From the NCBI GenBank assembly GCA_030612725.1, contig JAUWNJ010000037.1, positions 1 through 22,307 on the forward strand: a stretch of 22,307 nucleotides of DNA, read 5' to 3'. The stretch comes from Planctomycetales bacterium. GTDB taxonomy: Bacteria; Planctomycetota; Phycisphaerae; SM23-33. A program made the position numbers and the translations under genes. Numbering within the stretch: the first letter of the stretch is position 1; every line of letters starts with the position of its first letter. The notes below the pieces were generated by a model. That model searched no databases, had not been told where the DNA came from, and worked only from the letters and a program-made list of their open reading frames with translations. Below are positions 1-22,307 of this stretch, piece after piece.

Positions 1-59
1 GTGTTTGCGACTACCTTAACATCTGCGCATCCGCGTGGTCGCAAACACCGCGACCACGG
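1..59 (+). promoter_or_regulatory. ileS leader with two mutually exclusive hairpins: 1-11 pairs with 38-48 (11-bp perfect inverted repeat), 34-42 pairs with 50-58. Attenuator-like, possibly truncated by the window edge.
   Basis: gtgtttgcgac (1-11) is the exact reverse complement of gtcgcaaacac (38-48). cgtggtcgc (34-42) pairs with gcgaccacg (50-58). The two stems share bases 38-42. It lies ~70 bp upstream of the ileS ATG. Confidence 0.25.
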
Positions 60-128
60 CACCCGGGCAAACTCCATTGACGCGGGCCACCTATAAATGC
101 ACAATGCAGATAATTCAGGATAACGACA

Positions 129-3104
129 ATGAACGAAAAAAAGAAAAACTACAAAGACACGTTGAATCTTCCGAATACCGACTTCGATATGCGCGCCGGG
201 CTGCTCAAGAAAGAACCGGCTATGCAGGCACGCTGGTCCGAGCAGAATCTTTACGGGCAAATACGCGACGCCCGCGCCGGAAGCCCGCGATTCATTCTCC
301 ACGACGGCCCGCCATACGCCAACGGTAATATCCACATGGGCACCGCGCTGAACAAAATCCTCAAGGACATCGTCGTCCGGTGCAAGAACATGACCGGCTT
401 CGACGCGCCCTATGTCCCCGGCTGGGACTGCCACGGCCTGCCCATCGAATACCGCGTCCAGAGCGAACTCGGCGACAAACTGGTAAAAATGTCGCACATA
501 GACGTCCGCCGCCTGTGCGCCGAATACGCCGATAAGTACGTCAAAATCCAGTCCGAGCAGTTTCAGCGACTCGGCGTTCTCGGCGAATTCGACGCCCCTT
601 ACATCACAATGACGCCCCGGTACGAATCGGCAGTGCTGGAAGTCTTCGCACGCATGGTCGAGCAGGGACTGGTGTTCAGGCAACTCAAACCCGTTCACTG
701 GTCCATCGAGAACCGAACCGCACTGGCTGAAGCCGAGCTGGAATACCACGACCGCGAAGACGACAGCATCTACGTCCTGCTGGCTGGGGCCGATTCATCA
801 GCCCTGAAAAATCTGTTCGGCCTCAACGACGATACGCCGACCTATCTGATGATCTGGACGACCACACCGTGGACGCTACCGGCCAACCTGGCAGTGGCTG
901 TGCACCCGGATTTTGAATACTCTGCCGTCAAGTTCACCCACGCCGGCAAGGAAGTTATCGCCGTTATCGCCTCCGACCTTGTTGAAAAGGTCTGCGGTGT
1001 CGGCGGCGTTGAAAAATTCGAGGTTCTGGCGACCGCACGCGGAGCCGCTCTGGTCGATGCCGGAATCACCTACCTGCATCCGCTGATTGGCGAGAAGGTC
1101 TGTCCGGTCGTTCCCGCCAATTACGTTACGCTCGAAGACGGCACCGGCTTGGTTCACACGGCTCCGGGTCATGGAATGGAAGACTACGGTACGGGTTTGA
1201 AGTTCGACCTGGGGGTTTATTGCCCTGTCCGCGAAGACGGCACGTTCGACGAGACTGCTCCCGATTGGCTCATCGGCAAGAGCGTATGGGAGGCGAATCC
1301 GCTGGTTGTGGATTTTCTCTCAACGGCTGGCACGCTGTTTCATAAACAGGTCATAACGCACTCTTACCCGCACGACTGGCGGAGTAAGACGCCGACGATC
1401 TTCCGCGCGACCAAGCAGTGGTTCGTAGCCGTCGATGGTGATATGAAGCGCGGTACGACGCTGCGTGAGATGGCCATGGACGCCTGCCGAAAGAGCGCCG
1501 ACGACAATGGGATGGATTTCATCCCGGACTGGGGCAGAAACCGCCTGGCTGGAATGCTCGAAAGCAGACCCGACTGGTGCATCTCGCGCCAGCGGAGTTG
1601 GGGGCTTCCGATACCGGCATTCTACAACGAGGCCGGAGAAGTCCTGCTGACACCCGCGTCCGTCCGGGCAGTGGCCAAAAGTTTCGCCGAGCGAGGCTCG
1701 GATTGCTGGTTCACCGATTCGCCGACGGAACTACTGGGCGATTACGACCCTGTCTTCGATACGGATCTGGCCGAACCGAAAAACTTTGATGCGAGTGAAC
1801 TCCACACAGGCCATGACATTTTCGACGTATGGTTCGAGTCCGGTTCGAGTTGGTTCGCGGTGGCTGTCCGGCGAGAACTGGTCGATGAAATCCCGGTGGA
1901 CCTGTACCTCGAAGGTTCCGACCAGCATCGAGGGTGGTTCCAGTTATCGCTTCTGCCTGCGCTTGGAGCGGCTGGGCTACCGCCGTTCAGGACCGTCCTG
2001 ACACACGGATTCGTCGTTACCGAGGACGGGCACAAAATGTCCAAGTCGCTCGGAAACACCATCGACGTAATCGACCAACTCTCCAAGCGTGGAGCCGACA
2101 TTATCCGCCTGTGGGTAGCATCGCAGAACTACCAGGACGACGTCCGCTGCAGCGAAAATCTCATCGCCCAAAGCGAAGACGCCTACCGGAAGATTCGCAA
2201 TACGCTTCGGTTCTGCATGGGTTCGTGCAGCAATTTCGACCCTGCCCGACACACCGCCGAATCGTCCGAGCATTCGCTCGACCGATGGATGAGGCTGGAA
2301 CTGCACCAACTCATCCGCGATGTCCGCATCGCCTATGACAAATACGAATTTCACCGCGCGACACGGCTGATGTACGAGTTCTGCACCGTTCAGGCGTCCA
2401 GCGTCTATATGGCTGCGGTGAAAGACCGCCTGTACTGCGAATTACCCGATTCGCCGCGACGACGGGCGACCCAGGCGGTACTGCACGAGATGCTTTCTGT
2501 GCTGGTGAAACTCCTCGCTCCAATCCTGCCGCACACCGCCGAGGAAGCATGGGAGCACATCCCAGCCCGCGACCCAAACGAACCGGAAAACGTCCATCTG
2601 GCAATGATGCCGGAATATGACGAAGAAATGCTGGAAATGGCTGAAGACCTCAGGCCGGTCAACCCAGACCTCGCCCAGTTTTCCTCCGACGAAATCCAAG
2701 TGGGACCAAGCTGGATTTGGGACCGCCTGCTGGACCTGCGGGCAGACGGACTGGTCAAACTCGAAGCACTACGGAACGCCGGCGTCAAGAATCCGCTCGA
2801 CGCCGAAGCCGTCTTTACCATCGCCGACGACAACCAAGCAGCCGAAACATTCCTGGAAACCTATCTGGGCGAACTGGAAGACCTCCTCGGCGTCGGATAC
2901 GCGCGAATCGAGAAAGCGAGTAGCACAGGCATTAGTCCCGTGTCCGAAACTCTGCCTGTCGGCGTTCGCGTCGAGGACACGCGCGAAAAATACAGCCGAT
3001 GCGCCCGCTCATGGAAGCGCCGCCCGGACGTCGGTTCCGACGCGGAATACCCAGACCTCTCCGCCCGCGACGCCGAAGTGATGAAGGTGTTGGCGAAGAA
3101 ATAA
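129..3104 (+). CDS. ileS: Isoleucine--tRNA ligase (class I aaRS), 991 aa
   Basis: HIGH-type motif PYANGNIHMGTA near the N-terminus, KMSKS motif (HKMSKSLGN), and the typical IleRS N-terminal KDTLNLPNTDFDMRAG. Full-length uninterrupted ORF ending in TAA. Confidence 0.95.
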   Translation: MNEKKKNYKDTLNLPNTDFDMRAGLLKKEPAMQARWSEQNLYGQIRDARAGSPRFILHDGPPYANGNIHMGTALNKILKDIVVRCKNMTGFDAPYVPGWDCHGLPIEYRVQSELGDKLVKMSHIDVRRLCAEYADKYVKIQSEQFQRLGVLGEFDAPYITMTPRYESAVLEVFARMVEQGLVFRQLKPVHWSIENRTALAEAELEYHDREDDSIYVLLAGADSSALKNLFGLNDDTPTYLMIWTTTPWTLPANLAVAVHPDFEYSAVKFTHAGKEVIAVIASDLVEKVCGVGGVEKFEVLATARGAALVDAGITYLHPLIGEKVCPVVPANYVTLEDGTGLVHTAPGHGMEDYGTGLKFDLGVYCPVREDGTFDETAPDWLIGKSVWEANPLVVDFLSTAGTLFHKQVITHSYPHDWRSKTPTIFRATKQWFVAVDGDMKRGTTLREMAMDACRKSADDNGMDFIPDWGRNRLAGMLESRPDWCISRQRSWGLPIPAFYNEAGEVLLTPASVRAVAKSFAERGSDCWFTDSPTELLGDYDPVFDTDLAEPKNFDASELHTGHDIFDVWFESGSSWFAVAVRRELVDEIPVDLYLEGSDQHRGWFQLSLLPALGAAGLPPFRTVLTHGFVVTEDGHKMSKSLGNTIDVIDQLSKRGADIIRLWVASQNYQDDVRCSENLIAQSEDAYRKIRNTLRFCMGSCSNFDPARHTAESSEHSLDRWMRLELHQLIRDVRIAYDKYEFHRATRLMYEFCTVQASSVYMAAVKDRLYCELPDSPRRRATQAVLHEMLSVLVKLLAPILPHTAEEAWEHIPARDPNEPENVHLAMMPEYDEEMLEMAEDLRPVNPDLAQFSSDEIQVGPSWIWDRLLDLRADGLVKLEALRNAGVKNPLDAEAVFTIADDNQAAETFLETYLGELEDLLGVGYARIEKASSTGISPVSETLPVGVRVEDTREKYSRCARSWKRRPDVGSDAEYPDLSARDAEVMKVLAKK

Positions 3105-3203
3105 AGCGTGGTCACAGGACCGGAGCGGCAATTGCGTCTCGCCGATCAACATATTAGAATCCCACGAGATAATTCACGATCATCGCGGACTTGATGAGGC
3201 CCT

Positions 3204-3938
3204 ATGGAAACGAGCGGCGCTATGTCCTTACCTCAAATAGACATATGGTACGGCAGTAAGTAAACTTTTGGTCGATTCGGCAACCCGCAACGGTGGGTCA
3301 ACCTGCCTGGACGAGCCAGCAGCCCCAACGGTATAGATTCGGTGCGCTGGATGCTCAACAACGACGAAGAAATCGATCGTCCCCTGCCGCTGGGTCCAAC
3401 GGCATTTCGCTTGATTGGCGAGGGCGATTTTAACATCGAACTGGACCGGGAAGCCCTGATCCAGGGCGACAACACCGTGGAAATCATCGCAACTGATCGG
3501 AACGGCAATGAGGCCGGACAGACCGTCACCGTCCGATACGCACCGGCTTCGTCCTGCCCCCTGCCGCACAGTGTCAACTGGGACCAGACTAAAGAAATCA
3601 ATGACGTGGCGCAAGTTGTTGACGGACTGTGGCGTCTGACCGATGACGGGGTGCGAACGGTTGAAATCGGCTATGACCGCATCATTGCGATCGGGGACGG
3701 CGACACGCAGGACCTGATTGCATGCGGCGTCGCCTACCGCCTCAAGGCGCGCGCGGAATCACGCCCCGACACACCCAGCCTCTACCGGATGAAAGTCTGG
3801 CCCGCCGACCAAGGCGAACCGGACGGTTGGCAACTGGAAGGACTTGGCGGTCAGGGCGAACTTGATCGCGGATCACTGCTTCTCGTCGCCCATAACGCAG
3901 ACGTTACATTTGGTGATGTTACGGTTACGGCCGTCTAA
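3204..3938 (+). pseudogene. Hypothetical protein gene with an in-frame TAA at 3261-3263. SD (GAGG) + ATG at 3204; the intact distal ORF is reported from GTG 3342, which has no SD.
   Basis: Translation in one frame: METSGAMSLPQIDIWYGSK*TFGRFGNPQRWVNLPGRASSPNGIDSVRWMLNNDEE... The region between the stop and GTG 3342 reads as protein-like with no other stops. Function unknown. Confidence 0.4.
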
Positions 3939-3939
3939 T

Positions 3940-3994
3940 ACCAATACGTCCTGTCGGCCCGGGCATTTCCCACGGCCTTGGTGAACCATTCCGG
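3940..3994 (-). pseudogene. Remnant of a hotdog-thioesterase 3' end (…TPEWFTKAVGNARADRTYWY*) immediately downstream of the DppA-like gene
   Basis: 3966-3994 matches 4866-4894 (the C-terminal coding region of the thioesterase at 4844-5263) at 26 of 29 positions, with 19 bp identical (ccttggtgaaccattccgg). The spacing is exactly 900 bp. The reverse-strand translation gives PEWFTK, as in the real C-terminus APEWFTKVMEN. Confidence 0.5.
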
Positions 3995-4006
3995 TGTCCC
4001 TGTTGG

Positions 4007-4801
4007 CTAGACGTAAATGATGTCCTGGATATTGTCGCTGCGAAGCCTCACGGTCTGACTGTTCACCCTCTCGACACCGGGCCTTGCGCAGACCTGGTCG
4101 GCGATGTCGGTATGGAAGAAGCGTTTTTCCAGAACGTAAGGCCCATCCCACTTCAGCGGCGCAACGGGACAATCCTTGTGCCTCTTTAATGCCCTGGCCG
4201 AGCCTTCTGCGATGCGCCTACGGGCCTCGAACGGCGAAAGCGAAATGGCCGAGTTGCGACTCAGCCCCTCCTTGACGCTGGCAGTGGTGATGCCCTCGAC
4301 TAATTCTTCAGCCTCGCGGCAGGCGGCATCGTCGCCGCTGAGGAATATCATCGGCAGGTCAACTGCGCCGATGTAAAGAGCGAATTGCGCGATCTCGCCG
4401 ATAAATCGGTCGTTCAGTTTATAGTATTCGATTTCCCTGCTGCTCTGAGTGTGGCTGAGATTGCCTCGCTCGACCCCCGCCATCGCATGTTGGCCGACCA
4501 TCATGCCCACGTCAAATGTCTTAATCACCTCGTTGCGTATCTGACGTGGAGCCAACGGTCTTCCGTGCAACAACCTCGCCTTGGGATGCAGGTCTTCGAA
4601 CCAGACCCCTCCGGGGCCGTGCCCGTCAACCACAAGTATGTCCGTAGCCCCCTCCTTCAATACGCCCTCCACTGCCGCATTGATCTCCGCCGTCAGCAGC
4701 CTCATGGAGTTTTCATAATACCGACCGTCCGAATACACATGATCTTTGAATGACACAACGCCGCTTACCCCTTCCAGATCCGTCATTATCAGAACTTTCA
4801 T
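4007..4801 (-). CDS. M55-family D-aminopeptidase (DppA-like)
   Basis: N-terminus MKVLIMTDLEGVSGV is characteristic of peptidase M55/DppA. Length 264 aa. Strong SD (AGGAAGGA) 5-8 nt upstream of the ATG. Confidence 0.8.
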   Translation of the reverse strand: MKVLIMTDLEGVSGVVSFKDHVYSDGRYYENSMRLLTAEINAAVEGVLKEGATDILVVDGHGPGGVWFEDLHPKARLLHGRPLAPRQIRNEVIKTFDVGMMVGQHAMAGVERGNLSHTQSSREIEYYKLNDRFIGEIAQFALYIGAVDLPMIFLSGDDAACREAEELVEGITTASVKEGLSRNSAISLSPFEARRRIAEGSARALKRHKDCPVAPLKWDGPYVLEKRFFHTDIADQVCARPGVERVNSQTVRLRSDNIQDIIYV

Positions 4802-4843
4802 AACATTTTCCTTCCTGGATTGAATGTCCCTATTATGATACCG

Positions 4844-5263
4844 CTAATGCTCATCGGCATGAGCGTTTTCCATGACCTTGGTGAACCATTCCGGCGCGCG
4901 GATGGGTTTGCCCGCCGGGTCGATGAAAGCGTGGACGGTGTATCCTTCAGCCACCGGCATGCCGCTGCCGGCGTGGACGATTTTCACGTCGCATCGGATG
5001 CGGGCCTTTCCGACCATCCGCCCGGTCGTGGTCGTCTCCAGCAGGTCGTCGTACCTCGCCCTGCCTCGGTATTTCACATACGATTCAACCACCGGAAGCA
5101 GCACGCCGCGTTCCTCCATCTCGGCATACGACGTGCCGGTCCGCCTGAAAAACTCCGTCCGCCCACACTCGAACCAGTCCAACGCACTCGAATTGGAATA
5201 CGTGCCCATCTGGTCCGTCTCGCTGTAACGAACGCGAAATTGTACGACGCTCTCAACCGACAT
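4844..5263 (-). CDS. Acyl-CoA thioesterase, 4HBT/YbgC-like hotdog fold
   Basis: FRVRYSETDQMGTYSNSSALDWFE... is a typical YbgC/4HBT N-terminal catalytic region. 139 aa. SD AAAGGTGA upstream. Co-directional with, and 42 bp upstream of, the DppA-like gene. Confidence 0.75.
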   Translation of the reverse strand: MSVESVVQFRVRYSETDQMGTYSNSSALDWFECGRTEFFRRTGTSYAEMEERGVLLPVVESYVKYRGRARYDDLLETTTTGRMVGKARIRCDVKIVHAGSGMPVAEGYTVHAFIDPAGKPIRAPEWFTKVMENAHADEH

Positions 5264-5378
5264 ATCGATTCACCTTTACCGGATGCGCATATTCCGTTCC
5301 AATAATCGTTCCATTTTATAATGGACTAAAAAACATCAGTCGCTATATCTTGTAGCAGTTCAAGACAGGACGCAAGAA

Positions 5379-5849
5379 ATGGATTCGCATCAGGTACTAC
5401 AAAAAGCGATCGAAAAGGTCGGCGCAAAGAAGGTGGCTGGGGATATGCGAGTGTCTTCGTCGCTGGTGTATAAATGGTGCCAACCCTCCGACGACAACAC
5501 AACGATTGAGCCGAGCGGTACGCGCAATCCGCTTGACCGCGTTGCAGCCTTGCTGGAAAGCACGAATGACGCGAACGTAGTACAATGGCTTTGCGAACGG
5601 GCGGGCGGATTTTTCGTTCACGATCCCGAGGTCAGCGACCGCCGCATCGATGCCGAATATATCGCCAACACGCAGCGGATAATTGAGGATTTTTCCCGGC
5701 TGCTTCGCGCTCTATCAGGCGCTATCGCCGACGACGGGAAAGTGGACGAAGACGAAGCGCGGAACATCCGAACGCAATGGCAAAGACTTAAACGATACGG
5801 CGAAGCCTTCGTCATCGCATGCGAACGAGGAATGTTCGCAGAAACCTGA
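5379..5849 (+). CDS. HTH DNA-binding protein resembling phage CII (186 CII/CP76-type) regulators
   Basis: N-terminal segment VGAKKVAGDMRVSSSLVYKWCQPSDDNT has the helix-turn-helix then W-x-x-P layout of CII-type regulators. 156 aa. AGGA 10 nt upstream of the ATG. The family assignment is from memory of the family, not a search. Confidence 0.5.
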   Translation: MDSHQVLQKAIEKVGAKKVAGDMRVSSSLVYKWCQPSDDNTTIEPSGTRNPLDRVAALLESTNDANVVQWLCERAGGFFVHDPEVSDRRIDAEYIANTQRIIEDFSRLLRALSGAIADDGKVDEDEARNIRTQWQRLKRYGEAFVIACERGMFAET

Positions 5850-5857
5850 TAGCAGCG

Positions 5858-6093
5858 GTAGGCTGGGCCGGAGCGAAGCGGAGTCCCACCTTGTCCAGAT
5901 AAAGAAAATATTGAATAATGAATAAAGAATTTTGAATGACGAAGTAAAAAAACATCCCTCAAAGGTAGATAAGTTTCTTTTACTTCAAAATTCGACATTC
6001 CTCGTTCCACGTAGTGGTACGTAGTATCGCTACGCGGTGCTACGCACAATATTCATTATTCAAAAAAAGGTGGGGCTAGGCAGCCCAGCCTGC
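5858..6093. repeat. Composite inverted-repeat element. GC-rich REP-like arms at 5858-5892 and 6068-6093 (inverted), inner AT-rich inverted 14-mers TTGAATAATGAATA at 5914-5927 and 6050-6063, enclosing an ~180-bp AT-rich core.
   Basis: gtaggctgggccggagcgaagcggagtcccacctt on one side versus the reverse complement aggctgggctgcctagccccacct on the other. The AT-rich core contrasts sharply with the ~60% GC of the flanks. It sits between the HTH gene stop (5849) and the NfeD-like gene start (6116). Confidence 0.55.
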
Positions 6094-6115
6094 AAGTAAG
6101 GCAAGGAGCACGATT

Positions 6116-6739
6116 ATGATGGAATGGTGGCAAAATCTTGAACCCGTAACACAGTGGTTCTACGGGGCTGCTGCATTCTTCAGTGCTATCTTCCTCTGGC
6201 AGTTCATAATGTCGATGATAGGGCTGAGCGGCGCTGAAGATGTTGATATGGACCTGGACGCCGGCGACATCGAGGCCGCTTCTGCCGGCGATGCCGCCGA
6301 CAGCGTAGCGTCGTTCAGACTGCTGTCTATACGAGCGATTCTGGCATTCCTTACACTGTTCTTCTGGGCGGCGGCTATGCACCACGCCGCCGATGGTAAC
6401 CTGACCCGTGCGATTACCTACGGGACACTCTGGGGCCTGGGCGCTTTCGCGGTCGTGGCGCTGGCGTTGCACCTGATGCGAAAACTGGCGGAGACCGGCA
6501 ACCCGCGACTGCACACCTGCGTCGGAACGCGCGGGACGGTCTATCTGGACATACCCGCCGACGGAGCAGGCGAAGCCAGAGTTACCGTCAGCGGCGTCGT
6601 CTCGCACGTCAAGGCGCGATCGGCCGACGAGCAGGAAATCAAAGCCGGAACGCCGATAAACGTCATGCGAACACTCGGACCAACCACTATCGAAGTTAAA
6701 CCTGTCGAAGAAACCGAAAAAGAAAGAGGTGAAAAATGA
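6116..6739 (+). CDS. NfeD/YqiJ-family inner-membrane protein (OB-fold C-terminal domain), partner of flotillin
   Basis: Hydrophobic N-terminal half with several predicted TM segments (FYGAAAFFSAIFLWQFIM..., ILAFLTLFFWAAAM..., LWGLGAFAVVALALHL). C-terminal soluble domain. 4-bp ATGA overlap with the downstream flotillin gene. AAGGAG SD. Confidence 0.7.
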   Translation: MMEWWQNLEPVTQWFYGAAAFFSAIFLWQFIMSMIGLSGAEDVDMDLDAGDIEAASAGDAADSVASFRLLSIRAILAFLTLFFWAAAMHHAADGNLTRAITYGTLWGLGAFAVVALALHLMRKLAETGNPRLHTCVGTRGTVYLDIPADGAGEARVTVSGVVSHVKARSADEQEIKAGTPINVMRTLGPTTIEVKPVEETEKERGEK

Positions 6740-8253
6740 TGAACCTGACAACACTGGCAATGAATCTGCTGGCGCAATTGCCCGCCAAAGGCGCCAAGGA
6801 TGATGGGAGCATAACTCTTATCCTGATCCTCATCATCCTGGGCATACTTATCGCGACGGTCTTTATCCTCGCCAGCCGGTACAAGCGATGCCCGTCGAAC
6901 AAGGTCCTCGTAATCTACGGTAAGACCGGAAGCGGAGCCGCCAAGTGCGTCCACGGCGGGGCTGCGTTCGTCTGGCCACTGGTTCAGGCGTACGACTTCC
7001 TCAGTCTCGAGCCGTTCGTCGTGCCCATCGACCTGACAAACGCGCTGTCCCGCGAGAATATCCGCGTAGCCGTACCGACAACGGTAACGGCCGCTATCTC
7101 CAACCAGCCGGGGATTATGCAAAACGCCGCCATACGCCTGCTGGGACTGAACGATAGTGAAATCCAGAACCAGGCACAGGACATCATCCTCGGACAGATG
7201 CGTGCCGTCATCGCGACGATGGAAATCGAAGCAATCAACCGCGACCGACAATCGTTCATGGCCAAGGTCAACGAAGCCGTCTCGATGGAACTGGAGAAGA
7301 TCGGTCTGGGCGTTATCAACGTCAATATCCGCGACATCGAGGACGAGTCGGGATACATCAAGGCCCTTGGTCGAAAAGCAGCCGCCGAGGCGATTAACCA
7401 GGCAAACGTTGACGTAGCCGAGCAGGAGCGAACCGGTGAGACGGGTGTGGCTGAACGCAAGCGCGACCAGCGAGTCGCCGTCGCCGCCGCCAACGCCACC
7501 GCCGAGATGGGCGAAGCGACCGCCGACCGCGACAAACGTCAGAAAGTCGCCGGCCTGGAGGCAGAAGCCGTCAGTTCCGAGACCGTCGCCGACTCCGATA
7601 AGGCCGGTTATCGCGCCAATCAGAAAGTGGCTGAGGAAGAGGCGAGAAACCGAAGCGAATCGGCATCGCGTGAAGCCGACGGCGCTATCCGCGTCGCGCA
7701 GGAAATCGCGCAGAAAAAGGCGGAAGACGCTCGCGCAATCCGTGAGGAGTCGCGCCTCAAGGCCGAGATAGTCGTCCCTGCCAACGCCGACCGCGAGAGG
7801 GTCGTCATCGCCGCCGACGCGAAGAAGCAGGAAGCCATCCGCATCGCCGAGGGCGACGCCCAAGCCACAATCGCCCGCATGACCGCACAGGGCAAGGGTG
7901 TCCAGGCGATACTGGACGGCAAGGCTGAAGGCTATCAGCGACTGGTCGAAGCCTGCGGCGGGGACGCCGGAGCAGCCGCTTTGCTGATAATCGAGAAATT
8001 CGCCGAAATCGCCAACATTCAGGCCAAGGCCATTCAGGACCTGCCGATCGAAAAGGTCATCGTATGGGACGGCGGCGGCGAAAGCGGCGGACTGAAGGGT
8101 CTGGGCGGACGACTGCTCGGCGCTTTGCCGCCGATGCACGACCTTGCCAAACAGGTCGGACTCGACCTGCCCGAATTCCTCGGCAAAATCGCAAAAGAAG
8201 CGGCGAAAACACAGGAAACTCCGCAACCACCTGCAGAAGGAAAAGATGAATAA
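6736..8253 (+). CDS. Flotillin / SPFH (band-7) family protein, YqiK-like
   Basis: N-terminal TM segment (ITLILILIILGILIATVFILA), SPFH core (RCPSNKVLVIYGK...VPIDL...), long Ala/Glu-rich coiled-coil centre and flotillin C-terminal region. 505 aa. Confidence 0.9.
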   Translation: MMNLTTLAMNLLAQLPAKGAKDDGSITLILILIILGILIATVFILASRYKRCPSNKVLVIYGKTGSGAAKCVHGGAAFVWPLVQAYDFLSLEPFVVPIDLTNALSRENIRVAVPTTVTAAISNQPGIMQNAAIRLLGLNDSEIQNQAQDIILGQMRAVIATMEIEAINRDRQSFMAKVNEAVSMELEKIGLGVINVNIRDIEDESGYIKALGRKAAAEAINQANVDVAEQERTGETGVAERKRDQRVAVAAANATAEMGEATADRDKRQKVAGLEAEAVSSETVADSDKAGYRANQKVAEEEARNRSESASREADGAIRVAQEIAQKKAEDARAIREESRLKAEIVVPANADRERVVIAADAKKQEAIRIAEGDAQATIARMTAQGKGVQAILDGKAEGYQRLVEACGGDAGAAALLIIEKFAEIANIQAKAIQDLPIEKVIVWDGGGESGGLKGLGGRLLGALPPMHDLAKQVGLDLPEFLGKIAKEAAKTQETPQPPAEGKDE

Positions 8254-8368
8254 GAAAAGATTAACCGTGGGTGCCATGCCTTCACGCGCAGCGCAGCGGA
8301 GAGTGTAGGCATATTCACGCCCTTCACTTCGTTACGGACGAGAACATGGCACCCATCTGCATATTGAT

Positions 8369-8965
8369 ATGAGCGATAAGGAAACCAAAAAACTTCGTCT
8401 GGGTGTTCTGCTTTCCGGCGGGGGGCGGACGCTGATGAACATCCTGGAGTATATCCAGGCCGGGAAGTTATCGGCCGAGGTGGTCGTTGTTATCGCCAGC
8501 CGGGATTGCAAAGGCGTCGAACGCTCGCGGAACGCAGGGCTTGGTGTGCATATCGTTCCGTATAAGGAAATGCCGGATACGGAGACGTACTCGGCGGCGA
8601 TTGTCGAGCGACTCGACGCCGCCGAGGTGGACCTGGTCGTCCAGGCGGGGTTCCTCTCGTTCTGGAAAATCCCCCCGAAATACGAAGGGCGTGTATTGAA
8701 CATTCACCCCGCCCTGCTTCCGAGTTTCGGCGGGAACGGAATGTATGGCCGGCACGTTCACGAAGCCGTGCTGGCGGCCGGGTGCAAGGTCTCCGGATGT
8801 ACGGTTCATCTCGTGGATAACGAATACGACCATGGCCTGATAATTGTCCAGAAATGCGTTCCGGTCCGCGACGACGACACGCCCGACACACTGGCAGCCC
8901 GCGTCTTCGAACAGGAGTGCATCGCATACCCCGAAGCAATCGGATTGGTAGCCAGTAGTCAGTAG
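8369..8965 (+). CDS. purN: Phosphoribosylglycinamide formyltransferase
   Basis: LRLGVLLSGGGRTL, NIHPALLPSFGG and HLVDNEYDHGLII (the catalytic His/Asp region) are typical of PurN. 198 aa. Confidence 0.9.
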   Translation: MSDKETKKLRLGVLLSGGGRTLMNILEYIQAGKLSAEVVVVIASRDCKGVERSRNAGLGVHIVPYKEMPDTETYSAAIVERLDAAEVDLVVQAGFLSFWKIPPKYEGRVLNIHPALLPSFGGNGMYGRHVHEAVLAAGCKVSGCTVHLVDNEYDHGLIIVQKCVPVRDDDTPDTLAARVFEQECIAYPEAIGLVASSQ

Positions 8966-8980
8966 CCGGTAGTCGGTTGT

Positions 8981-9364
8981 TCAGTAAATTTGACTCTCAA
9001 CCCATTCTCGCGTACGTCGCACCATCTCCAAGGCCTCACGGCGATCCAAAGATGCTTCATGTGGCATTGTCTCGTAGCGAAAAAGCGATGCGTAGGGATT
9101 GAGAATATCAATGTCCTGCAGATCGTTCGGGACAGGGTGTCCTTCATCGGCCAAAAGGTCTATAAGTTCACGCAGATCATGTGTCTTGCGAAATCTGATT
9201 CCATGCAAGGATAATAACGCTTTGAGAATTTTTTCGAGAGCCTGTTGGCAGTGGAAGCCAATCGTATCATCGGAGACTCGTTCAGAATTGAGGACCTCAT
9301 CGACCAGCACTTCATCGTGCCGTGCCTTTTCCAGCAGAATAAGAGCCTGTTCACGCTGCTTCAT
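8981..9364 (-). CDS. HEPN-domain toxin (HepT-like) of a HEPN/MNT pair
   Basis: R-x4-H HEPN motif (RFRKTH) and an all-helical sequence. The start at internal ATG 9364 (MKQREQ...) overlaps the upstream MNT gene stop by 14 bp. The longer ORF to 9451 is probably not used. Confidence 0.75.
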   Translation of the reverse strand: MKQREQALILLEKARHDEVLVDEVLNSERVSDDTIGFHCQQALEKILKALLSLHGIRFRKTHDLRELIDLLADEGHPVPNDLQDIDILNPYASLFRYETMPHEASLDRREALEMVRRTREWVESQIY

Positions 9365-9668
9365 ATAGGACTTCTCCTTCCAGCGCGACCTCGAACATGA
9401 GGTTTCCCGGCGTATCCGACCAATAGTTATAGTACGCTTCATTGACCACAACTACATCCGCCGGAATTCGTAATGGGCTGACTACCCGTCGCAGGCGGAC
9501 CATCTCGGCCATGACGTCGGCGACCTGATCTTCCACTACAAGCAGGTCCACGTCGCTACCTTCGTCGGCGTTACCTGTCGCGTACGAACCGAATAAAATA
9601 ATTTTTTTCGGATGCGCCGCGTCGCGTAACAACTCAACCGCTTTTGAAATGCTTTCAGAGTCTATCAT
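9351..9668 (-). CDS. Minimal nucleotidyltransferase (MntA-like antitoxin) of a HEPN/MNT pair
   Basis: GSYATGNADEGSDVDLLVV is the hG[GS]x9-13Dh[DE]h nucleotidyltransferase signature. 105 aa. Confidence 0.8.
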   Translation of the reverse strand: MIDSESISKAVELLRDAAHPKKIILFGSYATGNADEGSDVDLLVVEDQVADVMAEMVRLRRVVSPLRIPADVVVVNEAYYNYWSDTPGNLMFEVALEGEVLYEAA

Positions 9669-9725
9669 TTTCTCACGTGAACTTTACTCTATATCGGACG
9701 GAGTTGAAGGTCAAATCCTTTGGAA

Positions 9726-11150
9726 CTATCCATTCAATCCATATTCCTTAATTTTGCGATAAAGTGTCCGTTCGCCGATACCGAGGATTTTGGCGGCCTG
9801 GGAGCGGTTGCCGATCACCATCTTGAGCGTGTTGCTGATGAGTTGCTTCTCGGCTTCTGAGATGCTGACTCCGACCAGCGAAGTTGTTTGCTCTTCGCCG
9901 GCCTGGGCGGTTCCGCGCAGTTCAGCCGGAAGGTCCTCGACGGAAATTTTCCCATCACAGGCCAGGACGACCATGTTCTCGACGACATTGCGCAACTGGC
10001 GCACATTTCCGGGCCAGTCGAATCCCATCAGTGTCCGTTGGACCTCCGATGAAATGCCGGCCACCTTCGTGTCGTGAGCGTCGTTTGCGAGTTTGATGAA
10101 GTGCTCAATCAGTTGCGGGACGTCCTCGATCCGATCCCTCAGCGGCGGAATTTTGATGGTTACACCGGCAAGGCGGAAGTACAGGTCCTCGCGGAAACGT
10201 TTTTCCTGTACCCGTCCTTCGAGATTAGTGTTGGTTGCGCTGACGACGCGAACGTCCACGTGAAACGGTTTATTCGACCCGACGCGGACAACTTCGCCGT
10301 TCTCCAGCACTCGCAACAGTTTGGCCTGCATGGCTGCGGGCATGTCGCCGACTTCGTCGAGAAAGATTGTCCCGCCGTCGGCGTATTCGAATCGTCCCTT
10401 GCGGTCGGCTGTCGCGCCGGTGTACGCGCCCTTGACGTGCCCGAAGAGTTCGTCCTCCAGAAGCGTCTCGCTAAGCCCCGCGCAGTTCAAAGCCACGAAT
10501 CGCCCGTTCTTCCGACGGGAATTGTTATGAATCGCGTAAGCGACAAGTTCCTTGCCCGTGCCCGACTCGCCCTGCACCAGCACCGGAAGATTCGACCGGG
10601 CAACCCGGCGGACGGTCTCAAGGATATGAACCATTCCGGGCGAGTGCCCGATAATACCGTCGAATCCGTAATGCTTGTCCATGTGTTCGCGGAGTTCGCG
10701 GATAAGACGCTGCCGGGCTGTACGCTCCGCCGCTCGCTGAACGACAACGCGAAGTTCGTCGAGGTTCAACGGCTTCTCGATATAATCGCACGCACCTTCC
10801 TGAAGCGCCGTCCGGCAGGTGTCCACAGCCGAGTGCCCCGTAACAAGGATAACCTCGGTTCCGGGAGAGTGTTTGCGGGCGGCAGACAGAACGGTCAGAC
10901 CCGCCTTTTCATCGCCCATTACCAGATCGGTAACGATTACGTCGAAGTGTTCTTTTTTCAGGCGGGTAATGGCTTCGGGTCCTGAGTGTACCATCTTCAC
11001 ATTATGTTTCAGTCGCGCCAGTCCTTCAGCCACGGCTTCGGCGTGATGAACCTCATCATCCACAACAAGAATATCCGCCCGGAAATTGTCCAGTGTTTTA
11101 TCCACGCGAGATAGGTTATCCTTTCGAGATGAAATTGTCAAAAAGCACAT
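9726..11150 (-). CDS. Sigma54-dependent NtrC-family response regulator (REC + AAA+ sigma54 activation domain + Fis-type HTH). No adjacent histidine kinase.
   Basis: REC domain with acceptor Asp ([10 protein letters not shown]), Walker A GESGTGKE, a GAYTGA loop (variant of GAFTGA), and the C-terminal [24 protein letters not shown]. The likely start is ATG at 11150 (MCFLT...). The ORF tool extends it to 11282. Confidence 0.85.
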
Positions 11151-11177
11151 TTTATGATTGGAGAGGGTGAAGAAATT

Positions 11178-11212
11178 GACGGGAATTTGCGATATAATAA
11201 ATATGGTGATAG
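11178..11212 (+). promoter_or_regulatory. Candidate sigma70-type promoter (TTGACG, 17-bp spacer, AAATAT) directed at the small ORF at 11285
   Basis: ttgacgggaatttgcgatataataaatat. This is hexamer spacing only, with no experimental support. Confidence 0.2.
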
Positions 11213-11284
11213 ATATGCCGGGGCGTAGCGAAAGGCCTCGGCAATACAAAGTGTCGTGTACGCTAAAATATCGGAGTAACAAGA

Positions 11285-11467
11285 ATGTCGAAAGAGTTTA
11301 ATCCCGAAGCCGACGTCAAGGGACAAATAGAGAAACTGATGCTGGAAATCAAGGAACTGACCCAACGGCGCGAGGAGTCAGCCGATCCCCAGGCCGACAG
11401 TATCCTGGCGGATCAGATAAAAGACCTCGAAGACCAGGCAGCATTCCTGAAACGCCAATTGCCTTAA
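11285..11467 (+). CDS. Small (60 aa) charged, predicted coiled-coil protein, convergent with glnA and divergent from the NtrC-like gene
   Basis: GGAG SD 8 nt upstream of the ATG. The heptad-like sequence IEKLMLEIKELTQRREE...IKDLEDQAAFLKRQL is reminiscent of DUF465/YdcH-type small proteins. It is followed by a strong compound hairpin. Confidence 0.4.
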   Translation: MSKEFNPEADVKGQIEKLMLEIKELTQRREESADPQADSILADQIKDLEDQAAFLKRQLP

Positions 11468-11470
11468 AAG

Positions 11471-11600
11471 CAGTCAGCGGTCAGCTATCAGCAGTCAGCA
11501 AAAACAGATAACAGCAAACAACAAACAACGAACGAGCTGACCGCTGATCGCTCTTTGCTTTTTGCTTTTTGCTGATCGCTGAATGCTGACCGCTGATCGC
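11471..11600. terminator. Compound inverted/direct repeat, probably a bidirectional terminator, between convergent genes
   Basis: tcagcggtcagctatcagcagtcagcaaaaa (11474-11505) is the near reverse complement of ttttgctgatcgctgaatgctgaccgctga (~11566-11597). gctgaccgctgatcgc occurs as an exact 16-bp direct repeat at 11535-11550 and 11585-11600. The T/A-rich tracts gcaaaaacag and ctttttgctttttgc flank the centre. Confidence 0.5.
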
Positions 11601-13051
11601 TATAGATCAAAATACATACAGAATTCGAACGGGTGAGGCCTTTGGCGCAGCGCGTCCACCTCGTTCTCGCGTTTGTACTTCATCCAATAATAAATCACGT
11701 CGTCGGTAAAGACGCCGCCTTCCAGCAGGTATTTATGGTCTGCTTCCAGGGCGTTCAGGGCTGCATCCAGATCGACCGGGGCTGAGGCGATTTTGGCGTA
11801 CTCTTCGGCGCTGAGGTGGTAAATGTCCTTGTCGATGGGGTCGCCGGGGTCGATCTCATTTTTAATCCCGTCGAGGGCGGCCATCGTTATGGCTGAAAAC
11901 GCCAGGTACGGATTGCAACTGCTGTCCGGGCAGCGGAACTCCAGACGTTTGGTCCTTGGATTTTCGCTGTAAGTCGGTATGCGTATGGCGGCGGAGCGGT
12001 TCCGACTGGAATAGACCATGTTCACCGGCGCTTCGTATCCCGGAACGAGGCGCTTGTAACTGTTGGTCGTCGGGTTGGTGAAGGCCAACAGCGATGAGGC
12101 GTGTTTGAGGATTCCGCCGATGGCGTGCAGACCCATTTTCGAGAACCCGGCGTATTCGCCTCCGGCAAAGAGCGGTGTGTCGCCCTTCCACAAAGAGAAG
12201 TGTACGTGCATACCCGATCCGTTGTCCTGAAAGAGCGGCTTGGGCATGAAGGTAACGGTTTTACCGAACCATGCAGCCACGTTCTTGGTGATGTACTTAT
12301 ACAGCATCACCTTGTCGGACATGTTCACAAGCGTATCGAAGAGCATGTCGATCTCGGCCTGCCCGCCGGTGGCGACCTCGTGGTGATGCGCTTCGACGGC
12401 GATTCCGCACTGTTGGAGAACGGCCATCATTTCCGAGCGGATGTCCTGACCCCGATCGGTCGGCGGAAGCGGGAAGTATCCTTCCTTGAGGCGAACCTTA
12501 TGGCCGAGGTTGTCGGGGTTGTCGCTTCCTCGGTTCCAGATACCCTCTTCGCTGTCCACGTAGTAATGCGCGCCGTTGACGGTCTGGTCGTATCGGGCGT
12601 GGTCGAAGATGAAGAACTCCGGCTCGGGGCCGAAGCAGGCTGTGTCGGCGATTCCGCTTTGGGCCAGGTACGCCTCACACTTCCGCCCGATGGACCTGGG
12701 GTCCCGGCTGTATTCCTCGAAGTCGATGGGACTTTTGACATTGCAGATTAACATCAGTGTCGGGCGAGCCATGAACGGATCGACCACAGCCGTATCGGCT
12801 ACGGGCACGATGAGCATGTCGGACTCGTTAATCGCCTGCCATCCACGGAGGCTCGAACCGTCGAAACCAAAACCGGCAGTGAAACTCTCTTCAGTCAGTT
12901 CACTCGCCGGAACCGTCAAGTGTTGCCACAGACCCGGAAAGTCCAGAAACCGCAGGTCCACAAATTCGATCTTTCCGGTCTGATTGGTCTTGGGTATTGA
13001 AACTTCCTTATTGCGAATAAAATCAACCACTTCGGCAGGCGTCTTAAACAT
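11600..13051 (-). CDS. glnA: Glutamine synthetase type I
   Basis: MFKTPAEVVDFIRNKEV N-terminus; GS beta-grasp and catalytic regions (DGSS, GPEPEFF, NGSGMHVHFSLW, YKRLVPGYEAPV, RIPTYSENPRTKRLEFRCPD). AAGGA SD 8 nt upstream of ATG 13051. The ORF tool over-extends it to 13144. Confidence 0.9.
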   Translation of the reverse strand: MFKTPAEVVDFIRNKEVSIPKTNQTGKIEFVDLRFLDFPGLWQHLTVPASELTEESFTAGFGFDGSSLRGWQAINESDMLIVPVADTAVVDPFMARPTLMLICNVKSPIDFEEYSRDPRSIGRKCEAYLAQSGIADTACFGPEPEFFIFDHARYDQTVNGAHYYVDSEEGIWNRGSDNPDNLGHKVRLKEGYFPLPPTDRGQDIRSEMMAVLQQCGIAVEAHHHEVATGGQAEIDMLFDTLVNMSDKVMLYKYITKNVAAWFGKTVTFMPKPLFQDNGSGMHVHFSLWKGDTPLFAGGEYAGFSKMGLHAIGGILKHASSLLAFTNPTTNSYKRLVPGYEAPVNMVYSSRNRSAAIRIPTYSENPRTKRLEFRCPDSSCNPYLAFSAITMAALDGIKNEIDPGDPIDKDIYHLSAEEYAKIASAPVDLDAALNALEADHKYLLEGGVFTDDVIYYWMKYKRENEVDALRQRPHPFEFCMYFDL

Positions 13052-13158
13052 TTTTGCATCCTTCCAGTCAAAAGGCGGAATCTCAACTCTGGTATAAAAC
13101 CCACGACGGGGCAGGAGTTTAACACCCGCAGGCGGGACGGTCAAGAGGAATACAAAAT

Positions 13159-13316
13159 GGCATCAGGCATTGGGCATTTGGCATTGGTGGCACGGGGTTT
13201 ATGAAGGTTGTTCCTGTTTAATTCGCCGATTCGGCAAAACCGCCGGACATAATGACCGAACGTGCAATTACCAACAACCACCAATGCCCAGTACCGAATG
13301 CCGAATGCCCAATTCC
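13159..13316. promoter_or_regulatory. Inverted arrays of GGCATTN heptamers in the glnA / M42-peptidase divergent intergenic region, candidate regulator binding sites
   Basis: ggcatca ggcattg ggcattt ggcattg gtgg at 13159-13190, and the reverse-complement array caatgcc cagtacc gaatgcc gaatgcc caattcc at 13279-13316. ggcattggtgg and ccaccaatgcc are perfect 11-bp reverse complements ~88 bp apart. The palindrome gccgattcggc lies between them at 13224-13234. Confidence 0.4.
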
Positions 13317-13393
13317 CCTTAATTCTCGACAAAACGGTACTGATTGCATAGTATGTTCCGACGATTAAGGCATTGTTCCGAGGAGAAAAACAA

Positions 13394-14464
13394 ATGCGCG
13401 AAGAATCGCTTGAGTTTCTGAAGAAATTGCTGACCACTCCCAGCCCGTCCGGCTATGAGTCTCGCGGACAGAGAATATGGTGCGAGTACGCCCGGAAATA
13501 CGCCGACGAGGTACACACCGACGCTTACGGAAACGCGGTGGCGGTGCTGAATCCCGGCGGGGACCCGAAGATTATGCTCGACGGGCACGCCGACGAGATA
13601 GGTCTGATGGTCAAGCACATCGACGAGAAGGGATTCATCTATTTTCAGAGGATAGGCGGGGTGGACCCTGCCCTGGTTCGCGGCAAACGAGTCAACATCC
13701 ACACCGCTAAGGGCATTGTCCGCGGCGTAACCGGCGCGACGGCAATCCACCTTCGGAAGCGCGAAAAGGAACCTAAAGTCACCAAGATGCACGAGATATT
13801 CATCGACATCGGCGCATCCGACCGAAAGGCCGCCGCCAGGAAAGTGGCTGTGGGCGACCCGATTACGTTCGTCGATGACTTCGAGGTGCTCAACGGATCC
13901 GTAGCCGTCGCCCGCGCTTTCGATAATCGCGTGGGCACATGGGCGGTGATAGAGGCTCTGCGTCTGGCTGCCGAGGCCAGGGTCAAGCCAAAATGCGCGA
14001 TATATGCGTGCAGTTCTGTCCAGGAAGAATTGGGCCTGCACGGCGCGACAATGAGCGCCGCCAACGTCTCCCCGGACGCAGCCATCGCCGTCGATGTAAC
14101 CCACGCCACCGACACGCCCGGAATCGACGTCAAGCAGCACGGCGAGATTAAGATGGGCAAAGGCCCAACCGTCAGCCTCGGGCGGGAAAACCACCCCGCT
14201 ATCGTCGAGCGGTTCCGAAAAGTCGCCGGGAAGAAAAAGATTAACGTACAAATCGAGACCTTCAGCCTCACCGGCGGGACTAACGCCTACGCCATATGGA
14301 CCAAACAGGGCGGCATACCGTCAGCCATAATCAGCGTACCAAACCGCTATATGCACACAACCGTCGAGATGATTGACCTGAAAGACCTCCAGCGCACAGC
14401 CGACCTGCTGGCGGGATTCTGCCTCGACCTGAAAAAAAGCGAACGATTCAAAGTAAAAGTGTAG
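13394..14464 (+). CDS. M42-family metallopeptidase (glutamyl aminopeptidase / FrvX / CelM-like)
   Basis: LEFLKKLLTTPSPSGYE, DGHADEIGLMV and the metal-ligand regions (HxD…D…EE…D…H) are typical of M42. AGGAG SD upstream of ATG 13394. The ORF tool starts earlier, at 13373. Confidence 0.85.
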   Translation: MREESLEFLKKLLTTPSPSGYESRGQRIWCEYARKYADEVHTDAYGNAVAVLNPGGDPKIMLDGHADEIGLMVKHIDEKGFIYFQRIGGVDPALVRGKRVNIHTAKGIVRGVTGATAIHLRKREKEPKVTKMHEIFIDIGASDRKAAARKVAVGDPITFVDDFEVLNGSVAVARAFDNRVGTWAVIEALRLAAEARVKPKCAIYACSSVQEELGLHGATMSAANVSPDAAIAVDVTHATDTPGIDVKQHGEIKMGKGPTVSLGRENHPAIVERFRKVAGKKKINVQIETFSLTGGTNAYAIWTKQGGIPSAIISVPNRYMHTTVEMIDLKDLQRTADLLAGFCLDLKKSERFKVKV

Positions 14465-14482
14465 TAGTCGGTAGCGATCTTC

Positions 14483-15211
14483 ATGGAACTAACCGGTAAA
14501 ATCGCGTTGGTAACAGGTGCTGCCAAGCGTATCGGAAAGGCGATTGCTCTGGCCTTGACCCACGCCGGAGCCGACGTGATTATCCATCACAATCGCTCGC
14601 AGGCCGACGCCGAGGCAACAGCATCGGAAATCGTAGAAGCCGGAAGGCGCGTCGAAATCTTCCAGGCAGACCTGTCGAAACCCGAACAAATCGAGAAAAT
14701 GTTCGCGGCTGTGGGCGAGAAATTCGGCCGGCTTGACGTGCTGGTCAACAACGCCGCCATCTTCAAACGCACACCGTTAGAAACGCTGTCGGCTGAACAA
14801 TGGGACGCGCAGATGAACCTCAATGCCCGCGCACCGGCATTGTGCACCGCCCACGCCCTGCCGCTGATGGGCGACGGTGGAACCATTGTCAATATCACCG
14901 ACATCGCAGCCGAGGCTTCCCTGGCGGGATACCCCGCCTACTGCGCATCCAAAGCCGCCTTGCTCGCACTGACCAAAAGCGCCGCCAAGGCCTTGGCAGC
15001 GAGAAACATTCGCGTCAATGCCGTCGCGCCGGGCGCGATCCTCTGGGCCGATGACATTTCGGAAACGGAAAAGCAGACCGTTTTAGACAATATCCCCTTG
15101 AAACGTCTCGGCTGTCCCGACGACATCGCAGCCGCGGTTGTCTTCCTCGCCGGACACGATTACATCACCGGACAAACCCTCCGCATCGACGGCGGGCGGT
15201 ATATGGGATAA
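14483..15211 (+). CDS. SDR-family oxidoreductase, pteridine reductase / FolM-like
   Basis: TGAAKRIG Rossmann motif (characteristic of PTR1/FolM-type SDRs), catalytic YxxxK (YCASK), and the C-terminal LRIDGGR. 242 aa. Confidence 0.8.
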   Translation: MELTGKIALVTGAAKRIGKAIALALTHAGADVIIHHNRSQADAEATASEIVEAGRRVEIFQADLSKPEQIEKMFAAVGEKFGRLDVLVNNAAIFKRTPLETLSAEQWDAQMNLNARAPALCTAHALPLMGDGGTIVNITDIAAEASLAGYPAYCASKAALLALTKSAAKALAARNIRVNAVAPGAILWADDISETEKQTVLDNIPLKRLGCPDDIAAAVVFLAGHDYITGQTLRIDGGRYMG

Positions 15212-15212
15212 A

Positions 15213-15247
15213 ACGAAAAAAGGGTCAGGAGCCTTTTTCGTTTGTTG
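15213..15247. terminator. Rho-independent-type hairpin, A-tract / stem / T-tract, possibly bidirectional
   Basis: acgaaaaaagg gtcaggag cctttttcgttt gives a ~10-bp stem and 8-nt loop, followed by a T-rich run, directly after the SDR stop codon. Confidence 0.5.
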
Positions 15248-15281
15248 CAATTTCCATCGAGTTGTTATAGTAACACCGATT

Positions 15282-16916
15282 ATGGACCAGCATTATTTAC
15301 AACGTCGGTATCTGTTGAGTTTTGACAGCAGGGACATCGGGCATATCTTCACGGACGTGCTGGTGGTCGGGGCAGGCGCTGCCGGTCTGCGAGCGGCACT
15401 GGCGGCAGCCGACGACGCCCAGGTACTTGTCCTGACCAAAGGCGATCCCGTCCAATCCAATACCTACCATGCCCAGGGCGGAATCGCTGCGGTAATGGCT
15501 GACGACGATTCAATCGAAGCGCACATAGCCGACACTATCGCCTGTGCCGCCGGGCTTGGCGATGAGAAAATAATCCGCCAGATAATTTCCCGCGCCCCCG
15601 ACACTATCGCCGAGATGATCGAATGGGGTCTGCCGGCAGACATCGAGGACGGTAAGATCGCCCTTGGGCGTGAGGGCGCGCATTCAGCCGCTCGCGTCGT
15701 ACACGCTCACGGCGACGCTACCGGGAAATACCTGGCCGAGACGCTCATCGCCCGCGCGAAAGAACACGAAAATATTAAAATATTCGACAACTGCTTCGTC
15801 GTGGACCTGGTAACAAACGACGATGACGGAGCAGTCCTCGGCGCGATTACGTTCCATAACCGCTACGGCCTGCAGATGATCTGGGCGAAGCAGACGATCC
15901 TTGCCGCCGGTGGAGCCGGAATGCTCTGGCGCGAAACATCCAACCCCCCCTGCTCGACCGCCGACGCCGTCGCTATCGCCTTCCGCGCCGGTGCGGAACT
16001 GGCCGAGATGGAAATGATGCAGTTCCACCCCACTACTCTTTACATCGCCGGAGCGACCCGCGCCCTGATAAGCGAAGCCGTTCGCGGCGAGGGGGCATAC
16101 CTCATCGACCGCAACGGATACCGCTTCATGGGTGATTACCACGCCGACGGCGAATTGGCCCCCCGCGACGTCGTCAGCAGAGCAATCGTCGCGCATACAG
16201 CCAAGACCGGCTCGACGCACGTGTTCCTTGACGTTCGCCACATCGGCGAGGAACGGTTCAAACGTCGATTCCCGCAGATTTATCAACTCTGCACGGATTT
16301 TGACATCGATATCGCCAAAGACCTCATTCCCGTCCGACCGGCTGCTCATTATATGATCGGCGGCGTCAAAGCCGACGACAAGGGAAGAACTTCCCTTCCG
16401 GGACTGTGGGCGTGCGGAGAGGCCGCCTGCACCGGTCTGCACGGAGCAAACCGCCTGGCGAGCAACTCGCTGCTTGAGGCGCTGGTGGCGGGCAAAGCAA
16501 CCGGAACCGGAGCCGCCGCCGAAACAAAACACGCCAATACAAAACTCACCGCCCGACGAATCATCTCGACCAATCCGCATTCCGATCGCACCGAACTGGA
16601 CTTATCCGACATCCGCAATTCGCTGCGGTCGATGATGTGGCGCAACGCCGGTATCGTCCGCTCCGGTGCAAGGCTGACCGAAACGAAGGAGATTATCGCC
16701 TTCTGGGGCAGGTACGTCATGGACAAGGAATTTTTCGACCCCGCCGGGTGGGAGGTCCAGAACATGCTGACAGCCTCACTGCTGGTCATCGAGTGCGCCT
16801 TCCGCCGGACAGAAACCAGAGGCGTCCACTACCGCAAAGATTTCCCCGAAACAGACCAAGCCTGGGCGAGACGACAAATATTACGACGAACCGAGCAACA
16901 ATTGGTGGTTATGTAA
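15282..16916 (+). CDS. nadB: L-aspartate oxidase
   Basis: FAD-binding DVLVVGAGAAGLRAAL, HAQGGIAAV, the RxxxHxxGGV region and the C-terminal helical domain are typical of NadB/succinate-dehydrogenase flavoprotein-family aspartate oxidase. ATG 15282 is chosen as the start. 544 aa. Confidence 0.85.
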   Translation: MDQHYLQRRYLLSFDSRDIGHIFTDVLVVGAGAAGLRAALAAADDAQVLVLTKGDPVQSNTYHAQGGIAAVMADDDSIEAHIADTIACAAGLGDEKIIRQIISRAPDTIAEMIEWGLPADIEDGKIALGREGAHSAARVVHAHGDATGKYLAETLIARAKEHENIKIFDNCFVVDLVTNDDDGAVLGAITFHNRYGLQMIWAKQTILAAGGAGMLWRETSNPPCSTADAVAIAFRAGAELAEMEMMQFHPTTLYIAGATRALISEAVRGEGAYLIDRNGYRFMGDYHADGELAPRDVVSRAIVAHTAKTGSTHVFLDVRHIGEERFKRRFPQIYQLCTDFDIDIAKDLIPVRPAAHYMIGGVKADDKGRTSLPGLWACGEAACTGLHGANRLASNSLLEALVAGKATGTGAAAETKHANTKLTARRIISTNPHSDRTELDLSDIRNSLRSMMWRNAGIVRSGARLTETKEIIAFWGRYVMDKEFFDPAGWEVQNMLTASLLVIECAFRRTETRGVHYRKDFPETDQAWARRQILRRTEQQLVVM

Positions 16917-16926
16917 GGAATATGCA

Positions 16927-17253
16927 ATGGCCCATTTTTCCTGTCCATATCTGCACGGCGAAGTTGAACTGACAGAAGAGCGAGAGTAACACATTGCCGA
17001 ACATCATCCTGATTTGTTTCCAGCACATCGGCACAGTATCATGGATACGTTAGCGGAACCGGATCAGGTTCGTCGCAGTTCACGAATGGGCGATGCAAGG
17101 TTATTTGCCCGCTGGTTCGACGATATAAAAAGCGGTAAGAACGTTGTTGTTGTAGTCGTCAGCGATCCCGGACCAAATGACCGGCATTGGGTCATTATCG
17201 CTTATATCGCCAGGAAACTGGCTGAAGGAGAAATAGAATGGCCGAAAAGATGA
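16927..17253 (+). pseudogene. DUF4258-like putative toxin gene with an in-frame TAA at 16987-16989. SD (AAGGA) + ATG at 16927; the ORF tool alternative is TTG 17014 with no SD.
   Basis: One-frame translation: MAHFSCPYLHGEVELTEERE*HIAEHHPDLFPAHRHSIMDTLAEPDQVRRSSRMGDARLFARWFDDIKSGKNVVVVVVSD... Protein-like sequence on both sides of the stop. Its stop overlaps the start of the downstream DUF2283 gene by 16 bp. DUF4258-family membership is recalled, not searched. Confidence 0.45.
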
Positions 17254-17477
17254 CTTTTCAATACGACCGTGAATCGGACATTCTCTACATTAACACACGT
17301 CCCCCATATGCGGAGCAGGAATCCGAGGAACTCGGAGATGAAATAATCGCGCGTATAAACCCTGCCACCGGTAAAATCGAGAATGTCGAAGTCCTCTTTT
17401 TCTCCACCCGACTTCTGCGAAAAGACATGTTTGAACTCCCCATAGTGGCCGATATGCACCTGGTTACAGAAAAATGA
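17238..17477 (+). CDS. DUF2283-family small protein, frequent partner of DUF4258 in TA-like pairs
   Basis: MAEKMTFQYDRESDILYINTRPPYAEQESEELGDEIIARINPATGKIENVEVLFFS matches the DUF2283 pattern (M..YD.E.D.LYI…ES.E…GK…E.L). AAGGAG SD 8 nt upstream. Confidence 0.65.
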   Translation: MAEKMTFQYDRESDILYINTRPPYAEQESEELGDEIIARINPATGKIENVEVLFFSTRLLRKDMFELPIVADMHLVTEK

Positions 17478-17550
17478 CAAAAAGAGAAATCGCATCGCCC
17501 AAATCATTTCTTATCTGGCATATCAGCTCCGCTGGGCTTAATGATAAGGC

Positions 17551-17584
17551 GTAGGCTGGGGCGAAGCGGAGCGAGGCCCACCTT
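17551..17584 (+). repeat. REP-like GC-rich hairpin repeat, copy 3: gtaggctggggcgaagcggagcgaggcccacctt
   Basis: It shares the GTAGGCTGGG…(cGAAg)…CCCACCTT architecture with 5858-5892, 18724-18748 and the inverted copy at 6068-6093. It lies 22 bp upstream of the URO-D-like gene ATG. Confidence 0.6.
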
Positions 17585-17605
17585 CTCACCCAAACAGGAG
17601 AAAAA

Positions 17606-18727
17606 ATGTCAATCACTCCATGCCGCTCAAAATGGAAAGGTACAATGACCGACCGAGAGCGGTTCAATAACCAAATGCACTACAGGCCCATCGACCGATG
17701 CTTCAACATGGAATTCGGATACTGGAACGAGAATTTTATCCAGTGGCCCCTCTTCGTCGAAAACGGCGTCACCAATAACGCCGAGGCCGACGTCTTCTTC
17801 AACTTCGACAGGATCAGCGGCGTCAGCGGATGTGTCTGGCTCAACCCGCCATTCGCCGAAAAGGTCATCGAGGAGACCACCACCAGCCGGATCATTATGA
17901 ACCCCGACGGCCTGTTGGCCGAGGTGCCCAAAGACGCACACGACACGATCCCACACTATATCAAGTCATCCATCGTAACGCCGGACGACTGGAAGCGCGT
18001 CAAGGACGAACGACTCGACCCAGACGACCCTGCCCGCAATATAGACATCGAAGCCATTAAAAAGACCCACCCGCCAGGCCGCGACTATCCGCTTGGCGTC
18101 GATTGCGCCTCGATGATCGGCAAGGTCCGCAACATGCTCACCTTCGAAGGCCTGGCCTACGCCTGCTACGACCATCCTGAAATGGTCGAGGATATGGTCG
18201 AAACCTGCTGCCTGATGGTGGAAAATTTCCTCGACCAGGTGCTGGGTAAGATCGACTTCGACTTCGCCAGCGGGTGGGAGGACATCTGCTTCAAGAACGG
18301 GCCTATCGTCTCGGTGGACTTTTTCCGGGACGTGGTTACGCCGCGATACAAGCGAATCGGGGACAAACTCCACGCCGCCGGGATCGACCTGTGGTACACC
18401 GATTGCGACGGCGACGTCCGCCCCATCCTGCCGCTGCTGATGGAGGGCGGAATCAACTGCCTGTTTCCCTACGAGGTCAACTCCTGTGCGCATCCGGGCG
18501 AATTACTGGATGAATACGGAAAAGACCTCCGCATCATGGGCGGCTTCGACAAGATGCAACTAGGCAAAGGCCCCGAAGCCATTAAAAAGTACATGGAATC
18601 GCTGGTCCCCTACGTCGAGCGCGGCGGGTACATCCCGTTCTGCGACCACCGCTGTCCGCCGAACGTCAAGCCGGAAGATTATCTCTACTACCTCGACCTC
18701 AAGGAACAGATGTTCGGGATGAAGTAG
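17606..18727 (+). CDS. Uroporphyrinogen decarboxylase (URO-D) family protein, MtaA/CmuA-type fold, function unknown
   Basis: 373-aa protein with a URO-D-like TIM-barrel. From recall, conserved blocks include FNMEFGYW, GVDCASMIG, LWYTDCDGD and NCLFPYE. AGGAG SD 7 nt upstream of the ATG. Confidence 0.7.
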   Translation: MSITPCRSKWKGTMTDRERFNNQMHYRPIDRCFNMEFGYWNENFIQWPLFVENGVTNNAEADVFFNFDRISGVSGCVWLNPPFAEKVIEETTTSRIIMNPDGLLAEVPKDAHDTIPHYIKSSIVTPDDWKRVKDERLDPDDPARNIDIEAIKKTHPPGRDYPLGVDCASMIGKVRNMLTFEGLAYACYDHPEMVEDMVETCCLMVENFLDQVLGKIDFDFASGWEDICFKNGPIVSVDFFRDVVTPRYKRIGDKLHAAGIDLWYTDCDGDVRPILPLLMEGGINCLFPYEVNSCAHPGELLDEYGKDLRIMGGFDKMQLGKGPEAIKKYMESLVPYVERGGYIPFCDHRCPPNVKPEDYLYYLDLKEQMFGMK

Positions 18728-18748
18728 GCTGGGACGAAGTCCCACCTT
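18724..18748 (+). repeat. REP-like hairpin repeat, copy 4: gtaggctgggacgaagtcccacctt, overlapping the TAG stop of the URO-D-like gene
   Basis: Near-perfect hairpin: agg(c)tgggac / gtcccacct with a GAA triloop. Confidence 0.6.
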
Positions 18749-18830
18749 TGGCCCTGATTTCAATCGGCCGGAATGGAAAAAGGTTTCGACTACGCTAAAG
18801 CTCCGCCCGGAGCCTACGCCTTGCCCCTTT

Positions 18831-18863
18831 CAATCCGCAATCCACAATCTGCAATCCGCAATC
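18831..18863. repeat. Tandem heptamer (CAATCYR) x ~4.7: caatccg caatcca caatctg caatccg caatc
   Basis: Read directly. Located in the convergent intergenic region 4 bp 3' of the beta-propeller gene stop. Preceded at 18809-18827 by an inverted partial copy of the REP-like motif (ggagcctacgccttgcccc). Confidence 0.6.
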
Positions 18864-18867
18864 ATTA

Positions 18868-20511
18868 TTACCGGTTCACCACCGTATCCGGACCGGAAAG
18901 GTAAATATAGTATCCCGATCCGTGCTGGCTTCGGTCGTGGCGGTAGTGGAAGTCGTCGTATGGGCTGTAGCCACGGACGCCGCAGACCGTCGGATTGACC
19001 AGCACCATCAGGCGTTTCCGCTCGGTATCGACCGTAACGATATTCTCACGGAAATCGCCGATGACGTCGGCGCAGCATAGGTTCCGGCCATACTGACCGC
19101 CAGCGGGCATTTTTGCTTCCGGAAGGTCCTCGATCTCGCCGTCGCCCAGCAGGCGGACGATACGCTTGTTCTTCTTGCGGATGATAAAGACGACTTCCGC
19201 CCCGGCGTCCCAGTGAACGGGCACGAAGTTCTTCCGCTGCCAGTCCGTCAGGTTCAGCCAGTGCGTCCCATCCGGAAGGAAGATGGGATTGTGTTCCATT
19301 TCTCGCATTTTCGGGGCAATTTCTTCCTGGCCAAACTCGAACCTTGCATCCTCTGCCGTGTGGGGCTGGAGGCCCGGAACGCCGGCCGTGTGGCGAGCGA
19401 CCCAGCCGTAATGGGCGTGGCGGTACGGCTCCTTGAAGATAGTCTCACCCTTGTTGTCCACGAAGTACACGCCGGGATTATCGCGTTCGACGGCGTACCA
19501 GATTTGCAGCCCGTCGCGCGACGGGTCAATCTTTGCCGGCTTGGAGATGTCGGTATGACCGAACGGTTCAGCCTCCCAGCGGATGGTCCCGTCGCCGTTG
19601 TAGCAGATGCCGCCGCAGATGACCTCCTGCACGCCGTCGCCGTCGATGTCGCCGATGTCGAGGTTGTGCCCCGCCGGGCGGGCCTGCTTTACCTGCCAGG
19701 AAATCTCGCCACTCTCACCGGCAACAGCCGTCAAGACTTCGTCGCCGTAAGTCTCGTCCAGGAGCACCACAGACGCCGGTTCGTCCATTCCCCGCAACTG
19801 GCCGACGGTCATCATCTGACGTGGTTTCAGCCCCGGCCAGGGACGCTCCCACACGACCTGCCCGGTCTCGGCATCGACGGCGACCATTGTCTCATCCGGC
19901 CCGGTCTGTTCGTGCTCAAACGAACCTGAGGCGGTCTTGTCCCGCCGGAAAAGGACCTCTGTCCGCCCGTCGCCGTTGACGTCCCAGCATAGGAAAGGCA
20001 CGTGCAGCGTGCTGCCGTCCCACCCGCCGGCAGGAGAAAGTTTCGTGTCAATCTCCCAAAGGACTTTACCGTCGTGCCGGTACGCGAGCATCCAGATGGT
20101 CTTACCGCGAACAACCCGAAGGACGTAACCGATACGCCCGTCGTTGCACAACTCGCCCAGGGCAATTCCCATCTGCGGCGGCGCATCATCCGGATTCAGC
20201 GGGATATCCAATGCCAGCATGGTCGCCTCCGCACCGGCATCGACTTTGACAACCTCTGAAACCCCGCCGTCAGGCACAGTTATTCGATACTGGTATTCCC
20301 GATCCTGCGGCGCATCATCCAGAAAGTTGGTCGAATCGGTAATCGGCTGCGGCGTGATACGCTGCCAGTTGTCGCCTTCGCCGACCCGCCGCTCAACGTC
20401 AAACGGCGCAAGCGGATCATCGTCGGCCAGCAGCCGCCATGACAAAAACACCTTTCGCTCCCCTCGTGGAAGCCCAACCAGATACCGATCCTGCTGCCTG
20501 TCGGAAGACAT
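18868..20511 (-). CDS. Beta-propeller protein with FG-GAP-like repeats (rhamnogalacturonan-lyase family 11 / YesW-like). No signal peptide seen.
   Basis: 547 aa. Repeated Dx(D/N)GDG-type calcium-binding/FG-GAP-like motifs (DVNGDGRTEV, DIDGDGVQEV). Strong AAGGAG SD 6 nt upstream of ATG 20511. The family call is from recall and carries only moderate confidence. Confidence 0.5.
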   Translation of the reverse strand: MSSDRQQDRYLVGLPRGERKVFLSWRLLADDDPLAPFDVERRVGEGDNWQRITPQPITDSTNFLDDAPQDREYQYRITVPDGGVSEVVKVDAGAEATMLALDIPLNPDDAPPQMGIALGELCNDGRIGYVLRVVRGKTIWMLAYRHDGKVLWEIDTKLSPAGGWDGSTLHVPFLCWDVNGDGRTEVLFRRDKTASGSFEHEQTGPDETMVAVDAETGQVVWERPWPGLKPRQMMTVGQLRGMDEPASVVLLDETYGDEVLTAVAGESGEISWQVKQARPAGHNLDIGDIDGDGVQEVICGGICYNGDGTIRWEAEPFGHTDISKPAKIDPSRDGLQIWYAVERDNPGVYFVDNKGETIFKEPYRHAHYGWVARHTAGVPGLQPHTAEDARFEFGQEEIAPKMREMEHNPIFLPDGTHWLNLTDWQRKNFVPVHWDAGAEVVFIIRKKNKRIVRLLGDGEIEDLPEAKMPAGGQYGRNLCCADVIGDFRENIVTVDTERKRLMVLVNPTVCGVRGYSPYDDFHYRHDRSQHGSGYYIYLSGPDTVVNR

Positions 20512-20527
20512 GAACGGCTCCTTTCAA

Positions 20528-20612
20528 ATGTCAAAAATCTTACCCGGATTGAGGATATTGTTCGGGTCCCACGCCCGCTTGATGGCGCGCATCACGTCTA
20601 TCACCGGCTCGG
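20528..20612 (-). pseudogene. Relic 3' end of a GlcD-like FAD-oxidase gene (…AEPVIDVMRAIKRAWDPNNILNPGKIFDI*), a direct-repeat copy of 21404-21488
   Basis: ~85 bp, ~93% identical to the genuine 3' end of the GlcD-like CDS at 21399-. Six mismatches, all transitions. The protein sequence is conserved except the final V/I. The relic stop is followed 17 bp later by the SD+ATG of the beta-propeller gene. Confidence 0.6.
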
Positions 20613-20720
20613 CAGGTAGCGCCACCGCCAATCCAAACCCGAAACGACATGCAGAACCCACGGTGATACTCCCTTCGGAAATACGGTTTGGCATAGAATG
20701 AAACGAGGCGTAATCCCGAC

Positions 20721-20879
20721 TTACTGCTGATGGTGTTCCTTCTGGCGTTGAACAAGTTGTTCGTATTTCTTGTCCCAGTAGGCGAGCTGCTCTTCTGTGG
20801 TCATCCCACTAAGCCTTTCCTGAACCCGCTTAGCCCCCTGGCGTTTCATCTCGACACAATCAAATGTCTTCGTCTTCAT
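20721..20879 (-). CDS. Small (52 aa) ORF overlapping the 3' end of the PIN gene by 19 bp, candidate antitoxin partner in reversed gene order
   Basis: MKTKTFDCVEMKRQGAKRVQERLSGMTTEEQLAYWDKKYEQLVQRQKEHHQQ. Its ATG lies inside the PIN C-terminal codons in another frame. Below the ORF-track size cut-off. Charged, helical. Confidence 0.35.
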   Translation of the reverse strand: MKTKTFDCVEMKRQGAKRVQERLSGMTTEEQLAYWDKKYEQLVQRQKEHHQQ

Positions 20880-21336
20880 ATTCAATCACCTCCAGAGGGG
20901 AGTAGATAGCGATCTCCGAAAATCCTTTCTGCCTGTTCACTGCATTATACAAGGGGATCTTATCAAAGTGAACAATGTGTTTGAAATTCCAGCTTACTAT
21001 TATCGAACATTCGCTGACGGTGGTAATTGCAACATGTAAAGCATCATCAGAAGATTTGTCAGTCAGAATGCCGAAAGATAAATATGCAGCCTGCAATCGG
21101 GTCGCATCAGCAGTGATTCGCACAATATCGGCGCCGACGGTAACTTCGTCGAGAAACCGTTGTACCCGTTCAGGCGCAGCTACCAGTTCATCCTGAACCA
21201 GAGGTGAAAGAACCAAGCGAAAACGCCCCTCGAGAACCTGGCGAAAGAATTGTTGGCTGGGCCTGGAAAACTCTTCATCAAAAGCACCACCAAAAACAGA
21301 TGTATCCGCATAGATTCTTATCGGTTCCCATTTCAT
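20860..21336 (-). CDS. PIN-domain ribonuclease (VapC-like toxin)
   Basis: Acidic PIN residues in the expected places (IYADTSVFGG N-terminal Asp, DALHVA, SWNFKHIV C-terminal region). 158 aa. No upstream antitoxin ORF between 21337 and 21398. Confidence 0.75.
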   Translation of the reverse strand: MKWEPIRIYADTSVFGGAFDEEFSRPSQQFFRQVLEGRFRLVLSPLVQDELVAAPERVQRFLDEVTVGADIVRITADATRLQAAYLSFGILTDKSSDDALHVAITTVSECSIIVSWNFKHIVHFDKIPLYNAVNRQKGFSEIAIYSPLEVIEYEDEDI

Positions 21337-21398
21337 CAGATAACCCTTTACAGATCACTTTGCAACCAACCTACATAATAGATACCCATCTCGCCATT

Positions 21399-22307
21399 CT
21401 ACACGTCAAAAATCTTACCCGGATTGAGAATGTTGTTCGGATCCCACGCCCGCTTGATGGCACGCATCACGTCTATCACCGGTTCAGCCATTACCAGCGG
21501 GAGGTACTTTTTTCTCTTGTGCCCGATCCCGTGTTCGCCGCTTATCGTCCCGCCGAGACTCTTTGCCAATTCGTACAGTTCCTTGAGCACATCAGGCAGC
21601 GTTTTTTCCCATTTCTCCACAGACCAGTCCGGATTCATCACGATGCGCGTATGCATGTTCCCGTCCCCGGCGTGGCCGTAGCATGGAATCTGAACGCCAT
21701 ATTTGTCGGCTATCCGTCCCATCCCCGCCACAAGAGCGGGGATCTCGGCTATCGGAACCACCAAATCCTCACTGCTCTGATAGCGGCTTACCAAGCCATA
21801 TGCTTCACCGATATTCCGCCGGACCTTCCATATCCGTTCGCTCGTCGTGAAATTGTCAGCCACATAAACTTCTATCGCACCGGCTTCCAGGCACATCTCG
21901 CCGATGGCTTCATACTCACGCTCAACCTGCTCGGCGTCCGAACCGTCAACCGTTATCAGCAGCATCGCACCGGCCCGCTCGTAGGGAATCGTCTCGTTCA
22001 GATACTCGCACGACGCGCGAACAGAACTGCGGTCCATAAACTCAATGGCTGTCGGTATTATCCCACTGCCGGTCATTATATTAGGAACAGCCTCAATGGC
22101 CTGCTCCGCCGACTCAAACAAACAAAGCAAATCAACGCTGGCCGTCGGCAGCGGCATCAGTTTCAACGTTATCTTCGTGAATATACCAAGCGTGCCCTCC
22201 GAGCCGACCATCAGGCCAATCAGGTTGTAGCCCGTAACGTCCTTGACCAACTTGCCGCCGAGTTGAACAATCTCGCCCGTCGGCGTTACAACCTCCAGGC
22301 CGGTTAC
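21399..22307 (-). CDS. FAD-linked oxidase (GlcD / D-lactate dehydrogenase family), C-terminal ~300 aa. The 5' end lies beyond the window.
   Basis: FAD-oxidase C-terminal domain motifs (GEHGIGHKRKKYL, RAWDPNNILNPGKIF). The reading frame stays open to the window edge (…VTGLEVVTPTGEIVQLGGKLVKDVTGYNL…). The M the tool reports at 22250 is an internal TTG. Confidence 0.85.
   Translation of the reverse strand, partial: VTGLEVVTPTGEIVQLGGKLVKDVTGYNLIGLMVGSEGTLGIFTKITLKLMPLPTASVDLLCLFESAEQAIEAVPNIMTGSGIIPTAIEFMDRSSVRASCEYLNETIPYERAGAMLLITVDGSDAEQVEREYEAIGEMCLEAGAIEVYVADNFTTSERIWKVRRNIGEAYGLVSRYQSSEDLVVPIAEIPALVAGMGRIADKYGVQIPCYGHAGDGNMHTRIVMNPDWSVEKWEKTLPDVLKELYELAKSLGGTISGEHGIGHKRKKYLPLVMAEPVIDVMRAIKRAWDPNNILNPGKIFDV

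Follow-up and report, generated by a model that had tools for sequence, protein, structure and literature searches.

Relic thioesterase gene end behind a DppA-like gene in a Planctomycetales locus: most likely a scar of recombination between related strains

A DppA-like gene in a 22,307-nt contig of a Planctomycetales bacterium (JAUWNJ010000037.1; this whole stretch is hereafter called the window) lies behind an intact thioesterase gene and in front of a short sequence that resembles the end of that same gene. Is this short repeat a true remnant of the thioesterase gene, and if so, by what process did the DppA-like gene come to lie between the two copies? The original prediction, made from the letters of the window, saw a second module of the same architecture elsewhere in the window and proposed a recurrent insertion mechanism that targets gene 3' ends. 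We find that the repeat, at 3935-3994, is indeed what remains of the original thioesterase 3' end, and that it is most likely the scar of ordinary recombination between related strains rather than the mark of a new mobile element.

Direct reading confirmed that 26 of the 29 bases at 3966-3994 agree with those at 4866-4894, including 19 nt in an unbroken stretch, CCTTGGTGAACCATTCCGG. A repeat search of the window widened this match to 41 nt at 83% identity (3954-3994 vs 4854-4894, spacing 900). By length of the reference copy, this thioesterase-tail repeat and an 84-nt repeat, D1, are the two longest two-copy direct repeats in the window. As had been proposed, the segment 3' of the DppA-like gene is a thioesterase tail on the minus strand: it starts 12 nt past the DppA stop, in the same frame as DppA, and reads PTGTPEWFTKAVGNARADRTYWY and a stop, the intact thioesterase ending in APEWFTKVMENAHADEH and a stop. 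At the protein level the likeness exceeds the 29 nt (PEWFTK..NA.AD). When up to 3 mismatches were allowed, the 19-mer had 2 sites only within the 22.3 kb, and 0 of 100 shuffles gave two matches. A widespread motif, which would have refuted the original prediction, was not seen. The order of intact thioesterase, DppA and relic tail holds in the window and also in four other assemblies (L001, L113, L119 and L120). The spacing of exactly 900 bp is true of the window but is no structural constant, as it amounts to 921 bp in L113.

The intact gene (4844-5263, minus strand) encodes a 139-aa hotdog-fold acyl-CoA thioesterase (Pfam 4HBT_2, E = 4.8e-15), with orthologs 77-93% identical in Planctomycetales/Phycisphaerae MAGs. 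Its functional tail, repeat copy A (4844-4894, minus strand; PEWFTKVMENAHADEH and the stop, by repeat search and translation), abuts the cargo. The 42 nt that separate the thioesterase stop from the DppA start (4802-4843, minus strand) include a GGAAGGA ribosome-binding site, and no promoter-like or terminator-like site was found among them. This leader, ACATTCAATCC(A/T)GGAAGGAAA(A)TGTTATG, is common to all DppA haplotypes (L002, L003, L113 and L118). The cargo itself is a DppA-like M55 metallopeptidase of 264 aa (4007-4801, minus strand; Pfam Peptidase_M55, E = 4.4e-66), which lies downstream of the thioesterase gene, is co-oriented with it and is probably transcribed together with it. A 12-nt linker past the DppA stop (CCAACAGGGACA; 3995-4006, minus strand), possibly the eroded thioesterase codons P-T-G, marks the right-hand junction of the insert.

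Next to the linker lies repeat copy B (3935-3994, minus strand; PEWFTKAVGNARADRTYWY and a stop), identified as the displaced original tail by the repeat, its translation and collinearity with L115. Copy B appears to be non-functional and decaying. Its state varies among relatives: L113/L119 have lost 18 nt, the window has deletions of 21 nt and 31 nt, L118 retains 16 nt and L003 nothing. The flank past DppA is alike in L113/L119 and L118, and 21 extra nt between two CCGG repeats in L113/L119 suggest a deletion in the window. Since the window/L119 indels (21-nt and 18-nt) are multiples of three, we considered whether translation might run through the DppA TAG and on into the relic, which is in frame, and rejected this because the relic is absent from L003, is 16 nt long in L118 and varies in its end.

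Beyond copy B, the gene predicted at 3204-3938 does sit there but is not intact: tblastn with the 324-aa protein of L113 identified it as a degraded ortholog of this hypothetical gene (3222-3938, plus strand), damaged by a CAA to TAA change in codon 14 and by the in-frame loss of 243 nt. A Pfam search with the 324-aa gene returned no family. On its far side, the variable region is bounded by a conserved isoleucyl-tRNA synthetase-like (IleRS) class I synthetase gene (129-3104, plus strand; Pfam tRNA-synt_1, E = 2e-123), which is the convergent partner of the thioesterase gene in L007 and L116.

A relative in which the thioesterase gene is joined directly to the downstream gene, as the original prediction envisaged, was found in L115, where the order is thioesterase, an intact and directly adjoining 324-aa gene, and IleRS, with DppA absent. 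L113 aligns collinearly with L115 through its relic, its intergenic DNA and the end of its 324-aa gene (21/22 just past the stop). Because the tail and intergenic DNA of this empty site are collinear with the relic, we conclude that DppA is an insertion relative to L115. The 324-aa gene would be the pre-insertion resident and convergent neighbour of the thioesterase gene.

The junction polymorphism that the original prediction called for is present among related Phycisphaerae/Planctomycetales genomes. DppA is missing at the same site in L115, L116, L007, L005, L006, L004 and L112. Across relatives 65-93% identical, the thioesterase-IleRS interval has at least 8 different contents: nothing (L007, L116), the 324-aa gene alone (L115), DppA alone (L003), DppA with the relic and the 324-aa gene (window, L113, L119, L120), DppA with orf112 (L118), a 69-aa ORF (L005), two ORFs (L006), a sigma-54 activator (L004/L117), and OCD with X', a relic and PIN_10/DUF433 (L112/L121). 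From these gene orders, the interval where the thioesterase and IleRS genes converge appears to be a hotspot of gene turnover.

The window and L003 are 87-97% identical over CII and thioesterase and 62-81% identical over DppA, with the breakpoint at the thioesterase tail; identity falls at copy A. DppA allele group A1 (window, L113, L114 and L119) shares ~73% DNA identity with the A2 allele of L003, while the flanks share ~92%. Beyond the stop codon, copy A agrees with the empty-site relative at 11/22 positions and copy B at 21/22. On these comparisons, the ancestry of DppA appears to differ from that of its flanks, with the switch at the thioesterase tail, and copy A would have come in together with DppA. 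The closest DppA outside the thioesterase locus is at most 69% identical. In L003, the DppA/IleRS junction contains a 25-nt filler copied from 3 kb away.

A different cargo occupies the same anchor in L112 and L121, two independent assemblies with 99.7% agreement. Here an ornithine cyclodeaminase-like gene (OCD_Mu_crystallin) lies between the intact thioesterase gene and a longer relic, which begins 3' of this cargo gene at codon ~95, vs codon ~113-121 in the window clade. The cargo of L112 ends in a ~45-nt 3' fragment of the 148-aa gene that succeeds the thioesterase gene in L006. At the IleRS end of L112/L121, a DUF433-PIN_10 toxin-antitoxin pair lies between IleRS and a relic IleRS tail (RDAEVMKALDA and a stop). 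In L112 this relic tail adjoins the relic thioesterase tail, and an ancestral convergent junction, with the thioesterase tail facing the IleRS tail, would have been fossilised there between two separate insertions. L112 is also mosaic, its CII gene being up to 98-99% identical to L005 and its thioesterase gene 91-96% identical to the window clade. A possible IleRS relic inside the relic of the window itself (GGGCCGACAGGACGTA vs GGGCGGACAGGTCGGGATA) was weak, with E about 0.5, and was taken as chance.

In L112, the thioesterase gene and its relic differ mostly at synonymous sites (pS 0.66, pN 0.13 over 34 codons), and the relic frame is intact. The two copies now have very poor homology (about 75%, with identical runs of about 10 nt at most), which makes it necessary to assume either a long anchor upstream or divergence after the event. 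Compared with sampled tails, the relic is 72-80% identical to every relative in the lineage and 65% to L007, with no decisive nearest one. An exact look-up of the 80% OCD homolog (P0242), made in search of the L112 donor arrangement, returned nothing on record. In the window, the corresponding thioesterase values are pS 0.41 and pN 0.24 over 16 codons, too few to inform.

The PIN module in the window does mirror the DppA module, as had been claimed: its 84-nt repeat D1 is real, with 93% identity between 20530-20613 and 21405-21488 (spacing 875). An FAD-linked oxidase gene, cut by the window end and represented by its C-terminal 302 aa (21399-22307, minus strand; Pfam FAD-oxidase_C, E = 8e-61), contains the intact tail copy (21405-21488, minus strand). 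The cargo (20721-21336, minus strand) consists of a PIN-domain gene (20860-21336; Pfam PIN) and an overlapping 52-aa ORF (20721-20879), and the relic tail, AEPVIDVMRAIKRAWDPNNILNPGKIFDI and a stop, was located through repeat D1 at 20524-20613 on the minus strand. Tail and relic are identical at 28/29 aa, with 6.5 synonymous and 1.5 non-synonymous differences (pS 0.34, pN 0.022), and no homology is left in the relic upstream of the 84 nt. An RGL11-like gene with an AAGGAG site starts 12 nt past the relic, and an FAD-oxidase gene directly followed by an RGL11-like gene occurs in L051. The architecture of gene, cargo and relic tail at an FAD-oxidase end was observed in the window, L051 and L087, with relic lengths of 84, 57 and 30 nt.

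Furthermore, PIN homologs adjoin FAD-oxidase genes in L032, L034, L058 and L065, with full-length copies (L032, L065) at 55-63%. Because PIN and its small partner lie beside FAD-oxidase in lineages only 72-77% identical, they represent an old neighbour rather than a recent mobile arrival. In a metagenome scan with the FAD-oxidase, all relatives were at most 77% identical; exact look-ups of the PIN and RGL11-like proteins gave no match, and hence no close relative for the PIN module.

Pfam scans of all major window ORFs and of the cargo and neighbour ORFs of related loci revealed no integrase or transposase, and the gene tables of the related loci contained no tyrosine or serine recombinase. 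No reverse transcriptase was detected within the window, no tRNA or Rfam RNA was found, and a repeat search revealed no inverted repeats at the cargo ends. DNA folds on both strands of both copies gave z-scores from -0.6 to +1.3, that is, no unusual fold. The DNA that follows the DppA stop (12-16 nt) is too short to assign to a neighbouring gene of the donor.

We favour, as the probable explanation on the sequence comparisons above, a homology-anchored import of ~0.9-kb DNA from a related, diverged lineage that left an insertion-duplication scar. The incoming segment would have comprised the thioesterase 3' end, the 42-nt leader and the DppA-like gene, about 0.9 kb in all. At the left junction, homologous exchange would have taken place within or beside the conserved end of the thioesterase gene, at about the 19-nt identical core, and at the right junction the DppA end would have been joined to recipient thioesterase codon ~113-121. 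The thioesterase would thereby have been kept whole via the incoming tail, with DppA placed downstream of it in the same orientation, and the displaced resident tail would have been stranded as junk, with DppA on one side and the convergent 324-aa gene on the other. We infer this order of events; as to the pathway, either a Campbell-type single crossover of a circularised fragment, or homology on one side combined with an illegitimate join on the other (HFIR), could have been carried out by host general recombination functions. Such exchanges would recur at the thioesterase-IleRS hotspot. Alternatively, the moved block may have been the relic and 324-aa gene instead of the tail and DppA.

Several observations are those expected of insertion-duplication. 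The insert behind the thioesterase gene has a direct partial duplication of its anchor on both sides while the upstream gene is intact, and the same was found at the FAD-oxidase gene of the window and in L112. L115 provides an empty site with a collinear distal copy, and ancestry changes at the anchor both between the window and L003 and in L112. Furthermore, the mainly synonymous differences between own and relic copies (L112, FAD-oxidase) suggest that the copies were functional alleles in different lineages. Together, the variable left edges, the neighbour-gene fragment of L112, the synonymous bias and the ancestry switch fit homology-anchored recombination between related strains. Against import, a donor haplotype (a thioesterase gene with the NAHADEH tail, then A1 DppA and no relic) was not found among the loci, and the homology available for crossover is short, with its 19-nt exact core. 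The cargo edges are also tight, with 12 nt from the DppA stop to the relic and a cargo of approximately leader plus ORF, and five or six events at three gene ends look more orderly than random fragment capture, with at most one comparable case found by the repeat scan in ~880 kb of other DNA.

One alternative is a small non-autonomous integrative cassette, moved by a site-specific recombinase acting in trans on an attachment site in the thioesterase, FAD-oxidase or IleRS 3' end, the relic being the displaced attB half. The model that comes to mind is prophage e14 in icd of E. coli K-12, where the intact gene uses an element-borne tail and the icdC pseudogene lies at the far end (PMC13626634). 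The architecture here is the same as that of icd - e14 - icdC, with a surrogate gene tail carried by the element and flanking direct repeats, and here as in e14 a small number of changes, mainly conservative, set the tails apart (PMC13626634). A cassette would also account for the compact cargo, co-oriented with its target gene and tightly bounded by repeats, for the 19-nt exact core, and for repeated events at a small set of gene ends across lineages. However, e14 itself is 15 kb long, with its own integrase and excisionase and a fixed attachment core, whereas the inserts here measure 0.65-1.8 kb, have variable edges and carry no recombinase; one of them includes a neighbouring chromosomal gene fragment.

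No recombinase gene lies in or beside the element, and no integrase was found in the module, the window or any related haplotype. Independent insertions do not share a core or crossover position: the duplication edges vary at both the thioesterase and the FAD-oxidase ends, and the core is not kept in L113. Moreover, the L112 cargo terminates in a fragment of a neighbouring chromosomal gene, cargo ends show no common motif or special fold, and PIN with its small partner has long stood beside FAD-oxidase genes. In viral contigs, the 19-mer had two matches, both in unrelated ORFs encoding LWPEWFTKE, and a 24-mer from the FAD-oxidase tail had no match. We therefore regard such a cassette as unlikely.

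Other classes of element fared no better. Integron cassettes resemble these inserts in that single promoterless, co-oriented genes are inserted serially with a repeat after each; unlike attC, however, the repeat here is the coding tail of the upstream gene, and there is neither an attC fold nor an integrase (IntI/attI). A transposon or IS is contradicted by the lack of transposase and terminal inverted repeats and by a duplication of 30-130 nt that varies in length. A diversity-generating retroelement was rejected, since there is no reverse transcriptase and the mismatches are not confined to template adenines: read position by position, the 48-nt tail strings have 13 differences, 2 at relic adenines and 5 at own-copy adenines.

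As for the mechanism aimed at gene 3' ends in the original prediction, the architecture does recur, but a dedicated 3'-end-targeting mechanism found no support. A dedicated, so far unrecognised gene-adding process of Phycisphaerae, through a trans recombinase or copy-in that recognises gene ends, adds co-oriented promoterless cargo and duplicates 30-130 nt, seems to us quite improbable. If true, it would explain the clustering of events at three gene ends and the tight cargo edges.

Could the duplication instead have arisen in situ at insertion, from staggered breaks ~60-110 nt apart that were filled in once the cargo had been ligated, amounting to a very long target-site duplication, or from replication template switching that placed DppA, copied from another site, between tandem tail copies, the two copies being identical at first and the relic drifting later? 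The direct repeats hug the cargo, which is almost exactly leader plus ORF, the thioesterase pair of the window is near-neutral (pN/pS about 0.6), and the 25-nt filler of L003 indicates that template-switch-like events occur at this locus. Conversely, the strongly synonymous divergence in L112 and FAD-oxidase is unexpected if one copy was junk from the start. Past the stop, copies A and B differ sharply in their match to the outgroup (11/22 vs 21/22), and DppA with tail A has an ancestry unlike that of the thioesterase body. With the closest other DppA at most 69% identical, no intragenomic source is evident, and neither a transposase nor terminal inverted repeats accompany the insert. On balance, in-situ duplication strikes us as rather improbable.

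The relics might also be what is left of a tandem gene copy whose body was deleted, with DppA or PIN originally lying between paralogs. Many relatives do have two full-length tandem FAD-oxidase paralogs, in L032 and L058 such paralogs are separated by PIN and its small partner, and a recently functional second copy would also yield synonymous-biased divergence. For the thioesterase, however, no second copy was found in any of about 40 thioesterase loci, and the relic runs collinear into L115-type intergenic DNA and the 324-aa gene. FAD-oxidase paralogs differ in the AEPVIDVM stretch, where the relic is like the adjacent gene (28/29 aa), and the 12-nt junction between relic and RGL11 resembles the FAD-oxidase-RGL11 operon junction of L051. 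An ancient-paralog remnant was rejected as the main explanation of the FAD-oxidase relic on account of this match and the lack of upstream homology, and deletion of a tandem copy is very unlikely overall. Chance likeness, a shared functional DNA or RNA motif, or an assembly artefact, suggested by an exact core of merely 19 nt and a metagenomic source, is effectively refuted by the shuffles, the protein-level extension collinear with orthologous tails, the recurrence of the window architecture in other assemblies from other samples and of the L112 architecture in two assemblies, and the lack of any Rfam family, tRNA or stable fold.

Recombination between related strains as favoured here has a close experimental counterpart. 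In E. coli conjugation, circular molecules carrying a partial gene end integrated by single crossovers and produced end duplications of 109-950 bp in 56/60 clones; these duplications flank the insert and their lengths vary from clone to clone (PMC3240628). Our locus shares with this Campbell/HFIR process an insert flanked by direct repeats of part of the homologous gene end, an upstream copy that leaves the gene intact, and independence from any element-encoded recombinase. In contrast to the E. coli experiment, the duplications here are about 30-130 nt, varying by event, and the homology is shorter. The scars are natural and old, they stand in uncultured Phycisphaerae/Planctomycetales, and their donor would be chromosomal DNA of diverged relatives rather than a plasmid.

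The thioesterase-IleRS interval also resembles hotspots flanked by core genes, as its content varies in close relatives, it has no mobile-element genes and its flanks are mosaic. Oliveira, Touchon and Rocha reportedly described in 2017 many hotspots of horizontal transfer that lack mobile elements, and ascribed them to homologous exchange in the core genes on either side. Most turnover hotspots are inferred from differences in gene content alone, since a clean double crossover leaves nothing behind. In contrast to such scarless exchanges, those described here left duplicated gene tails, so that their junctions can be read directly. Scars of this kind could date and orient events and tell incoming from resident DNA. 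They also suggest that lineages 10-30% diverged can contribute pieces of ~1 kb to the DNA behind a conserved gene, with no mobile-element genes involved.

For annotation, relics of this type would account for short orphan ORFs and for apparent C-terminal variation in conserved genes, and they should not be read as mobile-element attachment sites when a recombinase is absent. If common in complete genomes of uncultured Planctomycetota, they would provide a simple marker for the natural rate of one-sided gene addition. Among the 118 loci compared here with themselves for direct repeats (881 kb), ORF-based gene calls in GC-rich DNA were too poor for a clean test of 3' vs 5' enrichment. Besides the known cases, this self-comparison returned simple heptamer arrays, terminator-like hairpins and a 47-nt post-stop repeat in L012.

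Within the window, a hotdog thioesterase gene (TE; 4844-5263, minus strand; Pfam 4HBT_2) is directly followed by a DppA-like gene (DppA; 4007-4801, minus strand; Peptidase_M55). A second copy of the TE 3' end (the relic; 3935-3994, minus strand), reading PTGTPEWFTKAVGNARADRTYWY*, starts 12 nt past the DppA stop codon and in frame with DppA, while TE proper ends in APEWFTKVMENAHADEH*. Our results confirmed the original prediction of a repeated TE tail: positions 3966-3994 and 4866-4894 are identical at 26/29 nt, including an exact run of 19 nt, and a direct-repeat search of the window extended the match to 41 nt with 83% identity (3954-3994 vs 4854-4894). With up to 3 mismatches allowed, the window contains the 19-mer at just two positions; two matches were seen in 0/100 shuffles. 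By reference-copy length, this repeat and the 84-nt, 93% direct repeat flanking a PIN gene (20530-20613 vs 21405-21488) are the longest two-copy direct repeats of the window. TE and DppA are separated by 42 nt that contain a GGAAGGA site and in which no promoter-like or terminator-like match was found, suggesting that both genes are likely cotranscribed.

To place this arrangement among relatives, genomes were scanned with the TE protein, which yielded 30 loci, the closest in Planctomycetales/Phycisphaerae MAGs; further loci came from protein searches and from context look-ups. Every comparator is a metagenomic contig, in most cases a short one. When TE is oriented to run left to right, the interval that separates it from a convergent isoleucyl-tRNA synthetase-like gene (IleRS) is empty in L007 and L116, or contains a 324-aa hypothetical gene alone (L115), DppA alone abutting a truncated IleRS end (L003), DppA, relic and the 324-aa gene (window, L001, L113, L119 and L120, with which L002 and L114, whose contigs stop inside DppA, were grouped), DppA and a 112-aa ORF (L118), a 69-aa ORF (L005), two opposite-strand ORFs (L006), a sigma-54 activator (L004/L117), or an OCD_Mu_crystallin gene and other pieces (L112/L121). 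This interval is a gene-turnover hotspot between two conserved genes, in agreement with the view that transfer hotspots lie between core genes (PMC5635113).

The 324-aa hypothetical protein is intact in L113, L115 and L119, and neither it nor its window ortholog (3222-3938, plus strand) matched a Pfam family. In the window ortholog, codon 14 is changed from CAA to TAA and 243 nt are deleted in frame; hence the listed 198-aa ORF, which starts at 3342, is probably the remnant of a pseudogene. In L003, IleRS is missing its usual final codons and ends ...ANTATTTPATHK*, and the filler between the DppA stop and IleRS (6506-6530) is the left half (25 nt, 96%) of a perfect hairpin located upstream of IleRS in the window (around 41-75; CGTGGTCGC GGTGTTT GCGACCACG). 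The filler and the altered IleRS end suggest a template-switch or filler-DNA junction.

A TE/neighbour junction devoid of DppA, which the original prediction called for, was found in L115, where TE is directly followed by the gene now at 3222-3938 in the window. Multiple alignment showed the L113 relic, the DNA beyond and the 324-aa gene end to be collinear with their L115 counterparts (TE tail, intergenic DNA, 324-aa gene). Furthermore, in the 22 nt counted from the stop codon, identity with L115 is 21/22 for the relic copy vs 11/22 for the TE-attached copy (Fisher p = 0.0015). By this alignment, the relic appears to be the displaced resident TE tail. The relic is not conserved: L113 and L119 lack 18 nt present in the window, stretches of 21 nt (flanked by two CCGG) and 31 nt that L113 and L119 have are missing from the window, only about 16 nt remain after DppA in L118, and the relic is wholly absent from L003. 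Given this variation, the exact 900-bp spacing is incidental (921 bp in L113). Misassembly was ruled out as the source of the layout since other assemblies share it. The relic is also in frame with the DppA TAG in both the window (3935-4009) and L119 (~878-950), and the 21- and 18-nt indels that distinguish them are multiples of three; these coincidences, expected about 1 time in 9, are probably due to chance.

Had an in-situ duplication left one copy as junk from the start, differences between a gene's own tail and its relic should be roughly half neutral. Wherever sites sufficed, they were mostly synonymous (TE of L112, pS 0.66 and pN 0.13 over 34 codons; FAD-oxidase of the window, pS 0.34 and pN 0.022 over 29 codons, with 6.5 synonymous vs 1.5 non-synonymous differences); the window TE tail, at 16 codons, is too short and weakly constrained (pS 0.41, pN 0.24). 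This pattern indicates that, before they were joined, each copy would have been the working tail of that gene in a separate lineage.

Sliding identity between the window and L003 is 87-97% over TE and CII, a gene of the flank, and 62-81% over DppA; the drop falls at the TE tail. L003 and L118 are 79-89% identical all along. In L112, CII reaches 98-99% identity with that of L005; for TE, identity is 91-96% with the window clade and just 75-88% with L005. Compared with the window's working tail, the TE tails of L118 (ENARADRP*) and L003 are closer to the window relic, which is consistent with the window clade having had its working tail replaced. The DppA site holds two allele groups, A1 (window, L113, L114, L119) and A2 (L003, L118). 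Comparison of window 4007-4801 with L003 5714-6505 and L118 701-1495 gave about 73% and about 77% DNA identity, respectively, despite flanks about 92% identical between the window and L003, indicating that DppA itself was exchanged between lineages.

L112 carries different cargo. There, TE is followed by an ornithine cyclodeaminase-like gene (OCD_Mu_crystallin), then by a ~45-nt 3'-end fragment of a 148-aa gene that, in L006, lies after TE on the opposite strand. A TE relic starts near codon 95 and stays open up to its stop (..DYTVHAFTDPTGRPIRAPEWFIEAMENADSR*); 11 nt beyond lies a relic IleRS tail on the other strand (RDAEVMKALDA*), and a PIN_10/DUF433 pair separates it from the intact IleRS gene. 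The two adjoining relic tails therefore preserve, in fossil form, the ancestral convergent TE/IleRS junction, with a separate insertion-duplication on each side. Over this region, L121, from a different sample, is 99.7% identical.

FAD-oxidase tail relics were found in the window (84 nt; cargo, PIN and a 52-aa ORF), L051 (57-60 nt, 95-96%; an RGL11-like gene) and L087 (30 nt; a 358-aa ORF). In the window, an RGL11-like gene and its ribosome-binding site lie 12 nt beyond the relic, mirroring the FAD-oxidase-RGL11 junction of L051, so this relic would belong to the resident arrangement. PIN and the 52-aa ORF adjoin FAD-oxidase genes in L032, L034, L058 and L065, with 55-63% identity to the window for full-length PIN (L032, L065) and 72-77% for the FAD-oxidases; they are long-standing FAD-oxidase neighbours rather than a recent mobile arrival. 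The comparators at this locus include no close relative. The proposed parallel with TE-DppA thus holds for the architecture and fails for the history. Ancient tandem FAD-oxidase paralogs, separated by 0-1.7 kb of variable DNA, occur in many relatives. In L032, L036, L037, L043, L057, L068, L070 and L106, the two paralogs share 67-78% identity in their C-terminal 302 aa, and in L032 the DNA between them is the PIN and small-ORF pair. Descent of the window relic from such a paralog was rejected since 28/29 aa match the adjacent gene where paralogs differ. The arrangement fits capture of a related strain's FAD-oxidase tail and PIN block into a FAD-oxidase-RGL11 arrangement.

The original prediction invoked a recurrent insertion mechanism aimed at gene 3' ends. 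Recurrence is real, but with no recombinase and varying left edges, general recombination fits. A search of the window's major ORFs, and of cargo and neighbour ORFs at related loci, revealed no integrase, transposase or reverse transcriptase; there was likewise no tRNA or Rfam family, and no inverted repeats bound the cargo. On both strands, shuffled sequences fold as well as either repeat copy. Events differ in the left edge of their duplication, arguing against a fixed attachment core. Tight cargo edges and five or six events on three gene ends are oddities that keep a dedicated mechanism in consideration, as an improbable one. The 19-mer was rejected as a mobile-element motif, both viral-contig matches being unrelated ORFs encoding LWPEWFTKE.

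In the simplest account under general recombination, for which we infer the event order, pathway and DNA entry route, the donor would be a short chromosome piece of a related lineage with TE and DppA already adjacent; no donor haplotype was found. One junction would be homologous, within or near the conserved TE tail, and the other would join the fragment end to the recipient TE tail further upstream, leaving the stretch between them present twice. A circularised fragment and one crossover would yield exactly this insertion-duplication product, as would integration anchored by homology on one side and completed by an illegitimate join. Among 60 E. coli clones, 56 had duplications of 109-950 bp at the lacZ end, the product of single crossovers with circular molecules that bore part of it; such crossovers outnumbered true one-sided events (PMC3240628). 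The present case resembles insertion-duplication by general recombination in every feature on which it gave a clear result: the flanking partial duplication, the collinear empty site and the ancestry change at the TE tail. The gene-cargo-relic picture is also that of icd-e14-icdC in E. coli K-12 (PMC13626634); unlike for e14, tests for a defining recombinase and a fixed core found neither. The window case adds a new natural example, well resolved, to a known kind of event, and is not a new kind of element.

A similar gene-repeat-small gene-repeat layout was seen in L012, where a 47-nt, 98% direct repeat (3473-3519 and 3975-4021, 502 bp apart) directly follows the stops of two consecutive minus-strand ORFs (573 and 133 aa); unlike in the window, the repeat is post-stop DNA and not a coding tail. 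Intergenic 7-nt repeat arrays occur in the window (18800-18860, 11469-11601, 13159-13309), including a (GATTGCG)n array after the RGL11-like gene and inverted heptamer arrays immediately downstream and upstream of a glutamine synthetase gene (11600-13144); a distant relative, L027, has comparable (GCTCTTR)n arrays (318-347, 5779-5807). Finally, a small nucleotidyltransferase (9351-9668, minus strand; NTP_transf_2/Polbeta, 105 aa) of a type known from MNT-HEPN toxin-antitoxin pairs is located among housekeeping genes.

What the first reader, a model, noticed from the sequence alone, without database searches (positions are those of the whole stretch)
5858..6093. MITE-like composite inverted-repeat element with an AT-rich core between the CII-like regulator and the NfeD-flotillin operon
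The element has outer GC-rich inverted arms (gtaggctggg…cccacctt at 5858-5892, with its reverse complement at 6068-6093). Nested inside are inverted AT-rich 14-mers TTGAATAATGAATA (5914-5927 and 6050-6063) and a further 9-bp inverted pair gaagtaaaa/ttttacttc. These enclose ~180 bp of ~30% GC sequence in a ~60% GC genome. This is either a miniature non-autonomous mobile element built from the local REP-like repeat, or an elaborate regulatory palindrome in front of the NfeD/flotillin operon. It could possibly be controlled by the adjacent HTH protein.
Basis: seen in the sequence. Interest (0 to 1): 0.55.

Follow-up and report, generated by a model that had tools for sequence, protein, structure and literature searches.

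The report
Nested REP-doublet hairpin insertion
The 236-bp nested palindrome between two operon genes of an uncultured planctomycete is a selfish REP-doublet (REPIN-like) repeat whose loop carries an extra AT-rich insert; the same site is empty in close relatives, so it is an ordinary repeat-element insertion and not a conserved regulatory switch.

Summary
Window 5858-6093 is a nested inverted repeat, and the intercistronic RNA folds at -94 kcal/mol (z = -7.1). It is an insertion. Six relatives have the CII-like stop codon, 2-3 nt, then the nfeD ribosome-binding site. One relative (L002) has a single 32-bp REP hairpin there. Another (L323) has an 88-bp REP doublet. The window has a 236-bp doublet. 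All three filled alleles share the right junction, so there was one ancestral insertion that later diversified in place. The outer arms belong to a GTAG-tagged REP family (GTAGGCTGGG...CCCACCTT). It has four full copies plus one diverged copy in this contig and more at other sites in relatives. Other doublets of the family span 85-94 bp, so the ~145 extra AT-rich bases are a secondary addition to the doublet's loop. Its perfect 14-bp arms are two tandem TGAATAA heptamers. Inverted heptamer arrays around a core occur twice more in this contig and more than 120 times, with TGAATAA arms, in metagenomes. No target-site duplication, second copy of the core, Rfam match or sense-strand terminator was found. 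Best reading: a REPIN-like element with an enlarged loop, tolerated in the operon transcript. RAYT-type mobilisation is inferred, not shown. The regulatory-palindrome reading is not supported. This is a new member of a known kind and of low-to-moderate interest.

The parts
5850..5857 (+). Left junction linker TAGCAGCG, directly after the CII-like stop codon TGA (5847-5849)
   Evidence: The empty alleles read TGA + AT/AG + CAAGGAGCAC. 'TGATAG' is shared with L002.
5858..5892 (+). Left GTAG-tagged REP unit, long-loop variant: GTAGGCTGGGCCGGAGCGAAGCGGAGTCCCACCTT
   Evidence: It aligns with 8 other copies from the window, L002, L323 and L004 (alignment A1). The family was found by motif scans. L004 5515-5544 is 93% identical at a non-orthologous site.
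5893..5910 (+). AT-rich linker GTCCAGATAAAGAAAATA between the REP body and the heptamer arm
   Evidence: It is unpaired in the minimum-free-energy fold.
5911..5925 (+). Left inner arm. It is a perfect 14-mer made of two tandem TGAATAA heptamers. Degenerate in-phase units (AGAATTT, TGAATGA) continue to about 5939.
   Evidence: I3 and D1, spacing 21 = 3 x 7. TRF reports a period-7 array at 5907-5930, 3.4 copies, 88% matches. The period-7 self-match is shown.
5926..6004 (+). AT-rich hairpin A (29% GC), containing GAAGTAAAA/TTTTACTTC and the 33-nt imperfect inverted repeat
   Evidence: (I1, I2) and the folds. 5995-6007 is a perfect 13-nt complement of 5823-5835 in the CII-like ORF.
6005..6047 (+). 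Hairpin B (56% GC). Its arms are about 10-bp-period direct repeats: CGTAGTG/CGTAGTA on the left and GCTACGC/GCTACGC on the right.
   Evidence: Sequence. It forms in the + strand fold, where it needs G-U pairs. GC.
6049..6063 (-). Right inner arm, (TTATTCA)2, the perfect complement of 5911-5924. It abuts the A-run of the right REP.
   Evidence: It is present at the start of the independent Logan contig L082.
6063..6093 (-). Right REP unit, short-loop variant. It reads GCAGGCTGGGCTGCCTAGCCCCACCTTTTTTT on the - strand, so the GTAG tag has mutated to GCAG. It is the ortholog of the single REP in L002 and of the right REP in L323.
   Evidence: On the - strand it looks like an intrinsic terminator.
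6094..6101 (+). Right junction linker AAGTAAGG. The counterparts are GGGCAAAG in L002 and GGGTAAAG in L323. It is absent from the empty alleles and from the other REP copies.
   Evidence: The shared linker argues for a single ancestral insertion.
6102..6118 (+). Retained nfeD ribosome-binding site (CAAGGAGCAC) and start codon ATG at 6116
   Evidence: This stretch is conserved in all alleles. The ribosome-binding site itself is unpaired in the predicted folds. In the longer fold, the start-codon region pairs with 5808-5817 upstream of the element.

Best explanation
The element is a REPIN-like doublet: two inverted GTAG-tagged REP units with the GTAG ends outward (a 'head-head' dimer). It was inserted once, in an ancestor of the window genome, L002 and L323. 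The insertion site was the roughly 15-nt spacer between the stop codon of the CII-like gene and the ribosome-binding site of nfeD.

Doublets of this family normally span 85-94 bp. In the window lineage the loop later gained about 145 bp of mostly AT-rich sequence. That addition is itself a hairpin whose arms are two tandem TGAATAA heptamers. It is therefore a small example of the 'inverted heptamer arrays around a core' architecture that recurs in this contig and in many other bacteria.

Inferred steps:
- REP doublets of this type are thought to be mobilised in trans, as single-stranded DNA hairpins, by a REP-associated tyrosine transposase (RAYT). That route leaves no target duplication.
- The element is co-transcribed with the operon and folds into one long imperfect RNA hairpin that leaves the nfeD ribosome-binding site free.
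- At most it uncouples the two cistrons, by RNase III-type processing or by 3'-end protection of the upstream mRNA. It is tolerated rather than required.

Shown: the insertion polymorphism, REP family membership, the outlier size, the heptamer arms and the fold.

Not shown: the RAYT, transcription, any processing, and whether the extra loop DNA arrived by insertion or grew in place.
For: **Allelic series at one site**
- Empty: L003, L004 (= L326), L325, L005, L006, L324. L327 also lacks any REP element, but its linker is about 12 nt longer.
- REP singlet: L002.
- 88-bp doublet: L323.
- 236-bp doublet: the window.
- The three filled alleles share the right REP orientation and an 8-nt right linker that other REP copies lack.

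**REP family**
- The consensus is GTAGGCTGGGACG..AGTCCCnCC, from 9 aligned copies in 4 genomes.
- Four full copies and one diverged copy lie in this 22-kb contig.
- Copies in relatives sit at non-orthologous sites.

**Size**
- The other head-head doublets span 94, 88 and 85 bp. The 85-bp one is a single locus, seen in both L004 and L325.
- They fold as clean hairpins, z = -5.3 and -14.4.

**Heptamer nature of the inner arms**.

**The same architecture elsewhere**
- Window 11469-11601 and 13159-13309.
- L003, downstream of purN.
- More than 120 metagenome loci with TGAATAA arms.

**Fold and orientation**
- z = -7.1, with the nfeD ribosome-binding site left unpaired.
- There is no sense-strand terminator-like site. 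The only terminator-like hairpin faces the other way.

**Literature**
- GTAG REPs occur in Planctomycetes and Verrucomicrobia. They are mostly head-head dimers with 20-100 bp spacers that may have complementary ends. They sit downstream of genes and are linked to RAYTs (PMC3733652).
- REPINs are proposed as the replicative unit (PMC3116915).
Against: - No RAYT gene lies in the 22-kb contig, and I could not search the rest of the genome.
- No second copy of the complete 236-bp unit or of its core was found: not in 0.66 Mb of flotillin-gene loci fetched from related and more distant genomes, not in 1.8 Mb of other fetched loci, and not in plasmid or phage collections. Mobility of the whole composite is therefore unproven.
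- The right arm's tag is GCAG, not GTAG, so the present copy may be immobile.
- Only two perfect heptamer units occur per arm, against a typical 4-5 in the metagenome examples. Membership of the heptamer-armed class is therefore borderline.
- Only 7% of those examples are nested in a larger palindrome.
- The inner 164 nt rests on a single assembly path.
Confidence: 0.75

Rival explanations
1. In-place growth. The extra 145 bp was never a separate element. The loop of an ordinary REP doublet grew step by step through slipped-strand duplication of short units (heptamers, decamers). Template switching across the hairpin then copied each change to the opposite arm.
For: - Every layer of the core has arms made of short tandem repeats: heptamers at 5911-5939 / 6049-6063 and roughly 10-bp repeats in hairpin B.
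- There is no target duplication and no homologous core anywhere I searched.
- Relatives carry different repeat-armed hairpins at the same orthologous sites.
- A 13-nt perfect inverted copy of nearby coding sequence lies inside the core, p about 0.003 within 1.5 kb. That is the kind of trace template switching leaves.
- Array copy numbers differ between the two arms in most metagenome examples.
Against: - The added DNA is 29% GC in a 56% GC genome, which is odd for sequence templated locally.
- Heptamer-armed elements with conserved cores and different flanks do exist as multi-copy families in cyanobacterial and other contigs, so true mobility occurs in this class.
- The 13-nt match is a post hoc observation.
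Confidence: 0.25
2. A classical MITE. This would be a deletion derivative of a DDE-transposase insertion sequence, defined by its 14-bp terminal inverted repeats, that happened to land next to or inside REP sequences.
For: - It has perfect 14-bp terminal inverted repeats, is about 150 bp long, is AT-rich and is non-coding.
- The site shows presence/absence polymorphism.
- REPs are known targets of some insertion sequences (reference list of PMC3116915).
Against: - No target-site duplication occurs at either the inner or the outer boundary.
- No other copy and no related insertion-sequence end was found.
- The terminal repeats are simply two units of a common tandem heptamer. In more than 120 other loci that heptamer flanks unrelated cores.
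Confidence: 0.1
3. A regulatory palindrome. The element would be an operator, promoter or attenuator for nfeD-flotillin, possibly bound by the adjacent CII-like HTH protein.
For: - It sits directly upstream of nfeD.
- It contains iteron-like GCTACGC repeats at 10-bp spacing.
- There is one weak sigma-70-like match at 5891-5919.
- The + (sense) strand folds 9.5 kcal/mol better than the - strand.
Against: - It is absent from relatives that keep the same three-gene operon with genes about 15 nt apart.
- A doublet is present in L323, where the CII-like gene carries a premature stop. The CII-like gene is also internally deleted in L004 and L325.
- The promoter-like count equals the shuffle expectation, and there is no sense-strand terminator.
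- There is no Rfam match.
- The Pfam CII match of the neighbouring protein is just below the gathering score, 25.8 against 26 bits.
Confidence: 0.07
4. An invertible promoter switch ('inverton'). The AT-rich core would flip between the inverted repeats, giving phase-variable expression of nfeD-flotillin.
For: - Inverted repeats flank an AT-rich segment upstream of an operon.
- An independent assembly of the same run breaks on both sides of the core, at 5883 and 6048. Mixed orientations could cause that.
Against: - No recombinase gene lies in the contig.
- The assembly break points do not coincide with the ends of the perfect repeat. An inversion at the 14-mer predicts breaks at about 5924 and 6050.
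- Breaks of this kind are equally expected from dispersed REP copies or low coverage.
- Relatives lack the element.
Confidence: 0.04
5. An assembly artefact. The core would have been joined to this locus by a wrong path through repeated REP arms.
For: The Logan assembly does not bridge 5884-6047, and the arms are multi-copy repeats.
Against: - The Logan contig L082 starts with 16 nt of the AT-rich heptamer arm joined to the right REP and nfeD.
- L001 carries the left REP joined to the CII-like gene.
- Both ends of the composite are therefore at this locus. Only the middle is unverified.
Confidence: 0.04

Closest known systems
REPINs / head-head dimers of GTAG-tagged REPs (Bertels & Rainey 2011, PMC3116915; Di Nocera et al. 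2013, PMC3733652)
   Same: - Two inverted REP units with GTAG ends outward that together form one long hairpin.
- A dispersed family, with four full copies and one diverged copy in 22 kb.
- A location just downstream of a stop codon between co-directional genes.
- Singlets that look like remnants of doublets (L002).
- A spacer with complementary ends.
- Prior reports of such repeats in Planctomycetes and Verrucomicrobia.
   Different: - The spacer is 174 nt, against 20-100 nt reported and 18-40 nt in the other doublets of this family seen here.
- The spacer is AT-rich and itself a nested, repeat-armed hairpin.
- One GTAG tag has decayed to GCAG.
- No cognate RAYT has been seen.
E. coli BIMEs, including the IHF-binding RIP/RIB type (from my own knowledge, not checked here)
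   Same: A mosaic of inverted REPs separated by a distinct internal motif. They sit inside operons, where they act as mRNA stabilisers or attenuators.
   Different: The internal motifs of BIMEs are short, conserved and shared among many copies. Here the internal module is long and, as far as I could search, unique. I saw no IHF-like consensus on inspecting the sequence.
Tandem heptanucleotide repeats of bacteria: cyanobacterial STRR (my own knowledge), TAACTGA repeats (PMC4679880) and Xanthomonas GGGAATC arrays, which often occur as convergent pairs (PMC4692102)
   Same: Period-7 arrays in intergenic DNA. They are frequently present as two arrays of opposite orientation close together: 70-75 such pairs per Xanthomonas genome. 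Their length varies between relatives, and their function is unknown.
   Different: - The window's arms have only two perfect units.
- The heptamer is TGAATAA.
- The arrays enclose a 125-nt core and lie inside a REP doublet.
Bacterial MITEs (for example Correia elements; review PMC10969869 was listed but not read)
   Same: Small, non-coding, with terminal inverted repeats, intergenic, polymorphic between strains and able to fold as an RNA hairpin.
   Different: No target-site duplication, no other copies found, and no parent insertion sequence.
Intervening sequences (IVS) of 23S rRNA (my own knowledge for the concept)
   Same: A (TGAATAA)n-armed element of the same architecture sits at the tip of a 23S rRNA helix in metagenome locus L205. 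Such elements can therefore be carried inside transcripts as extended hairpins.
   Different: The window element lies in an mRNA spacer, not in rRNA. Processing has not been shown for either.

Membership tests
GTAG-tagged REP family | A terminal GTAG (or degenerate GYAG/GTRG) tetranucleotide at one end of the unit | tested here: met
   The left arm starts with GTAG at 5858. The right arm reads GCAG on the - strand, and its orthologs in L002 and L323 read GTAG.
GTAG-tagged REP family | A short palindromic body (stem 5-13 bp, loop 2-20 nt) | tested here: met
   The stem is GGGAC/GTCCC or GGCTGGG(N)C/G(N)CCCACC with one bulged C. Loops are 3-16 nt across the 9 aligned copies.
GTAG-tagged REP family | Many dispersed copies in one genome, mostly extragenic | tested here: inconclusive
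   Four full copies and one diverged copy lie in the 22-kb contig, all intergenic. Copies occur at different sites in L004/L325, L002 and L323. The genome-wide count could not be obtained.
REPIN (REP doublet forming a hairpin) | Two REPs in inverted orientation that pair into one hairpin | tested here: met
   In the minimum-free-energy fold, 5858-5868 pairs with 6083-6093 and 5882-5892 pairs with 6067-6077. The GTAG ends face outward, which is the head-head arrangement in the nomenclature of PMC3733652.
REPIN (REP doublet forming a hairpin) | The doublet, including its spacer, is the replicated unit: several copies share the same spacer | tested here: not met
   The four distinct doublet loci seen (window 5858-6093, window 18724-18817, L323, and L004 = L325) all have different spacers. 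The sample is very small, and full genomes are needed.
REPIN (REP doublet forming a hairpin) | A cognate RAYT (Y1/HUH transposase) gene in the genome, usually flanked by the same REPs | not testable with these tools
   No such gene lies in the contig or in the gene tables of the related loci.
MITE (DDE-transposase derived) | Terminal inverted repeats | tested here: met
   A perfect 14-bp repeat at 5911-5924 / 6050-6063.
MITE (DDE-transposase derived) | A target-site duplication flanking the element | tested here: not met
   There is no direct repeat at the inner boundaries (AAATA| ... |AAAAA). There is none at the outer boundaries when compared with the empty site TGA-AT-CAAGGAG.
MITE (DDE-transposase derived) | Multiple homologous copies, and a parent insertion sequence with the same ends | tested here: not met
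   The core has no homolog among 120 metagenome loci sharing the same arms, the other fetched loci, plasmids or phages. Full metagenome alignment searches were not possible.
Inverted heptamer-array hairpins (an architecture, not a curated family) | Tandem period-7 arrays on both sides, in opposite orientation, enclosing a core | tested here: inconclusive
   Period 7 is confirmed (TRF 5907-5930, 3.4 copies). There are only 2 perfect units per arm, against a mode of 4-5 in the metagenome set. Clear examples with other heptamers exist in the same contig.
Known structured RNA families (Rfam 15) | A match to a covariance model at the gathering score | tested here: not met
   No hit in the whole window at gathering thresholds. 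Only chance-level hits (E > 2) occur in 5700-6300.

The most novel reading that the evidence does not exclude
The AT-rich module would be a small member of an undescribed, cross-phylum class of elements. The class is defined by architecture rather than sequence: two inverted arrays of a tandem heptamer enclosing a 40-140-nt core.

Members of the class settle at the tips of existing hairpins and at gene 3' ends. Examples here are the loop of a REP doublet, a 23S rRNA helix in L205, and positions right after stop codons in most of the loci whose gene context could be called.

They would spread or grow by a mechanism that leaves no target duplication and needs no element-encoded protein. The co-occurrence of GTAG-containing heptamer arrays and GTAG REPs in this contig hints at a shared enzyme, perhaps a RAYT-like single-strand nuclease.
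Probability: 0.25. Interest if true: 0.6.

Novelty: new member of a known kind. Interest (0 to 1): 0.3.

Why it matters
**For this locus.** The finding removes a tempting but wrong idea, that the nfeD-flotillin operon has an elaborate operator. It replaces that idea with a clean natural series at one site: empty, singlet, 88-bp doublet, 236-bp doublet. The series shows how REP doublets are born, decay and are enlarged inside an operon without destroying it. That makes the site a convenient test case for whether such hairpins uncouple neighbouring cistrons.

**More broadly.** The side result is that inverted heptamer arrays around a core are common across phyla and lie mostly at gene 3' ends. 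One sits inside a 23S rRNA gene. This points to a repeat architecture that the literature has noted only piecemeal and never explained.

Tried and rejected
- **Rfam.** I scanned the whole window at gathering thresholds and the region at E <= 10. Nothing meaningful turned up.
- **Promoter and terminator scans.** There was one weak promoter-like site, equal to the shuffle expectation. The terminator-like hairpins lie only on the antisense strand.
- **14-mer alone against viral contigs.** It gave 120 single chance hits and was uninformative.
- **Two-arm pattern against metagenome contigs.** I hoped for other copies of the element. The source contig itself was not among the rows returned.
- **blastn of the whole element against plasmids and phages.** No match.
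- **Is nesting inside an outer GC-rich inverted repeat a rule for TGAATAA-armed elements?** It is not. Only 8 of 109 show it, although that exceeds the 0.5% seen in shuffles.
- **13-nt perfect complementarity between the core and the CII-like ORF.** It is nominally unlikely (p about 0.003 locally, 0.05 contig-wide). It is not used in the predicted fold and is not collinear with a simple inverted duplication, so I left it unexplained.
- **Sigma-54 and IHF-like consensus matches in the core.** I looked by eye, found none convincing, and did not pursue it.
- **Elhai et al. 2008.** The paper on small dispersed repeats in Nostoc could not be read because it is not held. What I say about STRR therefore rests on my own knowledge and on PMC4679880 and PMC4692102.

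Full report
**1. What is in the sequence**

Window 5850-6115 is the spacer between a 156-aa ORF (5379-5849) and a 207-aa NfeD-like membrane protein (6116-6739). The ORF has a weak Phage_CP76/CII match, 25.8 bits against a cut-off of 26. The NfeD-like gene overlaps a flotillin/Band_7 gene at 6736-8253.

One coordinate needs correcting: the left 14-mer is at 5911-5924.

The core (5893-6062) is 170 nt and 34% GC, in a contig of 56% GC. It is not uniform. 5893-6004 is 29% GC, and 6005-6047 is 56% GC.

The spacer folds into one nested structure of -94.0 kcal/mol. Shuffles give -60.6 +/- 4.7, so z = -7.1. The antisense strand folds 9.5 kcal/mol less well. Folding with more flanking sequence keeps the same structure and leaves the nfeD ribosome-binding site unpaired.

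Rfam has nothing for it. Promoter-like matches equal the shuffle expectation. The only terminator-like hairpins are the right arm read on the antisense strand.

**2. It is an insertion, and the site shows an allelic series**

A scan of species-representative genomes with the flotillin protein returned planctomycete MAGs at 89-95% protein identity. Further loci were fetched through NfeD homologs. The window turned out to be a complete 22,307-bp NCBI contig.

At the junction:
- **Empty:** L003, L004 (= L326), L325, L005, L006 and L324 read TGA, 2-3 nt, CAAGGAGCAC, 4 nt, ATG. This is a tight operon with no element. L327 also lacks any REP element but has a linker about 12 nt longer.
- **Singlet:** L002 has a single 32-bp hairpin, GTAAAAAAGGTGGGCCTATCGGCCCAGCCTAC.
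- **Short doublet:** L323 (NfeD 88% identical) has an 88-bp palindrome. It consists of GTAGGCTGGGACGAAGCGAAGCGTAGTCCCGGC, a 32-nt spacer, and GCCGGGACTCCGTCTCGGCCTAC.
- **Long doublet:** the window has 236 bp.

The three filled alleles have the right-hand unit in the same orientation. Each is followed by a similar 8-nt linker (GGGCAAAG, GGGTAAAG, AAGTAAGG). That linker is absent from the empty alleles and from every other copy of the repeat. One ancestral insertion followed by local change is the simplest account.

L002 keeps 'ATAGG' where L323 has 'GTAGG'. This suggests its singlet is a deletion remnant of a doublet, as the literature describes for other REP families.

**3. The outer arms are GTAG-tagged REPs**

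Motif scans found further copies in the window: 17551 (+), 18724 (+) and a diverged one at 18817 (-). Copies also occur at non-orthologous places in relatives. One is a perfect 33-nt-arm doublet downstream of purN, seen in both L004 and L325.

Nine copies align to GTAGGCTGGGACG(+/- AGCGNAGCG)AGTCCCnCC. This fits the published definition of GTAG REPs. By that nomenclature a pair with GTAG ends outward is a 'head-head' dimer, the commonest type. Such dimers are usually 20-100 bp apart, sometimes with spacers that have complementary ends. They lie mostly downstream of genes and are associated with RAYT transposases. They have been reported from Planctomycetes and Verrucomicrobia (PMC3733652). Bertels and Rainey call such doublets REPINs and argue that they are the replicating unit (PMC3116915).

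The other doublets of this family span 94, 88 and 85 bp, the last being one locus seen in L004 and L325. They fold as simple hairpins. The doublet under study, at 236 bp, is the outlier.

**4. The extra 145 bp**

The perfect 14-bp inner arms are two tandem TGAATAA units. Degenerate in-phase units continue on the left. TRF reports a period-7 array at 5907-5930.

Ten of the 21 TRF rows in this contig have period 7 or 14. Two other intergenic hairpins have arms built from inverted heptamer arrays:
- 11469-11601, with CAGCGGT-type units, z about -7 on both strands.
- 13159-13309, with GGCATTG units.

L003 has a third kind, (AGTCAGT)3, downstream of purN. At that same site L004 has a REP doublet and L006 an unrelated palindrome. 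The window has half an array plus an inserted HEPN/nucleotidyltransferase cassette.

I searched metagenome contigs for the two arms at the observed spacing. Inspection showed (TGAATAA)n on the left and (TTATTCA)n on the right, usually 4-5 units and often unequal in number, around unrelated cores.
- Some cores form multi-copy families with different flanks. One is a cyanobacterial family of at least seven copies. Another is a three-copy family in GC-rich contigs.
- None is homologous to the window's core.
- Where flanking ORFs could be called, 43 elements lie between co-directional genes, 23 between convergent genes and 5 between divergent genes. They typically begin within about 10 nt of a stop codon.
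- One lies at the tip of a 23S rRNA helix, as an intervening sequence would.
- Only 8 of 109 are nested in a larger outer inverted repeat, against 0.5% in shuffles.

Paired convergent heptamer arrays have been reported before, in Xanthomonas, without an explanation (PMC4692102). TAACTGA arrays have been described in Beggiatoaceae, cyanobacteria and Bacteroidetes (PMC4679880).

The module in the window therefore has a recognisable architecture. With only two perfect units per arm, it is a marginal example.

**5. How it most likely works**

*Shown.* A REP doublet entered the 15-nt spacer without damaging the stop codon or the ribosome-binding site. Its terminator-like unit faces away from the direction of operon transcription. 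Its loop later gained an AT-rich, repeat-armed hairpin.

*Inferred, from what is established for GTAG REPs.* Mobilisation occurs in trans by a RAYT acting on single-stranded hairpin DNA, which explains the lack of a target duplication. The element is co-transcribed with the operon. The long imperfect RNA stem is a plausible RNase III substrate or 3'-end protector, and could uncouple the two cistrons.

*Not established.* Nothing indicates that the cell needs the element. I cannot tell whether the extra loop DNA arrived as a separate element (my preference, about 0.55 conditional on the main model) or grew in place by slippage and template switching. The second option is favoured by the repeat-built arms at every level and by a 13-nt perfect inverted copy of the nearby coding sequence inside the core. 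The low GC content argues against it.

**6. Rivals**

- *Strict MITE.* It fails on target duplication and copy number.
- *Regulatory palindrome.* It fails on conservation. Relatives with the intact operon lack the element. The neighbouring CII-like gene is itself decaying in L323 (nonsense codon) and in L004/L325 (292-nt internal deletion).
- *Invertible switch.* The only hint is that the Logan assembly breaks at 5883 and 6048. Those positions do not match the repeat ends, and no recombinase gene is nearby.
- *Mis-assembly.* This remains possible only for the unbridged middle 164 nt, because both ends of the composite are joined to the correct genes in the independent contigs.

**7. Verdict**

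The better name is a REP doublet / REPIN with an enlarged loop, not a MITE. The regulatory reading is not supported. This is a new member of a known kind, with an unusual spacer. The more interesting lead is the widespread, unexplained architecture of inverted heptamer arrays, which this contig illustrates three times.

Noticed in passing
window 11466-11601: A 135-nt hairpin built almost entirely of heptamer units: (AGCAGTC/CAGCGGT)n, then (AAACAGC/AACAACA)n, then (GCTTTTT)n and (GCTGATC)n. It lies just past the stop codon of glnA (11600-13144, - strand). RNA fold z = -6.9 on the + strand and -7.6 on the - strand.
   Followed up: partly
window 13159-13309: Inverted heptamer arrays, (GGCATTG)n and (CCAATGC/CGAATGC)n, lie 87 nt apart in the divergent region between glnA and an M42 peptidase gene. 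The fold is only weakly better than shuffles (z = -1.8).
   Followed up: partly
window 8948-8986; compare L003 6090-6165, L004 5460-5544, L006 5945-6040: A (GTAGYCR)n period-7 array overlaps the purN stop codon. At the same site each relative carries a different hairpin: L003 has inverted (AGTCAGT)3 arrays, L004 has a perfect REP doublet with 33-nt arms, and L006 has an unrelated palindrome with 26-nt arms.
   Followed up: partly
window 8981-9668: A HEPN plus nucleotidyltransferase (toxin-antitoxin-like) gene pair is present here. It is absent from L003, L004 and L006, where purN is followed directly by the ntrC-like gene region.
   Followed up: partly
window 17551-17585 and 18724-18817; 18831-18863: More copies of the same GTAG REP family. 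A singlet lies upstream of a URO-D-like gene (17606-18727). A 94-bp head-head doublet lies at the gene's 3' end. It is immediately followed by a lone (CAATCCG)4.7 heptamer array.
   Followed up: partly
window 8254-8368: About 115 nt of extra sequence lies between flotillin and purN, with an inverted repeat GGGTGCCATG / CATGGCACCC. In L002, L003 and L006 the flotillin stop and the purN start overlap. L004 has a different hairpin here. The Logan contig L082 ends inside this insert, at 8343.
   Followed up: partly
window 20527-20616 and 21402-21491; cassette 20721-21336: The last 29 codons of a GlcD-like FAD-linked oxidase gene (...KRAWDPNNILNPGKIFD) are duplicated at 93% nucleotide identity, on either side of a PIN-domain gene plus a small upstream ORF. 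This looks like a toxin-antitoxin cassette inserted with duplication of the gene's 3' end.
   Followed up: partly
L323 2421-2894; L004 2471-2644 (= L325 9808-9981): The CII-like gene upstream of nfeD is decaying in relatives. L323 has a GAA-to-TAA nonsense change that splits it into 59-aa and 78-aa ORFs. L004 and L325 have a 292-nt internal deletion that leaves 57 aa.
   Followed up: partly
window 5823-5835 vs 5995-6007: A perfect 13-nt inverted match (GAACGAGGAATGT / ACATTCCTCGTTC) joins the 3' end of the CII-like ORF and the AT-rich core. Shuffles of the core give p about 0.003 within 1.5 kb and about 0.05 across the contig. The predicted fold does not use it.
   Followed up: partly
L205 162-304 (termite-gut metagenome contig Ga0209755_10002327): A (TGAATAA)n-armed element is a roughly 175-nt insertion at the tip of a 23S rRNA helix (Rfam LSU model position 1218/1219). 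The arrangement is that of an rRNA intervening sequence.
   Followed up: yes
L207, L256/L275, L267, L278, L284, L306, L314, L319: A multi-copy family in cyanobacterial-looking contigs. Its conserved ~95-nt core (…GACAAGGGGCTTAAGCCCCTTG…) is flanked by variable numbers of TGAATAA/TTATTCA units, with different genomic flanks at each copy.
   Followed up: partly
L003 7800-7925, L004 7060-7170 (= L325 14400-14510), L006 7540-7590: Long arrays of a 10-bp unit, (GAWWCGGAAC)n or its complement, lie upstream of the ntrC-like sigma-54 activator gene in relatives. In L004 and L006 further heptamer arrays follow. The window has different sequence there, including a 60-aa ORF.
   Followed up: no
window 3098-4005: A roughly 900-bp segment holding ORF 3342-3938 (198 aa, no Pfam match) is absent from L003. 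In L003 the tRNA-synthetase gene is followed within 20 nt by the M55 peptidase gene. L006 has unrelated sequence at this position.
   Followed up: no

Follow-up and report, generated by a model that had tools for sequence, protein, structure and literature searches.

Two glcD gene tails around a PIN-domain cassette: a possible scar of recombination between cassette-bearing and cassette-free alleles

Background

How can the tail of one gene come to lie on both sides of a small foreign-looking cassette when no recombinase gene is found nearby? We address this question in a stretch of metagenome-derived DNA of 22,307 nucleotides, hereafter the window, in which 28 codons from the 3' end of a glcD-like oxidase gene occur twice. 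The two copies are separated by 791 nt holding, among other elements, a gene for a PIN-domain protein and a small overlapping ORF. Few genes of prokaryotes are as horizontally mobile as those of toxin-antitoxin modules; most such modules lack a mobility gene, and the means by which they spread and persist are debated. The initial annotation read the arrangement by the att-site logic of integrative islands, as a two-gene cassette that entered the 3' end of the oxidase gene and brought a replacement end with it. We compared the locus with related loci, all of them from metagenome assemblies, and arrived at a different history, to which we give about even chances.

Results

The elements of the locus, all on the minus strand, are listed here in the direction of transcription. 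Copy B is the promoter-proximal copy of the repeat (alias U) and copy A the distal one (alias D); D84 and D42 denote distal copies of 84 and 42 nt.

21399-22307, minus strand: GlcD-like FAD-linked oxidase, 3' part, 302 codons and stop; runs past the window end
21405-21488, minus strand: repeat copy B (U), the 28 codons preceding the last codon of the functional glcD (repeat search)
21381-21398, minus strand: native glcD 3' flank, from stop codon to cassette edge (match to L115)
20732-21380, minus strand: core of the mobile cassette, with a 44-nt leader, the PIN gene and the small ORF minus its last few codons (homology to L032)
20860-21336, minus strand: PIN-domain protein of 158 aa, putative VapC-like toxin (Pfam PIN, AlphaFold, Foldseek)
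20721-20879, minus strand: small ORF of 52 aa, putative partner or antitoxin (ATG at 20879, SD GGAGGTGA)
20676-20731, minus strand: non-coding spacer (weak alignment to the spacers of L116/L033 and L030)
20614-20675, minus strand: DUF2330-like gene head with SD AAGGGAG, GTG start (20661-20659) and 16 codons (match to L116)
20524-20613, minus strand: repeat copy A (D), a displaced 28-codon glcD tail (20530-20613) followed by ATT TGA (repeat search)
18868-20511, minus strand: RGL11-like beta-propeller gene (Pfam RGL11_C 4e-19, RGI_lyase, FG-GAP)
18830-18867, minus strand: intergenic stretch 3' of the beta-propeller gene with a remnant of the DUF2330 RBS region (GATTGCGGATTGAAAGGGGCA against GATTGCGGATCAAAAGGAGCA in L116)

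The repeat is the one outstanding direct-repeat family of the window: 20530-20613 and 21405-21488, 84 nt each, identical at 78 of 84 positions (93%) and spaced by 875 nt. Its local-alignment score of 69 is far above chance (cross-locus null mean 9.5, 99th percentile 12.5). The initial annotation had set its limits 1-2 nt off; its identity of about 93% and its six differences, all transitions, are confirmed, and every one of the six falls at a third codon position. The same annotation had the two copies encode the same 28 residues plus stop. The 28 residues are indeed the same (AEPVIDVMRAIKRAWDPNNILNPGKIFD), and the dN/dS comparison that it had suggested, made here by the Nei-Gojobori method, gives dN = 0 and dS = 0.43. 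The ends are not the same: copy B runs into GTG TAG (21404-21399), copy A into ATT TGA, and the flanks differ as well. Homology past the repeat, named there as a sign of a larger tandem duplication, is absent from the window, where the similarity ends at 20613/20614 on one side and after GAC on the other.

Copy B was taken by the initial annotation for the true end of the oxidase gene, and our data agree. The ORF that terminates in its GTG TAG matches Pfam FAD-oxidase_C (1e-60) and TIGR00387 glcD (3e-82, below the cut-off of that model), and its product is 96% identical in amino acids to that of a 476-aa gene of L030, which is preceded by two ETF genes. Downstream of the stop codon, the flank AATGGCGAGATGGG agrees at 11 of 14 positions with that of the cassette-free glcD of L115 (CATGGAAAGATGGGACTTCGTCCC). 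Copy B with its 14-17 nt of flank is a genuine glcD end. The native flank breaks off within a hairpin motif of which L115 has the complete form.

At its inner edge, copy A is joined in frame, and illegitimately, to the RBS and first 16 codons of a DUF2330-like gene. These codons are signal-peptide-like, and the head matches the RBS and first codons of the DUF2330 gene of L116 at 41 of 56 positions (score 24, z = 12 against shuffles), the best match among all fetched loci. The inter-repeat DNA was thought to hold only the PIN gene and the small ORF; both are there, and the head at 20675-20614 had been missed. The resulting chimeric ORF of 45 aa still matches Pfam FAD-oxidase_C (5e-8). We also considered the segment adjoining copy A as decayed glcD, a reading that neither the Pfam alignment limits nor inspection by eye supports. 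Directly 5' of the head lies spacer sequence, not the beta-propeller/DUF2330 intergenic region; the first ~45 nt of the spacer are about 60-65% identical, by eye, to the spacers of L116/L033 and L030, its only matches. On its other side, copy A is followed by an SD (AAGGAG) right after its stop and by the ATG of the beta-propeller gene 12 nt from that stop, instead of the 17-bp gap described before. The beta-propeller protein is 91% identical in amino acids to its L116 counterpart. With the remnant 3' of this gene, the DUF2330 RBS region is present twice in the window. The same stretch (18830-18867) contains a heptamer array, CAATCCG x4.7.

Are the two tails products of a duplication in place, or two alleles? 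Five of the six variant bases of copy A are present in functional orthologues. Copy B shares its GAA, CGT and GAT states with the gene of L033/L116, so these changes are older than the split between the window lineage and L116. Copy A has no change outside third codon positions; over the same split its neutral neighbours, spacer and DUF2330 head, are down to about 60-73% identity, and dS across the whole locus is 0.28-0.45. The absence of nonsynonymous differences at a dS of 0.43, the orthologue-shared variants and the undecayed state of copy A support an origin from two distinct functional glcD alleles and speak against a duplication in place, in line with the diverged donor that had been offered earlier as one origin of the difference. 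Copy A appears to be a recent import, the donor being a third functional glcD allele. The base changes of both copies co-vary within genomes (AAT/GGT versus AAC/GGG), which suggests gene conversion, a process able to mimic a fresh import.

The cassette core of 649 nt is 96% identical to positions 54-702 of L032, a locus from another metagenome where it stands behind an unrelated gene. Homology drops sharply on both sides, and the shared core leaves out both repeats: the left-hand repeat is separated from the core by 20 nt of native flank, the right-hand one by 118 nt. Of 80 homologous loci, ~60 have a homologue of the small ORF 3' of the PIN gene, mostly with an overlap of 10-19 nt (20 nt in the window). 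These data support the pair as a discrete mobile two-gene unit, as the initial annotation had supposed. GC content is 0.40-0.50 in the cassette versus 0.55-0.65 in its flanks, and no terminal inverted repeats were seen at 21380/20732.

The PIN protein scores slightly over the Pfam PIN cut-off (3.5e-5; 24.8 bits against 23.6). Its AlphaFold model (pLDDT 90) has a PIN fold, with VapC4, VapC2, VapC20 and Shigella VapC as best PDB matches in Foldseek (E 3e-6 to 1e-3, TM ~0.55-0.6); a sequence search against solved PDB structures, all solved VapC proteins included, gave zero matches. The protein has 2624 homologues. D11, E50 and D98 are invariant among 33 sequences, and the usual fourth acidic position corresponds to N117/H120 in a WNFxH motif. 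The small ORF is conserved over its N-terminal ~45 aa and has a variable C-terminal tail. Pfam, NCBIfam, PADLOC and PHROGs returned no match for the small ORF; for the PIN protein PHROGs returned none and PADLOC one at chance level (E = 0.03). Exact-protein look-ups with the PIN and beta-propeller proteins of the window had zero matches. We infer that the pair may form a working toxin-antitoxin system. A consensus scan of cassette leader and spacer detected neither a promoter in the former nor a terminator in the latter; the few matches it returned sit within the PIN gene and do not exceed the count in shuffled sequence. Rfam returned no family. Plasmids rarely carry the PIN family (three Leptospira plasmids, about 41% identity), and viral contigs have six distant matches; no obvious vehicle for the cassette was identified among these plasmid and viral matches. 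The window contains a second toxin-antitoxin-like pair, at 17014-17477, which has no flanking repeats.

Around cassettes of this family, flanking direct repeats are found more often than at control sites. They occur, with lengths of 28-277 nt, at 9 of 64 independent loci (about one in seven), while inverted repeats occur at 0 of 64; scoring the 300-nt flanks, the count is 10 of 55 for real sites and 5 of 246 for shifted controls (Fisher p = 3e-5). The repeated targets vary with the locus, from the 3' end of a DUF6807 gene to the 5' end and promoter of a PDDEXK_3 gene and to intergenic sequence, and the repeats of ten loci have no common motif or att core. They are nearly identical at L084 (105/107) and L039, and at L074 the repeat stops exactly at the stop codon. 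The earlier remark that no integrase is in view extends beyond the window: Pfam detected no recombinase, integrase or transposase among the ORFs of the 22.3 kb, precomputed Pfam annotations of called genes list no mobility gene in 12.9 kb of L030, and none is found among the nearest large ORFs of five more loci with flanking repeats, L039, L074, L080, L084 and L101.

Among related loci, the glcD-cassette junction can be aligned in the window, L116/L033 and L030, and is common to them by descent. The right side varies: the distal copy is D84 or D42, and the gene after it is the beta-propeller gene or ADH. L116 and L030 have the same 42-nt distal copy and spacer with different downstream genes, and the spacer-D42 junction is common to L116, L030 and L024. 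L124 has a family cassette 3' of glcD with GH10 downstream. L115 is cassette-free, with a single glcD tail, the flank seen in the window and another downstream gene. In L024, also cassette-free, glcD end and beta-propeller gene are both present, as the initial annotation would expect of a relative; this locus is not the clean single-tail empty site foreseen, since its intergenic region retains a decayed second tail (z ~4) and some spacer sequence. Searches with the GlcD and beta-propeller proteins and five context look-ups yielded no cassette-free glcD (...KIFDI) directly 5' of the beta-propeller gene; the nearest GlcD relatives end in FDV or FDM and have other neighbours. The order cassette, spacer, DUF2330 was not found among the relatives examined. 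Over their full lengths, glcD, PIN, beta-propeller and URO-D genes do not differ significantly in window-L116 divergence, and a mosaic locus proposed from the dS of short segments was not upheld. The sole remaining hint of mosaicism, a weak one, is that the ranking of PIN and glcD is reversed relative to L030.

Discussion

What history could leave a junction shared with relatives on one side of the cassette and a variable one on the other? We propose, at about even chances, that the locus is the scar of a recombination between an allele with the cassette and one without it, one joint being homologous and the other illegitimate. The first allele would have carried the putatively addictive PIN and small-ORF cassette just 3' of glcD, in the resident order glcD, cassette, spacer, DUF2330, URO-D. 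In the second, cassette-free allele, 12 nt would have separated glcD from the beta-propeller gene. A relative would have supplied the incoming DNA, which spanned glcD tail, beta-propeller gene and URO-D and would have been joined by homologous recombination at its right end and illegitimately at its left, where DUF2330 codon 16 would have met the 84th base before the last glcD codon. Had a clean double crossover taken place through glcD, the toxin-antitoxin cassette would have been lost, and such recombinants would presumably have been removed by post-segregational killing. The survivors would be recombinants that kept the cassette and, with it, a second, short glcD tail.

The cassette looks like an old resident, because the left junction is common by descent and the flank of copy B matches cassette-free L115; copy A and the beta-propeller gene look like the newcomers. 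This inverts the initial annotation, in which the cassette came in with a replacement 3' end. The same structure may also have formed in the reverse direction, the cassette arriving with a glcD tail through one crossover with a circle or by homology-facilitated illegitimate recombination; the direction of transfer and the role of addiction are what we infer, not what we observe.

Recombination between alleles is favored by the joining of two gene fragments, DUF2330 head and glcD tail, at 20613/20614, and by a left junction that is constant among relatives while the right side varies. The lack of recombinase genes nearby, together with the family-wide repeat enrichment, and the precedents of restriction-modification systems (long variable duplications, resistance to replacement) point the same way. 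Against it count the failure to find either the cassette-free glcD-beta-propeller allele or the postulated resident order, the gene conversion suggested by the co-varying base changes, the metagenomic origin of all sequences, and the toxin-first gene order, atypical for VapBC. An extra recombination is also needed, given that L116, L030 and L024 share the D42 junction while the glcD of the window is nearest to that of L116. With no significant divergence difference among glcD, PIN, beta-propeller and URO-D genes, mosaicism of the locus is not demonstrated.

Could both tails have arisen within one genome? A segment of ~1.8 kb (glcD tail, beta-propeller gene, DUF2330 head), or a second glcD paralogue, would have been duplicated in tandem or re-integrated as a circle and later trimmed, gene conversion keeping the tails alike and the cassette being incidental. 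The window reads DUF2330 head, glcD tail, beta-propeller where L116 reads glcD tail, beta-propeller, DUF2330, a head-to-tail permutation that leaves room for a larger duplication or a circular intermediate. The doubled DUF2330 RBS region, the co-varying base changes, the GlcD paralogues often sharing a contig in this group and the two tails without a cassette in L024 fit as well. We nevertheless consider such an origin unlikely: it takes three or more events, no homology runs past 84 nt, the left half of copy A is undecayed yet differs where the changes of copy B predate the window/L116 split, and the enriched repeats around the cassette family would go unexplained. Mis-assembly of co-occurring strains comes to mind for a metagenome-derived contig, and the contig of a relative, L114, breaks exactly at the glcD stop. 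The junction sequences, however, share no k-mer able to cause a mis-join, the fusion is in frame with its RBS kept, and analogous structures appear independently in NCBI MAGs and in ENA, Logan and JGI assemblies, so that a chimera seems extremely unlikely.

Two further models make the cassette itself the invader. An integrative element whose attP carried a replacement glcD 3' end, its recombinase lost or acting in trans, would leave a CIME-like remnant: direct repeats around lower-GC foreign DNA at the 3' end of an intact gene. The 42-nt distal copy and spacer common to L116 and L030, with different downstream genes, would then be one element in two hosts. Yet no integrase is seen in 22 kb here or in 13 kb of L030, and copy A has, instead of an element end, a DUF2330 fragment fused to its inner edge. 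At the nine other loci the repeats share no core and measure 28-277 nt, gene 5' ends and intergenic DNA are among the targets, and the core common with L032 excludes both repeats; we consider the att-site logic of the initial annotation quite improbable. The other model, a long target-site duplication, has the cassette ligated into a double-strand break with a wide stagger or into a collapsed replication fork, and fill-in producing copies of 28-277 nt. Variable lengths without recombinase genes are as in the restriction-modification insertion class, and the near-identical repeats of L084 and L039 agree with it. Neither copy in the window directly borders the insert, however, and the two differ in last codon, stop codon and flank. 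Their orthologue-shared synonymous differences imply copies that were non-identical at birth, which refutes the model for this locus, and the repeat of L074 likewise ends exactly at a stop codon. Overall, we hold this model to be equally doubtful.

PIN nucleases have a fold related to flap and 5' nucleases. It is conceivable, if highly improbable in our estimate, that the pair is an autonomous, recombinase-free element whose nuclease makes breaks or processes intermediates and which inserts with long, variable target duplications. Were the nuclease to drive insertion, the pair would be a toxin-antitoxin module that mobilises itself, and its mechanism of DNA transposition would be new.

Repeat-flanked cassettes without a recombinase are a lead on how selfish modules spread or resist removal, and long flank duplications would give a simple sequence signature for finding other such cassettes. 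The window is unusually readable in this respect, with distinguishable alleles, an in-frame fusion of fragments and alternative versions of the locus in relatives. If recombination between alleles did shape it, addiction would not only stabilise DNA but also filter the products of recombination, and gene-tail duplications, chimeric mini-ORFs and synteny breaks would build up beside such cassettes.

Comparison with known systems

The locus resembles VapBC systems in its VapC-nearest PIN fold, conserved acidic residues, small co-translated partner and wide, patchy distribution. It is unlike them in that the partner lies downstream rather than upstream, where the DNA-binding VapB antitoxin of a VapBC operon would be, and matches no known antitoxin family, and in that the fourth acidic residue is not evident. 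Some toxin-antitoxin loci are reportedly flanked by repeats; we found no report of long flanking duplications for such modules in the literature searched.

Neither the terminal inverted repeats nor the short target duplications of fixed length of a transposon, IS or MITE are present, nor the homology past the repeat on both sides of a tandem duplication. Integrative islands, IMEs and CIMEs can insert at the 3' end of a protein gene, for which they bring a replacement end (streptococcal elements in fda, rpsI and guaA). A duplicated gene tail around foreign DNA, with the target gene intact, is common to them and to this locus, whereas the lack of an integrase and of a family-wide att core, the variable repeat length and the irregular inner boundary set it apart. 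Homology-facilitated illegitimate recombination, as reported for natural transformation, has one end anchored by homology and the other non-homologous, as at 20613/20614. It usually deletes recipient DNA, and the short gene-tail duplication on the anchor side is atypical of it.

Insertion with long target duplications of variable length has been described for restriction-modification complexes (2000, Gene 259:99; Furuta, Abe & Kobayashi 2010, PMC2853133). The footprint of our cassette family, with long, direct and locus-specific flank duplications, is as described for these systems, themselves classic addiction modules: a putative addiction pair, no mobility gene, and local direct repeats of tens to hundreds of bp, variable and enriched. 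In terms of Furuta et al. 2010, the window has direct repeats of local target sequence longer than 30 bp (84 nt) and no mobility gene in or next to the insert; it does not have a single duplicated target with copies identical when formed. The cargo also differs, being a PIN/small-ORF module, and so do the copies, which are clearly non-identical alleles with one edge fused to a gene fragment; this argues for recombination, homologous at one joint and illegitimate at the other, and against the duplication of one target. According to the account of Handa et al. 2001 in PMC3874152, chromosomal restriction-modification modules of E. coli resist allelic replacement, and the survivors are rearranged. 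That was an experiment, and ours is a reading of natural sequence; by analogy with that account, replacement by a cassette-free allele would here be counter-selected, and the predicted survivors would retain the module along with duplicated flanks.

The repeated glcD tail

The 3' end of the GlcD-like oxidase gene occurs twice in the window, once in the gene itself (copy B) and once beyond a PIN-domain cassette, ahead of a beta-propeller gene (copy A).

Genes around the two tails, in transcription order
22307-21399, minus strand: GlcD-like FAD-linked oxidase gene (Pfam FAD-oxidase_C, 1e-60)
21336-20860, minus strand: PIN-domain gene, next after glcD
ATG 20879, stop 20721-20723, minus strand: small ORF overlapping the end of the PIN gene
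20694-20524, minus strand: 56-codon ORF whose C-terminal half is a second copy of the oxidase C-terminus
20511-18868, minus strand: RGL11-like beta-propeller gene, last of the set

A repeat search of the window places the direct repeat described in the initial annotation at 20530-20613 and 21405-21488 (84 nt, 78/84 identical), a shift of 1-2 nt. Its score is 69, against a mean of 9.5 and a 99th percentile of 12.5 for a null made of mismatched flanks of other loci. The six differences are indeed all transitions, fall in one shared codon phase and leave the same 28 residues encoded by both copies; the dN/dS comparison suggested earlier gives dS = 0.43 and dN = 0. Copy B continues with GTG TAG, and copy A with ATT TGA and, directly behind it, AAGGAG. 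The position of copy A just before this motif and the beta-propeller ATG is as first described; the ATG lies 12 nt past the stop codon, not 17. GC content is 0.40-0.50 over the PIN region versus 0.55-0.65 outside.

A two-gene cassette

A 96% identical copy of the cassette is present on an ENA contig (L032), whose homology with the window spans exactly 21380 to 20732 (649 nt), ending abruptly on either side; the gene upstream in L032 is unrelated to glcD. This match bears out the initial view of a two-gene unit between the repeats. Its right-hand boundary lies inside the final few codons of the small ORF, consistent with the variable C-terminal tails of this small-protein family. Searches detect 2624 homologues of the PIN protein, including hundreds that are about 60% identical and spread across phyla. 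Among 80 JGI metagenome loci retrieved by PIN alignment, about 60 have a small-ORF homologue behind the PIN gene, usually with an overlap of 10-19 nt. In two loci (L075 and L077) the ORF after the PIN gene includes the conserved small-ORF domain twice, in tandem. The cassette is a discrete, conserved and mobile unit of two genes.

As modelled by AlphaFold (pLDDT 90), the PIN protein has VapC toxins as its closest PDB structures, and D11, E50 and D98 are invariant in 33 sequences. Since the small protein matched no Pfam, NCBIfam, PADLOC or PHROGs family, we can only infer, from fold, size, coupling and distribution, that the cassette is a toxin-antitoxin system with the toxin gene first.

Relatives of the glcD locus

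The NCBI MAG locus L030 has the order ETF, ETF, glcD (96% amino acid identity), cassette (PIN 89%) and a 58-nt spacer, followed by only the final ~42 nt of the glcD tail (ending GTT TGA) and a zinc alcohol dehydrogenase gene. The L116/L033 locus comprises glcD (94%), cassette (87%), a homologous spacer and a 42-nt tail that starts at the same base as that of L030 and ends ATT TGA, and then the beta-propeller gene (91%), DUF2330 and a convergent URO-D gene. The junction between glcD flank and cassette can be aligned across the window, L030 and L116/L033, and is therefore shared by descent. The sequence past the cassette differs in every lineage compared.

In line with the earlier suggestion to look for an empty site, two cassette-free relatives were compared. 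L115 (GlcD 90%) lacks the cassette and has one tail only; after the stop, its TAG CATGGAAAGATGGGACTTCGTCCC is identical to TAG AATGGCGAGATGGG of the window at 11 of 14 positions, so that copy B and the following 14-17 nt represent the genuine contiguous end of glcD. A hairpin motif cut by the left edge of the cassette (21381) is intact in L115. The hairpin GGGACTTCGTCCC, with conserved flanks AAGGTGGGACTTCGTCCCAGCC, occurs at ~18728-18750 in the window, adjoining the URO-D stop, and at ~2490-2510 in L115, directly 3' of glcD; it may be a shared terminator or REP-like element. L024, with glcD (84%) and the beta-propeller gene (77%), also lacks the cassette, but its 111-nt intergenic region can be aligned with L030 and with the window (z = 4.3 and 3.7), where it matches the end of the spacer and the 42-nt tail. 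It is a scar of cassette loss or an earlier two-tail state, and no naive empty site.

In the more distant L124 (GlcD 74%, PIN 60%), glcD is followed by a solo small-ORF homologue, REP-like sequence, a full cassette and a GH10 gene. The solo homologue (61 aa; region 4490-5000) has an ATG overlapping the glcD stop, and ~325 nt of GC-rich palindromic repeats (GGCCCCGAAGGGG...) separate it from the complete cassette. Two cassette generations appear to be present at one site; together with the other relatives, this indicates that the 3' side of the glcD operon repeatedly hosts the cassette family. A further contig with a 90% identical glcD (L114, JAIOTN010000112.1) stops one base past the glcD stop codon, possibly because assembly broke off where the sequence downstream of glcD is variable or repeated.

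A chimeric ORF before the beta-propeller gene

About 45 nt just after the small ORF align weakly with the L116 and L030 spacers. Beyond them, window positions 20675-20620 are homologous to the beginning of the L116 DUF2330 gene, from its RBS through the start codon into the first codons (41/56 identical, score 24, z = 12; the top match among all fetched loci). They read AAGGGAG-N7-GTG followed by 16 signal-peptide-like codons (VGSACRFGFGLAVALP), which are fused in frame to the 28-codon glcD tail at 20614/20613. A DUF2330 head and a GlcD tail thus make up the 'remnant ORF', a chimera whose junction is an illegitimate joint of two gene fragments.

20524-20661, minus strand: DUF2330 head/GlcD tail fusion ORF of 45 codons, starting at a GTG behind its own SD and ending 12 nt short of the beta-propeller ATG

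Through this ORF, translation of the beta-propeller gene might remain coupled to that of a preceding reading frame, which would mirror the presumed native operon. The DUF2330 gene of L116 directly follows the beta-propeller gene; in the window it is absent there, and an intergenic stretch with an RBS remnant (GATTGCGGATTGAAAGGGGCA) is kept. The window's DUF2330 head is preceded by spacer and not by the beta-propeller/DUF2330 intergenic stretch, and hence DUF2330 probably stood directly after the cassette in the resident chromosome. Just past the beta-propeller stop, the window also has a heptamer array (CAATCCG x4.7, gene strand GATTGCG; 18831-18863), of which L116 has one unit.

Age and origin of copy A

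Synonymous divergence (dS), window versus L116
glcD: 0.28
PIN: 0.44
beta-propeller: 0.45
URO-D: 0.28

Across the four genes, the differences in dS are not significant. Among presumably neutral neighbours, the spacer is ~60-65% and the DUF2330 head 73% identical between window and L116. Copy A has no change at non-third codon positions, and at five of the six sites where it departs from copy B it carries a base also seen in functional orthologues. GAA, CGT and GAT are common to copy B and the L116 gene, so these changes predate the split between the two lineages; given also the lack of decay, copy A cannot be the window's own glcD tail drifted since that split. Copy A seems to have been imported recently from a third functional glcD allele, unless it is protected in some other way. 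The earlier suggestion of two tails from different alleles is supported by dN = 0 and by these orthologue-type states. The main caveat is that two sites co-vary between copies within genomes (AAT/GGT in the window, AAC/GG[G/A] in L116), which hints that gene conversion is also at work on the shared 42 nt.

Flanking repeats across the cassette family

For every fetched locus we aligned two 500-nt flanks with each other, one upstream of the PIN gene and one downstream of the small ORF, and found flanking direct repeats in many unrelated loci.

Flanking repeat lengths
L072: 277 nt
L084: 107 nt
L039: 103 nt
L101: 84 nt
L047: 59 nt
L082: 41 nt
L052: 33 nt
L080: 28 nt
L074: 28 nt

With 300-nt flanks, 10/55 real sites exceed the score threshold, versus 5/246 control sites shifted inside the same contigs (Fisher p = 3e-5). 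In independent JGI loci, flank repeats are direct in 9/64 and inverted in 0/64. The duplicated targets vary by locus (a DUF6807 gene 3' end, a PDDEXK_3 promoter and 5' end, a terminator-bearing intergenic region), and the neighbours are ordinary chromosomal genes. The L074 repeat stops precisely at the stop codon; reading on in frame, the small ORF enters the duplicated DUF6807 tail (4440-4619; ...RKQR|PPKAEWVK* versus PPKAEWAK* in the gene), so its C-terminus is encoded by duplicated target DNA. In L084 a 153-nt spacer (4610-4762) separates the small ORF from the distal repeat; by eye, it appears to hold an older, diverged copy of a similar target (GCGTGAGAT...AAGGAGACGAAGAATG, PDDEXK_3 promoter/start-like). 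Pieces of the L084 repeat unit recur at 5207-5276.

The window contains a second toxin-antitoxin-like pair (16927-17477, plus strand), for which no flanking repeats were found. Its toxin-like ORF runs from ATG 16927 to 17253, is interrupted by an in-frame stop (TAA, 16987-16989) and has only a weak, sub-threshold PBECR2 match (E = 0.08).

17238-17477, plus strand: DUF2283 ORF (Pfam 1e-8), overlapping the toxin-like ORF

Elsewhere, among housekeeping genes, a 156-aa ORF (5379-5849, plus strand) weakly matches phage regulatory protein CII/CP76 (E = 1e-5, just under the cut-off).

How the two tails may have arisen

Simple target-site duplication fails: neither copy of the repeat directly adjoins the insert, and the copies differ in last codon, stop codon and flanks. 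The initial annotation appealed to att-site logic, yet site-specific integration is unsupported: no recombinase was found in the 22 kb of the window or in 13 kb of L030, the repeats of ten loci share no core motif, and the inner boundary is a fusion of gene fragments. Recombination between alleles would, we infer, need the fewest events. The resident chromosome would have carried glcD, cassette, spacer, DUF2330 and URO-D, and the incoming cassette-free DNA a glcD tail, 12 nt and the beta-propeller gene, on to URO-D. The right joint would be a homologous crossover and the left joint illegitimate. In the window, this left joint links DUF2330 codon 16 to glcD position -84; in the L116/L030/L024 lineage, the spacer meets glcD at -42. 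An ordinary double crossover with its left exchange in glcD would delete the cassette. As related in PMC3874152, chromosomal restriction-modification systems resist such replacement through post-segregational killing, which leaves rearranged survivors (Handa et al. 2001).

The event thus probably ran in the reverse of the direction first proposed, with the cassette as resident. It is possible that the cassette came in together with a glcD tail, which would yield an identical final structure.

Comparison with known systems

Kobayashi and colleagues use the term 'insertion with long target duplication' for restriction-modification complexes flanked by variable direct repeats of >30 bp, without other mobile-element genes and with statistically enriched flanking repeats (PMC2853133; PMC3874152). 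In the literature searched, we found no account of such insertions for toxin-antitoxin modules. By description the window locus belongs to this class; however, the class implies that the repeats are copies of one single target, which they are not here. Unlike the restriction-modification insertions, the window locus has distinguishable alleles, a chimeric joint and a putative toxin-antitoxin cassette as cargo.
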